Origin: an uncultured Acidobacteriota bacterium | GTDB taxonomy: Bacteria; Acidobacteriota; B3-B38; Guanabaribacteriales; CAZYAF01 | Direction: 5' to 3' | Assembly (NCBI GenBank): GCA_964645975.1 | Contig: CAZYAF010000005.1 | Coordinates: 4,332-68,331, forward strand | Length of the DNA: 64,000 bases | In this document: positions 1 through 64,000 of the stretch, piece after piece | How the letters are laid out: each line of letters begins with the position of its first letter | How positions within the stretch are numbered: position 1 is the stretch's first letter | Made by a program: the position numbers and the translations under genes | Notes under the pieces: model-generated | Databases searched by the model: none | What the model was told of the DNA's origin: nothing | What the model saw: only the letters and a program-made list of their open reading frames with translations

Positions 1-626
1 GTTTTTTAGCTTATGGATATTTTTATATATCTTCATAAAAGTTTCCTGGATAATGTCTTTTGCATCTTCTACTGTTCCCACCAATCTATAGGCTATGCTA
101 AAAAGTTTTTTTTGATAAAGCTCTACTACTTTTTCAAAAGCATCGATGTCACCCTGTACAAGCTTATCTAAAAATGTAATTATACTATTTTGAACTTGTT
201 CGAATTGTTCCATAGAAATCTCTGAAATTATCTCTTCTGTCCTCATCCATTTTTCTTTATCTTTCACTATATATAGACCCCTACTAATATTGAATCGTGC
301 AGAAAAATCTAAACATTTTTTCAGTTGTTAATATTATATAAAAAAAATACAGCCTTTGCGGCTCTATTTATAATATTCCTTGTAATGTGGGGCAAAAATC
401 AAGAGGTGATGCATCCGTCTAATTTTCTTTTCTTACGCATTCCCTGTAGATTTTATTGAACAAATCTTACTGCTTTATCATTAAAGATGAAATATAAAGC
501 TTACGTTTTAATATAATCCAGCAATAATTTTTGTTTGACCTGATTGGTGGCTTACTTTATTATAAAGACTGCACTATGAATTATAATCCTTTGTTTGCGA
601 ACATTAGGATCTCAAGGAGGGGTAAC

Positions 627-1589
627 ATGAAAAAGATTACCATACTATTCTCCATTTTTTTCTTATGCCTGTTACTCAATGAAGGAGTACTGAATCAACA
701 GGAACATCCTGATAATATTGTCGCCACTTTTTCCATTGTTGGCTTCGATCCGGATACCGGGGATTTGGGTATAGCAGTGCAGTCGAAGTTTCTGGCAGTG
801 GGTTCCGTGGTTCCCTGGGCAAAGGCGGGTGTTGGTGCTGTTGCCACCCAGTCGCTGGCTAACACCAGCTATGGTCCCGAAGGACTTAAGCTTCTGGCAG
901 AAGGCCTCAGCGCTGAGGAAGTATTACAAAGACTCGTTTCCAACGATAAAGAGAAAGACCTGAGGCAGGTAGGTATGGTGGATTCAAAAGGTCGCTCAGC
1001 AGCGTTTACCGGGGAGAAGTGCTTTGACTGGGCAGGGCATATGTGCGGTGAGAATTATGCCTGCCAGGGAAACATCCTGGTCAGTAAAGAGACAGTAGAG
1101 GCTATGGCTCGTACCTTTGAAAAGACAGAAGGTGACCTGGCGCACCGCCTGGTGGAGGCTCTGGCAGCAGGACAGGAAGCTGGTGGTGACAAGCGCGGAA
1201 GGCAGTCTGCTGCGCTTCTGGTTGTGCGGGAAAAAGGAGGCTATGGGGGATTTAATGACCGCTATATTGATTTACGAATTGATGATCACCAGACGCCCAT
1301 AAAAGAGCTTAAACGATTGCTCGAGCTCTACCGAGTATATTTCTTTAAAAGCAAAGAGGATGAGTTGAAAAAGATCGATTCCGCCCTTTGCAAGGAACTT
1401 CAGGAGGTGCTCAAACGTTTAAAATATTATGAGGGAGAAGTAAACGGTATTTTCGATGAGCCTACCAAAGAAGCACTGAAGAATTTCCAGTATTGGGAGA
1501 ATTTTGATGAACGAGTAAGGGATGATGAATATATTGATATTAATGTGCTAAAATATATCAGAGAGAAATATGGCAAACCTAAAGAATAA
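627..1589 (+). CDS. DUF1028-family Ntn-hydrolase-like secreted protein with C-terminal putative peptidoglycan-binding region
   Basis: ORF 531..1589 trimmed to ATG 627 preceded by AAGGAGGGG; signal peptide MKKITILFSIFFLCLLL; motif TFSIVGFDPDTGDLGIAVQSKF typical of DUF1028; C-terminal EVNGIFDEPTKEALKNFQ resembles PG-binding repeat. Confidence 0.6.
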   Translation: MKKITILFSIFFLCLLLNEGVLNQQEHPDNIVATFSIVGFDPDTGDLGIAVQSKFLAVGSVVPWAKAGVGAVATQSLANTSYGPEGLKLLAEGLSAEEVLQRLVSNDKEKDLRQVGMVDSKGRSAAFTGEKCFDWAGHMCGENYACQGNILVSKETVEAMARTFEKTEGDLAHRLVEALAAGQEAGGDKRGRQSAALLVVREKGGYGGFNDRYIDLRIDDHQTPIKELKRLLELYRVYFFKSKEDELKKIDSALCKELQEVLKRLKYYEGEVNGIFDEPTKEALKNFQYWENFDERVRDDEYIDINVLKYIREKYGKPKE

Positions 1590-1649
1590 GAATTTGGTGC
1601 CTTTAATGAATCTAATAAAAAGAAAACTATTCACAGCTAAGGAGGTAGT

Positions 1650-2216
1650 ATGTTAGGAAAAGGGTACATCAAAAAAGCCTGGAACATCTACATGGATGAT
1701 TTAGGAAACTTCCTGCTGGCATATATAATTCTTTCCATCATTAACTCCGTTGCTTTTAGCCTGCTCACCGGTCCTGTGATGTGTGGCATGATGTATATGA
1801 CATTAAAAAAGATGCGCGGAGAGAAAATAGAGTTGGCAGATGCTTTCAGAGGATTTGATAATTTCGGTTATACTTTTGTCGCTGGCATAATATATGTAGT
1901 AGTGGTAGCTGTTGGAGCTATGTTCTTAATAATTCCTGCCTTTATTCTCGGAGCTTTATTTATATACATGTTTCCATTTCTTGTAGATAAGAATATGAGA
2001 TTCGAAGAAGCTTTTAGAGCAAGCATCGATCTTGTCAAAAATAATCTGCTGGAACACACCTTATTCTTTTTTGTAGTGAGCGTAATAAGCATTAGCGGTG
2101 TAATCTTATGTGGAATAGGTGTGCTGTTCACCCTACCTCTTTTCTATTTGGCCTTTGCCGTGGCATATTACAAGTTAGTTTACCCCGCTGAAAAAGAGGA
2201 AAAAAAAGCAAACTAA
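1650..2216 (+). CDS. small polytopic membrane protein, tandem paralog A (family not recognised)
   Basis: 188-aa ORF with AGGAGGTAG RBS, about 4 hydrophobic helices; about 75% identical to ORF 2705..3277. Confidence 0.5.
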   Translation: MLGKGYIKKAWNIYMDDLGNFLLAYIILSIINSVAFSLLTGPVMCGMMYMTLKKMRGEKIELADAFRGFDNFGYTFVAGIIYVVVVAVGAMFLIIPAFILGALFIYMFPFLVDKNMRFEEAFRASIDLVKNNLLEHTLFFFVVSVISISGVILCGIGVLFTLPLFYLAFAVAYYKLVYPAEKEEKKAN

Positions 2217-2704
2217 AGCTTGAGGTTCTTAAGCTAAGCATAGATATAAACTTGAGCAGCAAATCAAAAGAAGTTCTAAACTCTCTATTTTAAGAGATAC
2301 CCTCAATCATATAACATATATGTCACTGTATTTTATCTACTAATAAAAATTAGTAATAAATTATGTCTCAACGTAATATTAATCTTTTCTTTTTATGTAT
2401 CGTCTGTTTATTTATATTCTAAAGAGGTAATCCTGACATTCTTTAACAATTCTAAAATTCTTTTTACTTCTTTTTTCCCCTGCTTTCCTTTGAAAAACAG
2501 GCAATAGTATTTTATTAATATAATAAGATAAAGTTCTTTCAATAGTGCGAAGATATTGGTAATAATCTATAGAATAATGACTACATCATTATGAATGTGC
2601 TACAATATATTTGCATAAAATAATGTGCTAAAAAATAAGTGGCATATTTTATTATTCTTTTATAGCTATGAAAAGAGAAAGCTATTCTTTGCAGAGGAGG
2701 TAGA

Positions 2705-3277
2705 ATGTTAGGAAAAGGATATATTAAAAAGGCCTGGAAACTCTATATGGGCGATTTGGCACCTTTTCTATTGGCCTGGATAATTCTCTCAATAATAAAT
2801 GCTGTTGCTTTTGGTATTCTTACCGGTCCTGTTGCCTGCGGAATGATATATATGACCCTGAAGAAATTACGCGGAGAGAAGATTGACATTTCCGATGCTT
2901 TCAAGGGTTTTGAAAACTTCGGTTATATTTTTCTTGCTGGTATTGTCTACAGTATAATAATAGGAGTTGGGTTTATATTTTTAATCATACCAGGATTTAT
3001 TTTAGGTGCTCTTCTCATTTTTATGTTCCCCTTTATAGTAGATAAGAAGATGGACTTCGTAGAGGCTTTTAAAGCAAGCGTTAATCTTGTTAAAGACAAT
3101 TTGTTAGAGCATACCCTCTTCTTTTTTGTCGCCGCTTTAATCGGTGCCAGCGGGATAATTTTCTTATTTATAGGGATATATTTTACTTTACCTTTATTTT
3201 ATATAGCTTATGGGGTTGCCTATTATAATTTGGTGTATCCTGCAGAAAAAGAAGCTGGCAAGCAGATTAAAACCTAA
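2705..3277 (+). CDS. small polytopic membrane protein, tandem paralog B
   Basis: 190-aa ORF with GAGGAGGTAG RBS; same N-terminus MLGKGYIKKAW and conserved LKK-RGEKI-DAF-GF-NFGY block as paralog A. Confidence 0.5.
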   Translation: MLGKGYIKKAWKLYMGDLAPFLLAWIILSIINAVAFGILTGPVACGMIYMTLKKLRGEKIDISDAFKGFENFGYIFLAGIVYSIIIGVGFIFLIIPGFILGALLIFMFPFIVDKKMDFVEAFKASVNLVKDNLLEHTLFFFVAALIGASGIIFLFIGIYFTLPLFYIAYGVAYYNLVYPAEKEAGKQIKT

Positions 3278-3437
3278 CTATTTTTAATCATACCCTTGCA
3301 ATTGACCATGATCTGATAAGTGCGGTTATATCTATATGAGGAGATTGAATAAAGAAATTTAAATAGGTGGGAAAAGGTACGGTAATATTTTCCAAATAAA
3401 ATTAATTGATCCGATAAAGTAAATAGGTACAAATGAG

Positions 3438-3995
3438 CTAAATTTGTAGAATTTCTTCTCTCTTTTTATTCATAGCTTCATCTATCTTCTCAATATAAGA
3501 ATCAGTTGTTTCTTGAATATTGTCATAAGCACGGTGCTCATCATCCTGAGATATCTCCTTGTCTTTCTCCAGCTTCTTTACCTTGTCATTACCCAACCTC
3601 CTGATTTGGCGGATAGCTGTTTTACACTCTTCGGCTATTCTTCCGACTAAACGTGCCATCTCCTGACGTCTTTCTTCAGTAAGAGGAGGTATGGGAATCC
3701 TTATGATTTTTCCATCATTCATAGGATTAAATCCTCTGTCTGATTTCAAAATAGCTTTTTCAATATCGCCAATGATAGAAGCGTCATACGGTTGTATTAT
3801 CAACATGCTGGTCTCAGGAGCCATTAAATTAGCCAATTGATTTAAAGGCGTATCGGTATCGAAGTAAGAAACCGTTATCCCGTCAAGTAAGCTAATAGTC
3901 GCTCTACCTGTCCGAATGGTTCTCAGTTCCCTGAAGAAACTTCCTAAGGTAAATTCCATCTTTTTTTCGATTTCAGAATATATTTCCTCCAACAT
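3438..3995 (-). CDS. frr: ribosome recycling factor
   Basis: 185 aa, full-length RRF-like sequence, position directly downstream of pyrH as in the conserved rpsB-tsf-pyrH-frr cluster. Confidence 0.9.
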   Translation of the reverse strand: MLEEIYSEIEKKMEFTLGSFFRELRTIRTGRATISLLDGITVSYFDTDTPLNQLANLMAPETSMLIIQPYDASIIGDIEKAILKSDRGFNPMNDGKIIRIPIPPLTEERRQEMARLVGRIAEECKTAIRQIRRLGNDKVKKLEKDKEISQDDEHRAYDNIQETTDSYIEKIDEAMNKKREEILQI

Positions 3996-3999
3996 AATC

Positions 4000-4734
<735 letters not shown>

Positions 4735-4779
4735 TTATGAATAAGGATAAAAGCTAAATATCTGGGGAAAAGATAGCTA

Positions 4780-5388
4780 TTATTTAGCCTTTGTGTCTTC
4801 GCCAAGCTTAAATCTTACAAACCTACCGATGGCAATCTTTTCGCCCATCTTTGCAATATTGGAGGAAATGAGCTCTTCTATAGTTATGGATTGATCTTTA
4901 ACAAATGGCTGCTCAAAAAGACAAACTTCGGAATAGAATTTCTCCATTTTGCCGTCAACAATCTTTTCAGTCACTTGCGGGGGCTTATTAGAGTTTTGCA
5001 GTTGACACCGATAAATTTCGCGTTCTTGCTGGATAACATCTTCTGGAATTTCTTCCCGCTTCATATATTTAGGATCAGTTGCAGCAATATGCATGGCGAT
5101 ATCCTTGACTAATTGCTTAAAATCTTCATTACGAGCAACAAAATCTGTCTCGCAATTGACTTCAACTAAAACTCCAATCTTCCCTCCAATATGCACATAA
5201 GAACCTACTAGACCTTCTTTGGCAATCCTGCTTGCTTTTTCTTCTGCTTTTGCTAATCCCTTTTTGCGCAAAATTTTTACTGCTTCCTCAATATCACCCT
5301 TCGCTTCAATGAGGGCAGATTTACAATCCATTATTCCAATACCGGTTTTCTCTCTTAAAGTTTTAACCAAGGAGGCTGGTATTTCCAT
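4780..5388 (-). CDS. tsf: elongation factor Ts (short form)
   Basis: 202 aa; N-terminal UBA-like [20 protein letters not shown] and [14 protein letters not shown] motif of EF-Ts; downstream of rpsB. Confidence 0.85.
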
Positions 5389-5557
5389 AGTAAATCGTCC
5401 TTCAATAACCTATTCTTTGAATAAAAATATAGTAATAAACGGTATGCTTACCCTATCCTTTAGCTTTCTGTATCCTTTGTTTAATTTCACTTTATTGTAA
5501 AATTATCTTCTTATAGAATACTATAGCTGAATTCATCTTCCCCTTTCAGAGAAAGGT

Positions 5558-6562
5558 TTATTTCTTTTTCTCCACATTTTTAGTCTCTTTTCCCGACTCA
5601 GCTCTTCTCATCTCGTGCGCTCCTGAAGGTTTATTTGAGCGAGGGATTGGTCTCTTTTTCTTTCCTGTTTCTCGACCAGTTCTGGTAAATTCCTTTTTTG
5701 TAGTTTCCTTTCGTCTTCTATTATCTCTTTCTCTCCTAGCTTTAAAAGTACTTTCTCTCTTTTTAGTTGCAGCTTTTTTAGTCTCTGTTTTCTTTCCTAT
5801 TTTGGATGCTTCTTTTCGTTGTTCTTGTAATTTTCTATCAGCTTCTCTAACGAGCCAAGCCTCTTCTTCTTTTTTCTTTAAAATTTCCTTTCCCGCTAAA
5901 GTGGCATCAGCAATTTTAGAAGCGAATAACCTGATAGATCTTATAGCATCATCGTTGCCTGGTATCAAATAGTCTATGCCATCTGGATCGCAGTTTGTAT
6001 CTACTATTCCTATAACAGGTATATCTAATCGCCTGGCCTCATTAAAAGCAATGCGTTCCTTCTTTATATCAACTATAAAGAGCGCATCAGGAGTTTTATT
6101 CATCTCTTTCACACCGCTCAAGAGTTTTTCCAACTTCATTCTTTCTCGCTCAAGTTTTATGACTTCTTTCTTTGGAAGTTTCTCATAAGTACCATCCTGG
6201 CTCATATTCTCTAAGTCTTTTAGGCGCTGGATGTTTCGCTGGATAGTGACAAAATTGGTTAAAAGACCTCCGAGCCAACGTTGATTTACATAGAACATAT
6301 TACATCGTGTACTTTCTTCAAAGATAACCTCTTGTGCTTGTCTCTTGGTTCCGACAAATAGGATTACCTTCCCTTCGCCGGTAATTTGTTTAGCAAACTC
6401 TAAAGCTTTTCGAAAAAGCTTGAGCGTAATCTGCAAATCTATAAGATGAATACCATTTTTTTGACCAAAAATGTATGGATTCATCTTTGGGTTCCAGCGT
6501 TTGGTCTGATGACCAAAATGCACCCCTGCTTCAAACAACTCTTTAATGGTGACTTCTACCAA
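5558..6562 (-). CDS. rpsB: 30S ribosomal protein S2 with lysine/arginine-rich C-terminal extension
   Basis: N-terminal [19 protein letters not shown] is canonical S2; C-terminal about 90 aa are a basic low-complexity tail. Confidence 0.9.
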
Positions 6563-6656
6563 TAAAGCCTCCTCTTCAGTTTAGTTATATAAACAAAATA
6601 TTCCGTTTGGGAAATTTCATAAAATCTCTCTAAGAGATAATGATAACTATGTTAAA

Positions 6657-7049
6657 TTATCTCTTGGAGAACTGGAAGCGAGCGCGAGCTCCGCGCTGTC
6701 CATATTTCTTTCGTTCTTTTACTCGAGCATCACGAGTAAGCAGGCCGCTTTTCTTCAATTTTTCTCTCAGTTCGCGATTGTAGTCTACAAGTGCTCTGCC
6801 AATGCCATGGCGAATAGCGCCTGCCTGTCCGGAAAGGCCTCCTCCTCTTACGGTAACATAAATATCAAATTTATCGATACACTCTGTAATTTGTAGAGGT
6901 TGTTTTATCAATACCTGGTGAGTTAAATTAGGAAAAAAATCCTCGATTCCCCGTTTATTTACAAGAATTTTTCCCTTACCAGGTCTTAAAAATACTCTTG
7001 CGCTCGAAGCTTTTCTCTTTCCCGTAGCGTAATATTGAATAGAAGACAA
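6657..7049 (-). CDS. rpsI: 30S ribosomal protein S9
   Basis: 130 aa; [15 protein letters not shown]-terminus and C-terminal RARFQFSKR are canonical S9. Confidence 0.9.
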
Positions 7050-7072
7050 TGTTTTAGTCTCCTGGATGAAAA

Positions 7073-7528
7073 TTATTTGTCAAATTGTTTCAATCCCTCT
7101 AAGGGATATGGTTCTGGTTTTTGCGCTTCATGAGGATGTTCGGAGTCCGCATATACCTTCATTTTTTTGAACATAGCTCTTCCCAATTTAGTATGCGGGA
7201 GCATTCCCTTAACAGCTTTCTCAATAATTCTTTCGGGAAATTTACCTAATAGATCAACCGCTTTTACTTCCTTAAGGCCACCCATATATCCTGTGTGATG
7301 CCGATACAATTTACCATTGAGTTTCTTTCCCGTAAGAATTACCTTACGCGCATTAATAACCACCACATGGTCTCCCATATCCATAAAAGGTGTATATGTA
7401 GGCTTGTTTTTACCTGTAAGTATTTCGGCTATTAAAGTAGCCAATCTCCCCAGGATTTGCCCATCAGCGTCAATCAGATACCATTTACGTTGAATTTCAC
7501 TTTTCTTAGGAAAAAATGTTTTAATCAT
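7073..7528 (-). CDS. rplM: 50S ribosomal protein L13
   Basis: L13-like sequence ([17 protein letters not shown]); start moved to internal ATG at 7528 (MIKTFFPKK) because the 21-aa upstream extension of ORF 7073..7591 has no homology. Confidence 0.85.
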
Positions 7529-7645
7529 TTCTCTTCTTCCAGAACAATTTTTCGAAATTATAAATTTACTATAAGTTTCAAGTGTTGTCAAGGAAAATAA
7601 AAACTATGTTAAGGTTACGTGTTGGTGTTTCTTTGTTTAATTTAT

Positions 7646-8386
7646 TTATTTAATTACCGGGGATGCTTCGCTGTCAAATGGATTCGTTCTCACAGCAAGA
7701 GAAAACAGGTACGGATAATTATCCTTCAAATGTTCCATATATTCTATCCATTGAGCAACAAGAAGTCTGTAAGCCCTCCTTATATCACCAGACAGATGAT
7801 CATAGTCTTTATCTGGTAACTGTTGGACATCATCTCGATGAACTAATTCTTCTGTCAAATGAAATACTGCCCAAAGAAGCTGGGTAAATGACTCATGCTC
7901 CAGCAAGTTGGGGTTCTGCAACAATCCAAGCAGAAAATCTCTTTTTAACAATAGAAAACTGGAGAGATTCTTCAACTCCCCTTTTTTGATTTCAATTTTA
8001 TAATCATAGCTTTTTAAGCGATGACTAATTTGCAAGAATTCCTCCTCTGTCCATTGGGTAGTCGGAATCAGGTCTTGACCGATTGTATGAGTGTATGGAT
8101 CAAAAGCTGAAAAGAAACTCATAAGCTTTGTTCCAACTTCACTAAAAAAAGCTCCTATAACCATATTGAGCTTATTGAGCATAGCCCGTTTTTCTCTAAT
8201 GTTTAATAAACGATGTATAATAATGGTAACCAGCAATACCTCTATAGGTACAAAGGCTATATCTCCCACCAAATATATAAAAATATGATGAGCATCTTCA
8301 AATATCAGATAGTGGAAGAAATAGAAAAGTATTGAAGAACCAATTAAAACACAACCTAAAATAATTTGCCATTTATATTTTCTCAT
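7646..8386 (-). CDS. hypothetical membrane protein (2 N-terminal TM helices)
   Basis: 246-aa ORF; hydrophobic segments ILGCVLIGSSILFYFF and IAFVPIEVLLVTIIIH; no recognised domain. Confidence 0.4.
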   Translation of the reverse strand: MRKYKWQIILGCVLIGSSILFYFFHYLIFEDAHHIFIYLVGDIAFVPIEVLLVTIIIHRLLNIREKRAMLNKLNMVIGAFFSEVGTKLMSFFSAFDPYTHTIGQDLIPTTQWTEEEFLQISHRLKSYDYKIEIKKGELKNLSSFLLLKRDFLLGLLQNPNLLEHESFTQLLWAVFHLTEELVHRDDVQQLPDKDYDHLSGDIRRAYRLLVAQWIEYMEHLKDNYPYLFSLAVRTNPFDSEASPVIK

Positions 8387-8576
8387 AGTGAAAAAACCTC
8401 TTTATTTTTTGCTCTGTTATAATGTTAGTAATCTTGTGATTTAAAAATTATTATACCAGAATAAGTTCTGTAATTAAGAAATAATATTAGTAGGTAAAAT
8501 AAGATTTTTGAGAAACCAAGAAAATTTTATGAGGAATAATCTCTTTTTTCGCAGATTGGATAATAGAGCTAAATAT

Positions 8577-9773
8577 TTAATCTCCAAAATAGTTGCCGAA
8601 GATGCTTAGCAATACTGTAGATAGTAAGCTAATGATGCTGCCGAATATAAAGGTTGCTTGTGGAGCAAGGCTCTGCCATAGAGCTCCTGCAATTAATCCT
8701 GCTGGCAAGCTAACTAAGCCAATTATTGTATGGAAGCTTCCCAGAGCAATACCTTTCAGGTTTTCTGGTGATAAATCGGATACAAAAGCTCGCTGGTTGC
8801 CCTCAAGTATTGCATGGACAATTCCATAAAGTGCAAAGAGAAGAAGGAAAATTGGCAACGAATAGAAAAAAACAAAACCAAGGCAGGTAAGAGAGAAAAG
8901 GAAATAGCCGAGAAGAATTACCTTTTTCCTTCCTATTTTATCTGCCAGGATACCAAAGGGTATGGAAAAGATAGTATAGAAAATATTAAATAAGATATAT
9001 AAGAGGATTGGAATACCGATTGATAATTTCCCGGTAAAATAATCTTTGACTCTAAGAATAAAAAACATATAGCTGAAGTTGCTTAGAGCAAATAAGCTGG
9101 AAATAAAAATAAAGAGTTTTAGAGGCTTAGATAATTTCCTGAGACCAATTCTTAAAGTTATTTCCTGTGGCTTTCTTCTTTCATCCTTTACAAAATAGAG
9201 AGGAATGAGAGAAAAAGAAGCAACCAGGGCAGCTAAAAAAATGATTGTTTTAAAAGAAAAAGAAAAGGACCAAAAAAGCAGGAATACTATTATTGATCCC
9301 AAAATGGCACCAAGTGAATCCAGAGCCCTATGAATGCCGAAACCTTTGCCCTTCTCTTCGGGCATAGAATCTGCAATAATAGCATCCCTGGGTGCAGTCC
9401 TGATGCCTTTACCAATTCGTTCCAGCCCCGCAAAAAGTAGAATATGCTGCCATATTTGAGAAAAAGCCAAAAAAAACCTGGTTATGGGAGAAGAGAGATA
9501 ACCGTAAAAAAGTAATATTTTTCTTTTCCCTATTTTATCTGACCAATAACCACCCAATACCTTTAGCAAGCTTGCAACGCTATCTCGAACTCCACCAATT
9601 AAGCCCACCCATATGCTGGTGCCTCCTAAAGCGGTTATAAACATAGGCAAAATGGGCATTATCATTTCACTGCTAACATCGTTTATAAAGCTAATAATAC
9701 CAAGTAACAGAACATTAGCACTGATTCCTTTTAGATGTTTGTTTTTCATACTAATTGGTACCTTATTATTCAA
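8577..9773 (-). CDS. MFS-family transporter
   Basis: 398 aa, about 12 predicted TM helices, MFS-like loop motif GYWSDKIGKRK between TM2 and TM3. Confidence 0.7.
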   Translation of the reverse strand: MNNKVPISMKNKHLKGISANVLLLGIISFINDVSSEMIMPILPMFITALGGTSIWVGLIGGVRDSVASLLKVLGGYWSDKIGKRKILLFYGYLSSPITRFFLAFSQIWQHILLFAGLERIGKGIRTAPRDAIIADSMPEEKGKGFGIHRALDSLGAILGSIIVFLLFWSFSFSFKTIIFLAALVASFSLIPLYFVKDERRKPQEITLRIGLRKLSKPLKLFIFISSLFALSNFSYMFFILRVKDYFTGKLSIGIPILLYILFNIFYTIFSIPFGILADKIGRKKVILLGYFLFSLTCLGFVFFYSLPIFLLLFALYGIVHAILEGNQRAFVSDLSPENLKGIALGSFHTIIGLVSLPAGLIAGALWQSLAPQATFIFGSIISLLSTVLLSIFGNYFGD

Positions 9774-10532
9774 TTATTACCTTTTTATCCCGCAGGCGAA
9801 TATAAGCATATAAACATAGATTTACTATTCCTAAAAATTATGAAACCTGCAAATCCGGTAGCGCATGTCATTAAGCCATTACCCTCTATTAATTACCACT
9901 ATTGAGAGCCCTTAGTTACATTTGAGGATTCATTCGTTACAGCTAAAGCTACAATATACTTTGCTTTAATAGGAATATATCTAAAAGAGGTGACAGGATT
10001 TAGTAAAATGATATGATCGTAAAGACAGTTGGAATAGGATGTTAGGGATAATTATGTCTCAGCAAAATTAGCGGCACATGCCATCTCCTCCATATAAATC
10101 CAATGATAAATGAGGATTGCCAGAAACCTAAATAACTCAATTCTTTTAGTAGTAAACCTGGCCAACTAAATCCCTCGCCCAAACTGACCACAACAGCTAT
10201 GATTATTCCTGCTATAAGCCCTTGAAACAAGGCATAGCAAAAAGGATAAAATGGAAAAGCTGCGGTTTATTTTTCCATCTGCTGTATTTGCTATGACGAG
10301 CTGTTTGACAGCTCCTGATACCGTTTATATTATAACTCTCTAATATACTAATTTAAATCAATAAAAAAAGGAGCCCCCTCTAAATTAATGTTGTAGAAAG
10401 AGTTCCTAAAGTTTTCAGTCTTTTAGTAAGGTTATATTAAACTGCAAAATAATTTGATAATGGTGCTGATTTTAAATATTAACGACCTCCTGAATAGCAC
10501 TTTAATAGAAAAACCTATATTTTGCTGCTAAA

Positions 10533-11519
10533 TCATTCAAATGATTTATCAAACACAGTAACATTAGCTAAAATTTCATTTTGAAAAAAATGATTTAGTA
10601 CTTCTTCTCTTGGTGTCAAATCAACGGATCGATCCCAGAATTCCTGTAATGCTATTAAAGATGCTAAAAGAAAGTAGGTTTTACCGTTATTATTCCAAAG
10701 CACAGCTTTAAAAAGATAGGGTCTTTTGGCTTCTTTATCTCCCCTCTGGAGATAATATGTAAATGAGCCTTCACCAATTATAAAATCATCCTGTGACTCA
10801 ATTTTCTCTATCTCCATGTCAGTTATTGTCCAGGTTGTTCCACTTTTTGCTTTAAAAGAGTTCCCTTCAAAAAGCTGGCTATACATCCTAAACAAGTCTT
10901 CAGTTACTTCATTTTGCTGGTTATCCCACAGGAGTTCAACATATTTTTCTGAATCTGTTAATAGTATCCAGAGGGAACCATTATCTTCGGTCATACCATC
11001 AGGAAACCACTCAGGATCGTTAAATTCACTTGTTCGCCAGTTTTCAGGGACATAAAAGGAGAGATTGTATTCTTCAGAAACATATCTTTTTTGTAATTGT
11101 GGAAAATTTTGCATTTTTGCATCAGGATGACAGCTAATAGTTAATGTAATATCTTTTTGCAATTCTAACAGCTCTATCGGTGTTCCTCTACCAGTATTTA
11201 TATTACGATCTGCAATAAACTGGCGTTTGCTCTCCGGGCAATTCCATACAATAAATCTACTGCGGACATTCCCCTCATAAATAGTTCCGTCAATATAAAA
11301 GGCCCTATGGCCTGCAATCTCAATCAATCCGCCCCTATCACTAAGTGTAAAGGGCATATTGAATCCCCAAAATGAGAGCATTAACTTGCACACATAATCC
11401 ATGGTAAGATTCTCTTTTTCCTTCGTCAACGGACGCCAATAAACAAAATACATTAACCATTTATCCTGATATAGCTTGATTTGACCTCCCTCTGGAGAGC
11501 TTTGCTCCGAGATAAACAT
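10533..11519 (-). CDS. hypothetical protein; probable disrupted secreted protein (in-frame TAA separates it from an upstream signal peptide)
   Basis: 328-aa ORF; in the same frame upstream, ATG at 11648 encodes MKKLIVLIAVLCIGFTLLFSSDIFQK then TAA (11568..11570) then continues into this ORF. Confidence 0.45.
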   Translation of the reverse strand: MFISEQSSPEGGQIKLYQDKWLMYFVYWRPLTKEKENLTMDYVCKLMLSFWGFNMPFTLSDRGGLIEIAGHRAFYIDGTIYEGNVRSRFIVWNCPESKRQFIADRNINTGRGTPIELLELQKDITLTISCHPDAKMQNFPQLQKRYVSEEYNLSFYVPENWRTSEFNDPEWFPDGMTEDNGSLWILLTDSEKYVELLWDNQQNEVTEDLFRMYSQLFEGNSFKAKSGTTWTITDMEIEKIESQDDFIIGEGSFTYYLQRGDKEAKRPYLFKAVLWNNNGKTYFLLASLIALQEFWDRSVDLTPREEVLNHFFQNEILANVTVFDKSFE

Positions 11520-12027
11520 CCAATCATCTCCGTTGCCTCGAAGTGCCTCAATATCGATAAGTTGGTTTTATTTCTGAAAAATGTCGCTGGAGAATAATAA
11601 AGTGAATCCAATACACAGAACAGCTATTAATACTATGAGTTTTTTCATTATTTCAACCTCTCTCTAAATATAACTCAACCAATAGTTTATCAATAAATGT
11701 TATTTTTTAGAGAAGAATATTTTGAGGACATTATTATTTTACCATATTATGTTCTTATCTGTCTGCTCTTTTTAGCTTAAATGAAGATTGGACCTAATAT
11801 GTAAAAGGATAAATTTAAAGAACAGTATGAATATGATGGAGCAAAGAGAAAAAAGGGTATAATACTGAAGATAAAATATTAGCGCAAAAAAATAACATTA
11901 AATAGAAAATGAAATAACAGATTTTTTAAGTGTTTAAAATCGTATTACGGGCACTTACCAATAAGGGTGCAAATTTTTAAACGTTATTTATATCATTTAA
12001 TCCTCTACTCTTAATCAAAAGAATTTA

Positions 12028-12321
12028 CTATTTCTTTTCTGCTATTTTCTTGGTGTTATCCTCTATACGGAATATAACGATTACTATTTCAAGCCACACT
12101 CGAGCAAGAATTACATAGAGAAAAAAGACTAATGGGGATAGAATTATATACAAGATTCCCATGGCAGCGGAAGTACGAAATCCAGTAACAATAAAAACCA
12201 GAACACCAATACCAGCCAGAACTATAATTATCCCGTATAGAATTTTAATTATTTTTATGGTAATAAATTCAGTAAAAGAAAAGTCGAAAAGCGATGCAAA
12301 AAATCCCTTTTGTATTTCCAT
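12028..12321 (-). CDS. small membrane protein, DUF4282-like
   Basis: 97 aa, two hydrophobic helices, N-terminal FFASLFDFSFTEFITIKIIKILY resembles DUF4282 proteins. Confidence 0.4.
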   Translation of the reverse strand: MEIQKGFFASLFDFSFTEFITIKIIKILYGIIIVLAGIGVLVFIVTGFRTSAAMGILYIILSPLVFFLYVILARVWLEIVIVIFRIEDNTKKIAEKK

Positions 12322-12665
12322 TATTTAGCCCTCCCTTTTAAATAACTATGTTTCTTAATTTCTAGGTGATACTTTTTATCGTTATCTTATTATATAGAGC
12401 GTAAAAGAGTGAGTCAAGAAAAATAGACAGTATTCAATCTTATATTAGTAAAATACCAGCACTCTGATTTACTGATTTATAAATAATAACTATATTATTA
12501 TAATAACTAAAAATAATTCCTCGGGATTGAGATACTACCTAATATCTAGTCCATAGCTGCAAAAATATTTGCCTAACTATCGCTCCAATTTTTCTTATGC
12601 CCTGCTTTTAGAAAAAGAAAGATGAATATAATTTGTGGCCAAGTTATTATAGTTTATAGCGGTAA

Positions 12666-12935
12666 CTACTTAATATTTAACAAATTTTTTCCTGGTTTAA
12701 ATCTTATAGTCTTTCCTGGTGGGATTTTAACTTCAGCACCTGTACGAGGATTGCGCCCTACTCCCTTTTTTCGAGGTCTAACCTCAAAAACACCAAAACC
12801 TCTGAGCTCTATCCGTTTTCCATTTTTCAGAGAACTTTTCATCGCTTCTAATATAGCTTCGATAGCAATTTCCGCCTTAACTTTCGTTATATCGACAGTT
12901 TTAGCTATTTCATTAACTATATCTGCTTTAATCAT
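12666..12935 (-). CDS. hup: HU/IHF-family DNA-binding protein
   Basis: 89 aa; GFGVFEVRPRKKGVGRNPRTGAEVKIP arm motif canonical for HU. Confidence 0.85.
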   Translation of the reverse strand: MIKADIVNEIAKTVDITKVKAEIAIEAILEAMKSSLKNGKRIELRGFGVFEVRPRKKGVGRNPRTGAEVKIPPGKTIRFKPGKNLLNIK

Positions 12936-13151
12936 ATAAGACCTCCCTTAAAAAAATTATAGATGAACTTTGAGGATTATGTCAAGAATTTTTCCTCTTT
13001 ATTAATTTTTTATTAAGATAAAAACCTTTTGTTTACAGTTAGTTGATTGAACTATATAATATTAGAGAGATGAATGAGCTTGTTTACATTAATAAAAAAA
13101 GCAATATATTAACTTTTAACATTTGTTTTATCGCCGGAAAAAGTTAGAAAA

Positions 13152-14462
13152 ATGCTGCCAGAAGTCATCATTGTGGGTAGACCTAATGTAGGAAAATCTA
13201 CTCTCTTTAATCGGCTTTGCCGCCGTCGTAATGCGATCGTTTTGGATACCCCTGGAATTACACGGGATTTGCTTTATAGCGTTGTTCAATGGAAAAACTG
13301 CAAATTTCAACTAATCGATAGCGGTGGATTAGAACTCTTTACCAAAGATACCATCGTTCATCAGATTAAAGAGAAAGTTTTACAAGCAATTAAAGATGCT
13401 TCTTTAGTACTCTATATGGTAGATATTTCTTCAGTTGCCTTAGATGTCGATAAAGAAATTATCCAGTTGCTTAAACGCAGCAATAAACCCATTATTATAG
13501 TGGTTAATAAAATAGATAATCCATCCTTAGAATCTGAGGGTTATAAGTTTTATGAATTAGGTATAGAAAAGGTCTATTTTATTTCTGCCGAACATGCCAG
13601 AGGCATTGGGTCCTTGCTCGATGGGATAAGTGAGACAATTCCGGAGACCACTTTTGATGAGGAAAGAGAGGAAGAGATTAAAATAGCAGTTATTGGTCGA
13701 CCCAATGTGGGCAAATCTTCTTTAGTCAACTCTATTCTGGGAAGTGATAGGGTTTTAGTAAACGAAGAACCTGGCACAACTCGCGATTCGGTAGACATAA
13801 TTTTTAACTATAATAACAATAAATTCAGATTAATCGACACAGCAGGAATACGTCCGAAGTCGAAACTCTTCCAGAAAGCAGAAATCATAAGTGTTCTTAA
13901 AGCTCGAAAAAGCCTGGAAAGAGCTGATATTGTACTGCTTATTATTGATGCTTCTCAAGGATTTACTACTCAAGATGCTGCCCTGGGTGGATTAGCCTAT
14001 AAAGCAGGCAGAGGTTTGCTCTTAGTAGTAAATAAATGGGATTTGATAAAAGAAAATTCTGAATTATCTAAAAATCCTGAAAACTATTTACGGGAAAAAG
14101 CAAAATTCCTTTCTTATGCTCCAATTGCTTTTGTTTCAGCCAAAACAGGTGAAAATGTATTTGAGCTCTTATATTTAATTATGCAAATACAGGAGAATCA
14201 ATGCAAACGCATTCCCACAGGCGTGCTAAATCAATTCTTGCAAAAAAAGATATTGCAGCTCAAACCTCCTTATGCTAAAAAAGGTGCTGCTAAGATATAT
14301 TACCTAACTCAAATAAACATAAAGCCACCCACATTTATAGCCTTCGTAAATTACCGCAATAGGTTCTCCACAAGCTATATTAATTACATGAAAAATAAGC
14401 TGAGAGAGGGCTTTGGGTTCCGAGGAACTCCGATAGATGTCAAATTAAAAAAACGTACATAA
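13152..14462 (+). CDS. der: ribosome-biogenesis GTPase Der (EngA), tandem GTPase domains
   Basis: 436 aa; two G1 motifs GRPNVGKST and GRPNVGKSS, two DTPG/DTAG G3 motifs, KH-like C-terminus. Confidence 0.9.
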
Positions 14463-14674
14463 TCTAATGATATGCCAGAATAATATTTTTTTTGTTGCTA
14501 TCAATATAAAATATAATATAATATTTTTATAACTATTATTTTATTTTGCTGGATTCAATAGCGGGTAGCTATCAAGAGACTGGAACCTAACCTTAGAACG
14601 ATATGGTAGTTCTATAATCAATAATAGCATCACTAAGGATATCATTAACCTAACCATTTTATTGAGGTAGGCAA

Positions 14675-16159
14675 ATGAAATTAAAAAAAACAGTAGTTCA
14701 TTTTCTTATTCCATTTCTCATAATATTAATTTTTACCGGAGCAACCATAGAGAAAAAGGGGAAAGAACTCTACCCCCAAAAGCACTGTACAAGTATTATT
14801 GTCGGGAAAAAGGCAACAGTCGATGGTTCTGTACTCCTGGGCCATAATGAAGACTGGGGAAATATTCTAAAACCATTATGCTATGTTCCTCGAGAAAAAC
14901 ATGATCCGGGGGACACAATTCAATTAAAAGATGGTCAAAAGATTCCCCAGATAGAAGAAACGTATGCTTTTATCTGGCCGGCGGCAGAATGCAATGGCAT
15001 TAACGAACATCAAGTTGCTATAGCAGATGATACCGGTTCCTGCCGAAAAGAGCTTTTCCAAAATGAACGAGGATTAGACCTGGAAGAATTTGTAAAGTTA
15101 GCCTTACTACGATCTAAAACCGCCAGAGAAGCGGTAGAAAATATGGGAAACCTGGTAGAAAAATATGGATACAGAAGTTATAACGGCAAATGGGGTGACA
15201 TATTTAGCATTGCAGATGCTCATGAAGGCTGGTGGATGGAAGTCACCATCGGTGGCTTATGGGTAGCTCAACGAGTACCGGATGATGGATTCGTGGTCTT
15301 AGCAAATAGGTTTCGTATTGGAGAGATAGAGTTGAAAGACAATTCTCGATATCTTGGTGCGGAAAATCTCATCAGCTACGCTACTGAAAGCGGATGGTAC
15401 GATCCGGAAAAAAGTCCTTTCAATTTTTCTCAGATTTACGGAGAGATAAGGGAGGGTAGAGAGTTCTATAATACCCGACGTGAATGGCGGGGGAATTGCC
15501 TTTTGGCAGGTCAGAAATTTTCTGAAGAAACCAATCCTCTCATCGTAACAGCAGTTAAAAAGATTACTCCACAGGATATAATGCATGTATTCAGGGACCA
15601 TTATGAAGGTACGCATTACGATTTGACCGAGGGATACACAAAGGGTTCACCGCATCATACTTCTGAGAGGGTAATCTTCACTATTTTCACAGATGCCAGT
15701 ACCGTCGCTCAACTGAGAGGCTGGCTACCACCTGAGATTGGAGGAGTTCTCTGGCTGGCAGTGGGCACTCCCTGCTCAAGCGTATATATTCCCTACTATC
15801 TTGCCTGTCATAGATTCCCTCATCCTTATTCTTTTGTAACAAAAGGCTATGATCGTAATAATGCCTTCTGGATATTTAATTCTTTAGAAAATTTAGTCGA
15901 CCGTTATTATGCAAAAAAGATGAAAAACGGAGCAGAAGAACAAAGAGCAATCGACTATGTATCCGGCTGCTGGAATGAATTTGAAGAAAAAGAATTTGCT
16001 CTTCAAGAGGCTATAGAAAAGACAGCTCTTGAGCTCTACAAAAAAGATAAATCCTTAGCTCGCTCGTTCCTGTCAATATATTCCAATTCCCTGGCAACCC
16101 AGGCATATATGAAAGCCCTTAACCTCGGTGATGAATTAAGAAGTACATATTATCAATAG
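14675..16159 (+). CDS. secreted peptidase family C69 (dipeptidase-like) Ntn hydrolase
   Basis: 494 aa; signal peptide then CTSIIVGKKATVDGSVLLGHNEDW, the nucleophile-Cys N-terminus pattern of C69 dipeptidases. Confidence 0.65.
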   Translation: MKLKKTVVHFLIPFLIILIFTGATIEKKGKELYPQKHCTSIIVGKKATVDGSVLLGHNEDWGNILKPLCYVPREKHDPGDTIQLKDGQKIPQIEETYAFIWPAAECNGINEHQVAIADDTGSCRKELFQNERGLDLEEFVKLALLRSKTAREAVENMGNLVEKYGYRSYNGKWGDIFSIADAHEGWWMEVTIGGLWVAQRVPDDGFVVLANRFRIGEIELKDNSRYLGAENLISYATESGWYDPEKSPFNFSQIYGEIREGREFYNTRREWRGNCLLAGQKFSEETNPLIVTAVKKITPQDIMHVFRDHYEGTHYDLTEGYTKGSPHHTSERVIFTIFTDASTVAQLRGWLPPEIGGVLWLAVGTPCSSVYIPYYLACHRFPHPYSFVTKGYDRNNAFWIFNSLENLVDRYYAKKMKNGAEEQRAIDYVSGCWNEFEEKEFALQEAIEKTALELYKKDKSLARSFLSIYSNSLATQAYMKALNLGDELRSTYYQ

Positions 16160-16292
16160 AATACTAATAATAGCTAAGTATTAAGATTAAATAATACAAA
16201 ATTTTAACCTGCGATTTAATATCTATAAATTAGAAAGTCGATTCGGAAGCATATGGTATGAAACTGGAAATGCTGGATATATATAAAGGGGA

Positions 16293-17378
16293 TCAGTAAT
16301 ATATTTCTACCCGGGTACCAGCTATTTTATCATGCCAGCCGCGGGCTTCATTATCAAAGGTAATCCAGAGAAAACCAAGGAAAAGAATTCCGGCCGATAT
16401 AAGATATCCTATCCATCTCAGAAAAGCCATGGGAAAGCTAACACGACCATTCCTATTAGATATTACTCGTATCTTGAGCGCCATTTTCCCAATGGTCTGG
16501 CCGGAGAAGCCGGTAAAATAGACAAAGTAGGCCAAACTTAGAAGCAACAATAATCCCGTGAGAGGGATGGGTGCAGATTTTAATAGCACGAGATAGTTAA
16601 TATTCATTATTTTTATTGTAGAATATACTATGGCAAGATAAAGAATTGCCAAAATCATAAGGTCAAAAATGCCGGCAAAAAAACGGCTTTTTACGATTAT
16701 CTCTTTGTCAGCTATATCCGTTTCTGGGGCAATGACTGCTTTTTCTTCCTCTTCTTCTTTTAGAGGTTCTTCGTATACTTCCTCACTCAAGGGTTCATAC
16801 TCCTCAACTAAATCTTTAAGATCATCGGGGTAAGCTTTCTCTTCAGGAAACTCCTTTTTCGATTCAGTTGGTTCTGAAGATGAGGGCTCTTCTTTTTCTT
16901 CACCTTCCTCCATGGAGAAAAGGGAAGGCTCTTCCTTTGCTGGTGCTTCCTTTTTTGCAGCGGGTCTTGGCTTTTTAGCTGGCTTTGTCGCTTTAACTGG
17001 AGCTTTCTCTTCTTCTGCCTCTTCCACTTCTTCAGAATCCATTTCTTCCTCTAAAGCTTCTTCTTCTGTACTTTCGACGCTGCTCTTCTTCTCTTGCTTT
17101 TTTTTCTCCTTTATCTCCTTAACCCTTTGCTTGAGCTCCTCTCTCCAATCTTTGGAATAGCTCTGTTCTTTTGTGTCACCCTCCTCATCAGCTTCTCCCT
17201 CATTACCCTGTTCTTGATCCTCTTTGCGCTCTATGTGATAGACTGCCCCATATGATTTGTCGTTTTCTGATTCCTCTTCAGAATCTGTCACATCCATCAA
17301 TCCGTGAATCCATTTTCCGCAAGAAACGCATACCTTCTCGTCCTCTTCATTTTCAAATCCACAGTGAGGGCACTTCAT
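16293..17378 (-). CDS. RDD-family membrane protein with N-terminal zinc ribbon and long acidic linker
   Basis: CPHCGF...CVSCGK zinc ribbon; about 200 aa of E/K/D-rich low complexity; C-terminal TM domain with R...D...WHDKIAGTRV pattern of RDD family. Confidence 0.6.
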   Translation of the reverse strand: MKCPHCGFENEEDEKVCVSCGKWIHGLMDVTDSEEESENDKSYGAVYHIERKEDQEQGNEGEADEEGDTKEQSYSKDWREELKQRVKEIKEKKKQEKKSSVESTEEEALEEEMDSEEVEEAEEEKAPVKATKPAKKPRPAAKKEAPAKEEPSLFSMEEGEEKEEPSSSEPTESKKEFPEEKAYPDDLKDLVEEYEPLSEEVYEEPLKEEEEEKAVIAPETDIADKEIIVKSRFFAGIFDLMILAILYLAIVYSTIKIMNINYLVLLKSAPIPLTGLLLLLSLAYFVYFTGFSGQTIGKMALKIRVISNRNGRVSFPMAFLRWIGYLISAGILFLGFLWITFDNEARGWHDKIAGTRVEIYY

Positions 17379-17694
17379 AATTTAACCTCCTCACAAAATA
17401 GATTCTGCACACATCATTTGATTGATGGAATTTTAGCAGAATAATAAATATAATTCAACTATAATGCAACAAAATGAAATAGATTTTCTAAAGCAAAATT
17501 GACTTTTTCCTGAAGCAATGAGAAGGAGGTTAAAAGTTTTTAAGGTGCTCTTTTTTATGAATTCAAAATATGCATGAAAAAATTAATTATTTGGGCTATT
17601 AAAACAAATTTAATAAATACCCAGAGTTTTTATTTTAATTATATTGGTTTCAAAATTGTATATCAAAAGATGCAAAAAGATATTATGATGTAGC

Positions 17695-18480
17695 TCACGC
17701 TTTATCTTCAAGTATAGCTAACTGTTCTTCAAATTTCTCAACAAAACCTGAAGTTTTTAGCAGTTCAAGACATTCATTACAAATATCAATAAGATCAGAA
17801 ATGCGCTTTTTAATTTCCTGAGATAAGGTATTTTCTTTAATTACAATATTAAGATTAGAACGGATTCTCACTCCGTAATCCAAAAAAGACCCATGCAGTG
17901 ATCTTTCAATTCCAATTCGATCTTGAGCAGCTCGCTCCAATTTGTTTTTTGCTATTGTAAGATAATCTCTTTCCAAGGAAATATATGAATCTATTAAAGT
18001 ATCATCATTTATATTTTTTAAAGGATATGTTATTTGATAAGCATTTGAAAAGTAGTTTCCTAATGCATAAATATTTGGCCCAGAATTAATAAATTGCCTA
18101 ATTAATTCAATTTTTCTTTCTGATGATCTTATATTTGAAAATGACCTCTTAAGTATATAAACACCAGCAGAAATAAGAGCAAGAGTGAATACTTGGAAAA
18201 GAAATGAGATTGTGCTTGAATCCAATGTCCCTTTGCTTTTTGATTGCAGTTGCATAAGTCTAACAATTTCTGATTGTATTAATTCTCCATTTGTTGGATT
18301 AGAATGCTCTTTTATACGATTTAATGCGTTTTTTATACTCAGTTGTATCCTCTTATTAGTAAGTTGAAGATTATAATATGCTGAAATTATAGCGCTAGAA
18401 CTTGTGATCATCATTACTATGAACATAACAATCAACAGAAAACTGCCTAGGCCCTCCATAATTTTACGATTTCTATTCAT
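17695..18480 (-). CDS. hypothetical 2-TM membrane protein, third gene of the kinase/receiver operon
   Basis: 261 aa; start ATG overlaps the receiver stop by 1 nt (TAATG); two hydrophobic helices; no recognised domain. Confidence 0.45.
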   Translation of the reverse strand: MNRNRKIMEGLGSFLLIVMFIVMMITSSSAIISAYYNLQLTNKRIQLSIKNALNRIKEHSNPTNGELIQSEIVRLMQLQSKSKGTLDSSTISFLFQVFTLALISAGVYILKRSFSNIRSSERKIELIRQFINSGPNIYALGNYFSNAYQITYPLKNINDDTLIDSYISLERDYLTIAKNKLERAAQDRIGIERSLHGSFLDYGVRIRSNLNIVIKENTLSQEIKKRISDLIDICNECLELLKTSGFVEKFEEQLAILEDKA

Positions 18481-18923
18481 TAATTCCTCCTCTCGACCAT
18501 GCGAGCGATAGCCTTAACTTTTCTCAAAACATGTCCTGTAGGTTTGGTAGAACCTCTCTTAGCAATTAAGCGGATTCCCTCTAAAAATTTGCTTTTCACG
18601 TGCTCTTTTAATTTGTCCATATACTCCGTATAGATAATAGTTTTTCGTTTCATTTCTTCATTATCTGTAAAGACATAATTGCTAAGCCAGACCCACCCTG
18701 TTAAAAGACCTCCTTTCGTATTCTTTATCTCCTCAGGTTTCAGACCATCTGGAGGCATATTTAGATCAGCAATAATGCAATCAATTTCATTTTGCTTTTC
18801 CTCCCAATAACTTTGCGCGTCATTAAAATTAAAGGCACTGAATATTGTATGCCCCTCATTTATTAAAGCATCCTCCAAATAGGATGAAACCGAACCGCGA
18901 TCTTCCAATATTAATATGTTCAT
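18480..18923 (-). CDS. stand-alone response-regulator receiver domain protein
   Basis: 147 aa; ILILED acidic pocket, IIADLNMP phospho-Asp region, conserved T and K positions; no output domain; ATGA overlap with upstream kinase. Confidence 0.65.
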   Translation of the reverse strand: MNILILEDRGSVSSYLEDALINEGHTIFSAFNFNDAQSYWEEKQNEIDCIIADLNMPPDGLKPEEIKNTKGGLLTGWVWLSNYVFTDNEEMKRKTIIYTEYMDKLKEHVKSKFLEGIRLIAKRGSTKPTGHVLRKVKAIARMVERRN

Positions 18924-21238
18924 TTCTTTCCCTCCTTTGCTGGGATAATTACTGTAAAAGTAACTTTATAGCTTGGCTTATTTATAGAATTGATAATTTC
19001 AAGATACGATGGATAATATAATGGTAAATCTTCATATTTGGGTATTGCAATTATTTTATCATATTCTGCTGATTTTTCTAATCTTTCATCTTCTTCTCTA
19101 AGTGGCTGAATTAAATGCATTTTCTTTCCGATGAGTTTTCGTTCTAAATATGGCTTAATAAGCGGAACATTAAACCCAGAAATTTGTTCACAATCATGAT
19201 CTATTGAGCCATCATGCGCATAAACTATTTGTTTTGCAATATACAAGCCAATACCTAAACCTTCTCCTTTATATATATTAGAGCCACGATTATATAATTT
19301 ATATGGATTTTCTCCTTTCTCCATTTTAATACCATAATTTGTAATTGTTAAAATATGAGGGCTGTTCGGTTTGATATCTAATTTTTTACAATCCATATAG
19401 ATTACAGTCCCCCTATGGCAATATTTTATGGCATTACCAATTATGTTATAAATCAATTGCTCAAGGAGTATTCGATCCCCATAGATAGCTGGCCGATACG
19501 GATCCTTTGAATCTACATTAGGTATTTTGATTAAAATACTTTTTTTAATTGACTCTAATCGATATATATCTCTCCATTTAAATAGCAGCTCCCCAAAAGC
19601 TAAAAAATCGGTCTTTTTAAGCTCTGGCTCTGAAATAAGCATATCTGCTTGTTTAAATAAATAATTTAGCTGTTCTAGAAACCCATCTAAATCGCGTAAT
19701 ATATCATTAGCTTTCTTTTCTTTCAGGTTTTTTAATCTCTCGAAATCAGAAAGATAGCTTTCTCGAAGCGAATCAAGACCGGACGTTAATTGTCCAGTTT
19801 CATGTCCAAAAATCCTCAGCGTGTTTTCCAAATAATCTCTGGTAGTTGCAACCAAAATGCCCGAAAACGTAGATGCTATAATTGATATAAATGATCGCAT
19901 CGAGCTTTCCAGGGCTCTACCGCTTTCTGCATCAATTGTAGAAGTATTCCAAATTTCATCTTCATATCCGGCCCAGGTTACAATCATACTATAGGGCGAG
20001 AATGCTACTGGAGATGTTCGGATGAAATTATTGGTTTTATCCAAATAAAAAGGAAGACCATCGAACAGTTGAAGCATTCTGGTGCTTGTAGTTACTTCAT
20101 TTCGAGCTTTTTCCGGTATTTTTGTCAAATCAAATGTGCACTTCTTTTTCTTAGCTTTTAATGAGCTTGGTAACTCACCAGCCTCTGCTACTATATCCAA
20201 TTTTGAAGGATATTCCTTTGTATAATGATTAACTCCGAAAAGGAATATATGACTAAACGAGAAATCGCGGCAAATGTCTTTCAGGATTTTTTCTACAAGC
20301 CGCCATAAAATAATAATCCCTTCATCTCCCAGAAGAGTTTTTTCAGGTAAACCATCATAAAAAGCTCGGTTGTAATTTTTTGTTCTTTCTACAACATATC
20401 GTTCTCTTTGCCTTGTCTTTTCCCTGGAAAGAGTTGCTTCCAATTTCCCTATTTCTTTAGCTGATTTATTTACTAATTTTTCATAAGCTTCCTTTGTATA
20501 GATATTCTTTATATTCTGAACATATCTATTATGCAGAGTAAGAATTTCTCGGCGACATGATTCAGGGGTAGTTTTTTTATTCTTTTTACAATATTCATCA
20601 AAGCAATGTGGATGGTTAACAAAAAACTCTTCATGCTTTCTATTAATAAAATCTAGTTTTCTTTTAAGAATTATTTCCCCCACATATATCACCGCAACAA
20701 TTCTTTCCTCGAAGAAAATCGGGAATGCTAAATTACTATATGCTAATAATGGGCAATCGAATTCAAGATAACGGTGTCCCATCGTCTCCTTCAGAAAAAA
20801 GCTAACCTCGGTATCATCAAGATATTCCTTTAAAGATGCATCCTTATGAGCCCGCTGCCTCAATAGTTCAATATTTAGCTCTGTTTGAGTAAGATTTCGA
20901 AATAATTTAGCTAACTTCTTCTCTACCATATCACACAACAATCCACGATTATATTTTTTAAAAGCTCTGCACGGTTGGTGGAAATCAAAATGTATGGATA
21001 TAGCTTCTGTTCTAACGACATTATCTGTTGATTCAGGCACCTCATCTTTTTCTGGTGAAAACTCCATTGCCATAATAGGGCTTTTTAATTTATTAGCTAT
21101 GGTAAATAAAATTCCTTTTAAGTATTCATTGGAAATAATTCCCACACCATAGAGTTTATTAAGCTCTGAGTCTTCAGGATATTTTTCTCCATCGTTGGTT
21201 ATATGCTCCGGTCTAAAAGGCCACCTTGCTGGTTTCAC
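18920..21238 (-). CDS. cytoplasmic sensor histidine kinase with PocR-like N-terminal sensor region
   Basis: 772 aa, no TM helix; H-box IFGHETGQLTSGL; N-box LEQLIYNIIGNAIKY; G-box GEGLGIGLYIAKQIV; N-terminal Cys-containing block FDCPLLAYSNLAFPIFFEERIVAVIYVGEI resembles PocR sensory domain. Confidence 0.65.
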   Translation of the reverse strand: MKPARWPFRPEHITNDGEKYPEDSELNKLYGVGIISNEYLKGILFTIANKLKSPIMAMEFSPEKDEVPESTDNVVRTEAISIHFDFHQPCRAFKKYNRGLLCDMVEKKLAKLFRNLTQTELNIELLRQRAHKDASLKEYLDDTEVSFFLKETMGHRYLEFDCPLLAYSNLAFPIFFEERIVAVIYVGEIILKRKLDFINRKHEEFFVNHPHCFDEYCKKNKKTTPESCRREILTLHNRYVQNIKNIYTKEAYEKLVNKSAKEIGKLEATLSREKTRQRERYVVERTKNYNRAFYDGLPEKTLLGDEGIIILWRLVEKILKDICRDFSFSHIFLFGVNHYTKEYPSKLDIVAEAGELPSSLKAKKKKCTFDLTKIPEKARNEVTTSTRMLQLFDGLPFYLDKTNNFIRTSPVAFSPYSMIVTWAGYEDEIWNTSTIDAESGRALESSMRSFISIIASTFSGILVATTRDYLENTLRIFGHETGQLTSGLDSLRESYLSDFERLKNLKEKKANDILRDLDGFLEQLNYLFKQADMLISEPELKKTDFLAFGELLFKWRDIYRLESIKKSILIKIPNVDSKDPYRPAIYGDRILLEQLIYNIIGNAIKYCHRGTVIYMDCKKLDIKPNSPHILTITNYGIKMEKGENPYKLYNRGSNIYKGEGLGIGLYIAKQIVYAHDGSIDHDCEQISGFNVPLIKPYLERKLIGKKMHLIQPLREEDERLEKSAEYDKIIAIPKYEDLPLYYPSYLEIINSINKPSYKVTFTVIIPAKEGKK

Positions 21239-21546
21239 CTTAATAATCCTCCTTCTTTTATGAGCAACACATTATATATTCATAATACGAGTTGTGCATA
21301 AATATATTGTCTTCCAGTATATTCTTTAGCTCTATTCCATGATAATACAATGGTATTATTATCAGAAATATCTATTACACCTCTATGCTCTCCTTTCTTA
21401 AATAATATTTTTAATTTCTCAAATGCATCATATTATCCATATAAGCAATAAGTGGATAAAAATTTCTCCTAAGATGCTAAATGTATAAAAGTGGCTTCAT
21501 ATATATATAACGACAAATTTTTAAAAACATTACAAAAAAATAATAA

Positions 21547-21571
21547 AAATTATTATTGTTAATAATAATTT
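21547..21571. promoter_or_regulatory. perfect 11-bp inverted repeat AAATTATTATT-GTT-AATAATAATTT in divergent intergenic region
   Basis: read directly from sequence; lies between the kinase operon (minus) and BNR-propeller gene (plus); AT-rich context lowers significance. Confidence 0.25.
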
Positions 21572-21855
21572 AATAAATGCTAATATTTGCTTTGTTTTGA
21601 TAATTTTTCTAATATTTTGAATGAAGATTCTGCTAAAGATTTCCCTTTCTGCTTCAAAAACTAATGAAATAAAGGTACAATAAAATTAAATATAGGTTGA
21701 TATAAGAATAAGCAATATCCCAGAAAGGGTTTAGCATTATCACCTTTTTTGGGAAATGTAACTTTATTATGGGGGGTGATGCTAAAATTAATACATTATT
21801 GTTTCTCTCGCCTTTTTACGATTATCGAATAACGAAATTAACCAAGGGGGATTAA

Positions 21856-24800
21856 ATGTTAACAAAAAATTTTAGATCGTTAAGCTGCTTAGCAGTTGCA
21901 TTGTTAATCTTTTTTGTGTATGTAATTTCCGGATATGCCCAGGAGATCAATCCTGATTTGTACAAGCTGCTTAAGTATCGTTTTATCGGTCCTCAGGGTA
22001 ATCGTTTTATCGCAGTGGTTGGTGTTCCCGGTGATCCCAATATTTGCTATGCCGGAGCAGCATCAGGAGGAATATTCAAGAGCACTGACGGTGGTATTCA
22101 CTGGGAGCCAATTTTTGATGACCAACCGGCTGCTTCCATTGGCTCGCTGGCTATTGCTCCTTCGGATGCCAATATCATCTGGGCAGGAACGGGAGAAATA
22201 TCCATACGCAGCAACATCTCACAGGGAAACGGAATCTACAAATCCACTGATGCGGGAAAAACCTGGAAGCATATGGGTCTTACGAAAACTGGAAGGATTG
22301 GTAGGATAGTAATTCATCCTCATAATCCGGACATCGTCCTTGCTGCATCTATGGGTCACTGCTACGGGCCGCAACAGGAGCGAGGTGTGTTTCGAACCAC
22401 TGATGGAGGCAAAACCTGGGAAAGGGTACTTTTTGCGGACGAAGATACCGGCTGCTCAGATATCATCATGGACCCCAACAATCCTCGTATTCTATTTGCC
22501 GGCATGTGGCCCAAGAGGATATGGCCCTGGCTGGAGAGAAAGAGCGGCGGACCGGGTGGCGGTATCCACATGTCGAGAGACGGTGGCACAACCTGGAAGC
22601 ACCTCACAGGGGGCCTGCCGGAACCACCGATTGGTAAGATAGCCCTTGCCATGTCAAAAAGCAACTCCAACAGGGTCTACGCTTTGATTGAGCATAAAGA
22701 TGGAGTTCTGTGGAGATCGGATGATGGCGGCGAGAGCTGGAAATTGATCAACCGTCACCATGAGCTTACTCACAGACCATCGTATTACACCCGCTGTGCT
22801 GTGGTACCTGACGATTACAATGAGATATATTTTGTAGCCACAACCTTCAGTGTGTCCTATGACGGCGGCGAGACGTTTAAAATTGTACCTCGCAATCAGT
22901 CTCCGGGAGGTGACAACCATGATATGTGGATCGATCCCCTCCTGCCCGACCGAATGATGGTGGGCAACGATAATCCCTGTGTCAGCATATCTCTTAATGG
23001 TGGCAGAACATGGGATAGAGTCCGACTTCCAACTGCTCAGATGTATCATGTACATGTAGACAATAAAATCCCATATTTTGTCTATGGTAATCGTCAGGAC
23101 GGACCCTCCACCAGAGGACCCAGCAATAGCCTTACTGGAAGACATATTCCATCAGGATTGTGGCATTCAGTGGGCGGCTGCGAATGCGGCTTTGCTATAC
23201 CAGATCCGGTGGATAATAACATCGTCTGGTCAGGCTGCTACGAAGGGATACTTGATCGCTTTGATCTAATTACGGGGCATAGTAGATCAGTGAGCGTATG
23301 GCCTGATTCATGTATCGGCACCGAGGCAGCTCCATTGAAATATCGCTTTCAGTGGACTTTCCCCATTGTAATCTCACCCCATGATAATAATAAAGTATTT
23401 GTTGGCAGTCAATATGTCCATCAGACAACCGATGGCGGGCACAGCTGGAAAATTATCAGCCCCGATCTTTCTACCAACAACAAAAAATATCAACAGCCCT
23501 TTGGAGGTATCACTCGCGATGATGAAAGCACCTATTGCTGTTGTATTTTTGCTCTGGCTGAATCGCCCGTGGAAGAGGGACTAATCTGGGCAGGTACCAA
23601 TGACGGGCAGGTACAGGTGACAAGAGATGGAGGAGAACACTGGACCAATGTCACAAAAAATATACCTGATTTTCCGCCCATGGGCACGGTCAGCAACATA
23701 GAGCCATCTCGTTATAATGCTGGGACCTGTTATATCTCAGTGGACTTTCACAATGCCAACATTCGTGATCCCTACGCTTATAAAACGACCGACTATGGTA
23801 ATACATGGGAATTGATAACCAAAGATATTCCCAAAGGTGAATTAAGCTATGTTCACTGTATCAGGGAAGATGCGAAGAGGAAAGGACTCCTTTATCTGGG
23901 AACGGAAAATGCTGTCTATATCTCCTTTGATGACGGCGATCATTGGATGGCTTTACAAAATAACCTTCCCCATGCGCCGGTGCATTGGCTTGTTGTGCAG
24001 GAGCATTTCAATGATTTGGTAATTGGTACCTATGGCCGCGGTTTCTGGATCATGGACGATATTACTCCATTTCAGGGGCTCACATCAGCAGTACTCAAGT
24101 CAGACGTTCATCTCTTCAGTATTCGCCCTGCCTATCGTTTTCAAATGGTTTCAAACCCAATGGGCGAAGAAGATGACTTAAACCTTGGTGAGAACCCACC
24201 TTATGGAGCGTCAATCAATTACTATCTAAAGTCTGCTCCCCAGGGTGATGTCAAAATTTCTATTCTGAATGAGAACGGACAAAATATTAGGACACTTGAT
24301 GGAACAAAGAAAGCGGGCATCAACAGAGTATGGTGGGATTTACAATATGAAACCTTGGATGTGGCAAAGATAAGAACCAGCCCCATCGGAGAGCCGTGGG
24401 TAAAAGTAGGAGCAAAAGGATATCGAACCTTAGTTGGTGTTGGCGGTCCTCCCAGGGTTCTTGTTGCCCCCGGTGTCTATGCGGTAAAGCTTACAGTTAA
24501 TGGGAAAGAATTCACCCAGCAGCTCACCGTGGAAAAAGACCCAAATTCAGCTGGAAGTAAGGAAGATATTCAAAAACAAGTTAAAATGCTATTGGAAATC
24601 CGAGATGATTTTAATAAGCTGGTTAAGATGATTAATCAAGTGGAATGGGTCAGAAAACAGCTTTATGGTTTAATGGAGATTTTAAAAGATGATAAAAGAG
24701 GAGAAGAGATAATAAAAACGGGTAAAGAGCTGGATAAAAAATTTATAGACCTGGAGGAGAACTTTTTTCAGATGAGGCTCACTGATTCCGATAACGATAT

Positions 24801-25029
24801 CCTGCGCTGGCCCTGCAAACTGCATTACAAACTATCCTTTCTTGCTCAACGAGTGGCTCAAGCTGATTTTCCACCGACCACTCAGCAGATTGAAGTACAC
24901 AAAATGTTCAAAGAACAGTTAAGAAATCATCAAAGTCGTTTAAAAGAATTGATTGATAAAGACCTTGGTGCTTTTAACAATATGCTCAAAGAAAAAAATA
25001 TATCGAACATTATTATTCAAACACCTTGA
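21856..25029 (+). CDS. secreted BNR/Asp-box repeat beta-propeller protein (sortilin/Vps10-like), paralog 1
   Basis: 1057 aa; signal peptide; at least 10 Asp-box motifs (STDGGIHW, STDAGKTW, TTDGGKTW, SRDGGTTW, SDDGGESW, TTDGGHSW, TRDGGEHW and others). Confidence 0.7.
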   Translation: MLTKNFRSLSCLAVALLIFFVYVISGYAQEINPDLYKLLKYRFIGPQGNRFIAVVGVPGDPNICYAGAASGGIFKSTDGGIHWEPIFDDQPAASIGSLAIAPSDANIIWAGTGEISIRSNISQGNGIYKSTDAGKTWKHMGLTKTGRIGRIVIHPHNPDIVLAASMGHCYGPQQERGVFRTTDGGKTWERVLFADEDTGCSDIIMDPNNPRILFAGMWPKRIWPWLERKSGGPGGGIHMSRDGGTTWKHLTGGLPEPPIGKIALAMSKSNSNRVYALIEHKDGVLWRSDDGGESWKLINRHHELTHRPSYYTRCAVVPDDYNEIYFVATTFSVSYDGGETFKIVPRNQSPGGDNHDMWIDPLLPDRMMVGNDNPCVSISLNGGRTWDRVRLPTAQMYHVHVDNKIPYFVYGNRQDGPSTRGPSNSLTGRHIPSGLWHSVGGCECGFAIPDPVDNNIVWSGCYEGILDRFDLITGHSRSVSVWPDSCIGTEAAPLKYRFQWTFPIVISPHDNNKVFVGSQYVHQTTDGGHSWKIISPDLSTNNKKYQQPFGGITRDDESTYCCCIFALAESPVEEGLIWAGTNDGQVQVTRDGGEHWTNVTKNIPDFPPMGTVSNIEPSRYNAGTCYISVDFHNANIRDPYAYKTTDYGNTWELITKDIPKGELSYVHCIREDAKRKGLLYLGTENAVYISFDDGDHWMALQNNLPHAPVHWLVVQEHFNDLVIGTYGRGFWIMDDITPFQGLTSAVLKSDVHLFSIRPAYRFQMVSNPMGEEDDLNLGENPPYGASINYYLKSAPQGDVKISILNENGQNIRTLDGTKKAGINRVWWDLQYETLDVAKIRTSPIGEPWVKVGAKGYRTLVGVGGPPRVLVAPGVYAVKLTVNGKEFTQQLTVEKDPNSAGSKEDIQKQVKMLLEIRDDFNKLVKMINQVEWVRKQLYGLMEILKDDKRGEEIIKTGKELDKKFIDLEENFFQMRLTDSDNDILRWPCKLHYKLSFLAQRVAQADFPPTTQQIEVHKMFKEQLRNHQSRLKELIDKDLGAFNNMLKEKNISNIIIQTP

Positions 25030-25048
25030 AGAGTTTTGCATATTTTTT

Positions 25049-25084
25049 TACCGCTTCCAACAGCAATAGCATGAGGAGGCGGTA
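25049..25084 (+). terminator. possible intrinsic terminator after BNR-propeller paralog 1
   Basis: stem TACCGCTTCC / GGAGGCGGTA with 16-nt loop; only a weak T-run follows. Confidence 0.3.
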
Positions 25085-25309
25085 TGTTTAAATGGAAACG
25101 GGAGCATAGTATTAAATTATTATCTTGATGAAAATTTTCGTCTACCTCATGCTCATAATATGCTATAGTAAAATATAAACAGCAGCACTTTGATTAATAA
25201 AGCACTGAAAAGTCTATATCTATAATTCTAATTATATACCTTCAATGAGAATCAATTATCTTATTAAAATTAATAAAGTATCATATATCAAAAATCCGAG
25301 GAGGAAAAT

Positions 25310-28300
25310 ATGTATTCAAATAACAAATCGTTAACTCCCATCATATTGATTACTGCAATGACCTTCTTTATTGTTTTCGTAATCCCTTTTCACTGCAATG
25401 CCCAGGAGATTAATCCTGAATGGTTTAATCAGCTCAAATATCGTTTCATTGGCCCTCAGGGAAATCGTGTTATTGCGGTGGTTGGTGTTCCTGGAGACCC
25501 AGATGTTTATTACATTGGAGCAGCTTCGGGCGGTATATTTAAAAGCACTGATGGCGGAACTCATTGGAAATCCATTTTTGATGAGCAGCCTGTTTCTTCT
25601 GTTGGTTCTCTGGCAATTGCTCCCTCCGATCCCAATATCATCTGGGCAGGTACTGGTGAGACATTTATTCGCAGCAATATTTCTATCGGAAATGGCATAT
25701 ACAAATCCACTGATAGCGGAAAAACCTGGAAACTTATGGGCTTGGAAAAAACAGGGAGAATAGGCAGGATTATTATAGATCCCCATGACCCAAATATCGT
25801 ATTTGCTGCGGCGATGGGTCATTGCTACGGACCGCAAAAAGAGAGGGGAGTGTACCGCACTATTGATGGTGGCAAGACCTGGGAAAACGTCCTCTTTGTG
25901 GACGAAAACACTGGTTGTTCGGATATAGTTATGGATCCCAATAATCGACGGATTCTTTTTGCTGGCATGTGGCAATTGCAAATAAAGACCTGGGGAAGAG
26001 TGAGTGGCGGACCGGGCAGTGGACTTTATATGTCACGAGATGGTGGTGCTACCTGGAAAAAGCTCAACGATAACGGATTGCCGAAATCACCGATAGGAAA
26101 AATTGCATTGGCCATGTCGCCTGATAATTCCGAACGAATCTATGCTTTAATCGAAAGCGATGAGGGAGTACTCTGGAGGTCAGATGACGGAGGTGACAAC
26201 TGGAAAATGATCAACCATGATCATATGTTGACCCAGCGCCCTCATTATTATTCACGCTGTGCAGTGGCTCCGGATGACTACAATGAAATCTATTTTTGTG
26301 CTGTTCAACTCAGCATCTCTCTCGATGGCGGATTAACATTTAAAGGAGTACGATTGGTGGGTGGTGATAATCATGATATGTGGATCGATCCCCTTAATCC
26401 AGCCCGAATGGTTGTGGGCAACGATCAGGTTGTTGCCATCTCCGTTAATCGTGGTAAGTCATGGTTAGGAGTACCTCTTCCCATTTCTCAAATGTATCAT
26501 GTGGCCGTTGATAATCAAATACCTTATTATGTGTATGGAAACAGACAGGATGGCCCTTCTACCAGGGGGCCAAGCAACAGCTTAACCTATGGAGGGATTG
26601 CTTCTGGAATGTGGCATTCGGTGGGTGGCTGCGAGTGCGGATTTGCAATTCCTGACCCAGTGGATAATAATATCGTCTGGTCTGGTTGTTATGGAGGGTC
26701 GCTGGACCGTTTTGACCTACGAACAGGACATAGTCATAGAGTAAGTGCCTGGCCTGATAATCCTATGGGATGGCCGGCTGCTGATTTAAAATATCGCTTT
26801 CAGTGGACCTTCCCCATAGCAATATCACCCCATGATCATGACAAGGTATATATAGGCAGCCAATATGTACACCAGACAACCGATGGTGGCCATAGCTGGA
26901 AAATTATAAGCCCGGACCTTTCCACAAATGATAAAAGCAAACAACAAAGCTCAGGAGATATTACGCCAGATAACGCCAGCGTTGAATACTGCTGTCTAAT
27001 ATTTGCCCTGGTAGAATCTCCTGTCGAAGAAGGAGTTATATGGGCTGGTACCAATGATGGACTTGTTTGGGTTACTCGCAATGGCGGAGAAAATTGGACA
27101 AATGTCACTAAAAACATACCAAAACTTCCGCCCTGGGGGACAGTGAGCAATATAGAGCCATCGAGATATAATGCCGGTACCTGCTATATTACCATTGATT
27201 TTCATCAGGTTAACAATAGAGAGCCATATATTTATAAGACAGCTAATTACGGAAAGAGCTGGAAATTCATAAGTTCGGATATACCGAAGAGTGTATTAAG
27301 CTATGCTCACTGTATCCGCGAAGACCCGGTAAAAGAGGGATTGCTTTATCTGGGGACGGAAAATGCTCTGTATGTATCCTTTAATGATGGAGAAAATTGG
27401 CTGCCTTTACAGAGTAATTTACCGCATGCTCCCGTGCATTGGCTTGTTGTTCAGGAGCACTTCAATGATCTCGTGGTGGCCACCTACGGACGCGGTTTTT
27501 ATATACTTGATGACATAGCACCGCTTCAACAATTAAATAAAGATATTATTAATTCGGATGTTCATCTTTTTGCTCCACGGTCAGCATATCGTTTTCGATT
27601 TAAAGCAACTCCCATGAGCCAGCCAGGTGATCCATGTGCCGGAAAGAATCCTCCCTATGGTGCTTCTATGAACTACTATGTAAAATCAGAGCCGGAAGAA
27701 AAGGTAAAAATTACCATTCTAAATGAAAAAGGCGAAAAAATAAGAACTCTTGAAGGTACTAAAGAAGTGGGTATAAATCGTGTCTGGTGGGATTTACAAT
27801 ACGAGCCGATTAAAGAAGTTAAATTGAGAACAAGCCCGATTGGCTCACCTCATGTGAAAGTAGGAGAAAAAGGATGGAGACCTTTAGCCACATGGGGCGG
27901 AAAAATTAGCATTTTAGCTGCTCCTGGAACATATACAGTAAAGCTTGCCATAGGTGAAAAGGAATACAGCCAAAAGCTTACAGTTAAAAGGGATCCTAAT
28001 TCAACGGGAACCGAGGAAGACATTGAAGCTCAGACTGAGCTGTTGTTAGAAATTCGCAAGCATATTAACAATGTGGTAGAAATGATTAACCAAATTGAAT
28101 TAATCAGAAAACAGATTTATGATCTAAACGAACTACTGAAAGGGGAAGAAAATTCGGAAACACTCATTAAAGCGGGTAAAGCACTGGATAAGAAGTTTAT
28201 AGCTATAGAGGAAAATCTCATTCAAATGAAACTTACAGGAGCATGGCAGGATGCCTTGAGATGGCCCATTAAGCTCTATGCTAAGTTGAATAGTCTTGCT

Positions 28301-28486
28301 GGTGGTATAAGTAGTTCTGACTTTCCTCCAACTACACAGCAGATTGAAGTATATGAAGTGTTCAAAAGGAAGTTAGCAGAATATAAAAACAGCTACAAAG
28401 AATTACTTGATAAAGATTTTTCTAATTTTAATAATCTTCTAAGAGAAAAAAAATTACCGAATATTATTGCTGTTAAAAACCCTTAA
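25310..28486 (+). CDS. secreted BNR/Asp-box repeat beta-propeller protein (sortilin/Vps10-like), paralog 2
   Basis: 1058 aa; GAGGAGG RBS; roughly 75-80% identical to paralog 1 over the N-terminal region; same Asp-box series. Confidence 0.7.
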   Translation: MYSNNKSLTPIILITAMTFFIVFVIPFHCNAQEINPEWFNQLKYRFIGPQGNRVIAVVGVPGDPDVYYIGAASGGIFKSTDGGTHWKSIFDEQPVSSVGSLAIAPSDPNIIWAGTGETFIRSNISIGNGIYKSTDSGKTWKLMGLEKTGRIGRIIIDPHDPNIVFAAAMGHCYGPQKERGVYRTIDGGKTWENVLFVDENTGCSDIVMDPNNRRILFAGMWQLQIKTWGRVSGGPGSGLYMSRDGGATWKKLNDNGLPKSPIGKIALAMSPDNSERIYALIESDEGVLWRSDDGGDNWKMINHDHMLTQRPHYYSRCAVAPDDYNEIYFCAVQLSISLDGGLTFKGVRLVGGDNHDMWIDPLNPARMVVGNDQVVAISVNRGKSWLGVPLPISQMYHVAVDNQIPYYVYGNRQDGPSTRGPSNSLTYGGIASGMWHSVGGCECGFAIPDPVDNNIVWSGCYGGSLDRFDLRTGHSHRVSAWPDNPMGWPAADLKYRFQWTFPIAISPHDHDKVYIGSQYVHQTTDGGHSWKIISPDLSTNDKSKQQSSGDITPDNASVEYCCLIFALVESPVEEGVIWAGTNDGLVWVTRNGGENWTNVTKNIPKLPPWGTVSNIEPSRYNAGTCYITIDFHQVNNREPYIYKTANYGKSWKFISSDIPKSVLSYAHCIREDPVKEGLLYLGTENALYVSFNDGENWLPLQSNLPHAPVHWLVVQEHFNDLVVATYGRGFYILDDIAPLQQLNKDIINSDVHLFAPRSAYRFRFKATPMSQPGDPCAGKNPPYGASMNYYVKSEPEEKVKITILNEKGEKIRTLEGTKEVGINRVWWDLQYEPIKEVKLRTSPIGSPHVKVGEKGWRPLATWGGKISILAAPGTYTVKLAIGEKEYSQKLTVKRDPNSTGTEEDIEAQTELLLEIRKHINNVVEMINQIELIRKQIYDLNELLKGEENSETLIKAGKALDKKFIAIEENLIQMKLTGAWQDALRWPIKLYAKLNSLAGGISSSDFPPTTQQIEVYEVFKRKLAEYKNSYKELLDKDFSNFNNLLREKKLPNIIAVKNP

Positions 28487-28694
28487 TTAAGGTTATTCAG
28501 TATTTTAAGGTTTCGCTCCTTTGCTCTAAGTGCCGCAGGTGGGTAATGATTTAGATGGAATAAATATAAAAATTTTTTAAAATTTATTTTGACTTCTTAT
28601 AATTTTAATGATACTATTTTTCCAAGTGATAATTCCACAATAAAATATGATGATCGTGACGAGCAAAATGTAAACAAATAAAAGGAGGGAGTAA

Positions 28695-28901
28695 ATGAAA
28701 AAATTAAATACTCTCGATTGGATTGCTTTAATCCTGGTAATCATCGGTGGCTTAAATTGGGGATTAGTAGGTATATTCAATTTTGACCTGGTTGCAGCTA
28801 TTTTTGGAGCTATTTCCATTATCGCGCGCATTGTCTATATTCTTGTTGCCTTATCAGCTCTATATCTATTAATCATCATAGGTAAGCTGGGTAAGAAATA
28901 A
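28695..28901 (+). CDS. DUF378-family small membrane protein
   Basis: 68 aa; AAAGGAGGGAG RBS; GGLNWGLVGIFNFDLV motif typical of DUF378. Confidence 0.6.
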   Translation: MKKLNTLDWIALILVIIGGLNWGLVGIFNFDLVAAIFGAISIIARIVYILVALSALYLLIIIGKLGKK

Positions 28902-28910
28902 TATTTTAGT

Positions 28911-28938
28911 GGTGCGGGGAAATTTATTTTCCCGCACC
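28911..28938 (+). terminator. probable intrinsic terminator downstream of DUF378 gene
   Basis: stem GGTGCGGGGAAA / TTTTCCCGCACC with TTTA loop (one G-U pair) followed by A/T-rich run. Confidence 0.45.
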
Positions 28939-29168
28939 AAATTTTACATTGCAAGCATCATAAAGCATTTCAAGGCGATATAATTTAATTTTCATAATCT
29001 AATAAGTACAAATAACTGAATATTGTTTTTTATACTCATATCATAATAATCTTTTTAATTCTTATATGCATCACTTCTCTTCATTCCTAAAACTTTAAAT
29101 ATACAAAATCATCTTTATTACGAATCATTATAATTTGCAATTATAGAATAATTGAAAGGTTTTAACAA

Positions 29169-29918
29169 ATGAAAAAAATACTTTACAAAATAATTCTTGC
29201 AGGTATCTTGTTCCTTTTGTTACCACTATCGAATGTTTATGCACAGTGGTTTATCGACTTCGAAACAGGTATAGCCTTTGGTAGCTATAATGATGTGCAG
29301 GTCCCAAAAGAAACGGGAACAAGGTTTTCCCTGACAGATGATTTTCAATTAGACAAATCAGATTTTTTTAGGGTACGATTAGGCTATAAGCACAATGATA
29401 AACACAATTTCTATCTATTTGTAGCACCTTTTAGCCTCGAGGCTTCAGGTGTTGTTGATAAGACAATTTACTTTAATGAGGAAGATTTTCCTGTTAATAC
29501 TCCTTTAAATGCCAAATACACTTTTAATTCCTATCGACTTACTTACAGGTACGATTTTCTGAGGTCAGACAAGTGGAGAATTGGCATAGGATTTACGGCA
29601 AAAATAAGGGATGCTGCTATCAAGTTGGAAGGTGGCTCAAAATCAACTGTTAAAACAAACGTTGGTTTTGTCCCGCTCTTAAATTTTTGGATAGAAAGAA
29701 AATTTAGTGATAAGGCCAGTTTTTTATTTGAAGGGGACGCTCTGGCTGCACCTCAAGGAAGAGCTGAGGATATCTTATTAGCGATTGTATACAAATTGAA
29801 TGATAACTTTGCTATTAAAGGAGGATATAGAATACTTGAAGGTGGTGCGAATGTCGAAGAAGTCTATAACTTTGCTCTTATTAATTACATAGTTTTGGGA
29901 TCAATAATCACATTCTAA
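29169..29918 (+). CDS. putative outer-membrane beta-barrel protein
   Basis: 249 aa; signal peptide ending VYA; alternating hydrophobic pattern and C-terminal aromatic residue (..IITF). Confidence 0.4.
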   Translation: MKKILYKIILAGILFLLLPLSNVYAQWFIDFETGIAFGSYNDVQVPKETGTRFSLTDDFQLDKSDFFRVRLGYKHNDKHNFYLFVAPFSLEASGVVDKTIYFNEEDFPVNTPLNAKYTFNSYRLTYRYDFLRSDKWRIGIGFTAKIRDAAIKLEGGSKSTVKTNVGFVPLLNFWIERKFSDKASFLFEGDALAAPQGRAEDILLAIVYKLNDNFAIKGGYRILEGGANVEEVYNFALINYIVLGSIITF

Positions 29919-29932
29919 TATGTAAAGAAACC

Positions 29933-31300
29933 TTGATTCAAGAAGAACGAATTAAAATACTCAATAAAAATCCCATAAGAAATAATAAATTTGTAGTTTA
30001 TTGGATGCAGGCTTCACAGAGAGCTGAATATAACCATGCCCTGGAATATGCTATTGCGCAGGCAAATAATTTAAATAAACCACTTATTGTTTTTTTTGGA
30101 TTAACAGATGATTATCCAGAAGCAAACGAAAGGCACTATGCTTTTATGCTGCAAGGTCTCCATGAAGTAGATAAGGTTTTGAGAAACCGTGGAATTAAAA
30201 TGGTCGTTATTCATCAATCACCAGAGTTAGCAATTGTTGAATTGTCAAAGGTAGCTTCATTGATCGTTGTTGATAGAGGTTATTCCAAAATTCAGCAGAA
30301 ATGGCGGAGGATTGCTGCAGAAAAAGTCAACTGTCCTTTGGCACAAATAGAAAGCGATGTAATTGTTCCTGTAGAGCAAGCCTCCTGGAAGGAGGAATAC
30401 TCAGCAGCTACTTTAAGGCCAAAGATAAAAAAGAAGATCAACCATTACCTACTCCCATTAGACCAGAATATTCCAAAAAAGGATGCTTTACATATAGTAT
30501 CCGATTCTATAGTAATTGATAATATAGATCATGTATTGGCAGATTTAAAAATTGACCACAGTGTGAAGAGGGTACAAAACTTTATTGGTGGAACATCGCA
30601 AGCAAAAAAATTACTGCAGGATTTTATTGATAAGAAATTAGCTCATTATTCCAGTGCGAGAAATGATCCTACTGCAGATGGTAGCTCTCACATGAGCCCT
30701 TATCTTCATTTTGGTCAAATATCACCTCTCTATATAGCTCTGAAAATATTGGAAAAAAAAAGCCTAGGAAGTGATACTTATCTTGAAGAGCTTGTTGTTA
30801 GAAGAGAACTTAGCATGAATTTTGTCTTTTACAATCCGTATTATAATCAATTTGGTAGTCTGCCAGAATGGTGCAAAAAAACACTCAAAAAACATGAAAA
30901 AGACCAGAGGGAATTTAGTTATAGCCAGGAGGAATTAGAGAAAGCGCGAACTCACGATCCCTATTGGAATGCTGCTCAAAAAGAGATGGTCTCATCAGGC
31001 AAGATGCAAGGATATATGCGTATGTATTGGGGAAAGAAAATCATTGAGTGGACAAAAAAACCAGAAGATGCCTTCAGGAGAGCACTTTATCTCAATAATA
31101 AATATGAGCTGGATGGTAGAGATCCCAATGGGTTTGCGGGTGTTGCCTGGTGTTTTGGTAAACACGACAGGGCATGGCCAGAACGACCTATTTTCGGCAA
31201 AGTGAGATATATGAATGCCAATGGGCTGCGAAGGAAATTTGATATGGATACTTATGTGGAAAAAATAGAGGCCATCCCATATAAAAATAGCAATATCTAA
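29933..31300 (+). CDS. phr: class II CPD photolyase (deoxyribodipyrimidine photo-lyase)
   Basis: 455 aa; N-terminal VVYWMQASQRAEYNHAL and C-terminal GKVRYMNANGLRRKFDMDTY match class II photolyase signatures; start is TTG in track, exact start uncertain. Confidence 0.7.
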   Translation: MIQEERIKILNKNPIRNNKFVVYWMQASQRAEYNHALEYAIAQANNLNKPLIVFFGLTDDYPEANERHYAFMLQGLHEVDKVLRNRGIKMVVIHQSPELAIVELSKVASLIVVDRGYSKIQQKWRRIAAEKVNCPLAQIESDVIVPVEQASWKEEYSAATLRPKIKKKINHYLLPLDQNIPKKDALHIVSDSIVIDNIDHVLADLKIDHSVKRVQNFIGGTSQAKKLLQDFIDKKLAHYSSARNDPTADGSSHMSPYLHFGQISPLYIALKILEKKSLGSDTYLEELVVRRELSMNFVFYNPYYNQFGSLPEWCKKTLKKHEKDQREFSYSQEELEKARTHDPYWNAAQKEMVSSGKMQGYMRMYWGKKIIEWTKKPEDAFRRALYLNNKYELDGRDPNGFAGVAWCFGKHDRAWPERPIFGKVRYMNANGLRRKFDMDTYVEKIEAIPYKNSNI

Positions 31301-31447
31301 GCATTTTCATCTTCAATTATTATCTTCTCCAATCTGAATAACAAGAAAAGTACTTACATATGGTTGATAACTTATTAGCTGCATACTATAATTCTTAATG
31401 AGGTATGCATGCTGATATGATGATGTAATATTCTGGAGCTTAATAAT

Positions 31448-32134
31448 ATGCAGAAATTAACTAAATTTAGAAAATTTTTAAAGATTTTGCTCATTATTTT
31501 AGCTGTCTATTATGGTCTGATTTTTTTTACTCCCATTTCCAGATGGCTGGCAGACCAGCTGATAGTTCCTTCAGCAATAAGTGAAGCAGATGTGATACTT
31601 GTGCTCAGCGGGGGTACGATAAAGCAACAGTATTTAACTCACCAAACACTTAGTCGATTGGTTCACGGAATTACTATCTGGAGACAAGCTAAAGCTCCCT
31701 GTTTACTCCTCAGCGGCGGCACATCTGCACATGGCGGAATTCCAGAGGCTTATCTTATGGCAGATATGGCTCGGAATTTAGGCATCAAATCAGATAAGAT
31801 TTATCTGGAGGATCAATCTATTAATACCAGGGAAAACATATCTTATTCAGCAAAGCTTATGGAAAAGCAAGGATGGGAAAAAGCTCTCCTGGTAACCTCA
31901 GCTCTGCACATGAAAAGAGCTCTCAAGCTCGCTGAGGAAAATGGATTGAAATGCATTCCTGCTGCTGCTCCTTATAGTGAAAGATATTTAAGCCGATACC
32001 AGTTATATCTTTTGGTAAAACATGAATATTCTGCTATATTAGCACAAAGCATTTTGCGAGGGAAAAACTATGAAAAGCTTAGCCGTTTTTATCGATGGGT
32101 GGTAAAAATAAAAGGTAAGATTTTCAATTATTAA
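31448..32134 (+). CDS. DUF218 (YdcF/SanA/ElyC-like) domain protein
   Basis: 228 aa; N-terminal TM helix; ADVILVLSGG ... LLLSGG pattern of DUF218. Confidence 0.6.
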   Translation: MQKLTKFRKFLKILLIILAVYYGLIFFTPISRWLADQLIVPSAISEADVILVLSGGTIKQQYLTHQTLSRLVHGITIWRQAKAPCLLLSGGTSAHGGIPEAYLMADMARNLGIKSDKIYLEDQSINTRENISYSAKLMEKQGWEKALLVTSALHMKRALKLAEENGLKCIPAAAPYSERYLSRYQLYLLVKHEYSAILAQSILRGKNYEKLSRFYRWVVKIKGKIFNY

Positions 32135-33471
32135 GAAGAATATGATTTTATTCTTACTAAATTTTGTTGGTGAATTTCATCAAAAATATGAGTCAACTTT
32201 TGAGTAAGCTCCTGGCGAGAAAATTGCTGTCTTTGTTCGTTTGAACCTTCAGGTTTCAATTCATTTTTTCTCCATTTTTGGTATAGTGATTTAAGAGCTG
32301 ATGTTATGCTATCAATCTGTTTAGGATGACAAATGATTGAGCTTCGGTGGCTCTGTTTCACTATTTCAGCAGCTGCCCCCTCAGGGTGGGCAAGAGCCAG
32401 AATCGGCTTATCCATTAACATATACTCAAAAACCTTACCTGTCTGTTCCTGTAGATTATCACCACATATCAAGAGCAAAACATCTGCTCCGGCCATAAAA
32501 TTCAAACACTCATAATGGGGAAGAAAACTAATTAGTCTGATTTGCTTCTCTAAATCCAAGAATTTTACTGTTTCCTTTAGCTTTGGGTCAATATTGCCCA
32601 CAAATAAAATTTGAGCGCTATCCTTAAATTTTTTTTCCTCATCTACTACTTGTCTAAAAGCTTTTAGAAAAAATTCCGGCCGGCGAAAGGTTAAATTTAA
32701 TGAGCCGACATGGATAATGGTAAATTTATCATTCCGTATGGGTTTAACATTTTTCAAATCATCTTCATCAAAGCCATTGGTTATGGTATGAAATTTATTC
32801 TTAAGTTGAGGATATTTCTCACCATAATCATTTTGCATTGGCTCCGTTGCCATAATTATCGCTGCAGCTTCTTTTATAAGTCTTTTTTCTAAAGCTGCAT
32901 TGATTTTCTTTTTAAGAAAGCTTATTTTCTCTCCATATGGTGCCACCGTCCAGGCATCACGGAAATCAAGTATATATGGAACTCCACTCCATCTTTTTAG
33001 CTGGTTTGCAATCAAAAAACTGGAAAAAGGATTGCCACTAACAAAGATGAGGTCGATTTTTTTCTTACGCAATAGCCAACCGCCAGCTAACTCAGCAAAG
33101 AAAATCCAGCCAATACTCTTATCAGGAATAAAGAGCCAATTATTAAGCCAGTTAACAAATCCAAGAATTAATGACCTATATAGTTTGCTCCATTTTGATT
33201 TTGTAGCATGCAATTCTGTTCTGCTGGCAGCGCTCAGTTTAAGGGAACGGTGGCCTGGTTCAAGAGAATAAGTTCTTATTATTTCCACATCAGCAGCTAT
33301 TTCTCTCAGCAACGTTTCATCTTTCTCTCGATAGTAACCGCCTTTAGTAGTCAACACAATAGGCTTCCAACCAAAGCGAGGTAGAAATTTGCAGAATTTC
33401 ACAATTCGATAAACACCACCACCTGCGTCTGGAGGGAAAAGATGGGAAATTATAAGTACTCTTTTTTCCAT
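32131..33471 (-). CDS. family 4-like glycosyltransferase
   Basis: 446 aa; N-terminal RVLIISHLFPPDAGGGVYR and C-terminal E-x7-E-like region typical of GT-B glycosyltransferases. Confidence 0.65.
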   Translation of the reverse strand: MEKRVLIISHLFPPDAGGGVYRIVKFCKFLPRFGWKPIVLTTKGGYYREKDETLLREIAADVEIIRTYSLEPGHRSLKLSAASRTELHATKSKWSKLYRSLILGFVNWLNNWLFIPDKSIGWIFFAELAGGWLLRKKKIDLIFVSGNPFSSFLIANQLKRWSGVPYILDFRDAWTVAPYGEKISFLKKKINAALEKRLIKEAAAIIMATEPMQNDYGEKYPQLKNKFHTITNGFDEDDLKNVKPIRNDKFTIIHVGSLNLTFRRPEFFLKAFRQVVDEEKKFKDSAQILFVGNIDPKLKETVKFLDLEKQIRLISFLPHYECLNFMAGADVLLLICGDNLQEQTGKVFEYMLMDKPILALAHPEGAAAEIVKQSHRSSIICHPKQIDSITSALKSLYQKWRKNELKPEGSNEQRQQFSRQELTQKLTHIFDEIHQQNLVRIKSYSS

Positions 33472-33512
33472 ATTATAATTTTAGGTAGCCAAATATTTCT
33501 AATAAAAAGCAA

Positions 33513-33794
33513 TCAAACTTCTTTTTTTTCTACTTCAAAAAGAACACCACCATAAGGTTCAATACAGCGGAGTGTGCCTTTATTTCCTTGCCCAATTCCA
33601 AATTCCTCAAAAGTAGCCCCATGCGCCAAGGATGTAAGAATAGGAAGAAAACCAGCTAAAGCGTGAGTGCAAATCTTATCCGTCTCTTTTGTTAATACCT
33701 GCGGTATATCTATCACCATTATATCACCAGTTTTATATACCGGGCAATTCTCAACTTCTACTGCTTTGAGAATTAATCTTACCTTTTTTTGCAT
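33513..33794 (-). CDS. small conserved protein, TIGR04076-like
   Basis: 93 aa; pattern NCPVYKTGD ... CTHALAGFLP resembles TIGR04076 family. Confidence 0.4.
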   Translation of the reverse strand: MQKKVRLILKAVEVENCPVYKTGDIMVIDIPQVLTKETDKICTHALAGFLPILTSLAHGATFEEFGIGQGNKGTLRCIEPYGGVLFEVEKKEV

Positions 33795-33847
33795 TAGCTT
33801 TCCTCTTTATCAGAAATATGAAAAGATTTTCTTTATATATTGACTGA

Positions 33848-35155
33848 TTACTTGATTACTATATTTCCAATTCCTTTTTCTTTCATGAGTTTCTCAATCT
33901 CAGCAATTTCTTTAGGAACTGAAGAACTAAGCACTTTATGACCTTCTTCAGTAATGAGGATATCATCCTCTATTCTCACACCCAGGTCTTCTTCGGGTAT
34001 GTATATCCCCGGCTCTACAGTTATTACCATTCCCGGTTTGAATTTTGCATCATGATCCCCCACATCATGTACGTTCATCCCCAGCCAATGTGACGTGCCA
34101 TGGATAAAATATTTGCCGTACCCTTTTGATTTGATATAATCTCTCGCTACTTTGTCAATATCTTTAAGTGTAGCTCCTGGTTTAACCGCTTTAATTGCTC
34201 GTTTATTGGCTTCGAAGACAATGCTGTATATATCCCTTTGCCTTGGAGTGAATTTACCGGAGACGGGTATGGTTCTGGTAATGTCAGCGGAATAATTTTC
34301 GTACTCTGCTCCTATGTCCATTACCAGTATGTCACCAGGTTCCATTTTTCTTGTACATTTCTCATAATGCAAAATACATGAGTTTGAACCCGCACCCACA
34401 ATTGAGGGAAAGCCCCAACCAGTTGCCCCTCTCTTCTGGTAGACATATTCAATAACAGCCTTAATCTCGTATTCATAAATCCCCGGTTCCACTGTTTTCA
34501 TCGCTTCTCGTTGAGCAGTGCTGGTTATATCTATAGCTCGCTGCAGCAGTTCCATTTCTTCGGGTGATTTTATCAACCGCATTTTTGCCAATTTCGGAGA
34601 TAAGTCTTTTATTAGCAAATGAGGATAGCGCTCCTTAATCTGATTTACGAAATATACCTGAGCAGTAAGAGGTTGATTTCTTTCCATAATTTTTGATGGC
34701 TTAACATAATAAAAATCATCTATAACTCGCAGAAGCCTTGAGGTTATCCGTTCAAATTCATCTATGCTTAATACCGTTTCGATTCCGCACATTTCCTGCG
34801 CTTCTTCACCTGGCCCCATACTCTTTCCTTCCCACCGTTCCCGCGTGGGGGTGTGCGAAGGGAGAAAAAGAATTTCTTTCTTCATCTGACTCTTAGGATA
34901 TAAGACCAAAAAAGCTCCCGGCTCTTTTATCCCCGTCAGATATAAAAAATTATTATCCACCCGAAAAGGATAATATACATCACCATTACGAAACGGAGGA
35001 TATCCACTCATTAGCACGGCAATGCCCGAACTTATCTCTTTCATTACCTCCGCCCGCCGCTGTTGATAAATCTCCTTATCCAGCTCTAAAGCGAAAACTG
35101 GAAAAGCTATTAAAGATATAATTATAAATAATAGTAACAATTTTGCTTTTTGCAC
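33848..35155 (-). CDS. secreted Xaa-Pro aminopeptidase (M24 family)
   Basis: 435 aa; signal peptide; M24 metal-binding pattern (DIGAEY...HGTSHWLGMNVHDVG...E...E). Confidence 0.8.
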   Translation of the reverse strand: MQKAKLLLLFIIISLIAFPVFALELDKEIYQQRRAEVMKEISSGIAVLMSGYPPFRNGDVYYPFRVDNNFLYLTGIKEPGAFLVLYPKSQMKKEILFLPSHTPTRERWEGKSMGPGEEAQEMCGIETVLSIDEFERITSRLLRVIDDFYYVKPSKIMERNQPLTAQVYFVNQIKERYPHLLIKDLSPKLAKMRLIKSPEEMELLQRAIDITSTAQREAMKTVEPGIYEYEIKAVIEYVYQKRGATGWGFPSIVGAGSNSCILHYEKCTRKMEPGDILVMDIGAEYENYSADITRTIPVSGKFTPRQRDIYSIVFEANKRAIKAVKPGATLKDIDKVARDYIKSKGYGKYFIHGTSHWLGMNVHDVGDHDAKFKPGMVITVEPGIYIPEEDLGVRIEDDILITEEGHKVLSSSVPKEIAEIEKLMKEKGIGNIVIK

Positions 35156-35269
35156 TAATTTATCTCCTCATTTCAATCTTGATAAATTTGACAAAAAAAA
35201 TAGCCTCTTTTGGCTATTATATGAAAAATATTTAATCTTCTAAAAGATTTTATTAATTAGGGACTTTTC

Positions 35270-35830
35270 CTATTTATCTATTGTTATTACGTATCCTAGT
35301 TTTTCTAAAATTTCAATTGCTCTTTCTAAGGAACTTTGGTCAATTTTCCAGGCAAAAGATTTTGCTTTTTCCCTGATTTCTTCAGGAGTTATCGGTTTTC
35401 CTTCTTTATCAATGAAATAGTAAGCTTTTGCTGCTACAGATAAATCCATATAATCAATATTTCCTAACTGTTTCAATTCTGAGAAAAAATTTTTTATTCC
35501 ATTCCATTCATCTTTATATTTTTCTGCAATCCTTTTAGCTATCTTCTCTCCTGCTGGTGTTAATTCACAATCAAATCTTTTTCTTTCAAAACCATGGCTA
35601 TTGAAAATTCCGAGGTCTTCCTCTTTTTCATTGATTATTCCTATAGCGATTAAGTTTGATAATTCAATATTTATATCTGGCGAATAGGGACCGTAATAAT
35701 GTGGAATAAATCTCAAATCTAGACCTATATTTTTGTTAAGGAAATACATACATTTTTGCAGATATGTCTTCCCTTTGATATTGTTGTCATTTGCTAATAA
35801 TGCTAATAATATTAATTCATTAGCTTTCAT
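35270..35830 (-). CDS. Panacea (DUF4065/SocA)-like domain protein, translationally coupled to upstream HD-domain gene
   Basis: start set to ATG 35830 (MKANELILL) with AAAAAGGAG RBS; 11-nt overlap with HD gene stop; block TYLQKCMYFL...HYYGPYSPDI resembles Panacea domain core. Confidence 0.4.
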   Translation of the reverse strand: MKANELILLALLANDNNIKGKTYLQKCMYFLNKNIGLDLRFIPHYYGPYSPDINIELSNLIAIGIINEKEEDLGIFNSHGFERKRFDCELTPAGEKIAKRIAEKYKDEWNGIKNFFSELKQLGNIDYMDLSVAAKAYYFIDKEGKPITPEEIREKAKSFAWKIDQSSLERAIEILEKLGYVITIDK

Positions 35831-37154
35831 TAGCGACTCCTTTTTTATTTTTAAAATAATCACTTATTATATTATATATGATTTTATCATGTTTTTTATA
35901 CATTTTTTTCTTATCAACATTATCTTTATATTCTAAAGGAGCATAGCACTCTATAAATCTTTCTGACTTTTCTAAAATCTCATATAATTTAGATTCGTAT
36001 TTAATTTCTACTGGTTTGTCTGCTTTAACTACAAATAAATCAAGACCTTTATTTTTCTCGAAAATTCCCATAGAAATAATCTTTAAAATAACATCATTTT
36101 TATTTTCACTAATATTTCCAGCTATTTTATCTTCTAATTCTGCCTTTTCTTTTGTATCCATATTTTCTATTTGTAATCTTATATCTTCTTCGAAATTATT
36201 TATTTTTTGTGAAAAAACTCTTTTTAGCAATTTTCTATTGTAGAGATTGGAAAAGATTCTTCCGGCGTTAGTATTTTGATAATTTTCAAGTAATCTTATT
36301 GTTAATTTTTCGTCATTCCAATTTAAATATTCCTTCAAATATTCTGGTGAATCTTTGTAAATATAAATTTCTTTTAAAAAATCAATATTATCTACTTCAA
36401 CACCTAATTCAATTGCACGAACTATCATTGAATCAGTTATCAGTCTTACCTTATGCATATATACTTGAGAATCTATATAATATTTTGCTAAGAGAAATTG
36501 TTCAAAAGCTCTGATCCCATCTTCATGTATCATTAAAGAACGATCATATTTATCAATTGGTTCAGCTTTTATACTCTTGATAAGCTGATAATAATCATAA
36601 ATACCATATTTAACTCCGCAATGATAACTATCTCTTAGCAAGTAATCTATCTTATCTACATCTAAAGGTCCTGATATAATTTCTCGCAAATAACTTTCCT
36701 CATACCCTTCTTTTATTAAAGAAGAAATTGCTCTACATCTATTTTTTCCCAATATTCCGCACAATTCTTCATTTTGCTCTATTATTTTGCAAGTTATGGT
36801 TTCATGAAAATTGATTTTTCCGTGAATTCCTATATTTTCAGAAAGATTTTTCATAACCTCTTCTGATACATGAGAAAAAGGTCCATGACCTATATCATGC
36901 AATAATGCTGCAAATCGTAAGATTTCTTTTTTATCTTGGTCAATTTTTAGCTGTTCTGCAATTAATCCAGCTAAGTGCATAACCCCTAATGAATGCTCAA
37001 ATCTTGTATGATTTGCTCCGGGATAGACTAAATTTGCTAATGCTAACTGCTTGATTCTTTTTAATCTTTGAAATACTTCGGTGTCTATTATTTTTTGCTC
37101 AGTTTCATTAGGATGAATAAATCCATATATTGGATCACGAATATCAAATCTCAT
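35820..37154 (-). CDS. HD-domain phosphohydrolase, dGTPase/SAMHD1-like dNTP triphosphohydrolase family
   Basis: 444 aa; HTRFEHSLGV, LLHDIGHGPFSH and DVDKIDYLLRD motifs characteristic of dNTPase-type HD proteins. Confidence 0.7.
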   Translation of the reverse strand: MRFDIRDPIYGFIHPNETEQKIIDTEVFQRLKRIKQLALANLVYPGANHTRFEHSLGVMHLAGLIAEQLKIDQDKKEILRFAALLHDIGHGPFSHVSEEVMKNLSENIGIHGKINFHETITCKIIEQNEELCGILGKNRCRAISSLIKEGYEESYLREIISGPLDVDKIDYLLRDSYHCGVKYGIYDYYQLIKSIKAEPIDKYDRSLMIHEDGIRAFEQFLLAKYYIDSQVYMHKVRLITDSMIVRAIELGVEVDNIDFLKEIYIYKDSPEYLKEYLNWNDEKLTIRLLENYQNTNAGRIFSNLYNRKLLKRVFSQKINNFEEDIRLQIENMDTKEKAELEDKIAGNISENKNDVILKIISMGIFEKNKGLDLFVVKADKPVEIKYESKLYEILEKSERFIECYAPLEYKDNVDKKKMYKKHDKIIYNIISDYFKNKKGVANES

Positions 37155-37227
37155 AATATTTTTCTAAAAAAATATTTCATATCAACATATAAACAATTTC
37201 ACCATATTTCAGTCTAAAATAATATAA

Positions 37228-38019
37228 TTATTTTTTAATCTCATCTAAATTGATTTTCATTCCATCGCGGGCGGCTATGACTTTTACTCCGAGGCTTTTC
37301 TGTAATTGTGCCGCCAGTTCCCACGGTTTGGCGCGAAGCATGGTCATGCCGAAGTGAGTGAGCACTGCTAACTTAGGTTTTACTTCAGAAATTATCTTCT
37401 CGGCATCAGCAAATTTCAGATGGTCAATATCGCGTTTAACCGCACCGTCAGGCTCATATCTGACAACATTAAGGATAAGCACATCACCGCGATAATACTG
37501 TGTGAGCTCCGGGAAGAATCGTGTATCAGCTACATGCGATATCGTTCCTCCCGAGTATCGAATGTTCAAGCCATAAGTCTCTACGGAATGTATATGGCGG
37601 AGGGGAGTAGAAAATGTAATCCTACCTAATTCATACTCCTTACCTTCGTGCAGCATAACAATTTCCTCAACAAATCCCTGAAGATACTTGTAGACCACTC
37701 CTTCCTCACCCAAAGCATCTGCAGGTAAAAAGAGCTTGCCACGTTTGTTGAAACCTCCATTAGTCATAGCTTCGATCATGATATTTATATCGCCGGAGTG
37801 ATCCAAATGCTTATGAGTAAGGATAATGCCTTTTAATTTAGCTGGATCAAGGCGAGGCCGACTGGAGGTACAGCGTACAAGAGAACCAGGTCCAGGATCA
37901 ACTATGAAGTCACTCCCATCCAAGCTATACCATAATCCCCCTGAGGCACGCGCCTGCCGGCTTACAACAATACGGGCTCCTGCTGTACCCAAAAATTTTA
38001 TAAAGTTTTTATCATTCAT
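37228..38019 (-). CDS. MBL-fold metallo-hydrolase
   Basis: 263 aa; THKHLDHSGD metal-binding motif. Confidence 0.65.
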   Translation of the reverse strand: MNDKNFIKFLGTAGARIVVSRQARASGGLWYSLDGSDFIVDPGPGSLVRCTSSRPRLDPAKLKGIILTHKHLDHSGDINIMIEAMTNGGFNKRGKLFLPADALGEEGVVYKYLQGFVEEIVMLHEGKEYELGRITFSTPLRHIHSVETYGLNIRYSGGTISHVADTRFFPELTQYYRGDVLILNVVRYEPDGAVKRDIDHLKFADAEKIISEVKPKLAVLTHFGMTMLRAKPWELAAQLQKSLGVKVIAARDGMKINLDEIKK

Positions 38020-38030
38020 TTAATAATGCT

Positions 38031-38819
38031 TCATCGCTCCACATCATCCATACGAAAAGGCTCGCTCAGGCCTCTGGCCTCCAGAATTTCTCTTATAGAT
38101 TTTGCATTCTTAGGTGCATTGCATTGAGGATCATTATTAAAATAGATATAAATCCTTTCCGTCTCTTCTGCTGCTTTTTCTATAATATCAGCCCAGCGCT
38201 CTAACTCTCCCTGGCTGTAATCATAATGTATCATCCTTTCAGCCCCATGGAAGCGAAAATATTTATGGTTGCTGAGCACATCATTAAAGGGCTCTTTTTT
38301 AGGCCAGCTCAAACTAACTAAATCGCAATTATTCTCTCTTAATAATGTGTACACTTCCTCGCTATACCAACTGAAGTGGCGAAATTCGAAGGAGAAATCA
38401 ACTTCCTCCGATGGCAGGATTGATAATAAATCTTTCAATCCTTGAATGTATATAGAAAAGGACGCAGGAAATTGAAAGAGTACTGCACCCAACTTTTTTT
38501 CATCCACCAGCGGTGCTAAAGTAGTCCAGAAGTTTCTCCAGGGTGAATCAATATCCAGCAATCTTTTTTTATGCGTTATAAGCTGGTTAGCTTTAATTGT
38601 GAAGCGAAATCTTTCACTCCCCTTTTTAGCCCAATTTTTAACCGTAGTTATTTTTGGATAGTGATAAAATGTAGAATTTACTTCAACGGAGTTAAAGTTC
38701 TCGAGATAGAAATTGAGCATTTTATACGATTTTATATCCTCGGGATAAAAGCATCCTCGCCAGTGCTGATAACTCCAGCCGGAGCAACCAATGTATATAA
38801 TGCATTTTTTTTCTGTCAT
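38031..38819 (-). CDS. DUF72 (YecE-like) family protein
   Basis: 262 aa; IGCSGWSYQHW and VNSTFY motifs of DUF72. Confidence 0.7.
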   Translation of the reverse strand: MTEKKCIIYIGCSGWSYQHWRGCFYPEDIKSYKMLNFYLENFNSVEVNSTFYHYPKITTVKNWAKKGSERFRFTIKANQLITHKKRLLDIDSPWRNFWTTLAPLVDEKKLGAVLFQFPASFSIYIQGLKDLLSILPSEEVDFSFEFRHFSWYSEEVYTLLRENNCDLVSLSWPKKEPFNDVLSNHKYFRFHGAERMIHYDYSQGELERWADIIEKAAEETERIYIYFNNDPQCNAPKNAKSIREILEARGLSEPFRMDDVER

Positions 38820-38920
38820 GTAAGCCCCCTGGTGCTGGTATATTATATTTTATTACACTATAATAATTTATTAGTAATTTATCAATAGTAAAAAATATAT
38901 TATGGAGTTGGTAGTTTAAT

Positions 38921-39910
38921 ATGAGTAAAAATAAGATTTCCCGCAGGGATTTTATGCTGCTCAGCTCAGCAGCTGTTTTAAACAGGTGGGAAAACAACAA
39001 CATTTTCCAAGAAAATAAAAAAATAAGATTAACAAAAACATCTGTTTTTATAAAAGTTCTTGGTACTGCTCAGGATGGAGGCTTACCACAGGCCGGATGT
39101 TACTGTGCTCATTGCTTAAAAGCAAGGAAGAATAAAGATTTTCGCCGTTTTGTCAGTTCAGTAGCTGTTATTAATAAAAAAAGAAATCAAATATATTTAA
39201 TAGATGCAACCCCTGACATTCGCGAACAAATCGACCTCCTTTTTCTGCCGCATGAATTTCAGAAGCGGGGAAAAAGAAATCCAATAGATGCACTTCTCTT
39301 AACCCACGGGCATACTGGACATTACAGCGGTTTGGTTCATCTCGGCAGGGAAGCCGCAGGTGTCAAAGGTTTAAGTGTATATTGCACCCATAGTATGGGA
39401 GGTTTTCTTGATAAGAATGGTCCATGGAGTCTAATGGTGCAGCTTGAGAATATAAATTTGAAATGTTTCGAGGTAAATAAAACTATCAAATTGGATGAAG
39501 AGATAAGCTTTAGAGCAATACCCGTACCCCATCGTGCTGAATTTACTGATACAGTTGCTTTCGAAATAATTGGTCCCCAGAAAAGATTATTATATTTGCC
39601 GGATATAGATCGATGGGAACTGGTAGAACAGGAAATAAGAGAGCTTCTATCAAAAGTGGATTATGCTATGCTGGATGGGACTTTTTTTTCTGCTGATGAG
39701 CTTCCTGGAAGAAATATGTCACAGGTTCCTCACCCCTTAATACCTCATTCTATTGAGCTTTTTAAGGATATAGCGAGCAAAAAGAAGGGCTCTATTTTCT
39801 TTATCCATTTAAATCACACGAATAAACTTTTGAGTGACGATAAAGCGCGCGGTTTAATAAGACAACAGGGATTTGAAATTGCAGATGAGAGGATGGAATT
39901 AATCATTTAG
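38921..39910 (+). CDS. MBL-fold metallo-hydrolase (PqqB-like) with twin-arginine signal peptide
   Basis: 329 aa; SRRDFMLLSSAAV Tat motif; LLTHGHTGHYSG metal-binding motif. Confidence 0.6.
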   Translation: MSKNKISRRDFMLLSSAAVLNRWENNNIFQENKKIRLTKTSVFIKVLGTAQDGGLPQAGCYCAHCLKARKNKDFRRFVSSVAVINKKRNQIYLIDATPDIREQIDLLFLPHEFQKRGKRNPIDALLLTHGHTGHYSGLVHLGREAAGVKGLSVYCTHSMGGFLDKNGPWSLMVQLENINLKCFEVNKTIKLDEEISFRAIPVPHRAEFTDTVAFEIIGPQKRLLYLPDIDRWELVEQEIRELLSKVDYAMLDGTFFSADELPGRNMSQVPHPLIPHSIELFKDIASKKKGSIFFIHLNHTNKLLSDDKARGLIRQQGFEIADERMELII

Positions 39911-39985
39911 CAGTAATGATCGTAAAGAAGGGCAGGGCATTGACCCCACCCTTCTCTATTCTACCATGAATAAGGTTAGCTTTTT

Positions 39986-41485
39986 TTAATCTTCCTCAGG
40001 AATCTCTATTGGAATATAAAATACTCCTCCATCGCGTTTTATTACCAGTAATATCGTATCTCCCTTCTTTACCTTATCTATAATACTGTAATAATCATCT
40101 GTGCTCTCGACTGGTTGACGATTAACTTCTATAATTAAATCTCGCACTCGCAAGCCAGCATCATAGGCCAGACTTCCACGCTGTACATTGACAACTACAA
40201 CACCCTTTTCTGCTTCATATCCCAGTCGTCGTGCCAGACTCGGTGTGAGCGTTCGTACCTGCAAACCTAATTTGCTTTCTACTTTTTCTTCTTTCTTCTC
40301 TTGTGCCTGATCAGTTTTCAATTCTCCTAACTTCATTTTAATGACTTTCTCTTTCCCTTTTCTTAGGATAAGAAGCTCAACCTCTGTACCCGGTTCGATT
40401 GCAGCTACCATCATCTGCAATGCAGAAGTACTTTCAGGTTTTTTTCCTTGGAATTCTAAGATAATATCTTCTCTGTTTAGACCTGCCTTTTCGGCAGGGG
40501 AGTTTTCATCAATCTTTGTGATGAGAATACCCTCAGCTTTTTCCAGGCCGAGAGCTTTAGCCATTTTTTCATCTATTGCACTGATTTGCACACCAAGCCA
40601 TCCACGTACTACTCTGCCTTTAGCAATGATGGAATCCATAACCATCTTGACCATATTTATTGGGATGGCAAAACCTATTCCTTGATAGCCACCACTTCCT
40701 GAGACTATTAATGTATTAATCCCAATAACCTGACCACGAAGATTTACTAAAGCTCCTCCACTATTACCGGGATTAATAGCAGCATCGGTTTGAATAAAAT
40801 CTTGAAACCTGGTAGGTAACGCTAAATTGGACCTTCCGGTGGCACTAACAATACCGGCTGTTACTGTATGCTTTAAAATCTCACTAAAGGGGTTGCCAAT
40901 TGCTAATACCCACTCACCTACCTCCAATTTCTCAGAATCACCCAAAACAGCTGCAGGTAAACTATTTTCATCAACCTTTACTACTGCTACATCCGTCAAA
41001 GGATCGGTTCCAACTATTTTAGCCTTTACTCTTCGTCCATCTGATAAGGTGACATAAATCTTTTTTGCTTTCTCAACCACATGGTTATTAGTTATGATAT
41101 AACCATCAGTAGTAGCAATAACTCCTGAACCTAATACTGGTCGTACTATTTCCCTTCGCTGATCTTCTGGAAATTGGAAAAATCGATCGAAGAAATCCTC
41201 AAAAGGACTATCAAAAAAGCCGCTCGTTGGCCTTTCAACTACTTGCTCGCTATTAATGGTAACTACAGATGGTGTTACCTTTTTAGAAACTGCAACAAAG
41301 GCTTTGCTAAGACTTTCTAATCCCTGCAGCTCTTCTGATGGTTTCTGGAGAACATATTTGGGAGAATCTGAAGCTGCATAGCTCTTTGCATTAGTATCCA
41401 GATTTGAGCTTATAATCAATCCTACTATTAACCCGGCTATGCCAAAAATCGAGGCAATTAAAATAAGTTTAGATTTCATAGTCAA
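39986..41485 (-). CDS. htrA: periplasmic serine endoprotease HtrA/DegP family with two PDZ domains
   Basis: 499 aa; signal/TM; trypsin-like domain with GNSGGALVN active-site serine motif; two PDZ-like regions. Confidence 0.85.
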   Translation of the reverse strand: MTMKSKLILIASIFGIAGLIVGLIISSNLDTNAKSYAASDSPKYVLQKPSEELQGLESLSKAFVAVSKKVTPSVVTINSEQVVERPTSGFFDSPFEDFFDRFFQFPEDQRREIVRPVLGSGVIATTDGYIITNNHVVEKAKKIYVTLSDGRRVKAKIVGTDPLTDVAVVKVDENSLPAAVLGDSEKLEVGEWVLAIGNPFSEILKHTVTAGIVSATGRSNLALPTRFQDFIQTDAAINPGNSGGALVNLRGQVIGINTLIVSGSGGYQGIGFAIPINMVKMVMDSIIAKGRVVRGWLGVQISAIDEKMAKALGLEKAEGILITKIDENSPAEKAGLNREDIILEFQGKKPESTSALQMMVAAIEPGTEVELLILRKGKEKVIKMKLGELKTDQAQEKKEEKVESKLGLQVRTLTPSLARRLGYEAEKGVVVVNVQRGSLAYDAGLRVRDLIIEVNRQPVESTDDYYSIIDKVKKGDTILLVIKRDGGVFYIPIEIPEED

Positions 41486-41579
41486 TATCTACCTCCTTGT
41501 TTTATCTTTCTATTTTTAAATTAATAAATCCATAAAATTATTACTGTACTCGCTATTACGGATAAATGAAATTTTTTTA

Positions 41580-42224
41580 TTATTTCGGCACCTTTTTCCA
41601 ATCGTCCAAAAATCTTTTTAAGCCAATGTCGGTTAAAGGATGGTGAATTAACTTATCAATTACTTTAAAAGGGATGGTGGCAATGTGCGCCCCGGTAAGG
41701 GCAGCTTCTACTACATGAACTGGGTGTCTTATACTGGCAACAATGACTTCAGTTTCAAAATCATAATTGTCCAAAATAGTCAAAATGTCATGCACCAAAT
41801 CCATGCCAAAATGACTGATATCATCCAACCTACCGATAAAGGGGCTTACAAAGGTAGTACCAGCTTTAGCAGCCAAAAGAGCCTGCGAAGGAGAAAAGAC
41901 TAAGGTAGTATTTGTTTTTATTCCCTCAGCAGTCAGCATTTTTATAGCTTTCATTCCTTCGCGGATAATAGGGACCTTAATAACGATGTTATCCGCAATT
42001 TTTGCCAGCTCACGAGCTTCTCTAACCATGGGCTCTGCCTCAATACTCACTACTTCGGCGCTTATAGGCCCATCTATTAGTGAAGCAATTTCCTTTAACA
42101 AATCTTTGGCTGGACGGTTCTCTCTGGATATAAGAGTAGGATTAGTAGTAACCCCATCTAATACACCTAACTCCTTTGCTTGCTTTATCTCATCTATATT
42201 GGCAGTATCAATAAAGAACTTCAT
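41580..42224 (-). CDS. tal: transaldolase / fructose-6-phosphate aldolase family (short form)
   Basis: 214 aa; [11 protein letters not shown]...GVTTNPTL and Schiff-base lysine region typical of short transaldolases. Confidence 0.8.
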
Positions 42225-42480
42225 TCTACCTCCTTTTTCTATTTATTTTATTGGCTTTTTGTCAATTGCCCGCTTTTTTTACTAATACTACCATAAATAT
42301 TTAGTTTGGTAAAGTGAGAAAAAGGTTGACCAATATTAAAAAATAATGTGTTTTTTATTTTTGTCAAGCCGATATTATATAAAAATTTATAACATTTAAT
42401 CCTTTCTCTACTGTATCTTGTATGTTATAATTTTTAGCCCGCATTAATTAATAAACAAAAGCTCAAAGGAGTTGATCCTT

Positions 42481-43344
42481 ATGAAAATTCACAAAGCCAT
42501 CCTGCCTGCCGCAGGTTTAGGAACCCGATTCCTCCCAGCAACTAAGGCCATGCCTAAAGAGATGCTCCCCATCGTAGACAAGCCTCTTATTCAGTATTCA
42601 GTAGAAGAATGTGTAAACTCTGGGGTAGAGGATATTATTATCATTACAGGTCGGGGAAAGTATGCTATTGAGGACCATTTCGATGTATCTTATGAGTTGG
42701 AAAAAATCCTGGAGGAAAGGGGAAAGCTTAAATATCTAAAAAAAGTTCGAGCAATTTCTAACCTCATCAATCTTATCTATACTCGACAAAAGGAAGCCCT
42801 GGGCGTTGGACATGCTGTTCTCATGGCTAAAGATATAGTGGGCCTCGAACCCTTTGCTGTTTTATTTGCCGATGATATCATCGACTCTGAGGTACCATGC
42901 CTAAAGCAAATGATAAACATATTTAATAAATATGGGTCTTCTGTTATCGCCATTCAGCAAGTTGCAAAAGAAGAAATCGATAAATATGGCATAATCAAAG
43001 CAAAAAAGATAGAGGAGAGGCTCTATGAAGTGGAAGATATGATTGAAAAGCCTCCCCGCGCTGAAGCTCCATCTAATTTGGCCATAATAGGTCGTTACCT
43101 ATTAACTCCTGAGATATTTGCTGAGCTGGAGAAAACCAAAATAGATCACACTGGCGAAATTCAACTGACCAATGGCCTTAAAGGTCTACTTAAAAGCCAG
43201 AGAATCCTCGCTTATCAATTTCAAGGTACTCGATACGATGCAGGCAACAAACTCGGCTTCCTCCAGGCTACTGTTGAATTAGCCCTGAAGAACGAGGATT
43301 TTAGTGAACATTTTAGAACATACCTTAAATCCCTGAAGCTTTAA
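42481..43344 (+). CDS. galU: UTP--glucose-1-phosphate uridylyltransferase
   Basis: start moved to ATG 42481 (MKIHKAILPAAGLGTRFLPATKAMPKEMLP) with AAAGGAG RBS 9 nt upstream. Confidence 0.85.
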   Translation: MKIHKAILPAAGLGTRFLPATKAMPKEMLPIVDKPLIQYSVEECVNSGVEDIIIITGRGKYAIEDHFDVSYELEKILEERGKLKYLKKVRAISNLINLIYTRQKEALGVGHAVLMAKDIVGLEPFAVLFADDIIDSEVPCLKQMINIFNKYGSSVIAIQQVAKEEIDKYGIIKAKKIEERLYEVEDMIEKPPRAEAPSNLAIIGRYLLTPEIFAELEKTKIDHTGEIQLTNGLKGLLKSQRILAYQFQGTRYDAGNKLGFLQATVELALKNEDFSEHFRTYLKSLKL

Positions 43345-43372
43345 CCTGGATAAAAGAAACCTCTTTAATTAT

Positions 43373-44104
43373 TTAATAATGAAATACGAATCCGAAACTA
43401 AAAAGGTTTCCCCCCAAATCAAATTTCTCAAATCCCACAAAATCCTCTGACAGTTCACCTTTAATAATATGATGGCTGAACTCTGCCATAAAAGCAACGC
43501 TACTTCCGAGTGCGATTTCTACACCACCTCTGAGATTAACACCCAAATCCGTTCCATTGGAGAGAAATTGAGTGGTGTATATAGAGCCATCAGAGAAGTC
43601 AATGTAATCTCCTAACTCCTCATAACGCCAGATGTAAAGACCTAATCCAGCACCCACATAAGGAGCGACACTGCGGTATTCTGTCCTGCCACGAAGCTCT
43701 TTTCGGGTAGTTTTAGCAATAGGGTAGAATTTTCCATTAAACATGATGGGGACGATTCTGAGAGAGATCTGTTGAACTATTGAGTCTCCCCATTCATCCA
43801 CAAACTCCCGGTATTCTGTATAAGCAGTGTCTTTGTAAAAACCGAATTCTAATGAAATGTCAAAGCGCTTATCAACAGGAAAACCTAATTCCAGGGCACC
43901 ATTGAAATTGTTAAAGTCTTCCACCGAAAGCGTCAAAAGCTCTTCGTTATACTCCCACAAATCGCTCTTGCCAGCTGGCATGTAGTAGCCGCCTTTTATG
44001 GTGATGTATTTCTCCTTATGGACGGCATAATATTGCCCTTGAGTCCATCCCAAGGCGCTGATGCCTAATAAAATCAATACAACTAAAATTCCTGTTCTCT
44101 TCAT
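43373..44104 (-). CDS. putative outer-membrane beta-barrel protein
   Basis: 243 aa; signal peptide; C-terminal FGFVFHY aromatic terminus. Confidence 0.45.
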   Translation of the reverse strand: MKRTGILVVLILLGISALGWTQGQYYAVHKEKYITIKGGYYMPAGKSDLWEYNEELLTLSVEDFNNFNGALELGFPVDKRFDISLEFGFYKDTAYTEYREFVDEWGDSIVQQISLRIVPIMFNGKFYPIAKTTRKELRGRTEYRSVAPYVGAGLGLYIWRYEELGDYIDFSDGSIYTTQFLSNGTDLGVNLRGGVEIALGSSVAFMAEFSHHIIKGELSEDFVGFEKFDLGGNLFSFGFVFHY

Positions 44105-44524
44105 TTCTTTCTGCCTCCTTTCACTGTTCCCTCTATTATACTATAAAGCAAACTTCATGCCGAAGTAGATAATCAATTAATTTTTCATAATCTCCCTTTT
44201 TTCAATAGGTTATGCTTATATGCTTAAAATCAGTTTATCCTTCTTTGTCCTCAATAGTGGACAAATCTAAGAGATTGAGTGCATTAATTCTTGCTAATAC
44301 AAATAGATAGCTTAAGAGTCTGCATACTCATTTGAACAATTAATATATTGCGAACAAAGGAATTTGCTTATTCTGCTTTCGAGAAATTATTATATATTTA
44401 CGTCACAATTACCACTATATAGCTATCAACATCAGCAACTTAGACGTATCCCTCAACAGATTCTTAAAATTTTAAGTAAGCAATAATCACTATATAATCT
44501 TAAATTATAAAGAATGCTCCCTTT

Positions 44525-44568
44525 CGGACAGCTAGATAGGCTGTCCCTACAAAGCATTTCTTCGCAGG
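44525..44568. repeat. dispersed copy of GGACAG-N9-CTGTCCCTACA-core repeat element
   Basis: cggacagctagataggctGTCCCTACAAAGcatttcttcgcagg matches units at 63697..63735 (core plus 11 of 14 flank bases identical). Confidence 0.45.
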
Positions 44569-44702
44569 GAAAGAGTTTGCATATGTCCAATGGTCAACAA
44601 TAGCACCTACACTAAACAATTTTGGGGGAACTTCAGATTTATTTTAATCTTGACTTTGCTAATAGTGTACCATAAGATTTATCATAGCCAATTCGAAATC
44701 AG

Positions 44703-46811
44703 ATGGTTTTTAGAAGGGATATGGAGCGTCGATATCTTATCGGTAAAATTATTACAATCCTCCTTTTTATTTGCTTAATCCTCTTTATTATAATTTCCTT
44801 AAGCCTTCATTCTCTTAGCAATTTCACCTGGTTTGGAAAACTCATCGTTTATTATAAGGTTGTCACCTGGTTGTTAGGGATTATCCTGGCGTTGAAATTC
44901 TTCAATCCCACAGGGCTTTTTTCTGCAAAAAAATCAAAAAAACTTGGATGGTTGGAAAAGCTGCTTGCTTCCGACCGTATTTACTACCTCTTTTTTATCA
45001 TCTTGCTCGTCTGTAGCTATTTCATGGTAAGCCTAACAGCCGGGCTTCTGGATTCCGATGGGCTATTCTATTACTTCTATGTGCGTTCTTTATATATGGA
45101 CGGCGATCTGGAGTTCAGCAACGAATACAAAGCCTTGAGCCTGGACTGGCGCAACGACCTCAAGGTGGTCCCGCAGACCGGACATCGGCGCAACATTTAC
45201 TCCTTCGGTACTGCATTCTTCTGGCTCCCTTTTTACCCCATAGGCATGGCCACTGCATCCCTGCTTCACCTGTTTGGAGCTGATGTACCACTCAATGGCT
45301 TCAGCTATCCCTATGCCGTGAGCATCCACCTTGCCAGCCTGCTCTACGCTTTCATCGCCCTGATGCTCATTTATAAGATTCTCAAAGATTTTTTCTCGCC
45401 CAAAGTATCAGCTCTTGCTGTGAGCGGTATCTGGTTAGCCAGTCCCCTTGCCTGGTACATGATTTATCAACCTCACATGGCTCACTGCCTCTCCCTCTTT
45501 ACCGTAACTCTATTCACTTATCTCTGGTATAGAAGCCGAGAGGAAAGAAGCTGGAAAATGTGGCTTCTCATGGGAATTGTCGCCGGCTGGATGATAATGG
45601 TGAGAATACAAAACGGTATCTTCATGCTTCTACCCGCTGTTGAGTCCCTTCTCGCTTATATCAGCCATATTAAAAGAAAGGAAATCAATCACATTAAAAA
45701 ACTTTTGCTCAACAATCTTATCTTTCTTGGTGCAGTCTTTATAGGATTCTTCCCTCAGATGATAGTGTGGAAAATCATCTTCGGCCGCTTCTACATCGGC
45801 AATCCTTATGGTGATGCTTTCCTCCGCTGGACCTCTCCCCGGATAATGGAGGTGCTCTTTTCCGCTCGTCATGGTCTCCTCTCCTGGACGCCTATAGTGT
45901 ACTTCTCAATCATAGGCCTTTTTATTTTCTTACGTAAAGACAGGAAGCTCATTTTATTGTTCTTAATTGTATTTCTTGCCATGCTCTGGGTGAACAGCTC
46001 AGCCGCCTCCTGGTGGGCTGGCGGTTCCTTCGGCGATCGCCGTTTCATAAACTGCGGGCTCATTTTCGCTCTCGGTCTGGCAGCCTTCATTCAATGGCTT
46101 GGTGGATGGATTAAAAAGAGACCCCTGGCTGCAATAGGAATCTTATTAGCTCTACTAATTGTTGGTAATGCTTTAATGATGAAGCAATTCAAAAGCGGAA
46201 TGATACCCACCGAGAAGCCCATTTCATTCACCAAAACAGCACAGAACCAGATAGCACTGCTTTTCTCCCGCATCGGCTATCCTTTTTCCTACCCTGCCAA
46301 TCTTATATTCAGTCTCCGTTGGGGATTGAGCCCCGATAGATACGATAGGCTGATGGGACGATACCTCTTTTATGGCGTTGGCAATTTAAATGGTTATATC
46401 GATATAGGCGGAGAGGATGAAGACTTTATCGGCTCTGGCTGGTCGTACAAAGAACAAGATAAAGCTGAACGGACATACCGCTGGTCTTTCGGCAATAAAT
46501 CGAGCTTATTTGTCTGCTTAATGGATACGAATGATATCACCCTTTCCTTTGCAGCACAGCCTTACACCTTCTCTCATGCATCTCGACAGCACATAAAACT
46601 CTATATCAATGAGCACCCCATAAGCAACTTTGTCATGAAAGAAGACTTCCGAATTTATTCAACAGCAGTGGGAAAGGAGTATTGGCGTCGTGGAATTAAT
46701 AGAATAGACTTGAAATACAGGTACAGCATTTCACCACATGATGCCACAGGCAGCCTGGATAATCGTCCCATAGCAGTGGCATTCGACTTTTTCAGATTTA
46801 ACCGAAAATAG
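44703..46811 (+). CDS. large polytopic membrane protein, possible GT-C-fold glycosyltransferase (ArnT/PMT-like)
   Basis: 702 aa with many TM helices and a C-terminal soluble domain; family assignment tentative; start (44703 vs 44721) uncertain. Confidence 0.4.
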   Translation: MVFRRDMERRYLIGKIITILLFICLILFIIISLSLHSLSNFTWFGKLIVYYKVVTWLLGIILALKFFNPTGLFSAKKSKKLGWLEKLLASDRIYYLFFIILLVCSYFMVSLTAGLLDSDGLFYYFYVRSLYMDGDLEFSNEYKALSLDWRNDLKVVPQTGHRRNIYSFGTAFFWLPFYPIGMATASLLHLFGADVPLNGFSYPYAVSIHLASLLYAFIALMLIYKILKDFFSPKVSALAVSGIWLASPLAWYMIYQPHMAHCLSLFTVTLFTYLWYRSREERSWKMWLLMGIVAGWMIMVRIQNGIFMLLPAVESLLAYISHIKRKEINHIKKLLLNNLIFLGAVFIGFFPQMIVWKIIFGRFYIGNPYGDAFLRWTSPRIMEVLFSARHGLLSWTPIVYFSIIGLFIFLRKDRKLILLFLIVFLAMLWVNSSAASWWAGGSFGDRRFINCGLIFALGLAAFIQWLGGWIKKRPLAAIGILLALLIVGNALMMKQFKSGMIPTEKPISFTKTAQNQIALLFSRIGYPFSYPANLIFSLRWGLSPDRYDRLMGRYLFYGVGNLNGYIDIGGEDEDFIGSGWSYKEQDKAERTYRWSFGNKSSLFVCLMDTNDITLSFAAQPYTFSHASRQHIKLYINEHPISNFVMKEDFRIYSTAVGKEYWRRGINRIDLKYRYSISPHDATGSLDNRPIAVAFDFFRFNRK

Positions 46812-46817
46812 TCCTTA

Positions 46818-47228
46818 TTAATTTTCTTTTCTCTTCAGAATCTCCACCAAATCATCTTCAATAGAATTAAAGGGATTTTCAACAATTCTCCCGAATTCTT
46901 CATCTCTGGAATATACTATGAAAGTAGGTACACGCAGTATATCTTTTCCCCAGAGAAGCGCTGCAGGTTCTCTCTTACTACGATCCACCCCGATAAATCG
47001 TGTTTGAATATTGGGATTGTTTGCTTCCTGAATAACTTTAATAAATTGAGGCACATTTCGTATACTGTCGGGACACCAACTACCATAAACAACTTCAATC
47101 AAAATCTCTTTATCATAATCTCTAAGGAATTCAATAGCCTGATCAGAAGGCTCATAGGTATCTATTTTATTTCCAAAATCCTTTTCTGCGGAAACCACTT
47201 TGTTAAGATTTGCTTCTCCCAGAAGCAT
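46818..47228 (-). CDS. thioredoxin-fold protein (single-Cys WCPDS motif)
   Basis: 136 aa; VVYGSWCPDS resembles thioredoxin-like active-site region lacking second Cys. Confidence 0.45.
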   Translation of the reverse strand: MLLGEANLNKVVSAEKDFGNKIDTYEPSDQAIEFLRDYDKEILIEVVYGSWCPDSIRNVPQFIKVIQEANNPNIQTRFIGVDRSKREPAALLWGKDILRVPTFIVYSRDEEFGRIVENPFNSIEDDLVEILKRKEN

Positions 47229-47497
47229 AGGCGATTTCTTAGCTCAACATCCGTTGAATAGCAAGATTATACAGATTAAAGCCAAAGATATATAAATTTT
47301 CATAACCACTTCCTTTCATTAAAATACTTCTTCCAATTTCTACCATATCCTATACCATAATTATATAAAAAAAAATTGAAAAAAAATATATTGCATTGAT
47401 AAAATCTATCCCTTATAATATCTTGCTCAGGTTTTGGGCTTTCATCAGGCTTTAATAAAATATTTGACATAACTTTTTAACTTAATAGCTTATATGA

Positions 47498-47758
<261 letters not shown>

Positions 47759-47806
47759 TGGGAGCTCATATTTATTTCATTCCTTACATATAGCATCGTC
47801 AATAAA

Positions 47807-47837
47807 ACCCGGTACCATAATGCCGGGTTTTTTTTTA
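47807..47837 (+). terminator. Rho-independent terminator downstream of ferredoxin gene
   Basis: stem ACCCGG / CCGGGT with 10-nt loop followed by run of 9 T. Confidence 0.6.
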
Positions 47838-47900
47838 GATTTTCGAACTAAAAAAGAGAATCTTTCGTTATTCATTAGAGGAAGGAGAAAGAAAAGGGTT

Positions 47901-48812
47901 ATGATCATCCAGCTAAATAATCTTTCCGTGGCATATGGAGAATTCTTTGCCCTTAAAGATATATCTTTTGATCTACCTGAGGGAGCTACCGGCCTGCTCG
48001 GTCCTAATGGAGCAGGTAAGACTACTCTTATTAAGACACTTTTAGGATTTCTGAAACCAAATCAAGGTGAAGCCTATATTTTAGGGCTGAACGCTCAAAG
48101 ACAGGGGAGGGATATTCGCCAAAAAGTTGGTTATATGCCGGAAGATGACTGTTTGATACCCGGTATGAGCGGTGTAGATTTTGTATCTTATTTTGGGCGG
48201 CTCTGCGGCTTACCCAAAGAAGACGCAATTCAACGAGCTCATGAGGTGCTCTTTTATGTTGGCCTGGGAGAAGCTCGCTATCGAAATGTAGAAACCTATT
48301 CCGCTGGGATGCGGCAGAGAATAAAATTAGCTCAGGCTTTTATCAATGATCCTCAGCTCCTTTTGCTGGATGAGCCCACAAACGGTATGGACCCACCGGG
48401 AAGGGCCGAAATGCTGGAGCTTATTAAGGACATCTCCAGTAAGAAAGGGATCAGTCTGATCCTATCATCTCATTTGCTGCCCGATGTTGAATATACCTGC
48501 GAAGAAGTGGTTGTTGTACACCAGGGAAGTCTTGTGGCACAGGGCAATATTCAGCAGCTCAAGGGAAAACATCAAAAGCTTTACGAGGTGCGAATTAAAG
48601 GAGATATGGAGAAATTTGGTGATGAGCTTGAAAAAGCTGGCTGTAAATGGCAGGTAGATGATGAGGGAATGATAAAAGTATTTTTGAAACAGAATTATGA
48701 TACCGATTTACTATTTCGAGCAGCATTGAGAAGTAATACACAAATACGGCATATGATCTCAAGTAAACATACGTTAGAAGATGTATTTATGAAAGTAGTA
48801 ACGGAGGAATAA
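47901..48812 (+). CDS. ABC transporter ATP-binding protein (module 1)
   Basis: start at ATG 47901 with GGAAGGAG RBS; Walker A GPNGAGKTT, signature YSAGMRQR, Walker B LLLLDEPT. Confidence 0.85.
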   Translation: MIIQLNNLSVAYGEFFALKDISFDLPEGATGLLGPNGAGKTTLIKTLLGFLKPNQGEAYILGLNAQRQGRDIRQKVGYMPEDDCLIPGMSGVDFVSYFGRLCGLPKEDAIQRAHEVLFYVGLGEARYRNVETYSAGMRQRIKLAQAFINDPQLLLLDEPTNGMDPPGRAEMLELIKDISSKKGISLILSSHLLPDVEYTCEEVVVVHQGSLVAQGNIQQLKGKHQKLYEVRIKGDMEKFGDELEKAGCKWQVDDEGMIKVFLKQNYDTDLLFRAALRSNTQIRHMISSKHTLEDVFMKVVTEE

Positions 48813-49664
48813 ATGCCAATCTTTGATCAAAGCTATCGCCATTATGAGGGTGAAGTCAAGGGATATTCCTTCCGCTGGTGGGTAATAACCCGTAGGGGCA
48901 TTATGCATTTCCTGCGAAAAAAGTGGTTTATTTTACTGCTGTTGCTGACCTTAATACCATTTTTAGTGCGCGGAGTGATGATATATGTAGCTACTCATTT
49001 TCCTGAAGCCAAGATGCAAATATTAGATATCAATCCACGGTTCTTCTACCAATATATACTTCAACAGCAATTTTTTCTTTTAATTATAACCATCTTGACA
49101 GGCTCAGGTCTAATAGCCAACGACCTGCGATATAATGCATTACAACTCTATTTATCAAAACCCATTCGCCGCTTTGATTACGTTGCAGGTAAACTGGGAG
49201 TGATCTCCTTTTTCTTATTTCTCATTACTCTGTTACCGTCTCTTTTCCTCTTTATTATTAGACTCCTTTTCTCAAACGACTTGAGTTTTTTAAAGCAATA
49301 CTATTGGCTGCCCCTATCCATAATCGCCTTTTGCATAATCATAATAGCAGTGACAGGCTTTCTTATTATGGCGATATCCTCTCTGTTTAAGAGCACTCGG
49401 TTGGCTGCCATTGTATTTGCTGTAGTATTTATGTTTAGTGCAGTAATGTATCAGATTTTATATCGAATTTATCATAATGACAAATTTGCTTTAGTTTCTT
49501 TTATTCATAATTTAGACCGGCTTGGCAGCAAGTTATTTGGAGTAAATATTAGATATAAATATAATTTTCATTGGGCCTGGTCTCTCCTGGTTTTAATTGG
49601 CATAATTGCCTTATCTCTATACATTTTACATAAAAGAGTCCGCGGTGTGGAGGTAGCAAAATGA
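48813..49664 (+). CDS. ABC-2-type transporter permease (module 1)
   Basis: 283 aa, about 6 TM helices, starts immediately after ATPase stop. Confidence 0.55.
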   Translation: MPIFDQSYRHYEGEVKGYSFRWWVITRRGIMHFLRKKWFILLLLLTLIPFLVRGVMIYVATHFPEAKMQILDINPRFFYQYILQQQFFLLIITILTGSGLIANDLRYNALQLYLSKPIRRFDYVAGKLGVISFFLFLITLLPSLFLFIIRLLFSNDLSFLKQYYWLPLSIIAFCIIIIAVTGFLIMAISSLFKSTRLAAIVFAVVFMFSAVMYQILYRIYHNDKFALVSFIHNLDRLGSKLFGVNIRYKYNFHWAWSLLVLIGIIALSLYILHKRVRGVEVAK

Positions 49665-50584
49665 GCGCTGTATATGAAGCCCAAGGAATATGCAAATGGT
49701 ATGGTCAGATTATAGCTTTGAATGACCTCAGCGTGAGCATAGGTACGGGTGTTATAGGACTGCTTGGGGCAAATGGCGCTGGTAAATCCACTTTTTTGAA
49801 ATTGTTAACCGGACAGTTAAAGTCGAGCAAAGGGAAACTTACCTTACATGGGCAAACCATCTGGAACAATTATCATCTTAATAAACTAATCGGTTTCGCA
49901 CCCGAACATGACGGCTTTTATCGCGGGATGACTGGACTTCAGTTTGTTACCTTAATAGCTCGACTCCATGGCTATCGCCCATCTGAAAGCAGAAAAAAGG
50001 CTCTCGAAGCATTGGAACTGCTCGACCTTATAGAAGCAAAGAACAAGAGGATAGCTGCTTACAGCCGCGGAATGCGGCAGAGGCTTAAGTTAGCTCAAGC
50101 CTTATGCCATGAGCCAGAGATTCTTCTCTTAGATGAGCCCCTGTCAGGTATGGACCCCATAGGTCGCCATAAAACTATTAATCTTATCAGAAAATTGGGT
50201 AAAGAGGGAAAAACTCTCGTTGTTTCAAGCCATATATTGCATGAAATCGAGGCAATGACCAATAATGTGCTTTTACTTCATAATGGTAGGCTATTAGCAG
50301 AAGGAGATGTTCATCAAATACGTCAGCTTATAGACGAGCATCCGCACAATATCTCTATAATTTGTGATAATCCACGAGATCTGGCAGCAAAGCTAATTGA
50401 ATATGACGATGTGATTAGTTTAAAATTCCAAAAAGATGATGACAGCATCCTGGTCGAAACTCTTCGACCGGATGATTTTTATTCCCGTATTCCAAAAATT
50501 GCTTTGGATAACAAAATTAAAATTGATATGTTTACATCCCCGGATGATAATTTAGAAGCAGTATTTAAATATTTGGTGAAATGA
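49661..50584 (+). CDS. ABC transporter ATP-binding protein (module 2)
   Basis: Walker A GANGAGKST, signature YSRGMRQR, Walker B ILLLDEPL; ATGA overlap with upstream permease. Confidence 0.85.
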   Translation: MSAVYEAQGICKWYGQIIALNDLSVSIGTGVIGLLGANGAGKSTFLKLLTGQLKSSKGKLTLHGQTIWNNYHLNKLIGFAPEHDGFYRGMTGLQFVTLIARLHGYRPSESRKKALEALELLDLIEAKNKRIAAYSRGMRQRLKLAQALCHEPEILLLDEPLSGMDPIGRHKTINLIRKLGKEGKTLVVSSHILHEIEAMTNNVLLLHNGRLLAEGDVHQIRQLIDEHPHNISIICDNPRDLAAKLIEYDDVISLKFQKDDDSILVETLRPDDFYSRIPKIALDNKIKIDMFTSPDDNLEAVFKYLVK

Positions 50585-51435
50585 TGACAAAAAGCCTACA
50601 AACAGCAGAAAACAAGAAAATTAAGGATATCAAAATAAATAATAAAGCATCATTGAGAGTAATTTTTTCTTTATCTTTCAAGCAGCTTTTCTGGAGTAAG
50701 AAGAGCATATTAATGTTCTTTATTGCCGCATTTCCTCCTGCTTTAGCTGTCATAACAGTAATGGTAAAAAAGCTCGGCTTGGGCTCAGTAGGTCTTACCA
50801 ACCTGGGACTCTTCTCCGTCATGATGTTTTTTGTGTTCCTTCAGTTTCTGGTGCTTATAGTGCCACTATTTTATGGTACTTCACTTATATCCGATGAAAT
50901 TGAACAAAAAACACTTACATACTTATTCACCAGCCCCATTCCCAAAAGCATCATAATACTAGGTAAATTTTTAGCACTAATTGGAATTAGTACCTTAATC
51001 ATAGTACTATCTGCTCTGATAACTTATTTTATCTTAATTGGACAAATGGGAGCTTATAGGCTGGTCGAACATTTACCAACACTTTTCAAAGATACTGGAG
51101 TGCTTCTATTAGGAATCCTCTGCTATGGAGCTTTCTTTACTTTCCTTGGAACAAGAACAAAACATCCTATTATTATCGGTTTGCTCTTTTCATTCGGCTG
51201 GGAGAGCATTATTAGCTATATCCCAGGGCAGGTAAAACGGCTCACAATAATGCATTACCTGCAGTCCATCTTCCCTCACCAGATGTGGCCTTCGGATGTC
51301 CGCGGATTATTAGCTATCTTTCACAAAGCTACCCCTTTCCTTCCTTCGCTCTTGACGCTTATAGGTATATGTGTTGGATTTGTGATGCTTTCCTTGCTTA
51401 CTCTTTATAATAAAGAATATCATCTTGAGACATAA
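50581..51435 (+). CDS. ABC-2-type transporter permease (module 2)
   Basis: 284 aa, about 6 TM helices, start overlaps ATPase stop. Confidence 0.55.
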   Translation: MMTKSLQTAENKKIKDIKINNKASLRVIFSLSFKQLFWSKKSILMFFIAAFPPALAVITVMVKKLGLGSVGLTNLGLFSVMMFFVFLQFLVLIVPLFYGTSLISDEIEQKTLTYLFTSPIPKSIIILGKFLALIGISTLIIVLSALITYFILIGQMGAYRLVEHLPTLFKDTGVLLLGILCYGAFFTFLGTRTKHPIIIGLLFSFGWESIISYIPGQVKRLTIMHYLQSIFPHQMWPSDVRGLLAIFHKATPFLPSLLTLIGICVGFVMLSLLTLYNKEYHLET

Positions 51436-51610
51436 TTTTATATATAATCAGTATTTACTATTTCAATCAGAAAAATCTTTTGTGTTGTCCAATTTGTGGT
51501 ATTATAATCATGACATTCATACATAAATGTTTTGAAATTTATATATTCTGCATGTCTCTTTAACCGATATAAAGATAATTATGATATAACTTTTTAATAC
51601 GAGGTTTAAA

Positions 51611-52012
51611 ATGGCAGAACCAAATGAAAAAAACAAAAAAACTGAAACCCCATCAGAGGAAAAACCAAGAAAGGACTCACTATCCGGTATCATCGGCGGC
51701 TTAATTGTAATACTGTTAGGTGTGCTCTTCCTGCTGCGTAATATGGGCTATTTATGGTGGACTAATTGGTGGGCTTATTTCCTGGTTGGTTTAGGAGTAA
51801 TACTTCTTATTGATGCTTTCATCAGAAGCACCGTACCTCAATATCACCGTCCAGTGATTGGGCGGGTCATTGGGGGCATCATCCTCATCTTTATAGGAGC
51901 AGGTAATATATACGGTATTTCGGATTGGTGGCCTTTAATTCTTGTGGGAGTTGGTGTCGGAATAATTATTGGTGCAGTCTTAAAGCATAGAAAAGCCGAG
52001 GAGAATATTTAA
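51611..52012 (+). CDS. small membrane protein, tandem paralog 1 (family not recognised)
   Basis: 133 aa; shared core GGLIV-LGV-FLLRNMG-WWAYF...RSTVPQY...DWWPLI with ORF 52080..52460. Confidence 0.5.
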   Translation: MAEPNEKNKKTETPSEEKPRKDSLSGIIGGLIVILLGVLFLLRNMGYLWWTNWWAYFLVGLGVILLIDAFIRSTVPQYHRPVIGRVIGGIILIFIGAGNIYGISDWWPLILVGVGVGIIIGAVLKHRKAEENI

Positions 52013-52079
52013 AAATCCGCAATTTAGCTATATATCGAAAAATAGATAATAGCTCTGAAAAGGCTCAGGGAGGTTATGA

Positions 52080-52460
52080 ATGAAAGAGCAGGAAAAACAC
52101 CGAGAAATTCGGCATTGCCACATCAAGGATTCTATCTCTGTGATTACAGGTGGATTAATTGTAGTTTGGCTGGGAGTGGCATTTCTTCTGCGCAATATGG
52201 GTTTCCTCTACTGGCGCAACTGGTGGGCTTACTTCATATTTGGCATTGGTGTTATCCTCATTCTGGAGAGTATCATAAGAAGCACTATACCTCAATACCG
52301 CTGTGGTGTTACAGGTAAGCTTATGGGTGGAATAATTCTTGTCGCTGTAGGTGGTATTTTTATTTACGGAGCACGTGACTGGTGGCCACTTATTATCATT
52401 GCTGTCGGTATAATTATAATTTTTGGCACTATTTGGAAATTCAGGAGTTCCGGAGGCTAA
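52080..52460 (+). CDS. small membrane protein, tandem paralog 2
   Basis: 126 aa; same conserved core as 51611..52012. Confidence 0.5.
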   Translation: MKEQEKHREIRHCHIKDSISVITGGLIVVWLGVAFLLRNMGFLYWRNWWAYFIFGIGVILILESIIRSTIPQYRCGVTGKLMGGIILVAVGGIFIYGARDWWPLIIIAVGIIIIFGTIWKFRSSGG

Positions 52461-52493
52461 CTCTGCCAGTAATTCTGATAATAAAAGCCTATT

Positions 52494-53528
52494 TTATTCC
52501 TCAGGTGGTAATGCTTTTTCTTCCTCATCTCCAATCTGATGGGTCTCAGTAATTTGCAAAAAACGATCGCCCAGTCTATCTAACCTCTTTTCCGCTTCGT
52601 CATATTTGCTTTTGCTGTGTGAGATGTGTGTCCCTAATACTTCGAATTCTTTGGCGAAGCGATCCAAATCACCCTGCAAACGAGCAAGACTATTGATAAT
52701 GAGCTGAGTACTCTTTTCTATCTGCATCCCCTTCAAACCCAAAAGAATGGTCTGCAGATAAGCATAAAAGGAATTGGGGGAAACCGGGATGACCCTCTTG
52801 TTTAGAGAGTAGCTAAAAAGCGCTTGCTCCTCACCGAAACACTCATCTTTGATTATAATTTCATAGTAGACATTCTCTGCTGGAATATACATTAAGGCAA
52901 AATCAAAAGTTCCTTCATCCGGCAGAATGTATTTACAGGCAATAGTATCAATATGCTTTTTCACATCGCGCATGAAATTACGACGATTTAACCTTCGTTC
53001 TTCTTCACTTTGGCTTTCAACTACCCGGCGGAAGTTTTCCAGAGGAAATTTGGCATCTATAGGTACCAGCTTGTCTCCCAAAATGATTACAGCATCCACT
53101 GCTTCCCCGCTTTTAAAGCGATGCTGAAGATTAAAATACTTATGGGGAAGTATCTGTTCTAAGAGTTCACCCAGAAATAGCTCACCAAGAGAACCTCGCA
53201 GCTTGGGCGCGCGCAGAATATCCTGCAGTGTGGCTATGTCCTTACCTACTTCCAGCACGCGTTTTGTTGCCTCTGAAAGCTCACCCAAACCTTTGTGAAC
53301 TCGATTTATGGCCTGTCCAGCGCTGTCCATCCGTTGGCCCATCTGATTGGTCATCCCCTCCAGGCTTTTGCGCACTGTCTCTCGAAGGGACTCAATATCC
53401 TGCTTCATAAGCAGAAAAGACTTGTCTTCCGTCCTCTCCTTGCGCAGACGAACCAATTGAATAAGTATTACAATGAAAAATATAGCCAAAACGGCAAAGA
53501 CTATATAAGTTAATTGTATAGAATCCAT
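52494..53528 (-). CDS. rmuC: DNA recombination protein RmuC
   Basis: 344 aa; N-terminal TM helix, coiled-coil region and C-terminal VPIDAKFPLENF block typical of RmuC. Confidence 0.75.
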   Translation of the reverse strand: MDSIQLTYIVFAVLAIFFIVILIQLVRLRKERTEDKSFLLMKQDIESLRETVRKSLEGMTNQMGQRMDSAGQAINRVHKGLGELSEATKRVLEVGKDIATLQDILRAPKLRGSLGELFLGELLEQILPHKYFNLQHRFKSGEAVDAVIILGDKLVPIDAKFPLENFRRVVESQSEEERRLNRRNFMRDVKKHIDTIACKYILPDEGTFDFALMYIPAENVYYEIIIKDECFGEEQALFSYSLNKRVIPVSPNSFYAYLQTILLGLKGMQIEKSTQLIINSLARLQGDLDRFAKEFEVLGTHISHSKSKYDEAEKRLDRLGDRFLQITETHQIGDEEEKALPPEE

Positions 53529-53583
53529 TTCTAATTAGATTTATATTCCTAATCTCAAGCAATAATAAGTAAAATAATATACG

Positions 53584-54948
53584 CTATAGAGTATTCTCCA
53601 CCTCTTTTACTGCATCGATAAAAATATCAATCCCTTTCTTTGCCAGTTCTTCTGTGAGCACTAATGGAGGAAGGAATCGTGCTACATTATCATAATGGCC
53701 TCCTATCTCAATAAGAAGTCCGCTCTGATGGCAAAGAGTCCTCACTTTTTTAGCCAGATCCGTTGCTGGCTCTTTCGTATTTTTATCTTTGACAAATTCA
53801 ACCCCAAGCATCAAACCTTTCCCCCGTACCTGACCTATAATATTCGAATCTTTTTCCAGCTCTTTAAGCGTAGCCAGCATTAATCCACCAAGTTGAAGGG
53901 AATAGAAAGCTAAATTGTTTTTTACCATGAATTGTAACCCGGCGTTTCCTGCAGCATAGGCAATCACATTGCCCCGAAAGGTGCCGATATGCTTACCGGG
54001 TGGCCATATATCAGCTTCCTCTTTGTAAGCAATACAGGAAATGGGGAATCCCGCGCCACCAAGAGCTTTGCTCAAGGTTACAACATCGGGCACTATTCCT
54101 GAATGTTCGAAGGCAAACATCTTGCCCGTCCGGCAGAGACCAGCTTGTACCTCATCAACAATCATAATAATTTCATATTTATTGCAGATATCCCTGATCT
54201 TGGGAATAAAGAGGTCCGGTGGAACAATTGAGCCACCTTCCCCCTGGATGGCTTCTACGATTATTGCCGCCGGTTTTCCCACGCCTGAATGAGGGTCTTC
54301 AATAATATGCTCCAGATATTGAGCACAGTCGAGCTCACAGGTTGCCGGTTCTTTGTTAAAAGCACAACGATAGCAATAGGCGTAAGGTACAAAATGAACC
54401 TCCGGTACCATGGGCAGGAATTCTTCCTTGAAACCCAGACCGCTGGATAGTGAAAGCGCCCCGGCAGTCATTCCATGGTAAGAGCCTTCGAAGGAGATCA
54501 TAGGCTGCCGACCGGTGTTAAACTTTGCCAGCTTCATGGCTGCTTCCACTGCATCCGATCCTGTGGGGCCGCCAAACTGAACTCTGTTGAGCTGTTGAGG
54601 CAGCAAATTTAATAGGGTTTCTACTAACGCTCTGCGAGCTGGATTGGGAAAGTCGAGAAAATGGGTAAGGTCGAAGAGCTGCTCGGCAGCAGCATCAATA
54701 ACATCGGGATTTGCATGCCCCACGTTCATCACCCCGGCACCGCCGAAAAAGTCTATGTAGATGTTACCATCAACATCTTCCACCGTGGCACCCTTGGCTC
54801 GACTTACTGCCATGGGCATCCCCTTGGGATAAGAAACAGCAGCGCCTTCATTCATGGATTGATAGTCAAGAAACTCCTGTGACTTCGGTCCCGGTGGAGT
54901 AATATTTATTAACGGTGCATTAGCAAACGATAACTTCGTGAAATCCAT
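53584..54948 (-). CDS. class III (omega) aminotransferase, PLP-dependent
   Basis: 454 aa; DEVQAGLCRTGKMFA and TLSKALGGAGFP (PLP-lysine) motifs. Confidence 0.8.
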   Translation of the reverse strand: MDFTKLSFANAPLINITPPGPKSQEFLDYQSMNEGAAVSYPKGMPMAVSRAKGATVEDVDGNIYIDFFGGAGVMNVGHANPDVIDAAAEQLFDLTHFLDFPNPARRALVETLLNLLPQQLNRVQFGGPTGSDAVEAAMKLAKFNTGRQPMISFEGSYHGMTAGALSLSSGLGFKEEFLPMVPEVHFVPYAYCYRCAFNKEPATCELDCAQYLEHIIEDPHSGVGKPAAIIVEAIQGEGGSIVPPDLFIPKIRDICNKYEIIMIVDEVQAGLCRTGKMFAFEHSGIVPDVVTLSKALGGAGFPISCIAYKEEADIWPPGKHIGTFRGNVIAYAAGNAGLQFMVKNNLAFYSLQLGGLMLATLKELEKDSNIIGQVRGKGLMLGVEFVKDKNTKEPATDLAKKVRTLCHQSGLLIEIGGHYDNVARFLPPLVLTEELAKKGIDIFIDAVKEVENTL

Positions 54949-55345
54949 ATCTCCCCTCCCGAGGGATAAATTATAATAATCTATAAATGCAAATAGGCGT
55001 ATCTATTATAAACTATTATAAGTCAGGTATGCAAAGCTTATACTCATGATGGCTTGATTTTTTAATTATTTAATAGCTTTATCAAAATATTCTCGAAATC
55101 AGATATTTTTATATCAGAAAATAAATAATCCATTTAATAAAGGTGGATGTCCGAAAAGATATTGGTGCCTCATCATGGGACATATTCTTGAAATAGACAC
55201 AATGTTCGCCTCCCAGATATGCTAAGGCGGCTTGCAGGGACATGAAAAATAAATTGATATTTTTATAAAATTTTCTTGATTTGCACTGCTCCTGTGCTAA
55301 AATAAATGAAAAGTTTGAGTAGGAGGACTTAGACCACAGGGTCGG

Positions 55346-55375
55346 AGATGCTCCGAAAGGAGCATCTTTTATTTT
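55346..55375 (+). terminator. orphan terminator-like hairpin in 700-bp gene-free region (possible sRNA 3' end)
   Basis: stem AGATGCTCC / GGAGCATCT with GAAA loop followed by TTTTATTTT; no plus-strand CDS upstream. Confidence 0.4.
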
Positions 55376-55460
55376 ACATTTCCACAAGCTTCCGTCATAC
55401 TCTTCGTAGATAATCTTAAAGCAAATTAATAATGTCTCCACAATAAGGTATCTGCACTTC

Positions 55461-55481
55461 CCCTACACAGCCTGCCCTTCT
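55461..55481. repeat. dispersed copy of CCCTACACRG-CTGCCCTT repeat element
   Basis: ccctacacagcctgcccttct matches 63761..63780 (ccctacacggctgccctttg) at about 20 of 22 positions. Confidence 0.45.
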
Positions 55482-55658
55482 CAGTTTAACTTATTTCATG
55501 AAAAAGAGCATCTTTCGGACGACTAAATAGGATTTCCATACACTGATTTCCAATGCAGAATTATTGGAAGATCCGAAGATAAATCCCTGAAACTTTTTCC
55601 CTCAGAGATGGAAAAGTAGCATAACAAAAATTTATGATTACAACTTAAGAAGCAAGCT

Positions 55659-57452
55659 TTACAGGCTCTTTTTTATATTCTCGGCAGGTTTCTTACCAAG
55701 GAGCTGGCTGAGCTCTTCCAGACTGGCTTCCCTTATTTTTTTAATTGAACCGAAGTGTTTGAGCAAAAGTTCCTTTCGCTTAGTACCAATACCAGGGACG
55801 TTGTCAAGCTCCGAGACAATGGTACGCTTTTTTCGTAGTTTGCAATGGTACGCATGGGCGAAGCGATGCGATTCATCTCGAATCCGTTGTATCAGCCGCA
55901 GCGCTTCCGAGCCCTCTTGCAGCTTCAACGGTTCCTTTACTGTAGAGGCATAGAGTATCTCCTCCCGTTTGGCAATGGCTGCTGTGGGCATATTCTCCAA
56001 TCCCAATGCTGTCAGTACATCCCGTGCAGCCGAGAGCTGCCCTTTGCCGCCATCAAGCAGCACCATATCAGGCAGTGCCTTCTCCTCGCGCAACAGCCGC
56101 TTATAACGTCGCGAAACCACCTCGGCCATGGAGGCAAAGTCATCCAGTCCCTTCACTCCCTTTATCTTAAACCTGCGATAATCCGCTTTCTTGGCTTTGC
56201 CATCCTCAAACACCACCAATGAGGCTACCGCATCGGTGCCCGAAATGTTCGAGATATCAAAGGCCTCAATCCTCCTCGGTAGTTCGGGCAAATTCAACGC
56301 CTGCTTAAGCGCATACAGCACGCCTTCTCCCTCTTCAATAGCAAACTTATTGCGAAAAGATATCCGAGCATTATCCAGTGCCAACTGCAAAAGCTTCCGC
56401 TTCTTTCCCCGGCTGGGCGAGGTGATGTACACCCGATTTCCGCGCAAACGTGTTAACCATTGCTCCAGCAGCGGTCGCTCCTCAAAATCGAGCTGCACGT
56501 ATATTTTCGGTGGGATGGGCTGATCCCCATTGTAATATTGTTTGATCATGGAGCTGATGAATTCCTCAGGCTGAAAATCCACCAGCCCTTTCCAGAAGAA
56601 CTCACGCCGTCCTACTACCAGACCCTTGCGTATATGAAAGACCTGCAAGCACACCTTATCAGCCAGATGATAGAAGCCGAAGAGGTCCTCCTCTTCCATT
56701 CGAGTGGAAGCCATGCGCTGCTTGCTGGCCTGCCGCTCCAGCACTTTGATGGCATCCCGATAGTGCGCCGCCTTTTCGAATTTCTCCTCACCCGATGCTT
56801 TCTCCATCTTCAGCTTAAGTCGTTCAAGTAATTCCCTGTTCTTGCCTTCTAACAGAAGCCGCACATCCTCAACCGCTGCTTCATACTCCTCTTCGGTTGT
56901 CAGCGCCGCACACGGTGCCAGACAGCGGTTAATCTGGTAATCGAGGCAGGGGGTGAAGCGTTTACCCGGCAGTTTCAAGTCGCACTGCCTGAGCTGCATA
57001 TGGCGGGCAATAAGGCGCATGGTCTTGCGAGCCAGGCTGGCCGGGATATAAGGCCCGAAATAGAGCGCTCCATCCTTTTTCACCCGGCGCACTAACCGAA
57101 CTCGCGGATAGAGCTCGTTGATGCTCAACCGCAGATAGGGGAAGTTTTTATCATCCCGCAGCCGAACATTATATTTGGGCTGTTCCTTTTTTACCAGGTT
57201 GTTCTCCAGAATGAGGGCTTCCAGCTCGCTTTCGGTGATGATGAATTCGATATCAGCCGCCTCGCTGAGCATGGTTTCCTGCTTGATGGGAGCTTCGCCC
57301 GGTGCTTGAAAATAGGAGCGTACCCGATGGCGCAAGGATTGAGCTTTGCCAATATATATGGCCTTTTCCAGTGCATCTTTAAATATGTAAACGCCGGGTT
57401 TTAGGGGGAAAGATTCGACCTTTTTTTTGAGGGTATCCAGGATGTTATTCAT
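55659..57452 (-). CDS. uvrC: excinuclease ABC subunit C
   Basis: 597 aa; N-terminal GIY-YIG (PGVYIFKD...IYIGKA) and C-terminal helix-hairpin-helix; start overlaps uvrB stop by 1 nt (TAATG). Confidence 0.9.
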   Translation of the reverse strand: MNNILDTLKKKVESFPLKPGVYIFKDALEKAIYIGKAQSLRHRVRSYFQAPGEAPIKQETMLSEAADIEFIITESELEALILENNLVKKEQPKYNVRLRDDKNFPYLRLSINELYPRVRLVRRVKKDGALYFGPYIPASLARKTMRLIARHMQLRQCDLKLPGKRFTPCLDYQINRCLAPCAALTTEEEYEAAVEDVRLLLEGKNRELLERLKLKMEKASGEEKFEKAAHYRDAIKVLERQASKQRMASTRMEEEDLFGFYHLADKVCLQVFHIRKGLVVGRREFFWKGLVDFQPEEFISSMIKQYYNGDQPIPPKIYVQLDFEERPLLEQWLTRLRGNRVYITSPSRGKKRKLLQLALDNARISFRNKFAIEEGEGVLYALKQALNLPELPRRIEAFDISNISGTDAVASLVVFEDGKAKKADYRRFKIKGVKGLDDFASMAEVVSRRYKRLLREEKALPDMVLLDGGKGQLSAARDVLTALGLENMPTAAIAKREEILYASTVKEPLKLQEGSEALRLIQRIRDESHRFAHAYHCKLRKKRTIVSELDNVPGIGTKRKELLLKHFGSIKKIREASLEELSQLLGKKPAENIKKSL

Positions 57453-59449
57453 TAATCTACAAACAGCTCAATGGCTTTTCTTTTAAGTTCTTTAATGCGG
57501 TCTCGAAGCTGAGCGGCGCGCTCAAATTCCAGCTTTTTTGCCGCATCTTGCATTTCCTTATCCAGTTTTTTGATGAGCTGGCGCCGTTCCTCGCTGGTCA
57601 GATATTCCTCTCGCTCCTCAGCGGCCATGGGTATTTCATAATAATCCGCTTCGTATACGCTGGTAAGGACATCCTTGATGGATTTCTTAATGGTCTCCGG
57701 GGTTATGTTATGAGCTTTGTTGTATTCTATCTGAATCTGGCGGCGGCGATTGGTCTCGTCTATGGTCTGTTTAATTGAATTGGTGAGATTATCGGCGTAA
57801 AGCACTACCTGACCATTAACGTTGCGGGCTGCTCGACCGGATGTCTGGATTAGGGAAATGGTGGAACGCAGGAATCCCTCCTTATCGGCATCGAGAATAG
57901 CCACTAGCGAGACCTCAGGTAGATCCAGACCCTCACGCAGGAGATTGATTCCGATAAGGACGTCGAAGTCGCCGCGGCGGAACTCGCGGATAATCTTGAC
58001 CCGGTCCAGGGTATCAATGTCGGAATGGAGATAGCGTACCTTAACGCCGAGCTCCTCATAATATTCCGTCAGGTCTTCGGCCATGCGCTTGGTGAGGGTA
58101 GTGACCAGCACTCGCTCTTTTTGCTCCGCTCTCTCACGGATGCGCTGCAGCAGGTCGTCCACCTGGTTCTGTGCCGGCTGGATGATTATCTCCGGGTCAA
58201 TGAGGCCGGTTGGTCGAATTACCTGCTCCACTACTTCGCCACCAGTCTTCTCCAACTCGTAAGGACCGGGAGTGGCTGAGACGTAAATAATCTGCTTCGC
58301 CCGCTCCTTGAACTCTACGAATTTCAGCGGGCGGTTGTCCAGTGCCGACGGAAGGCGGAAACCGTATCTCACCAGGGTGGACTTGCGGGAATGGTCGCCC
58401 TCGTACATGCCGCGCAGTTGGGGGATGGTAACGTGGCTTTCATCTATTACAATGAGGGCATCACGCGGAAGATAGTCCAGCAAACAGGGCGGCGGCTCTC
58501 CCGGCTTTCGGCCGGTGAGGTGGCGCGAGTAGTTTTCGATGCCCTGGCAGTAGCCGATCTCCTTCATCATCTCCAGGTCGTAGAGGGTGCGCTCGCGGAT
58601 GCGCTGAGCTTCTACCAGCTTGTTCTCTTTGAGCAATTTTTTATGGTGCACCTCCAGCTCTTCGCGAATGGACTGAAGGGCGCTGCGCATTTGTTCCTCG
58701 GGTGTAACATAATGGGATTTGGGGTAGATGGGCACCCGTTGGACTTCTTCCCTCACCTTGCCGGTGAGAGGGTCCACCAGCCTGAGGTGGTCAATCTCGT
58801 CACCGAAGAGCTCGATGCGCACGGCTTCGTCGGCATAGGGTGGGAAGACTTCAACCACATCGCCGCGCACGCGGAAGGTGCCGCGCCCGAAGCTCATGTC
58901 GTTGCGCTCGTACTGTATGTTCACCAGCTTGTGCAATATCTCCCGGCGAGAGATCTCCATGCCGTGTTCCAGCAGGAGCAGCATGCCGTAGTAGGCTTCC
59001 GGAGAGCCCAGGCCGTAGATGCATGAGACGCTGGCCACGATGAGCACATCGCGGCGCTCGAAGAGGGCGCGGGTGGCGGAGTGGCGCATGCGGTCGATTT
59101 CGTCGTTGATGTCGGCATCCTTGGCAATGTAGGTGTCTGTGGCGGGTACGTAGGCTTCGGGCTGGTAGTAGTCGTAGAAGCTGACGAAGTATTCAACTGC
59201 GTTCTGCGGGAAGAAGCTCTTGAACTCCTGATAAAGCTGAGCAGCCAGGGTCTTGTTGTGGGAGATGACGATGGTGGGGAGCCTGACCTGCTCCACCACC
59301 TTGGCCACGGTGAAGGTCTTGCCCGAGCCAGTGACGCCCAGCAGCACCTGATGCTGCTTGCCTTGCAGCACTCCCCGGGCTAACTCCTCGATAGCCGTGA
59401 CCTGGTCGCCTTTGGGCTCAAACTCCGAGATAAGCTTAAATTCACTCAT
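57452..59449 (-). CDS. uvrB: excinuclease ABC subunit B
   Basis: start set to ATG 59449 ([16 protein letters not shown]); Walker [13 protein letters not shown]-like helicase motifs, C-terminal UVR domain; upstream 45 codons of track ORF are non-homologous. Confidence 0.9.
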
Positions 59450-59580
59450 GGTTATTAAACAAAACAGTACCAAAAAACAGTAATAAATTGTAGTACAGGA
59501 TGAAATAATAGTCAATTTAGCAATAAATGATAATAATATAAAAAACGATATAAGAATTTTAATTAATAAACGGGAAGATA

Positions 59581-62500
59581 TCAATTAATTTCTATAAGCT
59601 GATTTAGTGCATCATTTATTTCTTTAGCATTAAATTTAGCTGATACAATATATTTTGTTAATTCATCTTTTTTAATAGAATCAATAAGATTTTCAAGAAA
59701 TTCAGAAATGGTTTTATAGTATTTCTCATTCTTTAATTGAGAAAATTCAGCGATAAGATAATTTTTTACTTCAATAACAGCATCACCAAGATTTTCCTCT
59801 TGCTTCCTAAATTTAATCCTATATCGATTATATAACTCAATTTCAAATTGATTTTTGGATGAGATTAATTGTTGAATTTTATGGTAATGACCAACTATTT
59901 TTTCCAAAGCTATAAGCAAAGCTTGGATTTTAAGGTTAATTTCATTTTTTGGATAAGGTTCAAATTGAATTTGTGGAAGATAGCTCCAAATTTCTTTTGG
60001 TGGTTCTCTTGGCACTAACCATTCCCAAGTACTTAGGTTATTAGGATCAAATTGGGAAATATTATTAGAACTTATTACGTAAGCACCTGGAATAAACCTT
60101 TTATCATTGAAAATAGGAATAATACAGAAAAATCCTGCTATATCTTTGACTTTATGAAGTTCTTTTATAACTTTTAATATAGATTCTATTAATAGAGAGG
60201 GATTATCTACAGAAAAAGCAAAAGGAAGATAAGTTATAGGATATTCAATATGTTCACCAGATGGAAGTATTATTTTCATACCTTCTACTTCAAGAGTAGA
60301 AAGTGCTTTGGATAGGAGATTAAGCTTTTCCTGACGTTTTCTCTGCCTTATAGTTTTAATATACAAATTAATATTTTGCAGAGGTTTTTCAGGAGGATTA
60401 AGTATCCATACTTCTAATAAATCCGCTAAACACTTATAAGCTTTTAATTCTAAGGAATCTAATTCGCATGAATTGAAATAGTCTGGTGCAATATTGAAAA
60501 TATATTTAAAAACAAGATGCATTTTTGGAAGCTGTTTTAAAGAATCAAAAAAGTTATGTACCGCTAATCTGCCTGTTTTAATTTCTTTCTTTCTTAAATA
60601 TTCTATTAATTGTATAAAAAAATTTTTGAAACTTAAAGAGCACTTATCAGCTGCATTTTCCTTTAGAATATCTTTTAAAGGTTGTTTAATTTCTTTCCCC
60701 ATTCTTTTAAAGTTTTCAATAGAAATAGATGGAGCAAATTTTTGCGACAGTTCTAACTCCTCTATAAGTCTACCATCATCGAATAAAGATTTAATATCAT
60801 ATTTTTTATTAGTTAAGATACAATTTAAAAATTTTGAAAAATTCTGTACAAAGAGCAATGATTTTTTTCGAAGAACGTACCAATGTTCTTCTAATTTATA
60901 AAAAGTATCAGTAAAATATGCTCTCTCTATAATATTACGCCATACTATATTCTTTTCAACATCAAATTCTAAAGGTAGATTTTTTTGGGGAATATTTTTA
61001 TATGTCTCATCTATAGACGGCTTTAAGCCTAAAGGCAGAAGCCATAAGCCTTGTGATTTATAATTTCTACAGAAGGGGATAGCAGCTCGTAATTTCTGAA
61101 GTTTTGATACCGCTTGATCATTAAAGCTTATCTTATTATCTGTTTCTGGTATAAACTCCATATATAACTCATTATTTTTAATTTCTAATGTAACACAGTC
61201 TGTATGTAATTTTAAATATCCTATAAGGGTATCAGTATTTTTTAAAAACCAATTTTTATATGATCTTTCATCATATCTATAAAGACCTTGAGTAAATTTG
61301 CAAAGAGTGTCTATATTAACTTCAAAAAACCTATTATATAAAAATATATTATTTTTAACTTTTTTCCAACTAGACAATTCAATATTGCATAAATAACACC
61401 AATCAAGAATTTGTCCTATTTTAGCTAAATTATTTCGGATTATATCAATATCCATGTATGCATTTATTTTGCTTAAAAAATTACTGCAGAATTCTATTCC
61501 TCTTGGAATATTAGTAAATCTTGTTTTTATTTCTTTTAACTTTCTAAAATTTTCAAAAAGATCTCCTTCCATTTCAGCTATAATATCTATCATATCTATT
61601 TTTGCTAATGGTATAAAAGCAGTGCTTAGCCAAAATGGACCGACTGATCCAACTAACTTGTATGCTTCATCAAATAGTCCACGATTAGCTTCAAAGAATT
61701 TTCTTTCACCTGCTTCAAAAATACCATCGAGGAAAGCTAAAATTGTATCTATTTTTGCATCTTTTGCCTTCTCAATTAGTCCATTCATAAAAAGTTCTGT
61801 ATCGAGTTCTTTTTTGGATATAGCATTTAATACAAAATTACTCATATTTTCTGATGGAACAGCATCTAAGATTGAAAGTGCTGTCCTTGCAGGATTAAGA
61901 TACTGCTCATGAAGGATCTTAGAAAGGTGATCAGATCGTACCCAATGAAGCTCAATAAGCAGTTCGTCTTCTATGCGCAGATATTCTTCGGATAAAGATT
62001 GCAGTACTTGTTGTGGATCATGTCTTAGTTGTATCTTATCAAGGAGTTTATTAACCAAAATAGGTGATCCCAATTCATGAGCCAAAGATACTCTGCGTAA
62101 TATTTCTATTTTAGCTGGATCTTCATTATGAGCTGTGATCTGTTTTACTTGGTCTCGAAGTCGTTCTTCGAGCATTTTTCCATGTGTGATAAAATAAACA
62201 TATTCCATCAGCAGAGGAGGCTCTCCAATTTTCTCGAATGCCCATTCTGCTGAATCAACAGAGTCGTGAATTCGATTTTGGATTTGAAAAGATTTAAATA
62301 TATCCTTTGCTTCATTGAGATCAAGTGCTGGTTCAAGTATTTCATAATTTGTTAAGCTTAGACGAGCAGTTCTATACCAATCTTCTTCTCTGATTGAGAC
62401 TAAAACATAGAAACCAAGAGAAGCACATTCTTGTGCTATATTTGGCCAGAGTCGAGTCTGCCAGCTGGCATTGTCTATAAGTAATAAAATTGGTATTCCC

Positions 62501-63528
62501 AGTCTTGCCTTTAATCTTAGGTATCTGCGTATAATCTCAACCTGTTCTTCTGATTTTGCTATCCTTAAAATATGTGTGTATTCCGAGTCCCAATTTTCAT
62601 ATGCATATCTGTAAAGTAATGTAGATTTTCCTTGTCCGCTTGAAGATTTTAGAATACAAACTTTGGAAATTTTTAATGCTTTATCAATCCTTTTAAGCCA
62701 ACTTGGGCGTTTGACATCAACATTAGAAACTATATGACCTGGTCTAGTCCCTTTGCCTTCGAAAAAGTCTACAATCTTTTCATCTTCTTGCCATATAATT
62801 CTATCAATTAATCCCTTTCCAGAAGCTTGATATTCACTCTCTTGAGCTAAATATTCACCTATTGTATCCCTAAGTTTTTCAAGTTCAAGGCGAGTAATTT
62901 CTTTTCGTTCCTTTGCCCAAGATATAAACTCAGCAGTGAAAGCTTTTATATATATGTCAACAGCATCGCTTCCTAAATTAAATTTTTCTGAAATAACCTT
63001 ACTAAGTTTTTTCCACAATTGATCTTCAGGAATTGATTCAATTTCTAGACGCTGAAGCAAATTATGGGCTTCATATTCATTTGAACCTTTCTGATTGCAT
63101 AAATTAATAAACTTATTCTTAATACGATTTTTTTCCTCATAGGAAAGCAATTTAAGTTTTGCTAGTTTAGCAATATCCTTCTTTAAAGAAAAGTTTGTTA
63201 TAAGTTTAAAATGAGCTTTAGGATTTATTTGTAATACTTCTAAGAACTTATTTATTGGATCTTTTAGTTTACTCCATGGCCATGGATTAATAGAAGTTTT
63301 AACTTGGATGTATATATCATTTATTGAATGTAAAACTAAAAGATCAACATCTTCAATCCCTTCAAGTCTTATAGAATGATATTTACAATCATTTTTTAAA
63401 AGATCAAAAGCACATAGTATAGAGTATAATAGTTGAAATTCAATACCACGAATGTTTTTGGCTCCACCGCCTCTTTGTTCAATAAGTTTAGTAAGATTAG
63501 TTTTTATACTTTTATTATTTGATTTCAT
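59581..63528 (-). CDS. large single-polypeptide putative defense protein: N-terminal PD-(D/E)xK nuclease (DUF4297/Mrr-like) + STAND-type P-loop NTPase + long alpha-helical C-terminal region (Avs-like architecture)
   Basis: 1315 aa; N-terminal [17 protein letters not shown]...[10 protein letters not shown]...IYIQVKT (D/E...QxK pattern); Walker A SSGQGKST; Walker [11 protein letters not shown]; sensor-like VLVSIR; [14 protein letters not shown] helical-domain start; very AT-rich. Confidence 0.55.
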
Positions 63529-63696
63529 ATCTAAACTTGATAAATGATTTATTACTTTTAATATTACTATATATAGCTAATTTGGTCAAGAGAATTTTTT
63601 ATATTTAATGGCTATTGAATGTTTTGTTGATATACAAATTTTTATTGATAAAAAATAAGCAATGCAGCACATTATTGGATGAGAAATAAGCAGCTG

Positions 63697-63822
63697 CGGA
63701 CAGAGGCAAGTCCCTACACAGGATTCCTTCGTAGGATTGACGGACAGACACAAGGCCTGTCCCTACACGGCTGCCCTTTGAAGGATAAAAACAGAGCGGC
63801 ATGGCCGCTTGTCCCTACACGG
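63697..63822. repeat. tandem array of three 12-bp GTCCCTACAC(A/G)G motifs at about 50-bp spacing, two preceded by CGGACAG half-palindrome
   Basis: cores at 63710..63721, 63759..63770, 63811..63822; CGGACAG at 63697 and 63741; related copies at 44543 and 55461. Confidence 0.5.
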
Positions 63823-64000
63823 AAAACGGTGGTCAGTTATCGGTTGTCTGTTGTTAGTCTCCAGTTGTCAGTTATTAGTATTTAGTCGCTGGTTGCGAGT
63901 TATGAAAGGATATCGCTATAGCCTTCGGCTATAACTATCGGACAGGAAGCGTGGCTTCTTTGCTATCTGATTGCAAAAACCGTACTTTTTCGAACCAATA

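Follow-up and report, generated by a model that had tools for sequence, protein, structure and literature searches.

Does a gene still encode one exported protein when a stop codon stands between its signal peptide and its body? This question is raised by a locus on the minus strand of the 64,000-nucleotide stretch of DNA that was analysed as a whole (hereafter referred to as the window). There, the first-pass annotation had noted a signal peptide followed by a TAA and, in the same frame, by the ORF 10533..11519, and it had offered a recent nonsense mutation, a sequencing or assembly error, or stop-codon readthrough as possible explanations. Layout and coordinates are borne out by the sequence (Table 1), and the annotated 328-aa product does lack an export signal, as had been stated. 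The 26-codon opening stretch that starts with ATG 11648..11646 reads MKKLIVLIAVLCIGFTLLFSSDIFQK, and the 16 codons stranded behind the stop retain the conserved IDxxxLRxxGDDW motif.

Table 1 Features of the interrupted gene and its immediate flanks (window coordinates)
Feature	Position	Strand	Description
Orphaned 5' end of the gene	11571..11648	-	26 codons from ATG 11648..11646; MKK n-region and hydrophobic core of the export leader
Shine-Dalgarno-like AGAGAGAGG	11657..11665	-	GAGG core at 11660..11657, 8-nt spacer to the native ATG
Premature TAA, codon 27	11568..11570	-	Read as a CAA (Gln) codon changed by a single C-to-T transition
Stranded sense codons, in frame (n = 16)	11520..11567	-	NQLIDIEALRGNGDDW, between the TAA and ATG 11519
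Shine-Dalgarno-like GGAG	11528..11531	-	8 nt upstream of ATG 11519; read from sequence
Remaining 328-aa ORF, protein body	10533..11519	-	ATG 11519..11517 to TGA 10535..10533; starts at Met44
Codon 70, TAT (Tyr)	11439..11441	-	His in all 89 other family members compared
Codon 148, CGT (Arg)	11205..11207	-	Replaces a Cys conserved in 89% of the family (DCNIN motif)
Terminator-like hairpin and T7 run	10363..10407	-	Hairpin 10407..10370, T7 run 10369..10363; about 165 nt past the stop of the gene

In order to see how the protein is organised elsewhere, homologs were searched with the conceptual read-through protein, in which the stop was written as X. This query retrieved 91 homologs, mostly 369–371 aa and nearly all 365–375 aa long, with a query coverage of 98–100% that includes the leader. 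The exact 328-aa product (P0001, 100% identical) is present in NCBI, JGI and Logan assemblies. In about 85 of the 90 other members, a hydrophobic leader is found 40–55 residues before the conserved W43; most of the remaining members are contig-end fragments (contigs of 1–3 kb), and another is the 344-aa P0073. An alignment of 25 sequences showed W43 to be nearly invariant across the family and placed leader, linker and IDxxxLRxxGDDW motif upstream of the position of Met44. The stretch of 43 codons that precedes ATG 11519 agrees with the N-termini of orthologs at 36/43 and 37/43 residues. When the intact ortholog P0002 was used in tblastn, its residues 1–367 aligned with positions 11636..10536 of the window in one segment that runs through the stop at 89.4% identity, and no paralog of the focal gene was found in the window by the same search. 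Since leader and body are continuous in the orthologs, homology identifies the upstream mini-ORF as the real 5' end of the gene. This continuity holds for essentially the whole family: orthologs are proteins of about 370 aa with a leader, rather than shorter proteins that start at the equivalent of 11519 without a signal peptide, which is what a coincidental mini-ORF would have led one to expect.

The nearest named relative of the focal protein stems from an Aminicenantaceae MAG (64% identity), and the family is spread over FCB-group, Zixibacteria, Aminicenantes and Gemmatimonadota MAGs. Among Pfam, NCBIfam and PDB sequence families, there was no match at E ≤ 1 except for one spurious Dymeclin match. 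Judged by its sequences, this is a fairly widespread family of envelope proteins that is uncharacterised and has no Pfam or NCBIfam model.

The leader of the window consists of MKK followed by LIVLIAVLCIGFTLLF and reaches a maximum Kyte-Doolittle mean of 3.38 over 11 residues. By hydropathy, its positively charged n-region and an h-region of about 15–20 residues are those of a Sec-type leader, and it aligns with the leaders of the intact orthologs. Many homologs carry a lipobox-like ...S-x-x-C motif after the leader. The lipobox Cys is absent in the window clade (window, P0002, P0003, P0092 and P0093), where LLFSSD is found instead, so that the leader of this clade may represent either a type-I signal peptide or an uncleaved anchor. 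For P0002 itself, the JGI start call (MVLIAALC..., 367 aa) is probably placed 12 nt too far downstream: in L004, the contig carrying this gene, ATG 5989 gives MKKFMVLIAALC... (371 aa) and is preceded by a GAGG Shine-Dalgarno as in the window (L004 5989–6003).

Next, we compared the locus with its closest relatives. Intact copies of the gene are encoded on L004 (P0002; JGI 3300034378), L029 (P0092; ENA) and L030 (P0093; JGI 3300057044), with 93.5%, 92.5% and 91.9% nucleotide identity to the window in the gene, respectively. The common gene order comprises Der GTPase, HU, DUF4282, the focal gene, an MFS transporter, L13, S9 and S2; it was seen in full in L004 and L030, while L029, a contig of 3.9 kb, covers the immediate flanks only. 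All three relatives have CAA (Gln) at codon 27, and the more distant outgroups L005 and L006 have CCA and ATT, respectively. Across the family, this codon corresponds to a variable linker position, occupied by P, I, V, L, A, Q and others. As CAA is found in three close syntenic relatives, the TAA of the window is, on this comparison, a derived state that goes back to one C-to-T transition from CAA. The first of the proposed explanations, a recent nonsense mutation, is thus supported by the three nearest syntenic relatives.

It could be argued that the TAA never existed in a living cell, being a sequencing or assembly artefact, or that it is the consensus of a mixed population in which a functional CAA allele persists. 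The sequence is metagenome-derived, and internal-stop 'pseudogenes' have been described as often being assembly errors, especially at low coverage (PMC11017572). However, the same TAA occurs in three further contigs that are 100% identical to the window, namely L001 (Logan assembly, SRR3085435) over 5301 bp, L002 (JGI 3300008517) over 4096 bp and L003 (Logan assembly, SRR3095939) over 2778 bp. In this contig-level comparison, L001–L003 represent three read sets and two assembly pipelines, and they stem from one clonal population and count as one evolutionary event; SRR3085435 and SRR3095939 are metagenomes from sediments of the Baltic Sea (Bornholm Basin / Bay of Aarhus), sampled 0.75–3 m below the sea floor (PMC9301287). 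Altogether, the identical 328-aa product was found on eight contigs. In a further collection of metagenome contigs, which evidently lacks these samples, neither a CAA nor a TAA allele of the window haplotype was retrieved. The TAA site is furthermore a substitution that involves no change in homopolymer length, none of the 11 syntenic neighbour genes compared with L004 contains an internal stop (11/11 intact), and the focal gene carries other private radical changes in the same lineage (see below). A random assembly error is unlikely to have produced the same TAA in different read sets and with different assemblers. The second explanation is weakened by these observations, and we consider an artefact or a mixed-population consensus to be very unlikely.

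A genuine stop codon might still be decoded. According to this third explanation, programmed readthrough, an ochre suppressor tRNA or a reassignment of TAA would allow the full-length exported protein to be made, which would be in line with a frame that is perfectly preserved across the stop and with a variable linker position at codon 27 where any amino acid would be tolerated. Against this stands the general role of the codon: UAA is recognised by RF1 as well as by RF2 and is the stop codon least prone to readthrough in bacteria, and within the window, TAA serves as a genuine stop more often than any other codon, ending 28 of the 46 ORFs of at least 150 aa. Based on the latter count, a genome-wide reassignment of TAA was rejected. 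The stop at codon 27 is not conserved either, as all five compared relatives have sense codons there, which argues against a conserved recoding site. No RNA structure was detected at or after the stop, the 111 nt analysed folding worse than shuffled sequences (z = +1.47; 192/200 shuffles at least as good), and genes for tRNAs, tmRNA or suppressor tRNAs as well as Rfam elements were not found in the window; a recoding RNA element was rejected on these grounds. Scanning the window for other genes split in the same frame gave only ordinary adjacent genes, for example 47820–48812 / 48813–49664, and internal stops do not occur in the 11 syntenic neighbours. The locus resembles known cases of programmed readthrough or reassignment in bacteria and phages in that an in-frame stop is flanked by an open frame on both sides; unlike those, it combines an unconserved stop with TAA as the main terminator and no stimulatory structure. 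Decoding of the stop therefore appears extremely improbable.

With the stop taken as a nonsense mutation, we analysed what has happened to the remaining gene. Within the 344 codons after the TAA, there is no second lesion (frameshift or stop). Using L005 as polarising outgroup, 19 N / 10 S changes fall on the window branch versus 20 N / 13 S on the L004 branch, showing no acceleration, and the private changes among the four close lineages (26/23 for the window versus 31/24 for the pooled relatives; Fisher p = 0.84) do not indicate an elevated N/S. The pairwise dN/dS with L004 amounts to 0.29, which is at the top of the local range of 0.085–0.30 and far from 1. Since N/S is not elevated and further lesions are absent, the nonsense mutation is most simply interpreted as recent.

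The derived replacements of the window branch at conserved sites are H70Y, C148R, T228I, R87C and P96F, the last of which needed two nucleotide changes. L004, L029, L030, L005 and L006 all have CAT or CAC at codon 70 and TGT or TGC at codon 148, and the Thr at position 228 is 89% conserved in the family. Columns hit by replacements on the window branch are more conserved than those hit on the L004 branch (median 0.56 versus 0.36; Mann-Whitney p = 0.03), with p = 0.07 for the same contrast without leader positions. At sites conserved to at least 80%, we counted 4/17 replacements for the window and 0/16 for L004 (Fisher p = 0.10). When members are ranked by their deviations at columns of at least 90% conservation, the window protein is 59th of 91, H70Y being its single deviation; the alignment of 25 sequences had at first given the impression that numerous invariant sites were hit, which was toned down on this basis. 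The two replacements H70Y and C148R are nevertheless suggestive of lost constraint. Private replacements at nearly invariant residues (W64C, G292D and G224A) were also observed in the L029 copy (1244–2359, P0092), which has a private N/S of 12/4 and could reflect either poor assembly quality or a second copy of the gene with relaxed constraint.

A further question is what is translated now. Read from the sequence, the product of the native start is a 26-residue hydrophobic peptide; the Shine-Dalgarno-like motif in front of this start is conserved in L001–L004. ATG 11519 is located 49 nt past the stop and is separated from its GGAG (11531..11528) by 8 nt, just as the native start is from its GAGG. 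This GGAG could support internal initiation or re-initiation, and internal initiation at ATG 11519 is mechanistically plausible. It is therefore conceivable that the truncation is tolerated or even adaptive, and that initiation or re-initiation at ATG 11519 via GGAG at −12..−9 yields a useful leaderless, cytoplasmic protein of 328 aa. Apart from the equal spacing of the two motifs, Met44 is consistent with this idea, as it is unique to the window among the 91 family members (0/90 others), and so is an ORF that is otherwise intact, with an N/S on the window branch that is not elevated and the low pairwise dN/dS given above. However, a young pseudogene would show the same low N/S, with most of the divergence predating the stop, and the GGAG is a mere by-product of conserved Gly-Asp codons that is present in all relatives. 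The polarity of the ATG is likewise ambiguous, as codon 44 is ATA in the sister clade and GTG in the outgroup L005; the third-position G may be ancestral, and the proposal of ATG 11519 as a new compensatory start was not sustainable. Moreover, the protein would lack the conserved GDDW-containing segment, would carry H70Y at an invariant His together with C148R, and would belong to a fold class that is mostly extracytoplasmic (see below). Considering both sides, we regard a tolerated or adaptive truncation as unlikely. A two-step conversion to a cytoplasmic protein, with the codon-27 stop and Met44 behind GGAG leading to a functional relocalised variant, is quite doubtful; if it were true, H70Y and C148R would represent adaptation to the new role. 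That a leaderless product is made and used at all has a similarly slim chance.

We also analysed the intact protein. The AF2 model of P0002, built with 68 aligned homologs, has a mean pLDDT of 94 and a pTM of 0.87 and displays a long N-terminal helix (residues 2–23, the leader) followed by two beta-rich domains. The IDxxxLRxxGDDW segment that is stranded in the window forms a short helix and a turn in this model (pLDDT 78–91). The best PDB matches obtained with Foldseek were the two-domain T6SS immunity proteins Tli4/TplEi (probability 0.99–1.0, E down to 3.5e-7), followed by PsbP, DcrB, PA0094 and EagT6/SciW; at 6–17% identity and global TM-scores of about 0.2, these matches indicate the fold class only and not family membership. 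Based on the model, the intact protein can confidently be predicted to consist of two PsbP/DcrB/Mog1-like domains behind a leader helix. In this respect, it is comparable to the periplasmic T6SS immunity proteins Tli4/TplEi with their two tandem domains, whereas DcrB, PsbP, Mog1 and EagT6/SciW (DUF1795) are single-domain proteins. In contrast to Tli4/TplEi, no T6SS context is seen at the focal gene.

The focal family differs from Tli4/TplEi, DcrB, PsbP, Mog1 and EagT6/SciW in having its own invariant His/Cys/Trp signature, listed as H70, H114, C137, WNCP, DCNIN and SCH. Invariant positions are H70, H114, W135-N-C137, R142 and D147-x-N149, and C173-H174 is nearly invariant. This His/Cys signature suggests a metal site or an active site. 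Several family members are fused to further domains: a C-terminal nitroreductase domain (PF00881/PF14512) is found in P0046, P0049, P0053 and P0065, a transglutaminase core (PF01841) in P0062 and an N-terminal rhodanese domain (PF00581) in P0070. Such fusion partners may point to a redox or sulfur-related function of the family. Conservation of the gene neighbourhood is confined to a Zixibacteria-like subclade, in which the adjacent genes appear to encode lipoproteins as well. Our best guess is that the intact protein would be an exported or membrane-anchored binding protein or enzyme of the cell envelope.

Several further features were observed around the focal gene. The hairpin with its T7 run (MFE −14.4 kcal/mol, z = −2.34) lies in a region conserved in L004 and L030 and probably marks the end of the transcription unit. 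It closes a non-coding stretch 3' of the gene (10363–10532, minus strand, continuing to about 10290) that is conserved as well as or better than coding sequence in three lineages, with counterparts at 7105–7350 in L004 and 5126–5370 in L030. This stretch holds the long invariant block AGTTTAATATAACCTTACTAAAAGACT and ends in the hairpin and T7 run, after which a promoter-like TTTAAA-17-TATAAT follows at 10357..10329. No Rfam match was found in the conserved downstream stretch, and a promoter and terminator scan around the focal gene gave matches at chance level. The stretch might act as a 3'UTR or regulatory element, or encode a small RNA. The intergenic region between the focal gene and that of the MFS transporter also contains a 62-aa ORF with a TTG start and hydrophobic stretches (10042–10230, minus strand). 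Conservation of its DNA extends to L004 and, in part, to L030, which is without about 290 nt of the intergenic region; the JGI gene call for this region in L004 is a different ORF of 40 aa. Compared with L004, about 85 nt are inserted in the window at approximately 9852–9936, in the intergenic region upstream of the MFS transporter gene, as is visible from a BLAST break and an alignment gap.

Elsewhere in the window, two features stand out by their base composition. Tandem paralogs of about 1057 aa with Sortilin-Vps10 / BNR (Asp-box) repeats (21856–25029 and 25310–28486, plus strand) have a GC content of 0.44–0.48, compared to about 0.32 in the flanking DNA. On the minus strand, uvrC (55659–57452) and uvrB (57452–59584) have a GC content of about 0.49–0.51, and uvrB is overlapped by the gene of a 1315-aa protein with a novel STAND NTPase 5 domain (59581–63528, minus strand) with a GC content of 0.29–0.34. 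The region 55659–63528 thus shows a sharp GC contrast between adjacent, overlapping genes.

Returning to the focal gene, we favour, at a rough probability of 75%, a lineage-specific and recent nonsense mutation that has left a young pseudogene with its original envelope function lost. The change from CAA to TAA at codon 27 would have cut off the export leader from the rest of a conserved gene, which encodes a protein of about 370 aa; starting from the native ATG, translation would end after the 26-residue hydrophobic peptide. Any product initiated at ATG 11519 would stay in the cytoplasm, would lack the IDxxxLRxxGDDW segment and would contain Tyr in place of His and Arg in place of Cys. The 328-aa ORF reported by gene callers would then be a remnant of the gene. 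The TAA itself, its derived state, its recurrence in three read sets, the continuity of the orthologs and the fold are directly supported by the analyses; we infer loss of function and this course of translation as the most likely outcome of the sequence comparisons.

The locus shares its main features with young 'unitary' pseudogenes that arise by a single nonsense mutation, namely one derived in-frame stop, an intact syntenic gene in sister lineages, a preserved remainder of the frame and a shorter 'hypothetical protein' reported by gene callers. It differs from a typical young pseudogene in that the stop occurs very early (codon 27 of 371) and is followed 49 nt further on by a start codon with a Shine-Dalgarno-like motif, and also in that its loss of function is deduced from sequence. 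For the databases, this means that P0001, as deposited in NCBI, JGI and Logan assemblies, would be a truncated remnant that ought to be labelled as a pseudogene or as disrupted at its N-terminus and that is unsuitable as a representative of its family. For the organism, the locus would provide a clean example of very young gene inactivation, fixed in a clonal population of the subsurface sediment while sister lineages keep the gene.

What the first reader, a model, noticed from the sequence alone, without database searches (positions are those of the whole stretch)
17695..21238. Tightly coupled three-gene module: cytoplasmic PocR-like sensor kinase, receiver-only regulator, 2-TM membrane protein
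The three ORFs overlap by 4 nt (ATGA) and 1 nt (TAATG), implying an operon. The kinase has no TM segment; its N-terminal region contains Cys-containing blocks resembling a PocR-type small-molecule sensor domain, and it ends in a ~90-aa extension after the HATPase domain. The regulator is a bare receiver domain with no DNA-binding output, so signal output probably goes through protein-protein interaction, possibly with the downstream 2-TM protein. The module is AT-rich like the other accessory islands. Function is unknown.
Basis: partly seen in the sequence, partly recalled or inferred. Interest (0 to 1): 0.5.

Follow-up and report, generated by a model that had tools for sequence, protein, structure and literature searches.

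The report
Mobile kinase–receiver–membrane protein signalling cassette
This is a real, self-contained three-gene signalling unit (a soluble cysteine-rich sensor kinase, a receiver-only partner and a small membrane protein) that always travels as a set, is present in some strains and missing in close relatives, and belongs to an uncharacterised family whose output is probably at the membrane rather than on DNA.

Summary
Three minus-strand genes lie at 21238-18920 (kinase), 18923-18480 (receiver) and 18480-17695 (2-TM protein). They overlap by 4 nt and 1 nt.

The kinase has no TM segment. Its N-terminal domain is PocR-type, with three near-invariant cysteines. It also has a second α/β sensor domain and an intact H-box and ATP-binding motifs. 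The "C-terminal extension" is really a ~65-aa insertion inside the last β-hairpin of the ATPase domain.

The receiver keeps E7/D8, D53, T98 and K122, but only its N-terminal half resembles canonical receivers. The third protein (N-in, two TM helices, cytoplasmic four-helix bundle) matches no Pfam, PDB or viral family.

Kinase → receiver(s) → membrane protein recurs in every locus with room, across at least five phyla. No fourth gene recurs. The kinase's sensor domain defines a family of about 290 clusters at 50% identity.

A close relative (flanks 92-94% identical) lacks a 4.18-kb block holding the cassette. Another carries a much older allele at the same site.

Best reading: a mobile, non-transcriptional two-component module acting on its own membrane partner. 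The direction of signalling and the physiological role are inferred. I found no support for an anti-phage role. This is a new variant of a known kind, of moderate interest.

The parts
17474..21652 (.). 4,179-bp block (three genes plus their own 414-bp upstream and 221-bp downstream non-coding DNA). It is present in the window and replaced by an unrelated 293 bp in a close relative.
   Evidence: blastn of the window against L037: flanks 92-94% identical, homology breaks at 17473 and resumes at 21653. L037 gene order is Der-C69-RDD-BNR with no cassette. No target-site duplication or terminal repeats at the borders.
21239..21652 (-). AT-rich upstream non-coding region that travels with the cassette. 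It holds a sigma-70-like site (TGCACA-16-TATAAT, 21298-21271) and the AGGAGG ribosome-binding site at 21253-21248.
   Evidence: The promoter match is only a consensus hit; the number of such sites equals the shuffle expectation.
18920..21238 (-). Cytoplasmic sensor histidine kinase, 772 aa.
   Evidence: HATPase_c E 3e-11. No TM segment. AF2 model pLDDT 80. Foldseek hits to HK cores and PAS/GAF-HK phytochromes.
21185..21223 (-). N-terminal signature WPFRPEHITNDGE (aa 6-18).
   Evidence: W6, P7, P10, H12, I13, T14 and D16 are invariant in 9 homologues. An N-terminal WP motif (regex WP..[PA]) is present in 65 of 117 family members.
20579..21151 (-). PocR-type (PAS-like) sensor domain, aa ~30-220, with cysteines C90, C102 and C162.
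   Evidence: PF10114 hit in 24 of 29 diverse members, best E 5e-10. C90 and C102 are kept in 115/117 members and C162 in 117/117. α/β secondary structure in the model.
19964..20329 (-). Second α/β (PAS/GAF-like) domain, aa 304-425, preceded by a long helix (aa 249-296).
   Evidence: AF2 secondary structure. Foldseek alignment to PAS-GAF-PHY-HK proteins. No Pfam match.
19649..19930 (-). DHp helical hairpin, aa 437-530. Phospho-accepting His479 (codon 19804-19802) lies in FGHETGQLT.
   Evidence: H479 and E480 are kept in 117/117 members. Helices 437-496 and 507-530. HisKA Pfam is not matched.
19169..19612 (-). Catalytic ATP-binding domain, aa 543-690. N-box N598/N602, G1 position N634 (N/D/S across the family), F-box YKLYNRG, G2 box G660-x-G662-x-G664.
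18974..19168 (-). Family-specific ~65-aa helical insertion (aa 691-755). It follows the conserved motif S687-x-F-N690-V-P-L-I-x-P-Y697.
   Evidence: HATPase_c profile matched only 1-97 of 111 here, but 2-109 of 111 in sister kinase L018. The alignment places the insertion between VP and KVTFTVIIP. Motif conservation.
18941..18973 (-). Canonical last β-strand of the CA domain (YKVTFTVIIP, aa 756-766).
   Evidence: Strand 756-765 in the model. It aligns to TEFTIFLP of a canonical sister kinase.
18480..18923 (-). Receiver-only response regulator, 147 aa. Phospho-acceptor D53 (codon 18767-18765), E7/D8, T98, K122. A ~12-aa insertion follows DGL, then the conserved GLLTGW(I/V)WL.
   Evidence: Response_reg hit in 12/12 homologues, best 4e-7, but only the N-terminal half aligns.
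17695..18480 (-). 2-TM membrane protein, 261 aa. N-in, TM1 aa 14-32 (18385-18441), ~58-aa outside loop, TM2 aa 91-109 (18154-18210), cytoplasmic four-helix bundle aa ~131-258 (17707-18090).
   Evidence: Hydropathy and charge distribution. AF2 model pLDDT 81, bundle above 90. No Pfam, NCBIfam, PADLOC or PHROGs family.
18193..18234 (-). Most conserved motif of the third protein, KGTLDSSTISFLFQ (aa 83-96), at the outer end of TM2.
   Evidence: K83, D87, S88, T90, S92, F93 and L94 are invariant in the 7-sequence alignment. The pattern holds in 17 homologues.

Best explanation
This is a self-contained, horizontally exchanged three-protein phospho-signalling cassette whose output is not transcriptional.

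Proposed steps:
1. The soluble kinase senses a cytoplasmic cue through its PocR-type domain. The three near-invariant cysteines suggest a metal, an Fe-S cluster or a redox-active thiol site. A second PAS/GAF-like domain also contributes.
2. The kinase autophosphorylates on His479.
3. It passes the phosphoryl group to Asp53 of the receiver-only protein.
4. That protein has a diverged α3-α5 surface and no output domain. It acts by protein-protein contact on the only other constant component, the cytoplasmic four-helix bundle of the co-translated 2-TM protein. This changes some property of the membrane protein, such as oligomerisation, gating or partner binding.

Shown here: gene structure, domain identities, intact catalytic and phospho-acceptor residues, strict three-gene co-occurrence, accessory status and purifying selection.

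Inferred: the nature of the signal, the receiver-membrane protein contact, the direction of information flow and the physiological role.
For: - Operon with overlapping stop and start codons.
- Kinase residues H479/E480, N598/N602, K605/Y606 and G662/G664 are invariant or nearly so in 117 family members.
- Receiver residues E7 and D53 are invariant and K122 nearly so (11 of 12); position 98 is T or S in all 12 homologues.
- No DNA-binding or enzymatic domain in the receiver.
- PocR assignment. Cysteines C90, C102 and C162 kept in 115-117 of 117 members.
- Every homologue of the third protein found by profile search lies just downstream of this kinase and receiver.
- HMM annotation of 36 loci gives HK → RR (one or two copies) → TM wherever the contig allows. 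All-against-all clustering of neighbours finds no fourth recurrent gene.
- In the sister subgroup the same sensor region is joined to a different kinase core, a different receiver and different small TM proteins. The membrane partner therefore changes together with the transmitter/receiver side rather than the sensor side.
- The RR-stop/TM-start overlap is preserved even next to decayed RR duplicates.
- The cassette is an indel between strains, and its alleles are older than the host divergence.
- dN/dS of 0.12-0.41 shows all three genes are functional.
Against: - No direct evidence of a receiver-membrane protein contact.
- The mirror-tree analysis gave no RR-TM-specific signal (partial r 0.07, against 0.23 for the kinase core). 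TM distances were saturated.
- The most conserved part of the third protein faces the outside of the membrane. That would fit a sensing role as well as an effector role.
- The fold of the third protein is a generic helical bundle with no informative neighbour.
- HisKA Pfam is not matched by the DHp region.
Confidence: 0.5

Rival explanations
1. The 2-TM protein is an input component, not an output. It acts as a membrane-anchored co-sensor or scaffold that perceives an envelope or extracytoplasmic cue through its outside loop and TM2 motif. It then controls the soluble kinase through its cytoplasmic bundle. This would resemble accessory membrane proteins of other two-component systems. The receiver would act as a phosphate sink, a feedback regulator of the kinase (DivK-like), or on a target encoded elsewhere.
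For: The invariant residues of the third protein sit at the outer end of TM2. The kinase itself lacks membrane contact. The mirror-tree partial correlation is slightly higher with the kinase core (0.23) than with the receiver (0.07). The kinase carries a conserved family-specific insertion in the CA domain that could be a docking site. Extra receiver copies occur in several loci, as expected for sinks or buffers.
Against: The kinase already has two sensor domains of its own, one with a conserved Cys triad. A cassette that moves between phyla with a receiver lacking any output needs its target on board. In the sister subgroup the TM partner changes while the sensor region stays. The mirror-tree signal is weak and saturated.
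Confidence: 0.25
2. The cassette is an anti-phage or abortive-infection system built like Detocs. The kinase senses infection, and the phosphorylated receiver triggers the 2-TM protein to disrupt the membrane.
For: - Three-gene two-component architecture with a stand-alone receiver, as in Detocs, where some effectors are transmembrane (bioRxiv 10.1101/2023.01.24.525353).
- Patchy distribution across phyla.
- Presence/absence between close strains, and highly divergent alleles at one site (dS 0.67-1.45 against 0.13-0.28 in flanks).
- The third protein evolves fastest (48% aa identity, dN/dS 0.41).
- IS200-like or other transposases lie next to a few loci.
Against: - No PADLOC model matches any of the three proteins. 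The only hit is a generic HATPase match at E 0.005.
- The third protein has no receiver domain, unlike DtcC, and the kinase has PocR rather than TPR.
- Among 97 neighbouring proteins from 16 loci the only recurrent defence-type hit is two cytosine methylases. The rest are housekeeping genes.
- No relative in IMG/VR viral contigs.
- The third protein has no similarity to viral or known pore-forming structures.
Confidence: 0.12
3. The module is a His-Asp-His phosphorelay. The receiver-only protein (Spo0F-like) passes phosphate to a histidine on the four-helix bundle of the third protein, which would act as a membrane-anchored HPt/Spo0B-like transferase.
For: Receiver-only protein followed by a four-helix-bundle protein. 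The window protein has a His (H195) on a bundle helix.
Against: That His is not conserved. It is replaced by Y, F, N, I, C or R in many homologues, and no other His is conserved in the bundle. No terminal response regulator with an output domain is present in the cassette.
Confidence: 0.03

Closest known systems
Classical two-component systems with a soluble PAS-type sensor kinase and a single-domain (CheY/DivK/Spo0F/CpdR-like) response regulator
   Same: DHp-CA transmitter with H-box His and N, G1, F and G2 boxes. Receiver with acidic pocket, phospho-acceptor Asp, Thr/Ser and Lys. Cognate pair encoded in one operon. Output by protein-protein contact, as for CheY, DivK and CpdR.
   Different: - The DHp is not recognised by HisKA Pfam models.
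- The CA domain carries a conserved ~65-aa insertion.
- The receiver's C-terminal half is not alignable to canonical receivers and has a post-Asp insertion.
- The system always includes a dedicated 2-TM protein of a family with no known relatives.
- No curated NCBIfam or Pfam family covers any of the three as a whole.
PocR-domain sensors (Pfam PF10114; Anantharaman and Aravind 2005, cited in PMC5847659)
   Same: The N-terminal domain of the kinase family matches PF10114 (24 of 29 members, best E 5e-10). It is a cytoplasmic PAS-like fold joined to a histidine kinase, one of the known PocR contexts.
   Different: The window protein itself scores below the Pfam threshold (12.5 bits against 23.9). 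The family adds an N-terminal WPFRPxHITNDGE segment. Whether the three conserved cysteines are general to PocR domains was not tested. The ligand (PocR domains are predicted to sense small hydrocarbon derivatives) is unknown here.
NreB-type cytoplasmic oxygen sensor kinases (PAS domain with a Cys-ligated Fe-S cluster). This comparison comes from my own knowledge and was not tested.
   Same: Soluble kinase whose PAS-like sensor carries conserved cysteines, found in organisms from largely anoxic habitats.
   Different: No sequence relationship was shown. There are three rather than four conserved Cys. NreB signals to a DNA-binding regulator (NreC). No cofactor evidence here.
Detocs defensive two-component system (DtcA/DtcB/DtcC; bioRxiv 10.1101/2023.01.24.525353)
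   Same: Three-gene operon with a soluble kinase and a stand-alone receiver. It has a non-transcriptional output, sometimes a transmembrane effector, and an accessory distribution.
   Different: DtcA has TPR repeats, not PocR. The Detocs effector DtcC carries its own receiver domain, whereas the third protein here has none. No PADLOC hits. The genomic neighbourhoods are not defence islands.

Membership tests
Two-component histidine kinase (HisKA/HATPase_c class) | GHKL ATP-binding domain with N, G1, F and G2 boxes | tested here: met
   HATPase_c E 3.3e-11. N598, N602, G662 and G664 are invariant in 117 members. The G1 position is N, D or S.
Two-component histidine kinase (HisKA/HATPase_c class) | DHp helical hairpin with a conserved phospho-accepting His | tested here: met
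   Helices 437-496 and 507-530 in the model. H479-E480 kept in 117/117 members. However, the HisKA Pfam model is not matched.
Two-component histidine kinase (HisKA/HATPase_c class) | Autophosphorylation and phosphotransfer activity | not testable with these tools
   Needs biochemistry.
PocR sensory domain (PF10114) | Significant match to the PF10114 profile | tested here: inconclusive
   The window protein scores E 0.12 and 12.5 bits, below the 23.9-bit cut-off. Family level: 8 of 9 close and 24 of 29 diverse members hit, best E 5e-10. Membership therefore holds transitively for the family, not for this sequence alone.
PocR sensory domain (PF10114) | PAS-like α/β fold | tested here: met
   AF2 model with pLDDT about 85-93 over aa 90-260. 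It shows a β-sheet (strands 147-189) packed with helices 88-140. There is no solved relative by sequence.
Response regulator receiver domain (PF00072) | Acidic pocket, phospho-acceptor Asp, conserved Thr/Ser and Lys | tested here: met
   E7 and D53 are invariant and K122 nearly so (11 of 12, one R). Position 98 is T or S in all 12 homologues. Position 8 is D in 10 of 12 and N in 2.
Response regulator receiver domain (PF00072) | Profile match above the Pfam gathering score over the full (βα)5 domain | tested here: not met
   24.1 bits against a 30.2-bit cut-off. Only profile positions 1-53 align. PDB receivers also align only to residues 1-60. 12 of 12 homologues hit at E up to 1, best 4e-7. 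This is a divergent receiver.
Detocs (DtcA-DtcB-DtcC) | Effector protein DtcC carries an N-terminal receiver domain | tested here: not met
   The third protein is all-helical with two TM segments and no receiver.
Detocs (DtcA-DtcB-DtcC) | Sequence match to Detocs or other defence-system profiles | tested here: not met
   PADLOC gave no hit other than a generic HATPase match to PDC-M43B at E 0.005. I did not verify that this PADLOC release contains Detocs models.
Detocs (DtcA-DtcB-DtcC) | Protection against phage | not testable with these tools
   Needs experiment. Context analysis shows no defence-island signature.
HPt / Spo0B-type phosphotransferase (third protein) | Conserved solvent-exposed His on a four-helix bundle | tested here: not met
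   No His is conserved in the bundle across 17 homologues.

The most novel reading that the evidence does not exclude
The cassette would be a new class of mobile 'split-effector' two-component system. In it a phosphorylated receiver-only protein directly switches a dedicated membrane protein, for example to open a pore or depolarise the cell. It would be used as a stress, suicide or anti-phage module, and it would be triggered by an Fe-S or thiol-based PocR sensor that reads the cell's redox or metal state.
Probability: 0.12. Interest if true: 0.7.

Novelty: new variant of a known kind. Interest (0 to 1): 0.42.

Why it matters
Most two-component systems are understood as transcriptional switches. 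Well-characterised cases where a receiver-only regulator has a dedicated, co-inherited membrane partner are few.

This family is sizeable: about 290 clusters at 50% identity for the sensor domain. It is spread over at least five phyla of mostly uncultured bacteria and moves as a unit. Working out its signal and output would therefore annotate hundreds of genes at once.

The invariant Cys triad in a PocR-type domain gives a concrete, testable hypothesis for what this poorly understood sensor domain binds. The strain-level presence/absence and the old alleles at one site suggest the cassette is under frequency-dependent or niche-specific selection.

It would not overturn any principle.

Tried and rejected
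- **Kinase structure search.** It returned only HK cores and phytochromes. The N-terminal profile has no PDB relative.
- **Family libraries.** PADLOC, PHROGs and NCBIfam gave nothing family-specific.
- **Other scans.** IMG/VR had no relatives. Rfam and tRNA scans of the window found nothing.
- **Mobile-element hallmarks.** No target-site duplication or terminal inverted repeats at the indel borders. No integrase or transposase in the window block.
- **HPt-like phosphorelay.** Rejected, because the His is not conserved.
- **ZAS-type anti-sigma motif (CxxC at aa 233-236).** Rejected, because it is not conserved in homologues.
- **Mirror-tree co-evolution test.** Inconclusive.
- **Metagenome pattern scan with the diverse alignment A6.** It failed as too degenerate, so A5 was used instead.
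- **Defence-island hypothesis.** Neighbour annotation did not support it.
- **Word-index protein search.** It suggested only about 10 kinase homologues. The exhaustive HMM search corrected this to about 290 clusters.


Full report
**1. Observation**

The region holds three minus-strand ORFs: 21238-18920 (772 aa), 18923-18480 (147 aa) and 18480-17695 (261 aa).
- The first starts at GTG 21238, with AGGAGG 9 nt upstream.
- Its stop overlaps the next ATG by 4 nt (ATGA).
- The second gene's TAA overlaps the third ATG by 1 nt, with GGAGGA upstream.
- GC is 0.33, against about 0.38 for the window.
- The only ORF of 60 aa or more on the other strand is a 60-aa antisense ORF.

**2. The kinase**

Pfam sees only HATPase_c (aa 587-685, E 3e-11) and a sub-threshold PocR match (aa 170-217, E 0.12). 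There is no hydrophobic segment long enough to span a membrane.

An AlphaFold2 model built on nine homologues (pLDDT 80) shows these parts:
- an α/β domain at about aa 37-190;
- a long helix at 249-296;
- a second α/β domain at 304-425;
- a DHp hairpin at 437-530;
- the CA domain from 543.

Foldseek returns HK cores and PAS-GAF-PHY kinases.

PocR status is settled at family level. Eight of 9 close members hit PF10114 at E up to 1 and 24 of 29 diverse members at E up to 0.1, with a best E of 5e-10.

An alignment of 117 full-length relatives shows the following conservation:
- C90 and C102 in 115/117, and C162 in 117/117;
- D or E at position 106 in 113/117;
- H479-E480, N602, Y606, G662 and G664 in 117/117.

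The enzyme therefore looks catalytically competent, and the sensor pocket probably holds a Cys-ligated cofactor or reactive thiols.

- The HATPase_c profile stops at position 97 of 111 here, but runs to 109 of 111 in a sister kinase.
- The extreme C-terminus YKVTFTVIIP is predicted as a strand.
- That strand aligns to the canonical last strand TEFTIFLP.
- So aa 691-755 are inserted within the last β-hairpin, directly after a conserved S-x-F-N-V-P-L-I-x-P-Y motif.

**3. The receiver**

In 12 homologues E7 and D53 are invariant and K122 nearly so (11 of 12). Position 98 is always T or S. Position 8 is D in 10 and N in 2.

Only the N-terminal half (β1-β3) aligns to Pfam or PDB receivers. A ~12-residue insertion follows the DGL turn and leads into an invariant GLLTGW(I/V)WL.

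No output domain exists. This is a functional but divergent receiver whose usual output face (α4-β5-α5) has been remodelled.

**4. The third protein**

Hydropathy and charge distribution give this topology: N-in, TM1 at 14-32, a ~58-aa outside loop, TM2 at 91-109, and a 152-aa cytoplasmic tail.

The AF2 model (pLDDT 81) is all-helical, with a confident four-helix bundle at aa ~131-258.

The most conserved residues (K83, D87, S88, T90, S92, F93, L94) sit at the outer end of TM2.

No Pfam, NCBIfam, PADLOC, PHROGs, PDB or BFVD relative was found. Structural neighbours are generic bundles.

A His on the bundle and a CxxC near the C-terminus are not conserved. HPt-like and ZAS-like roles are therefore rejected.

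**5. Conservation of the module**

The word-index search found 10 kinase relatives. All loci recovered for them carry kinase, a ~146-aa receiver and a ~250-340-aa membrane protein in the same order, with unrelated flanks. In one of them (L007) the kinase and membrane-protein genes are split into fragments.

A profile of the third protein found only 7 proteins. Each lies downstream of such a kinase and receiver.

The GTDB scan found the kinase in four MAGs: Acidobacteriaceae, Bipolaricaulota, Latescibacterota and Pirellulales. The first three carry the receiver and membrane-protein genes downstream; the Pirellulales contig ends within the kinase gene.

A metagenome scan added 20 loci. HMM annotation of all loci gives HK → RR (sometimes two copies, or a decayed second copy) → TM protein wherever the contig is long enough. 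There are two kinds of exception:
- a sister subgroup (L018, L020, L030) with the same sensor region but a canonical kinase core, a different receiver-only protein and other small TM proteins;
- L031/L032, where two smaller membrane-protein genes, neither matching the family profile, occupy the third-gene position.

All-against-all clustering of neighbouring ORFs finds only these three families recurring.

An exhaustive HMM search with the sensor region finds 292 cluster representatives at E up to 1e-3. Nearly all are 740-830 aa long. The family is real and moderately large.

**6. Accessory status**

A contig from a close relative (L037) has the same Der-C69 peptidase-RDD-BNR gene order, with flanks 92-94% identical, but lacks the cassette. 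Window 17474-21652 (4,179 bp) is replaced there by 293 unrelated bp.

No target-site duplication, terminal repeat, tRNA or recombinase marks the borders.

A second relative (L002) has the cassette at the same site, but with much greater divergence.

| Measure | Cassette genes, window vs L002 | Flanking genes |
|---|---|---|
| Nucleotide identity (blastn) | 78% | 92% |
| Amino-acid identity | HK 69%, RR 72%, TM 48% | 91-95% |
| dS | 0.67-1.45 | 0.13-0.28 |
| dN/dS | 0.12-0.41 | 0.13-0.16 |

One recombination breakpoint lies inside the 3' end of the third gene.

The alleles are thus older than the strains that carry them, and all three genes are under purifying selection.

**7. Mechanism**

Shown: a competent kinase-receiver pair and an obligate genetic link to a membrane protein.

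Inferred: the phosphorylated receiver acts on the cytoplasmic bundle of the membrane protein, so the output is at the membrane.

Three points support this direction:
- the receiver has no other output;
- a cassette that moves between phyla must carry its own target;
- in the sister subgroup the membrane partner changes together with the transmitter and receiver, while the sensor region stays.

Three points count against it:
- the conserved motif of the third protein faces outward, which would also suit a sensor;
- the mirror-tree test gave no RR-TM signal;
- no multimer modelling was possible.

I put this model at about 0.5, the co-sensor/scaffold rival at about 0.25, and a Detocs-like defence role at about 0.12. 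The defence role is a special case of the effector model.

Defence is weakened by several results:
- no PADLOC hits;
- no receiver domain in the third protein, unlike DtcC;
- housekeeping-type neighbourhoods, with only 2 cytosine methylases among 97 neighbours;
- no viral-contig relatives.

**8. Comparison and novelty**

This is a two-component system in its chemistry. Four features are not described together in any curated family I could search:
- the PocR(Cys3)-sensor kinase family with a CA-domain insertion;
- the divergent receiver;
- the dedicated 2-TM partner of a previously unrecognised family;
- the cassette's mobility.

Literature searches for PocR kinases and for single-domain regulators with membrane partners found nothing matching.

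I class it as a new variant of a known kind, of moderate interest.

Noticed in passing
window 59581-63528 (-): A 1315-aa protein with a nSTAND_NTPase5 domain (E 1.4e-11) lies in an AT-rich stretch (GC 0.27-0.35). It may be a STAND/Avs-like accessory or defence gene.
   Followed up: no
window 35820-37154 (-): A 444-aa HD + HD_assoc_2 protein lies in the most AT-rich stretch of the window (GC 0.28). This is another candidate accessory island.
   Followed up: no
window 21856-25029 and 25310-28486 (+): Two tandem paralogous 1057/1058-aa Sortilin-Vps10/BNR-repeat proteins, about 70% nucleotide identity to each other. GC is up to 0.51, well above the window mean.
   Followed up: partly
L001 11250-11465; L027 10094-10390: A C-terminal fragment of a second receiver copy (71 and 98 aa) lies directly upstream of the 2-TM gene and overlaps its start. 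The RR-stop/TM-start junction is thus kept even where the duplicated receiver has decayed. L007, L019 and L023 carry two full receiver copies; L036 carries a second copy cut off by the contig end.
   Followed up: partly
L010 5948-12250 (Bipolaricaulota MAG): A truncated kinase (479 aa, no PocR part) plus receiver lies directly upstream of a complete cassette. A third receiver-like gene sits on the opposite strand. An ORF I read by eye as an IS200-like transposase lies next door; Y1_Tnp matched two unmapped proteins in the 97-neighbour pool.
   Followed up: partly
L018 752-4305; L030 5370-8050; L020 2062-5477: A sister subgroup has the same PocR plus second sensor domain fused to a different transmitter core with a complete, uninterrupted HATPase_c. 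L018 and L030 have a canonical H-box, with a sub-threshold HisKA hit in L018 only. It pairs with a different receiver-only protein that, in L018 and L030, still has the post-Asp insertion with GLxTG, followed in L018 and L020 by other small TM proteins (the L030 contig ends inside the receiver gene). This is modular swapping of the transmitter, receiver and membrane part.
   Followed up: partly
window 17695-17791 versus L002: The 92% nucleotide identity of the flank runs into the last ~32 codons of the 2-TM gene, then drops to 78% or becomes undetectable. This marks a recombination breakpoint inside the gene.
   Followed up: partly
L009 7986-10348; L007 3545-5894: The kinase is split into two ORFs in the Acidobacteriaceae MAG and in one ENA contig. 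This could be a frameshift, a pseudogene or an assembly error; the cause was not resolved.
   Followed up: no

What the first reader, a model, noticed from the sequence alone, without database searches (positions are those of the whole stretch)
35270..37154. HD-domain dNTPase-like gene translationally coupled to a Panacea-like partner: candidate toxin-antitoxin or dNTP-depletion defense pair
The 444-aa protein carries HD-domain motifs (H...HD...D) plus DxxDYLLRD, the hallmark of dGTPase/SAMHD1-type dNTP triphosphohydrolases; bacterial members of that family have been reported as anti-phage dNTP-depleting enzymes. Its stop overlaps by 11 nt the start of a 187-aa ORF whose core (TYLQKCMYFL...HYYGPYSPDI) resembles the Panacea/DUF4065 antitoxin domain. 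The partner has its own AAGGAG RBS inside the HD gene. The pair is markedly AT-rich relative to the flanking aminopeptidase and MBL genes. I do not know of an HD-dNTPase paired with a Panacea domain as an established module.
Basis: partly seen in the sequence, partly recalled or inferred. Interest (0 to 1): 0.7.

Follow-up and report, generated by a model that had tools for sequence, protein, structure and literature searches.

The report
SAMHD1-like enzyme with antitoxin-like partner
Two overlapping genes encode a likely DNA-building-block-degrading enzyme (a relative of human SAMHD1) and a small protein resembling the toxin-blocking part of known antitoxins; the pair is kept together in hundreds of bacteria and archaea, has been listed once as a prediction, and has never been tested.

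Summary
A 444-aa HD gene (35820-37154, minus strand) overlaps by 11 nt a 186-aa gene (35270-35830) that has its own AAGGAG. Together they are the most AT-rich genes in the window.

The HD protein is a SAMHD1/EF1143/YdhJ-type phosphohydrolase, not a Dgt-type dGTPase. All catalytic and substrate-contact residues are conserved.

The pairing is close to obligate:
- 75 of 77 informative partner-seeded loci have the HD gene directly upstream.
- 11 of 11 HD-seeded loci of this HD subfamily have the partner directly downstream.
- 46 of 69 junctions overlap.
- One locus is an in-frame fusion.
- Seven loci have a broken HD gene and an intact partner.

Flanks are unrelated and mostly housekeeping, and no plasmid or phage copies were found. 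A toxin-antitoxin-like, protein-gated dNTPase is therefore the best reading. An anti-phage role is unproven.

Kurata et al. 2022 already list untested HD(YdhJ)-Panacea pairs, so this is a divergent, widespread member of a predicted kind.

The parts
35820..37154 (-). HD gene, 444 aa: SAMHD1/EF1143/YdhJ-type HD phosphohydrolase and probable dNTP triphosphohydrolase; the candidate 'toxin' or effector
   Evidence: Pfam HD 6.7e-19 and HD_assoc_2 2.7e-19, both above their cut-offs. PDB sequence hits: 2hek 1.5e-49, 2q14 2.6e-38, EF1143 (2o6i) 1.3e-31, SAMHD1 about 4e-27. Residues invariant across 28 partner-linked homologs include R51, H86, D87, H90, H95, H117, E118, D165, D167, K168, Y171, D175 and H234.
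35270..35830 (-). Partner gene, 186 aa: two-domain protein (N-terminal winged helix with the invariant YYGPYS motif, a helical linker, and a C-terminal helical/winged-helix-like domain with LSxAAK). It is homologous to the DarG C-terminal toxin-binding domain and is a divergent branch of the Panacea superfamily; the candidate 'antitoxin' or regulator
35820..35830 (-). 11-nt overlap between the HD stop (TAA, 35822..35820) and the partner start (ATG, 35830..35828): a translational-coupling junction
   Evidence: Read directly from the sequence. The junction type is conserved: 46 of 69 related loci overlap (-4 in 25, -14 in 8, -11 in 7) and 22 have gaps of 0-30 nt.
35837..35842 (-). AAGGAG Shine-Dalgarno sequence for the partner, 6 nt upstream of its ATG and inside the HD coding sequence
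   Evidence: Sequence. GGAGG-like motifs sit at the same place in related loci (output).
35189..35218 (-). Terminator-like hairpin plus T-run, about 50 nt after the partner stop: the probable 3' end of the two-gene operon
   Evidence: Consensus scan: AATAGCCAAAAGAGGCTATT followed by TTTTTTGTCA. Two such sites were found in the region against 1.0 expected, so this is weak evidence on its own.
37155..37227 (-). 73-nt AT-rich intergenic region between the upstream MBL-fold gene and the HD start, carrying promoter-like hexamers (TTGATA-16-AAAAAT at 37185..37158)
   Evidence: The number of promoter-like sites in the region is not above the shuffled expectation (17 against 15.2), so an own promoter is inferred only.

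Best explanation
This is an autonomous two-gene operon in which the two proteins work as a physical pair.

The upstream gene makes a SAMHD1/EF1143-type HD triphosphohydrolase. It most likely hydrolyses dNTPs to deoxynucleoside plus triphosphate.

The downstream gene is translationally coupled to it. It makes a protein of the Panacea/DarG-C-terminal-domain superfamily, whose characterised members (PanA, the DarG C-terminal domain) bind their cognate toxin directly and block it.

The most likely mechanism is that the partner binds the HD enzyme roughly stoichiometrically and keeps it inactive, or prevents its assembly or allosteric activation. Loss or displacement of the partner (by proteolysis, translation shut-off or a phage cue) would free the enzyme, which would then drain the dNTP pool and stop DNA replication. 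That makes it a PanAT-type toxin-antitoxin-like module with a dNTPase as effector.

Shown here: the family assignments, the conserved catalytic residues, the near-obligate adjacency and overlap, a natural fusion, and HD decay with the partner retained.

Inferred: dNTP substrate, physical binding, inhibition, toxicity, and any trigger or anti-phage role.
For: HD identity and intact active site.

The DarG C-terminal domain binds and inhibits DarT (PMC13621843, PMC12170906, both citing Deep et al. 2023). PanA antitoxins form complexes with their toxins, and their GPV motif is critical (PMC8832971). Here an invariant GPY lies in register with it.

Bridge to Panacea:
- Seven partner-like ORFs downstream of other HD clades hit the window family at hhalign 99.1% (E 1.2e-18).
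- The same seven hit a validated PanA clade at 74.6% (E 2.7e-5).
- One of them, L107, passes the PF13274 gathering score: 30.3 bits against 25.7.

Coupling:
- The HD gene is directly upstream in 75 of 77 informative partner-seeded loci from many bacterial and archaeal phyla.
- All 11 HD-seeded loci scoring >=424 bits with room downstream carry the partner. Of 54 loci with HDs scoring <=280 bits, 47 do not.
- 46 of 69 junctions overlap.
- L033 is an in-frame HD-partner fusion of 650 codons.
- There is no conserved third gene: 252 flanking ORFs fall into 240 clusters.

Toxin-like asymmetry: seven loci have a truncated, frameshifted or stop-interrupted HD gene with an intact partner, including the cultured Syntrophomonas and Desulfofundulus isolates. 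Two loci have the partner alone. No locus has an intact subfamily HD without the partner.

In one of the two HD-less loci (L041) the partner sits beside an anti-phage dCTP deaminase, the other known dNTP-depleting effector.

The window copy has the lowest GC of 42 genes.

Precedent for restrained dNTPases: Clover CloA/CloB (PMC12265719).

The same architecture is listed as predicted PanAT cluster T34.
Against: - No experiment exists for any HD-Panacea pair; Kurata's T34 rows are marked 'notest'.
- SAMHD1-like enzymes such as EF1143 are allosterically self-regulated housekeeping enzymes and are not known to be toxic.
- Immediate neighbours in 116 flanks are mostly housekeeping genes (CTP synthase, MurJ, SAM synthetase, aminotransferases). 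Only a handful are defence-type: UvrD/GajB-like in 2, type I S subunit in 2, McrBC in 1.
- The partner is absent from 72,556 plasmids and 50,697 phage records, and appears in only 5 of 2.9 million viral contigs. The module therefore does not look especially mobile.
- The toxin-decay asymmetry is biased by ascertainment, because the large survey was seeded with the partner. The HD-seeded sample has only 11 loci.
- Some HD disruptions in MAGs could be assembly errors.
- The partner's domains are winged-helix-like, so a DNA-binding role is not excluded.
Confidence: 0.55

Rival explanations
1. Housekeeping enzyme plus regulatory or adaptor subunit. The HD protein is a dNTP-pool or nucleotide-sanitising enzyme. 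The partner is a non-toxic accessory subunit, for example an allosteric modulator, a targeting factor for DNA or the replisome, or a SocA-like proteolytic adaptor that sets enzyme level. There is no addiction and no immunity function.
For: - Flanking genes are mostly core metabolism, and there is no defence-island signature.
- The module is essentially absent from plasmids and phages.
- The pair has deep, vertical-looking spread across many phyla and has co-diversified: the HD subfamily is separated from the rest by 424 against 280 bits.
- JGI labels relatives 'uncharacterized protein YwgA'. From its systematic name, B. subtilis ywgA lies next to ywfO, an HD phosphohydrolase discussed as a nucleotide-sanitising enzyme (PMC4993169). 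That adjacency comes from my own knowledge of the nomenclature and was not tested here.
- SocA, a Panacea protein, acts as a ClpXP adaptor.
Against: - The window copy is compositionally foreign.
- Context is completely unconserved around an invariant pair.
- HD repeatedly decays while the partner is retained.
- Every characterised relative of the partner (PanA, DarG C-terminal domain) is a toxin neutraliser.
- Housekeeping EF1143-type HD genes of Enterococcus, Listeria and Staphylococcus have no such partner.
Confidence: 0.3
2. The partner is simply a winged-helix transcription factor that autoregulates the operon, or regulates other genes, and does not act on the HD protein.
Against: - Regulators are normally not translationally coupled downstream of their target with 4-14 nt overlaps in 46 of 69 loci, and are not fused in frame to it.
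- The invariant YYGPYS and LSxAAK motifs are shared with toxin-binding domains, not with PadR or MarR.
- This reading does not exclude dual function, which is common for type II antitoxins.
Confidence: 0.07
3. The HD enzyme is not a dNTPase. It acts on another phosphoester substrate, such as ribonucleotides, (p)ppGpp-like alarmones, RNA 5'-triphosphate ends, cyclic or linear oligonucleotide signals, or nucleic acid. The pair would then be a toxin-antitoxin or signalling module with a different target.
For: - The closest solved relatives (2hek Aquifex, 2q14 Bacteroides) are structural-genomics entries without assigned activity.
- The HD superfamily is chemically diverse (PMC8177086, listed).
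- YwfO-like proteins have been proposed as RNA 5'-triphosphate or modified-NTP pyrophosphohydrolases (PMC4993169).
- SAMHD1 itself binds single-stranded nucleic acids (PMC7854603).
Against: The residues that in SAMHD1 bind the triphosphate and the deoxyribose/base and perform catalysis are all conserved and invariant in the subfamily: R164, H167, H206, D207, H210, H215, D311, K312, Y315, D319, the HE dyad and H376. EF1143, which shares this residue set, is a proven dNTPase (reference cited).
Confidence: 0.15

Closest known systems
Predicted PanAT cluster pT33/T34 of Kurata et al. 2022 (PMC8832971, Dataset S1): 'HD domain-containing protein' (CDD YdhJ) followed by a DUF4065/Panacea protein in Ammonifex, Desulfofundulus thermocisternus and Caldicellulosiruptor
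   Same: Same architecture: a YdhJ/COG1078-type HD gene first and a small Panacea-type gene second, overlapping by 0 to 17 nt. The genus Desulfofundulus also appears in my survey (L017).
   Different: Those pairs were found with the PF13274 HMM. The window partner and 82 of 83 core relatives are invisible to it. I could not test whether T34 belongs to the same clade or to the intermediate clade. T34 was never tested experimentally ('notest'). The family here is much larger: 237 species hits with a strict motif, and 345 clusters at E<=1e-30, 936 at E<=1e-10 and 3,492 at E<=1e-3. It also includes archaea.
DarG antitoxin C-terminal domain (M. tuberculosis DarTG, PDB 7YK3)
   Different: There is no macrodomain and no DarT neighbour. 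The window protein is far below the NCBIfam DarG cut-off, at 23 bits against 250. The cognate enzyme is an HD hydrolase, not an ADP-ribosyltransferase.
Panacea/DUF4065 antitoxins (PanA, SocA; PF13274)
   Same: Same superfamily through intermediates. The signature helix LQKxxYF and the GP[VY] motif are in register. The locus is a two-gene TA-like pair with varied 'toxin' partners.
   Different: The PF13274 model is not matched. The motif is GPY rather than GPV. There is an extra C-terminal domain, as in DarG. The gene order is toxin first, the less common arrangement (325 against 943 in Kurata et al.).
SAMHD1 / EF1143 dNTP triphosphohydrolases
   Same: HD plus HD_assoc_2 architecture; metal ligands, HE dyad and substrate-contact residues conserved; residues matching the SAMHD1 allosteric-site positions D137 and Q142 are present.
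   Different: There is no SAM domain. R145 is replaced by K. It forms a separate subfamily (>=424 bits against <=280 bits for other clades) with its own conserved C-terminal YAP motif. It is always encoded with a protein partner, which SAMHD1 and EF1143 lack.
Clover defence system (CloA dNTPase + CloB nucleotidyltransferase; PMC12265719)
   Same: A two-gene system in which a dNTPase effector is restrained by the product of a partner gene, to avoid self-toxicity.
   Different: In Clover the restraint is a small nucleotide (p3diT) made by an NTase. Here the partner has no enzyme domain and would act as a protein inhibitor. No defence phenotype is known for the present pair.
Single-gene anti-phage dGTPase / dCTP deaminase (Tal et al. 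2022; PADLOC dGTPase, dCTPase)
   Same: The proposed outcome is the same: dNTP depletion. One HD-less locus (L041) places the partner next to a dCTP deaminase.
   Different: The window HD matches the dGTPase models only over the shared HD core (residues 20-109), far below cut-off. Those systems have no protein partner.

Membership tests
SAMHD1/EF1143/YdhJ-type HD dNTP triphosphohydrolase | HD domain (PF01966) plus the HD-associated C-terminal region (PF19276), both above the Pfam cut-offs | tested here: met
   HD 68.7 bits against a cut-off of 22; HD_assoc_2 69.9 bits against 23.1.
SAMHD1/EF1143/YdhJ-type HD dNTP triphosphohydrolase | Metal-binding H...HD...D plus catalytic and substrate residues (SAMHD1 R164, H167, H206, D207, H210, H215, H233/E234 dyad, D311, K312, Y315, D319, H376) | tested here: met
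   Aligned residues are R51, H54, H86, D87, H90, H95, D167, K168, Y171, D175 and H234. All are invariant in 28 subfamily members except H54, which is at least 90% conserved. H117-E118 is also invariant. Equating H117/E118 with the SAMHD1 dyad rests on the 2q14 and 2hek alignments and is an inference.
SAMHD1/EF1143/YdhJ-type HD dNTP triphosphohydrolase | Significant full-length sequence similarity to enzymes of proven dNTPase activity | tested here: met
   EF1143 (2o6i/3irh/4lrl) E 1.3e-31 over residues 5-288. SAMHD1 about 4e-27 in two stretches covering residues 5-97 and 153-420.
SAMHD1/EF1143/YdhJ-type HD dNTP triphosphohydrolase | dNTP to deoxynucleoside + triphosphate activity; oligomerisation and allosteric activation | not testable with these tools
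   Requires biochemistry. Only the allosteric-site-like residues D24 and Q29 (K32 in place of R145) could be noted.
Dgt-type dGTPase / anti-phage dGTPase (TIGR01353, NF041026, PADLOC dGTPase) | Full-length match above the curated cut-off | tested here: not met
   TIGR01353 41.4 bits against 152.35. NF041026 28.7 bits against 400. The matches cover only residues 20-141. PADLOC dGTPase covers residues 20-109 only.
Pfam PF13274 SocA_Panacea (DUF4065) | Match to the family HMM at or above the gathering score (25.7 bits) | tested here: not met
   The window protein gives no hit at E<=1. None of 28 homologs hits at E<=10. Five of 90 sequences hit at E<=1, and four of those are the distant intermediates.
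Panacea superfamily (remote homology) | Profile-profile or transitive homology to bona fide PF13274 proteins, with the signature motifs in register | tested here: met
   The direct comparison of A1 against a PanA clade is inconclusive: prob 18%, P 1.3e-3, with LQKxxYF and GP[VY] aligned. Through intermediates the link holds: 99.1% (E 1.2e-18) to A1 and 74.6% (E 2.7e-5) to the PanA clade. Intermediate L107 scores 30.3 bits on PF13274, above the gathering score.
Panacea superfamily (remote homology) | GPV motif critical for neutralisation | tested here: inconclusive
   An invariant G47-P48 is followed by Y, giving YYGPYS. The position is equivalent in the alignments, but the functional equivalence is untested.
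DarG antitoxin | C-terminal DarT-binding domain fold | tested here: met
DarG antitoxin | N-terminal macrodomain (ADP-ribosylglycohydrolase) and an adjacent DarT gene | tested here: not met
   The protein is 186 aa and matches only positions 185-329 of the NCBIfam DarG model, at 23.1 bits against a cut-off of 250. The neighbour is an HD gene.
Type II toxin-antitoxin module (PanAT-like) | Two adjacent co-directional genes, no more than 100 nt apart, with the architecture conserved across species (criteria of Kurata et al.) | tested here: met
   75 of 77 informative loci are paired. 68 of 69 junctions lie between -56 and +30 nt.
Type II toxin-antitoxin module (PanAT-like) | The toxin is growth-inhibitory, the antitoxin neutralises it, and the two form a complex | not testable with these tools
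   Only indirect hints are available: a natural fusion in L033, and HD genes decayed while the partner is retained in 7 loci.
Anti-phage defence system | Enrichment next to known defence genes (defence islands) and/or on mobile elements | tested here: not met
   Among 116 immediate neighbours only a few are defence-type (GajB/UvrD-like 2, type I S subunit 2, McrBC 1, ResIII 2); the rest are housekeeping. There are 0 plasmid hits, 0 phage hits and 5 IMG/VR contigs. Only the +/-1 gene was scanned, so a weaker enrichment cannot be excluded.
Clover (CloA/CloB) | The partner is a Pol-beta-type nucleotidyltransferase that makes an inhibitory nucleotide | tested here: not met
   The partner has no NTase domain in Pfam, NCBIfam or PADLOC, and its fold is winged-helix/helical.

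The most novel reading that the evidence does not exclude
A widespread immune or addiction module of bacteria and archaea that has never been tested. A SAMHD1-type dNTPase is kept off by a dedicated protein inhibitor of the DarG-C-terminal-domain/Panacea fold, possibly by nucleic-acid mimicry at the enzyme's allosteric or oligomerisation surface. It is unleashed when the inhibitor is lost during infection. This would be the first protein-antitoxin-gated dNTP-depletion system, and a prokaryotic model for how SAMHD1-like enzymes can be switched by binding partners.
Probability: 0.25. Interest if true: 0.8.

Novelty: new member of a known kind. Interest (0 to 1): 0.55.

Why it matters
dNTP depletion is a shared antiviral strategy of animals (SAMHD1) and bacteria (dGTPase, dCTP deaminase, Clover). 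How cells keep such enzymes from harming themselves is an open question.

This locus belongs to a large, Pfam-invisible family in which a SAMHD1-type enzyme is almost never found without a small protein related to toxin-blocking antitoxin domains. The family has hundreds of 50%-identity clusters and spans many bacterial phyla and several archaeal lineages.

If the partner is a direct inhibitor, three things follow:
- It would be a new regulatory solution for dNTPases.
- The known reach of the Panacea/DarG-type antitoxin fold would extend well beyond what PF13274-based surveys see.
- There would be a simple two-gene system for studying the control of SAMHD1-like enzymes.

If the partner is instead a housekeeping subunit, it would assign a first function to the YwgA-like proteins.

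Tried and rejected
- Direct Pfam test for DUF4065 on the window protein and 28 homologs: negative.
- hhalign of the family against a single validated PanA (phage phi52237 YP_863932): prob 1.2%, uninformative. Against a 35-sequence PanA clade: only 18% and 13.6%. The link was obtained only through intermediates.
- The PanA clade profile found nothing in the PDB, so the literature statement that DUF4065 resembles the DarG C-terminal domain could not be reproduced directly with that narrow profile.
- AFDB Foldseek was unavailable. BFVD viral fold hits were uninformative Sulfolobus-virus and PadR-like proteins.
- A profile search of the 5.8-billion-protein set at E<=10 listed only close family members, with no Pfam labels and no fusions.
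- Literature searches for YwgA and YwfO gave no functional study.
- I looked for flanking direct repeats or insertion scars around the pair. Only low-complexity AT matches turned up. Promoter-like hits were not above chance.
- I tested whether the core Firmicutes EF1143-type HD genes carry the partner, using three mislabelled 'phage' records that look like host DNA. None does. The B. subtilis ywfO-ywgA link could therefore not be verified here.
The source organism of the window was not identified: JGI sample 3300008516, no taxon name.
- Rejected: a Dgt-type dGTPase assignment; membership in DarG (no macrodomain); a Clover-like NTase partner.
Full report
**1. Observation**

The ORF list and the sequence confirm every descriptive statement.
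- A 444-aa ORF runs 35820..37154 on the minus strand and ends in TAA at 35822..35820.
- A 186-aa ORF starts at ATG 35830..35828 and ends at 35270.
- The two overlap by 11 nt.
- AAGGAG lies at 35842..35837, 6 nt before that ATG.

The pair is compositionally distinct. The HD gene has GC 0.270 and GC3 0.169, the lowest of 42 genes in the window. The partner has GC 0.292. The other genes average 0.395 (sd 0.047), and the two flanking genes are 0.402 and 0.442.

A terminator-like hairpin follows the partner at 35218..35199 plus a T-run. No insertion scars were found.

**2. The HD protein**

Pfam gives HD (6.7e-19) and HD_assoc_2 (2.7e-19).

Against solved structures the best matches are the following:
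- Aquifex 2hek, 1.5e-49
- Bacteroides 2q14, 2.6e-38
- the proven dNTPase EF1143, 1.3e-31
- many SAMHD1 entries, about 4e-27

The alignments place R51, H54, H86-D87, H90, H95, D167, K168, Y171, D175 and H234 on SAMHD1 residues R164, H167, H206-D207, H210, H215, D311, K312, Y315, D319 and H376. These residues and an H117-E118 pair are invariant, or in the case of H54 at least 90% conserved, in 28 partner-linked homologs.

Dgt-type and anti-phage dGTPase models match only the shared HD core and fall far below their cut-offs. The enzyme is therefore a SAMHD1/EF1143/YdhJ(COG1078)-type hydrolase with an intact active site. Its dNTP specificity is inferred, not shown.

**3. The partner protein**

It has no PF13274 hit, even at E<=10, in the window protein and 28 homologs. 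None of its relatives carries any precomputed Pfam domain. JGI labels several of them 'uncharacterized protein YwgA'.

It does match known antitoxin-related models weakly: the C-terminal part of DarG in PADLOC and NCBIfam, and candidate PDC-M19A.

A family profile hits the DarG C-terminal domain in the DarTG complex (7yk3_B) at E 5.3e-5.

An AF2 model with pLDDT 93.4 matches 7yk3 over its whole length:
- Foldseek: E 1.6e-5, prob 1.0, TM 0.62-0.64

In DarG this domain binds DarT and inhibits it directly (citing Deep et al. 2023). A 2026 paper states that DUF4065 proteins are homologous to this domain (PMC13621843).

**4. Link to Panacea**

The direct profile-profile comparison with a validated PanA clade (phage phi52237 PanA and 34 relatives, all PF13274-positive) is sub-threshold. 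It gives prob 18% and P 1.3e-3. It does align the LQKxxYF helix and the GP[VY] motif in register. Kurata et al. report that the GPV motif is critical for neutralisation.

The HD-seeded metagenome scan supplied intermediates. These are seven ORFs of 172-195 aa lying directly downstream of more distant HD clades.
- As a group they match the window family at hhalign 99.1% (E 1.2e-18, 165 columns).
- They match the PanA clade at 74.6% (E 2.7e-5, 90 columns).
- One of them, L107, passes the PF13274 gathering score (30.3 bits against 25.7), and three others are sub-threshold.

The partner is thus a divergent branch of the Panacea/DarG-C-terminal-domain superfamily. It is not a PF13274 member.

**5. 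Conservation of the pair**

Partner-seeded survey. A motif-seeded scan of one genome per species found 237 species with a partner relative. The 80 best come from Acidobacteriota, Planctomycetota, Bacillota (Moorella, Syntrophomonas, Desulfofundulus), Desulfobacterota, Chloroflexota, Omnitrophota, Nitrospirota and others. Archaea are also represented (Methanoperedens, ANME-2c, Thermoplasmata).

Together with two metagenome contexts, 77 loci have enough upstream DNA to judge. In 75 of them an HD homolog lies directly upstream on the same strand.

Junctions are tight:

| Junction type | Loci (of 69) |
|---|---|
| Overlap, total | 46 |
| – overlap of 4 nt | 25 |
| – overlap of 14 nt | 8 |
| – overlap of 11 nt | 7 |
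| Gap of 0-30 nt | 22 |
| Gap of more than 30 nt | 1 |

L033 is an in-frame HD-partner fusion.

HD-seeded survey:

| HD score against the subfamily profile | Loci with room downstream | With partner | Without |
|---|---|---|---|
| >=424 bits | 11 | 11 | 0 |
| <=280 bits | 54 | 7 (distant partner-like ORF only) | 47 |

EF1143-type genes of Enterococcus, Listeria and Staphylococcus have no partner.

The partner-linked HD proteins are therefore a distinct subfamily that has co-diversified with the partner. The family has 345, 936 and 3,492 representative clusters at E<=1e-30, 1e-10 and 1e-3.

**6. Context and mobility**

- The 252 flanking ORFs fall into 240 clusters, so there is no conserved third gene.
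- Immediate neighbours are mostly housekeeping genes, with a few defence-type genes.
- The partner is absent from the plasmid and phage collections.
- It occurs on 5 IMG/VR contigs, 3 of them with an HD gene upstream.

So the unit is autonomous, but there is no defence-island or mobile-element signature. Only the window copy's foreign composition suggests transfer.

**7. Hints of toxin-like behaviour**

Seven loci have a truncated, internally deleted, frameshifted or stop-interrupted HD gene with an intact partner. These are L007, L010, L012, L013, L017, L023 and L034, and three of them are cultured isolates.

Two loci have the partner alone. One of them, L041, places it beside a type III methyltransferase and a frameshifted anti-phage dCTP deaminase, the other known dNTP-depleting effector.

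No intact subfamily HD without a partner was seen. This asymmetry fits an antitoxin-like partner. It rests on a partner-seeded survey plus only 11 HD-seeded loci.

**8. Comparison with known systems and verdict**

Kurata et al. 2022 Dataset S1 already lists an untested predicted PanAT cluster (pT33/T34). It consists of an 'HD domain-containing protein' (CDD YdhJ) followed by a DUF4065 protein, in thermophilic Firmicutes. The pairing is therefore catalogued but uncharacterised.

Clover shows that defence dNTPases can need a restraining partner. There the restraint comes from an enzyme-made nucleotide rather than a protein.

My best explanation is a protein-gated, PanAT-like dNTPase module, at confidence 0.55. 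The main rival is a housekeeping enzyme with a regulatory subunit, at 0.3.

The novelty is moderate. It is a divergent, very widespread, Pfam-invisible member of a predicted and untested kind.

Noticed in passing
window 59581-63528 (- strand): A 1315-aa ORF with very low GC (0.296, GC3 0.182) carries a 'novel STAND NTPase 5' domain (PF25199, 1.4e-11). Its stop overlaps by 4 nt the start of the high-GC uvrB (57452-59584) and uvrC (55659-57452) genes. It looks like a second compositionally foreign, possibly immunity-type (STAND/Avs-like) gene in the window.
   Followed up: partly
L041 (Bryobacteraceae MAG JASHSD010000636.1) 224-5122: The partner homolog has no HD gene here. It follows a type III DNA methyltransferase, an anti-phage dCTP deaminase (PADLOC dCTPase, 6.5e-87 and 7.2e-41) split by a frameshift, and an unannotated 172-aa ORF. 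It is a single case, but it links this antitoxin-like protein to the other dNTP-depleting defence enzyme.
   Followed up: partly
L033 (Acidobacteriaceae MAG CAWBDA010000003.1) 4621-6570: HD and partner are fused in one 650-codon reading frame with no stop between them, a natural 'Rosetta stone' fusion. I did not check whether this is a sequencing error.
   Followed up: partly
L010, L012 (Syntrophomonas isolates), L017 (Desulfofundulus australicus), L007, L013, L023, L034: The HD genes are internally deleted, N-terminally truncated, frameshifted or interrupted by an in-frame stop, while the downstream partner is intact. L017 also has a second, unpaired HD homolog 4 kb downstream at 9853-10866.
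   Followed up: partly
L107, L126, L143, L145, L157, L158, L172 (metagenome contigs): Other clades of SAMHD1-like HD genes (<=280 bits to the subfamily profile) also have a 172-195 aa Panacea-like ORF directly downstream. The HD-Panacea association therefore spans more than one HD clade.
   Followed up: yes
L061 5332-6393: The ORF immediately downstream of the partner in this acidobacterial locus gives a marginal hit (E 8.8e-4, 18 bits, in a set of about 9,500 ORFs) to the PanA-clade profile. It may be a second Panacea-like gene or may be chance.
   Followed up: no
window 37228-38019 (- strand): The MBL-fold gene directly upstream of the HD gene carries a weak precomputed hit to PF23023 Anti-Pycsar_Apyc1 beside Lactamase_B. 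This is most likely just the shared metallo-beta-lactamase fold. A second MBL-fold gene lies at 38921-39910.
   Followed up: no
window 21856-25029 and 25310-28486 (+ strand): Two adjacent paralogous proteins of about 1,057 aa with Sortilin-Vps10/BNR repeats. They are unrelated to the finding.
   Followed up: no
phage-collection records OR846738.1, OR846587.1, OR844990.1 (L174-L176): These records are labelled 'UNVERIFIED_ORG ... phage' from wastewater. They carry EF1143/YwfO-type HD genes in what looks like host chromosomal context, and are unannotated contigs of up to 214 kb. They are probably host DNA rather than phage, so phage-collection hits to HD proteins should be read with care.
   Followed up: partly
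L005 (ENA ERZ21830300 ctg589364l) 6573-8740: In this context the pair is followed on the opposite strand by McrBC and a McrB-like AAA_5 ATPase, and preceded by CTP synthase overlapping the HD start. This is one of the few loci with a restriction-type neighbour.
   Followed up: no

Follow-up and report, generated by a model that had tools for sequence, protein, structure and literature searches.

The concept of amelioration of horizontally acquired genes is reportedly that of Lawrence and Ochman, from 1997. The uvrB-uvrC pair described here (uvrBC) resembles ameliorating genes in that it forms a block with sharp borders, atypical in G+C, GC3 and codon usage, and in that its substitutions are directed toward the composition of the recipient. 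It differs from them in being a core housekeeping repair operon rather than accessory cargo, in having an apparent donor within the same clade, in lacking flanking mobility genes, a tRNA site or repeats, and in showing no tree incongruence at the available resolution.

UvrB is a damage-verification helicase and UvrC a dual-incision nuclease. Genes for nucleotide excision repair move between lineages, and uvr genes have spread laterally, as with the bacterial uvrABC genes of mesophilic archaea. Those archaeal transfers are cross-domain, with clear phylogenetic incongruence, and the uvrB genes of two archaeal control loci (Methanoperedens, L048; ANME-2, L053) lay above their flanks in G+C by 0.06–0.08; in the window (the whole 64-kb stretch of DNA analysed) the offset was twice as large and the phylogeny congruent at clade level. 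Adjacent uvrB and uvrC genes also occur in Desulfobacterota, Myxococcota and Methylomirabilota, but these pairs are more distant (UvrB 60–68% and UvrC 37–46% identity) and typical in composition of their own genomes. Among 80 control loci, uvrC was found <400 nt downstream of uvrB in eight (e.g. L002, L026, L031, L032 and L043).

The closest proteins outside the host lineage (UvrB 72–76%, UvrC 55% identity) were those of Aminicenantes/Acidobacteriota relatives, which have the same uvrB-uvrC order, close coupling of the two genes and similar uvrBC G+C and GC3. In the relatives the pair matches surroundings of 48–50% G+C and keeps RuvX, YceG and a hypothetical gene upstream, whereas the window pair stands 13–17 points above its background (38% G+C for the window overall), has lost this context and is flanked by variable genes of low G+C.

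The gene pair and its borders

The UvrB domain set was complete in Pfam (ResIII/DEAD, UvrB_inter, Helicase_C, UvrB and UVR; PF04851, PF00270, PF17757, PF00271, PF12344 and PF02151, all above curated cut-offs), as was that of UvrC (GIY-YIG, PF01541; UVR, PF02151; UvrC_RNaseH, PF22920; UvrC_RNaseH_dom, PF08459; HHH_5, PF14520). Full-length similarity of UvrB was 58–68% identity over residues 1–660 to UvrB of 80 species and 69–76% to UvrB of named Acidobacteriota, Aminicenantes and Thermodesulfobacteriota; UvrC was 55% identical to that of the sister lineages. By domain content and homology the segment encodes a standard nucleotide-excision-repair pair, with ATP-dependent damage verification and binding of UvrA and UvrC as the predicted roles of UvrB. 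The uvrB start was set at ATG 59449, the point from which all UvrB proteins, and the strains among themselves, are homologous; a TTG at 59584, used as the start in some public gene calls, was rejected because homology starts only at the ATG.

The uvrB/uvrC junction reads gtagatTAATGaataac, with stop and start overlapping by 1 nt, and gene coordinates in strains L084, L085, L089 and L093 likewise have the end of uvrB equal to the start of uvrC. In sister lineages the genes are separated by a 4–5-nt gap (L086, L169) or overlap by 17 nt (L090). The original prediction that the two genes form one operon is supported, in that the overlap is kept in all host-lineage strains and the adjacency in sister lineages. 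The TAATG overlap probably couples translation of uvrB and uvrC, and the two are probably co-transcribed from a single promoter (Table 1).

Table 1. Features at the uvrBC locus, in window coordinates
Feature	Position	Strand	Details and basis
nSTAND_NTPase5 protein, 1315 aa	59581..63528	minus	Pfam PF25199; upstream neighbour outside the operon; G+C 0.296, GC3 0.18
Promoter-like site TTGACT-17 nt-TACAAT	59487..59515	minus	~38 nt 5' of uvrB ATG; consensus scan, 10/12 matches
uvrB, 665 aa	57452..59449	minus	ATG 59449, TAA stop ending 57452; translation, Pfam, homology, composition
TAATG, uvrB stop/uvrC start sharing 1 nt	57450..57454	minus	Direct sequence reading
uvrC, 597 aa	55659..57452	minus	ATG 57452, stop at 55659; translation, Pfam, composition
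Weak terminator-like hairpin (candidate)	55583..55609	minus	~50 nt past uvrC stop; pattern scan
Downstream variable slot, uvrC to aminotransferase gene	54949..55658		710 nt, no called gene, G+C 0.30–0.38

The promoter-like site was conserved in five strains and forms the upstream edge of the DNA common to all of them: in the five-strain alignment, which includes three different upstream genes, shared homology starts exactly at ATTGACTAT, the -35 box. Its position and consensus match are consistent with promoter function. The stretch holding the terminator-like hairpin was missing or different in strain L084, so the hairpin is not conserved.

Upstream of this edge, the nSTAND_NTPase5 gene was present in the window and L085, with homologous upstream DNA in L093; zinc-ribbon genes occupied the position in L084, and non-homologous DNA with a different low-GC gene in L089. 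The downstream slot is occupied in L085 by three genes (HicA, unknown and HTH) and in L089 by a SLFN_AlbA_2 gene at 0.27 G+C, and in L084 it spans about 600 nt; homology between the window and L084 stops right after the uvrC stop and returns about 260–330 nt later. The flanks of uvrBC are strain-variable, low-GC cargo slots on both sides. The nSTAND_NTPase5 neighbour had no PADLOC match, and no assignment to a known defence system is claimed. No tRNA gene was found within the 64-kb window, no integrase among the uvrBC neighbours, and no meaningful direct or inverted repeats flanking the pair; a search for Rfam families as a sign of mobile elements found nothing.

Beyond the downstream slot, the aminotransferase gene was the next most GC-rich gene, with its nearest outside relatives on unrelated contigs of 49–66% G+C; uptake from GC-richer organisms may have occurred in this genome more than once. 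A conserved-looking 450-nt leader 5' of the aminotransferase gene was kept only between the two closest strains.

Abrupt composition steps that coincide with gene ends could also arise if assembly or binning had fused the DNA of two organisms at 59450–59600 and 55450–55660, and a chimeric join had been offered as one explanation in the original prediction. The STAND-uvrB-uvrC-aminotransferase-RmuC junctions were identical in three assemblies built independently on different read sets (JGI 3300008516, Logan SRR3091743 and Logan SRR3085435). The anomaly also recurred in four related strains from other samples (UvrB 87–97% identical, i.e., 3–13% diverged): strains at 97%, 96% and 87% (the last being L085) have the same aminotransferase-RmuC block downstream of the pair and uvrBC GC3 of 0.60–0.70 against 0.30–0.47 in the flanks, and a 93%-identical strain, represented by a short contig that ends before the downstream flank, has the same uvrBC GC3. 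In every strain the AT-rich promoter region that they share runs directly into the GC-rich coding sequence. An assembly artefact is effectively refuted. The uvrBC block was present in all five host-lineage strains found; L094, an otherwise identical strain, shows an apparent 339-bp in-frame deletion in uvrB.

Composition and codon usage

Composition was compared with the 45 other long ORFs of the 64-kb window, the only part of the host genome seen. G+C was 0.554 in uvrB and 0.510 in uvrC, against a mean of 0.385 in the other ORFs (sd 0.043, maximum 0.467); GC3 was 0.70 (z-score 5.1) and 0.594 (z-score 3.6), against a mean of 0.344 (sd 0.070, maximum 0.515). The earlier estimate of about 60% G+C or more for both genes held only for 300-nt windows inside uvrB (0.56–0.61), with uvrC peaking at 0.55; the adjacent giant gene (1315 aa), put at about 25%, measured 0.296 overall and 0.22–0.37 locally. 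Ribosomal-protein and translation genes, put at about 40%, measured 0.36–0.42. The abrupt change placed near 59450..59580 was seen over roughly 59350–59650, where G+C goes down to 0.22 from 0.60 essentially at the point where uvrB begins.

In the 80 control uvrB loci of other species, uvrB G+C was within about 0.08 of the flanks, and the offset of +0.16 in the window was the largest seen against this set. Because uvrB tracks its flanks in these 80 species, high G+C is not intrinsic to uvrB; nor is it a property of the pair as such. Codon log-likelihood ratios favoured the tables of the 48–50% G+C relatives over the host table for uvrB (-0.22 bits per codon) and uvrC (-0.14), while for the 45 other window genes the relatives' tables never fitted better. 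The codon bias of uvrBC was not shared by the ribosomal and translation genes or by the other repair genes, photolyase and RmuC, which speaks against the gene-specific bias suggested earlier. Among the proteins, host Der GTPase had a FYMINK/GARP ratio of 1.66 versus 0.95–1.01 in the Aminicenantes clade, and host UvrB and UvrC had 1.08–1.09 versus 0.94–0.99; the two repair proteins are without the AT-driven amino-acid shift found in Der. In composition, codon usage and amino-acid make-up, uvrBC is that of a genome of ~50% G+C or more.

Phylogeny and direction of substitution

Three sister lineages (L086-88, labelled 'Acidobacteriota', UvrB 76% identical; L169, 72%; L090-92, 'Candidatus Aminicenantes', 72–73%) share the gene order hyp-RuvX-YceG-hyp (441–457 aa)-uvrB-uvrC, and the uvrB-uvrC linkage is ancestral to the Aminicenantes/Acidobacteriota-related clade. 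Their genomes are 48–50% G+C; uvrBC GC3 (0.57–0.67) is like that of the flanks and already at the top of the local range. At uvrBC in the host lineage, the RuvX-YceG-hyp context is absent, and the pair has kept no more than its own putative promoter.

In a neighbour-joining UvrB tree the host joined 'Acidobacteriota' lineage X (the MAG with MCD6451171.1) with 98% bootstrap support, and these joined Aminicenantes/B38 with 100%. The Der GTPase alone served as the host marker for clade comparison, and host Der and Aminicenantes/B38 Der were reciprocal best non-self hits (51–53%). UvrB and Der, the sole host marker, point to the same clade, with no clade-level incongruence between the UvrB tree and the organism; since the two share nearest relatives, the pair is not a cross-phylum transfer. 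The host, lineage X and lineage Y were about equidistant (UvrB 76/72/72%, UvrC 55/55/51%); a search for Der of lineage X, for a host/X/Y distance comparison, returned no match assignable to that lineage. The shape of the tree gives no positive sign of transfer.

Shared clade and equal distances both favour vertical inheritance, under which the lineage drifted from ~50% to 38% G+C while uvrBC lagged and a rearrangement did no more than move the operon. The lag could be due to synonymous-site selection (e.g. for low amounts of UvrB and UvrC through rare GC-ending codons), to stronger constraint or to GC-biased gene conversion, and the position of the relatives' uvrBC at the top of their local GC3 range fits it as well. 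On the other hand, G+C has not been retained in this way by other genes that are conserved, highly expressed or involved in repair, and loss of the RuvX-YceG context requires a separate event.

The direction of substitution bears on this explanation. Changes at third positions were counted by three-taxon majority rule and with confirmation by a 93% outgroup, and were compared with simulations; L085 (87%) was rejected as an outgroup for parsimony polarisation, its third positions being near saturation (identity 0.39–0.58) with a bias toward the common base. On the three closest strain branches, uvrBC had 206 G/C-to-A/T changes versus 103 A/T-to-G/C (binomial p = 5e-9), or 134 versus 44 with outgroup confirmation, ratios overall of 2.0–3.05, and net G+C loss occurred on all branches. 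Seven flanking genes were near balance, with 207 versus 176 (Fisher p = 8e-4 against uvrBC). Parsimony counts are biased in base-skewed sequence, and the correction came from simulation alone, with a simple HKY-plus-gamma model. With GC3 stationary at 0.68, the simulated ratios were 1.25–1.30 (upper 97.5% limit 1.65) and 1.5–1.6 (upper limit 2.4), whereas decay toward 0.40 gave 2.05–2.36 and 2.9–3.3, in agreement with the observed values. Substitution in uvrBC is directional, toward the recipient composition, and the pair is not at compositional equilibrium. The observed excess of 2.0–3.05 to 1 lies beyond the stationary simulations and argues against a stable gene-specific codon bias.

Per G/C site, the G/C-to-A/T rate was 0.24 in uvrBC and 0.26 in the flanks. 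Because these rates are equal, uvrBC has not been shielded from mutation but has spent less time in this background; together with the significant net G+C loss, they mean that its composition is not being maintained. Had uvrBC been inherited vertically, with the rates and the starting point of its flanks, it should have equilibrated as they did. Per A/T site, majority-rule counting gave a higher apparent A/T-to-G/C rate in uvrBC (0.25 versus 0.155 in the flanks), as the lag would predict; this excess shrinks with outgroup confirmation, by which 43% of the uvrBC A/T-to-G/C changes look like mis-polarised parallel changes. We regard vertical inheritance with compositional lag as unlikely.

Recurrent allelic replacement would instead keep the pair GC-rich by repeatedly overwriting native uvrBC, through homologous recombination with alleles of GC-richer relatives, at a hot spot bounded by variable flanks. 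Both flanks are indeed strain-variable, with homology breakpoints exactly at the promoter and the uvrC stop. Nearby, RmuC third-position identity is discordant (window-L089 0.715 versus window-L084 0.875) and RmuC GC3 is raised in L085 (0.585), which together suggest local recombination. The uvrBC genes of the five strains nevertheless form one clean clade (99–100% bootstrap at the main nodes) with divergences broadly parallel to those of the flanks, no close allele was found in any GC-normal genome (nearest 76%), and the G+C loss on every branch shows no resets. Replacement of this kind is improbable.

Origin of the pair and its meaning

The explanation that we favour, with moderate confidence, is that uvrBC came long ago from a GC-richer member of the same clade, by acquisition or by replacement, and is now ameliorating. 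An ancestor of the host lineage would have taken up a promoter-uvrB-uvrC module from such a relative, and the incoming module would have replaced or re-supplied the host's own copy. It would have landed outside the RuvX-YceG-hyp context, at a site now bordered on both sides by strain-variable low-GC cargo hot spots, and since its arrival would have been inherited vertically while slowly losing G+C toward the host equilibrium. Any transfer must be old because strains as far apart as 87% in UvrB identity have the anomaly in common. Uptake from a GC-richer donor, as raised in the original prediction, is therefore the best fit in the form of an old within-clade event, not of a recent import from a distant phylum. 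That prediction had set a high GC3 shared by all conserved genes and a congruent uvrBC phylogeny against acquisition; the phylogeny proved roughly congruent, and the conserved genes were without high GC3.

Both the transfer and its donor are inferred. The nearest UvrB outside the host lineage was 76% identical, with nothing closer found, and a scan of species genomes returned no UvrB above 68% identity, so that no donor can be named. P0008 (899 aa), a candidate with a high bit score, was rejected as the UvrB of a 70% G+C organism with an internal duplication and DNA identity of ~70–73%. No strain with an empty site was found; among metagenome contigs, the aminotransferase query recovered only unrelated GC-rich organisms without synteny, and no further host-lineage loci.

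A more speculative history, to which we give little weight, is that native uvrBC was once lost from its ancestral place behind RuvX-YceG-hyp, that a period free of nucleotide excision repair contributed to the fall from ~50% to 38% G+C and to the AT-driven drift of Der, and that repair was regained when the promoter-uvrB-uvrC module of a GC-normal relative was captured at a cargo hot spot. If so, the GC-rich operon would mark an episode of repair loss and its reversal, and the 339-bp deletion in L094 would suggest that uvrBC is again weakly selected.

The locus is a thoroughly documented case of something already known, with no new mechanism or gene family. It provides a clean natural case in which a core repair operon is foreign by composition to the genome that carries it and, being traceable over several strains and seen mid-decay, can serve to calibrate how fast amelioration proceeds in uncultured lineages. 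It is also a warning for metagenome binning and for chimera filtering, either of which could wrongly split or discard such a contig, and indicates that housekeeping genes may be replaced within a clade without a signal at the level of the tree.

Composition and structure of the uvrB-uvrC pair

The composition of uvrB and uvrC (Table) was compared with that of the 45 other long ORFs of the window, which had a mean G+C of 0.385 (maximum 0.467) and a mean GC3 of 0.344 (sd 0.070, maximum 0.515); the resulting GC3 z-scores were 5.1 for uvrB and 3.6 for uvrC. The genes rpsB, tsf, pyrH, frr, rplM and rpsI had G+C of 0.36-0.42 and GC3 of about 0.30-0.34, and the photolyase gene and rmuC were host-like or just slightly elevated. 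The original prediction of about 60% or more G+C held for windows within uvrB and failed elsewhere, uvrC included. The upstream neighbour, an atypically AT-rich gene for a 1315-aa nSTAND_NTPase5 protein (the STAND gene), makes the drop in G+C at the start of uvrB steeper. Across 80 control uvrB loci from other species, uvrB G+C minus flank G+C was within about 0.08, making the +0.16 of the window extreme. Two archaeal controls, Methanoperedens (L048) and ANME-2 (L053), lay 0.06-0.08 above their flanks, a similar, smaller offset; their uvrB is of bacterial origin, which the GC excess fits.

Codon usage of uvrB and uvrC matched the tables of two sister lineages, X and Y, better than the host table, a preference found in 0 of the 45 other genes. 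The FYMINK/GARP ratio of the host Der GTPase was 1.66 versus about 1.0 in Aminicenantes, and that of host UvrB and UvrC was 1.08-1.09 versus 0.94-0.99 in clade relatives; Der thus carries a strong AT-driven amino-acid shift and UvrB and UvrC, the latter only moderately conserved, almost none.

Coordinates and composition of features in the window
Feature	Position	Strand	G+C	GC3	Remarks
uvrB	59449..57452	minus	0.554	0.70	ATG start, TAA stop
uvrC	57452..55659	minus	0.510	0.594	ATG start
Promoter-like site	59515..59487				TTGACT-17-TACAAT
STAND gene	59581..63528	minus	0.296	0.18	well under host mean
Class-III aminotransferase	53584..54948	minus	0.467		highest G+C after uvrBC; second-lowest host codon fit
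uvrC-aminotransferase gap	54949..55658
Unannotated ORF	55109..55441	minus			110 aa
Hairpin	55344..55369	plus			GGAGATGCTCCGAAAGGAGCATC
Aminotransferase leader	about 54950..55370				~420 nt
uvrB segment deleted in L094	57698..58036				339 bp, in frame
der	13152..14459
Photolyase	29933..31300
Low-GC gene pair	35270..37154	minus	0.27-0.29	0.17-0.23	overlapping
BNR/Sortilin-Vps10 genes	21856..25029; 25310..28486	plus			tandem; ~1057 aa; 0.51 G+C at 22001-23000
Paralogues	1650..2216; 2705..3277	plus			~190 aa

Full UvrB and UvrC domain architectures were recovered by Pfam, and both proteins are ordinary members of their families. The uvrB/uvrC junction on the minus strand reads TAATG, which bears out the translational coupling first noticed. 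The NCBI/Logan calls and one JGI gene-call set start uvrB at TTG 59584 (710 aa; 57452..59584, minus), overlapping the STAND gene stop. This start was rejected in favour of the ATG because the extra 45 codons cover an AT-rich putative promoter region and are unconserved among strains.

The GC contrast had also been attributed to a possible chimeric assembly join. The window lies within JGI metagenome contig Ga0111033_1049796 (68.9 kb, sample 3300008516), and the order STAND-uvrB-uvrC-aminotransferase-RmuC-LiaF-ABC was identical in two independent assemblies from Logan, SRR3091743 and SRR3085435. Four host-lineage strains from other samples, L084, L089, L093 (a short contig ending after uvrC) and L085, with UvrB identities to the window of 97%, 96%, 93% and 87%, respectively, carried the same pair with the same anomaly. 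In L084, L089 and L085 the aminotransferase-RmuC block followed uvrBC, with uvrB GC3 of 0.67-0.70 and uvrC GC3 of 0.60-0.64 versus flank GC3 of 0.30-0.47. A chimera is therefore so improbable as to be excluded for practical purposes.

The conserved module and its variable flanks

In a five-strain alignment the common DNA began exactly at the promoter-like site and stopped at the uvrC stop codon. The conserved unit is therefore the putative promoter with uvrB-uvrC, lying between two strain-variable low-GC cargo slots. Upstream, the STAND gene was present in the window and L085 and homologous DNA in L093; L084 carried zinc-ribbon genes, and L089 non-homologous DNA with another low-GC gene. The place of the STAND gene is taken elsewhere, in some strains, by other genes; a PADLOC scan of its protein gave no match, and the gene probably represents cargo of a defence type that varies between strains. 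On the other side of the module, ahead of the aminotransferase gene, the window and L084 had 600-710 nt of non-coding DNA, L085 (8515-9453) had HicA, an unknown gene and an HTH gene, and L089 (5707-6816) had an SLFN_AlbA_2 gene (G+C 0.27; weak PADLOC match PDC-S50). Searches around uvrBC for marks of a mobile element turned up no integrase, no tRNA gene, no flanking repeats and no Rfam family.

Several further observations were made at these sites and on UvrB elsewhere. The ORF in the window gap had no Pfam match. The perfect GC-rich hairpin, followed by T-rich sequence, lies within the aminotransferase leader, which was near-identical in the two closest strains, poorly kept in L089 and L085, and gave no Rfam match. 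The rmuC gene of L085 (11680-12720) had GC3 0.585, and rmuC third positions were far more diverged between the window and L089 (8668-9702) than between the window and L084, which suggests local recombination beside the uvrBC block. A near-identical contig from another sample, L094 (901-2694; JGI 3300028837), matched the window without mismatch across the ~9 kb compared and the remainder of uvrB, and carried a clean uvrB deletion with no microhomology at its junction; its product lacks 113 aa and the Helicase_C and UvrB Pfam matches. Either the deletion marks a variant subpopulation defective in repair, or the assembly is at fault. In an organism of 0.70 G+C, an 899-aa UvrB (L168:10001-12700) had its UvrB_inter and UvrB_3rd region duplicated internally, which could be an assembly artefact given that the gene is at a contig end.

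Other oddities were seen farther away. PADLOC matched the low-GC gene pair to dGTPase at E = 4e-16, and to DarG and PDC-M19A at E = 1e-7; the pair is likely a second low-GC defence islet. The BNR/Sortilin-Vps10 proteins have hydrophobic N-terminal stretches, and G+C is locally raised in their genes. The adjoining paralogues, with near-identical starts (MLGKGYIKKAW...), look like membrane proteins.

Clade placement

The nearest UvrB outside the host lineage was that of lineage X (76%; 'Acidobacteriota bacterium' MCD6451171.1), followed by P0011 (72%) and lineage Y (72-73%; 'Candidatus Aminicenantes' / 'candidate division B38'), with many Thermodesulfobacteriota more distant at 68-70%. Neighbour-joining grouped host and X with 98% bootstrap, and host, X and Y with 100%. 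Host Der had relatives within its lineage at 81% and 73%; beyond it the top matches were Aminicenantes/B38/Acidobacteriota MAGs at 50-51%, and the best non-self match of Aminicenantes Der in a 5.8-billion-protein collection was the host lineage (53%). A search for Der of lineage X identified none. At this resolution UvrB and the one host marker agree, the host is a deep AT-rich lineage inside or sister to the Aminicenantes/B38/Acidobacteriota clade, and an origin of uvrBC in a distant phylum is ruled out.

All three sister lineages had the locus hyp-RuvX-YceG-hyp(441-457 aa)-uvrB-uvrC, with uvrC starting 4-5 nt past uvrB or overlapping it by 17 nt; because they hold the same close order, the coupling is a clade trait. 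Directly adjacent uvrC was found in 8/80 control loci, all Desulfobacterota, Myxococcota or Methylomirabilota. Sister-lineage genomes have 0.48-0.50 G+C, with uvrBC GC3 (0.57-0.67) in line with that of the flanks. Unlike them, the host lineage lacks the ancestral RuvX-YceG-hyp context, and variable slots stand on either side of the module.

Substitution direction and origin of uvrBC

Third-position singleton changes among the three closest strains were counted as derived. By majority rule, uvrBC had 206 G/C-to-A/T and 103 A/T-to-G/C changes (ratio 2.0, binomial p = 5e-9), and the net change ran the same way on each branch and in uvrB and uvrC alike; when agreement with the 93% outgroup was required, the counts were 134 and 44 (ratio 3.05). 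Seven flanking genes had 207 and 176 by majority rule (ratio 1.18; Fisher p = 8e-4 versus uvrBC). Since parsimony inflates common-to-rare counts in base-skewed sequence, simulations on a matched tree were run as a control. A stationary GC3 of 0.68 gave ratios of 1.25-1.30 (upper 97.5% limit 1.65) and 1.5-1.6 (upper limit 2.4), and decay from 0.76 toward 0.40 gave 2.05-2.36 and 2.9-3.3. The observed ratios were out of the stationary model's reach and were reproduced by decay, so uvrBC is losing G+C and the flanking genes are near equilibrium.

The G/C-to-A/T rate per G/C site was 0.24 in uvrBC and 0.26 in the flanks; uvrBC is not protected from AT-ward mutation. Given equal rates, an equal start would have equilibrated uvrBC, which has therefore spent a shorter time in the AT-biased background. 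Vertical inheritance combined with some force that retains G+C locally would fit the UvrB tree and conflicts with both the equal per-site decay and the non-equilibrium signal; it is considered unlikely. Recurrent allelic replacement from GC-richer relatives, a variant of transfer, is given little credence because the five strains form a single clean clade with net loss on each branch.

The favoured reading is that uvrBC was acquired by the host lineage, the likely donor lying inside the same clade, on the grounds of codon usage, substitution direction, per-site rates, protein composition, lost context and the relatives of the aminotransferase. The module would have been taken from a GC-richer relative and would since have been ameliorating toward host composition. 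Its third positions are merely 54-58% identical between some strains bearing it, and the block is therefore, on a rough reckoning, old in the host lineage. From the measured net loss, which was about 2.7 points of GC3 on each terminal branch, GC3 in the common ancestor may roughly have been near 0.75-0.8, which would put the donor at roughly 55-60% G+C or more, a figure from simple models that is too fragile to lean on. The nearest outside relatives of the aminotransferase (56-72%) were mostly, the closest nine among them, in unrelated contigs of 0.49-0.66 G+C and shared no synteny with it; it is possibly an older acquisition, ameliorated further, and hints that genes may have been taken up here from GC-richer organisms more than once. 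That a past loss of NER helped drive the AT drift of the lineage, uvrBC being regained later, is improbable.

A compositionally foreign block under amelioration is a textbook pattern, lateral movement of uvr genes is already known, and the operon arrangement is typical of the clade. It is slightly unusual that the foreign-looking block is a core repair operon, that the likely donor belongs to the host's own clade, so that the tree is silent, and that the decay is directly visible across strains.
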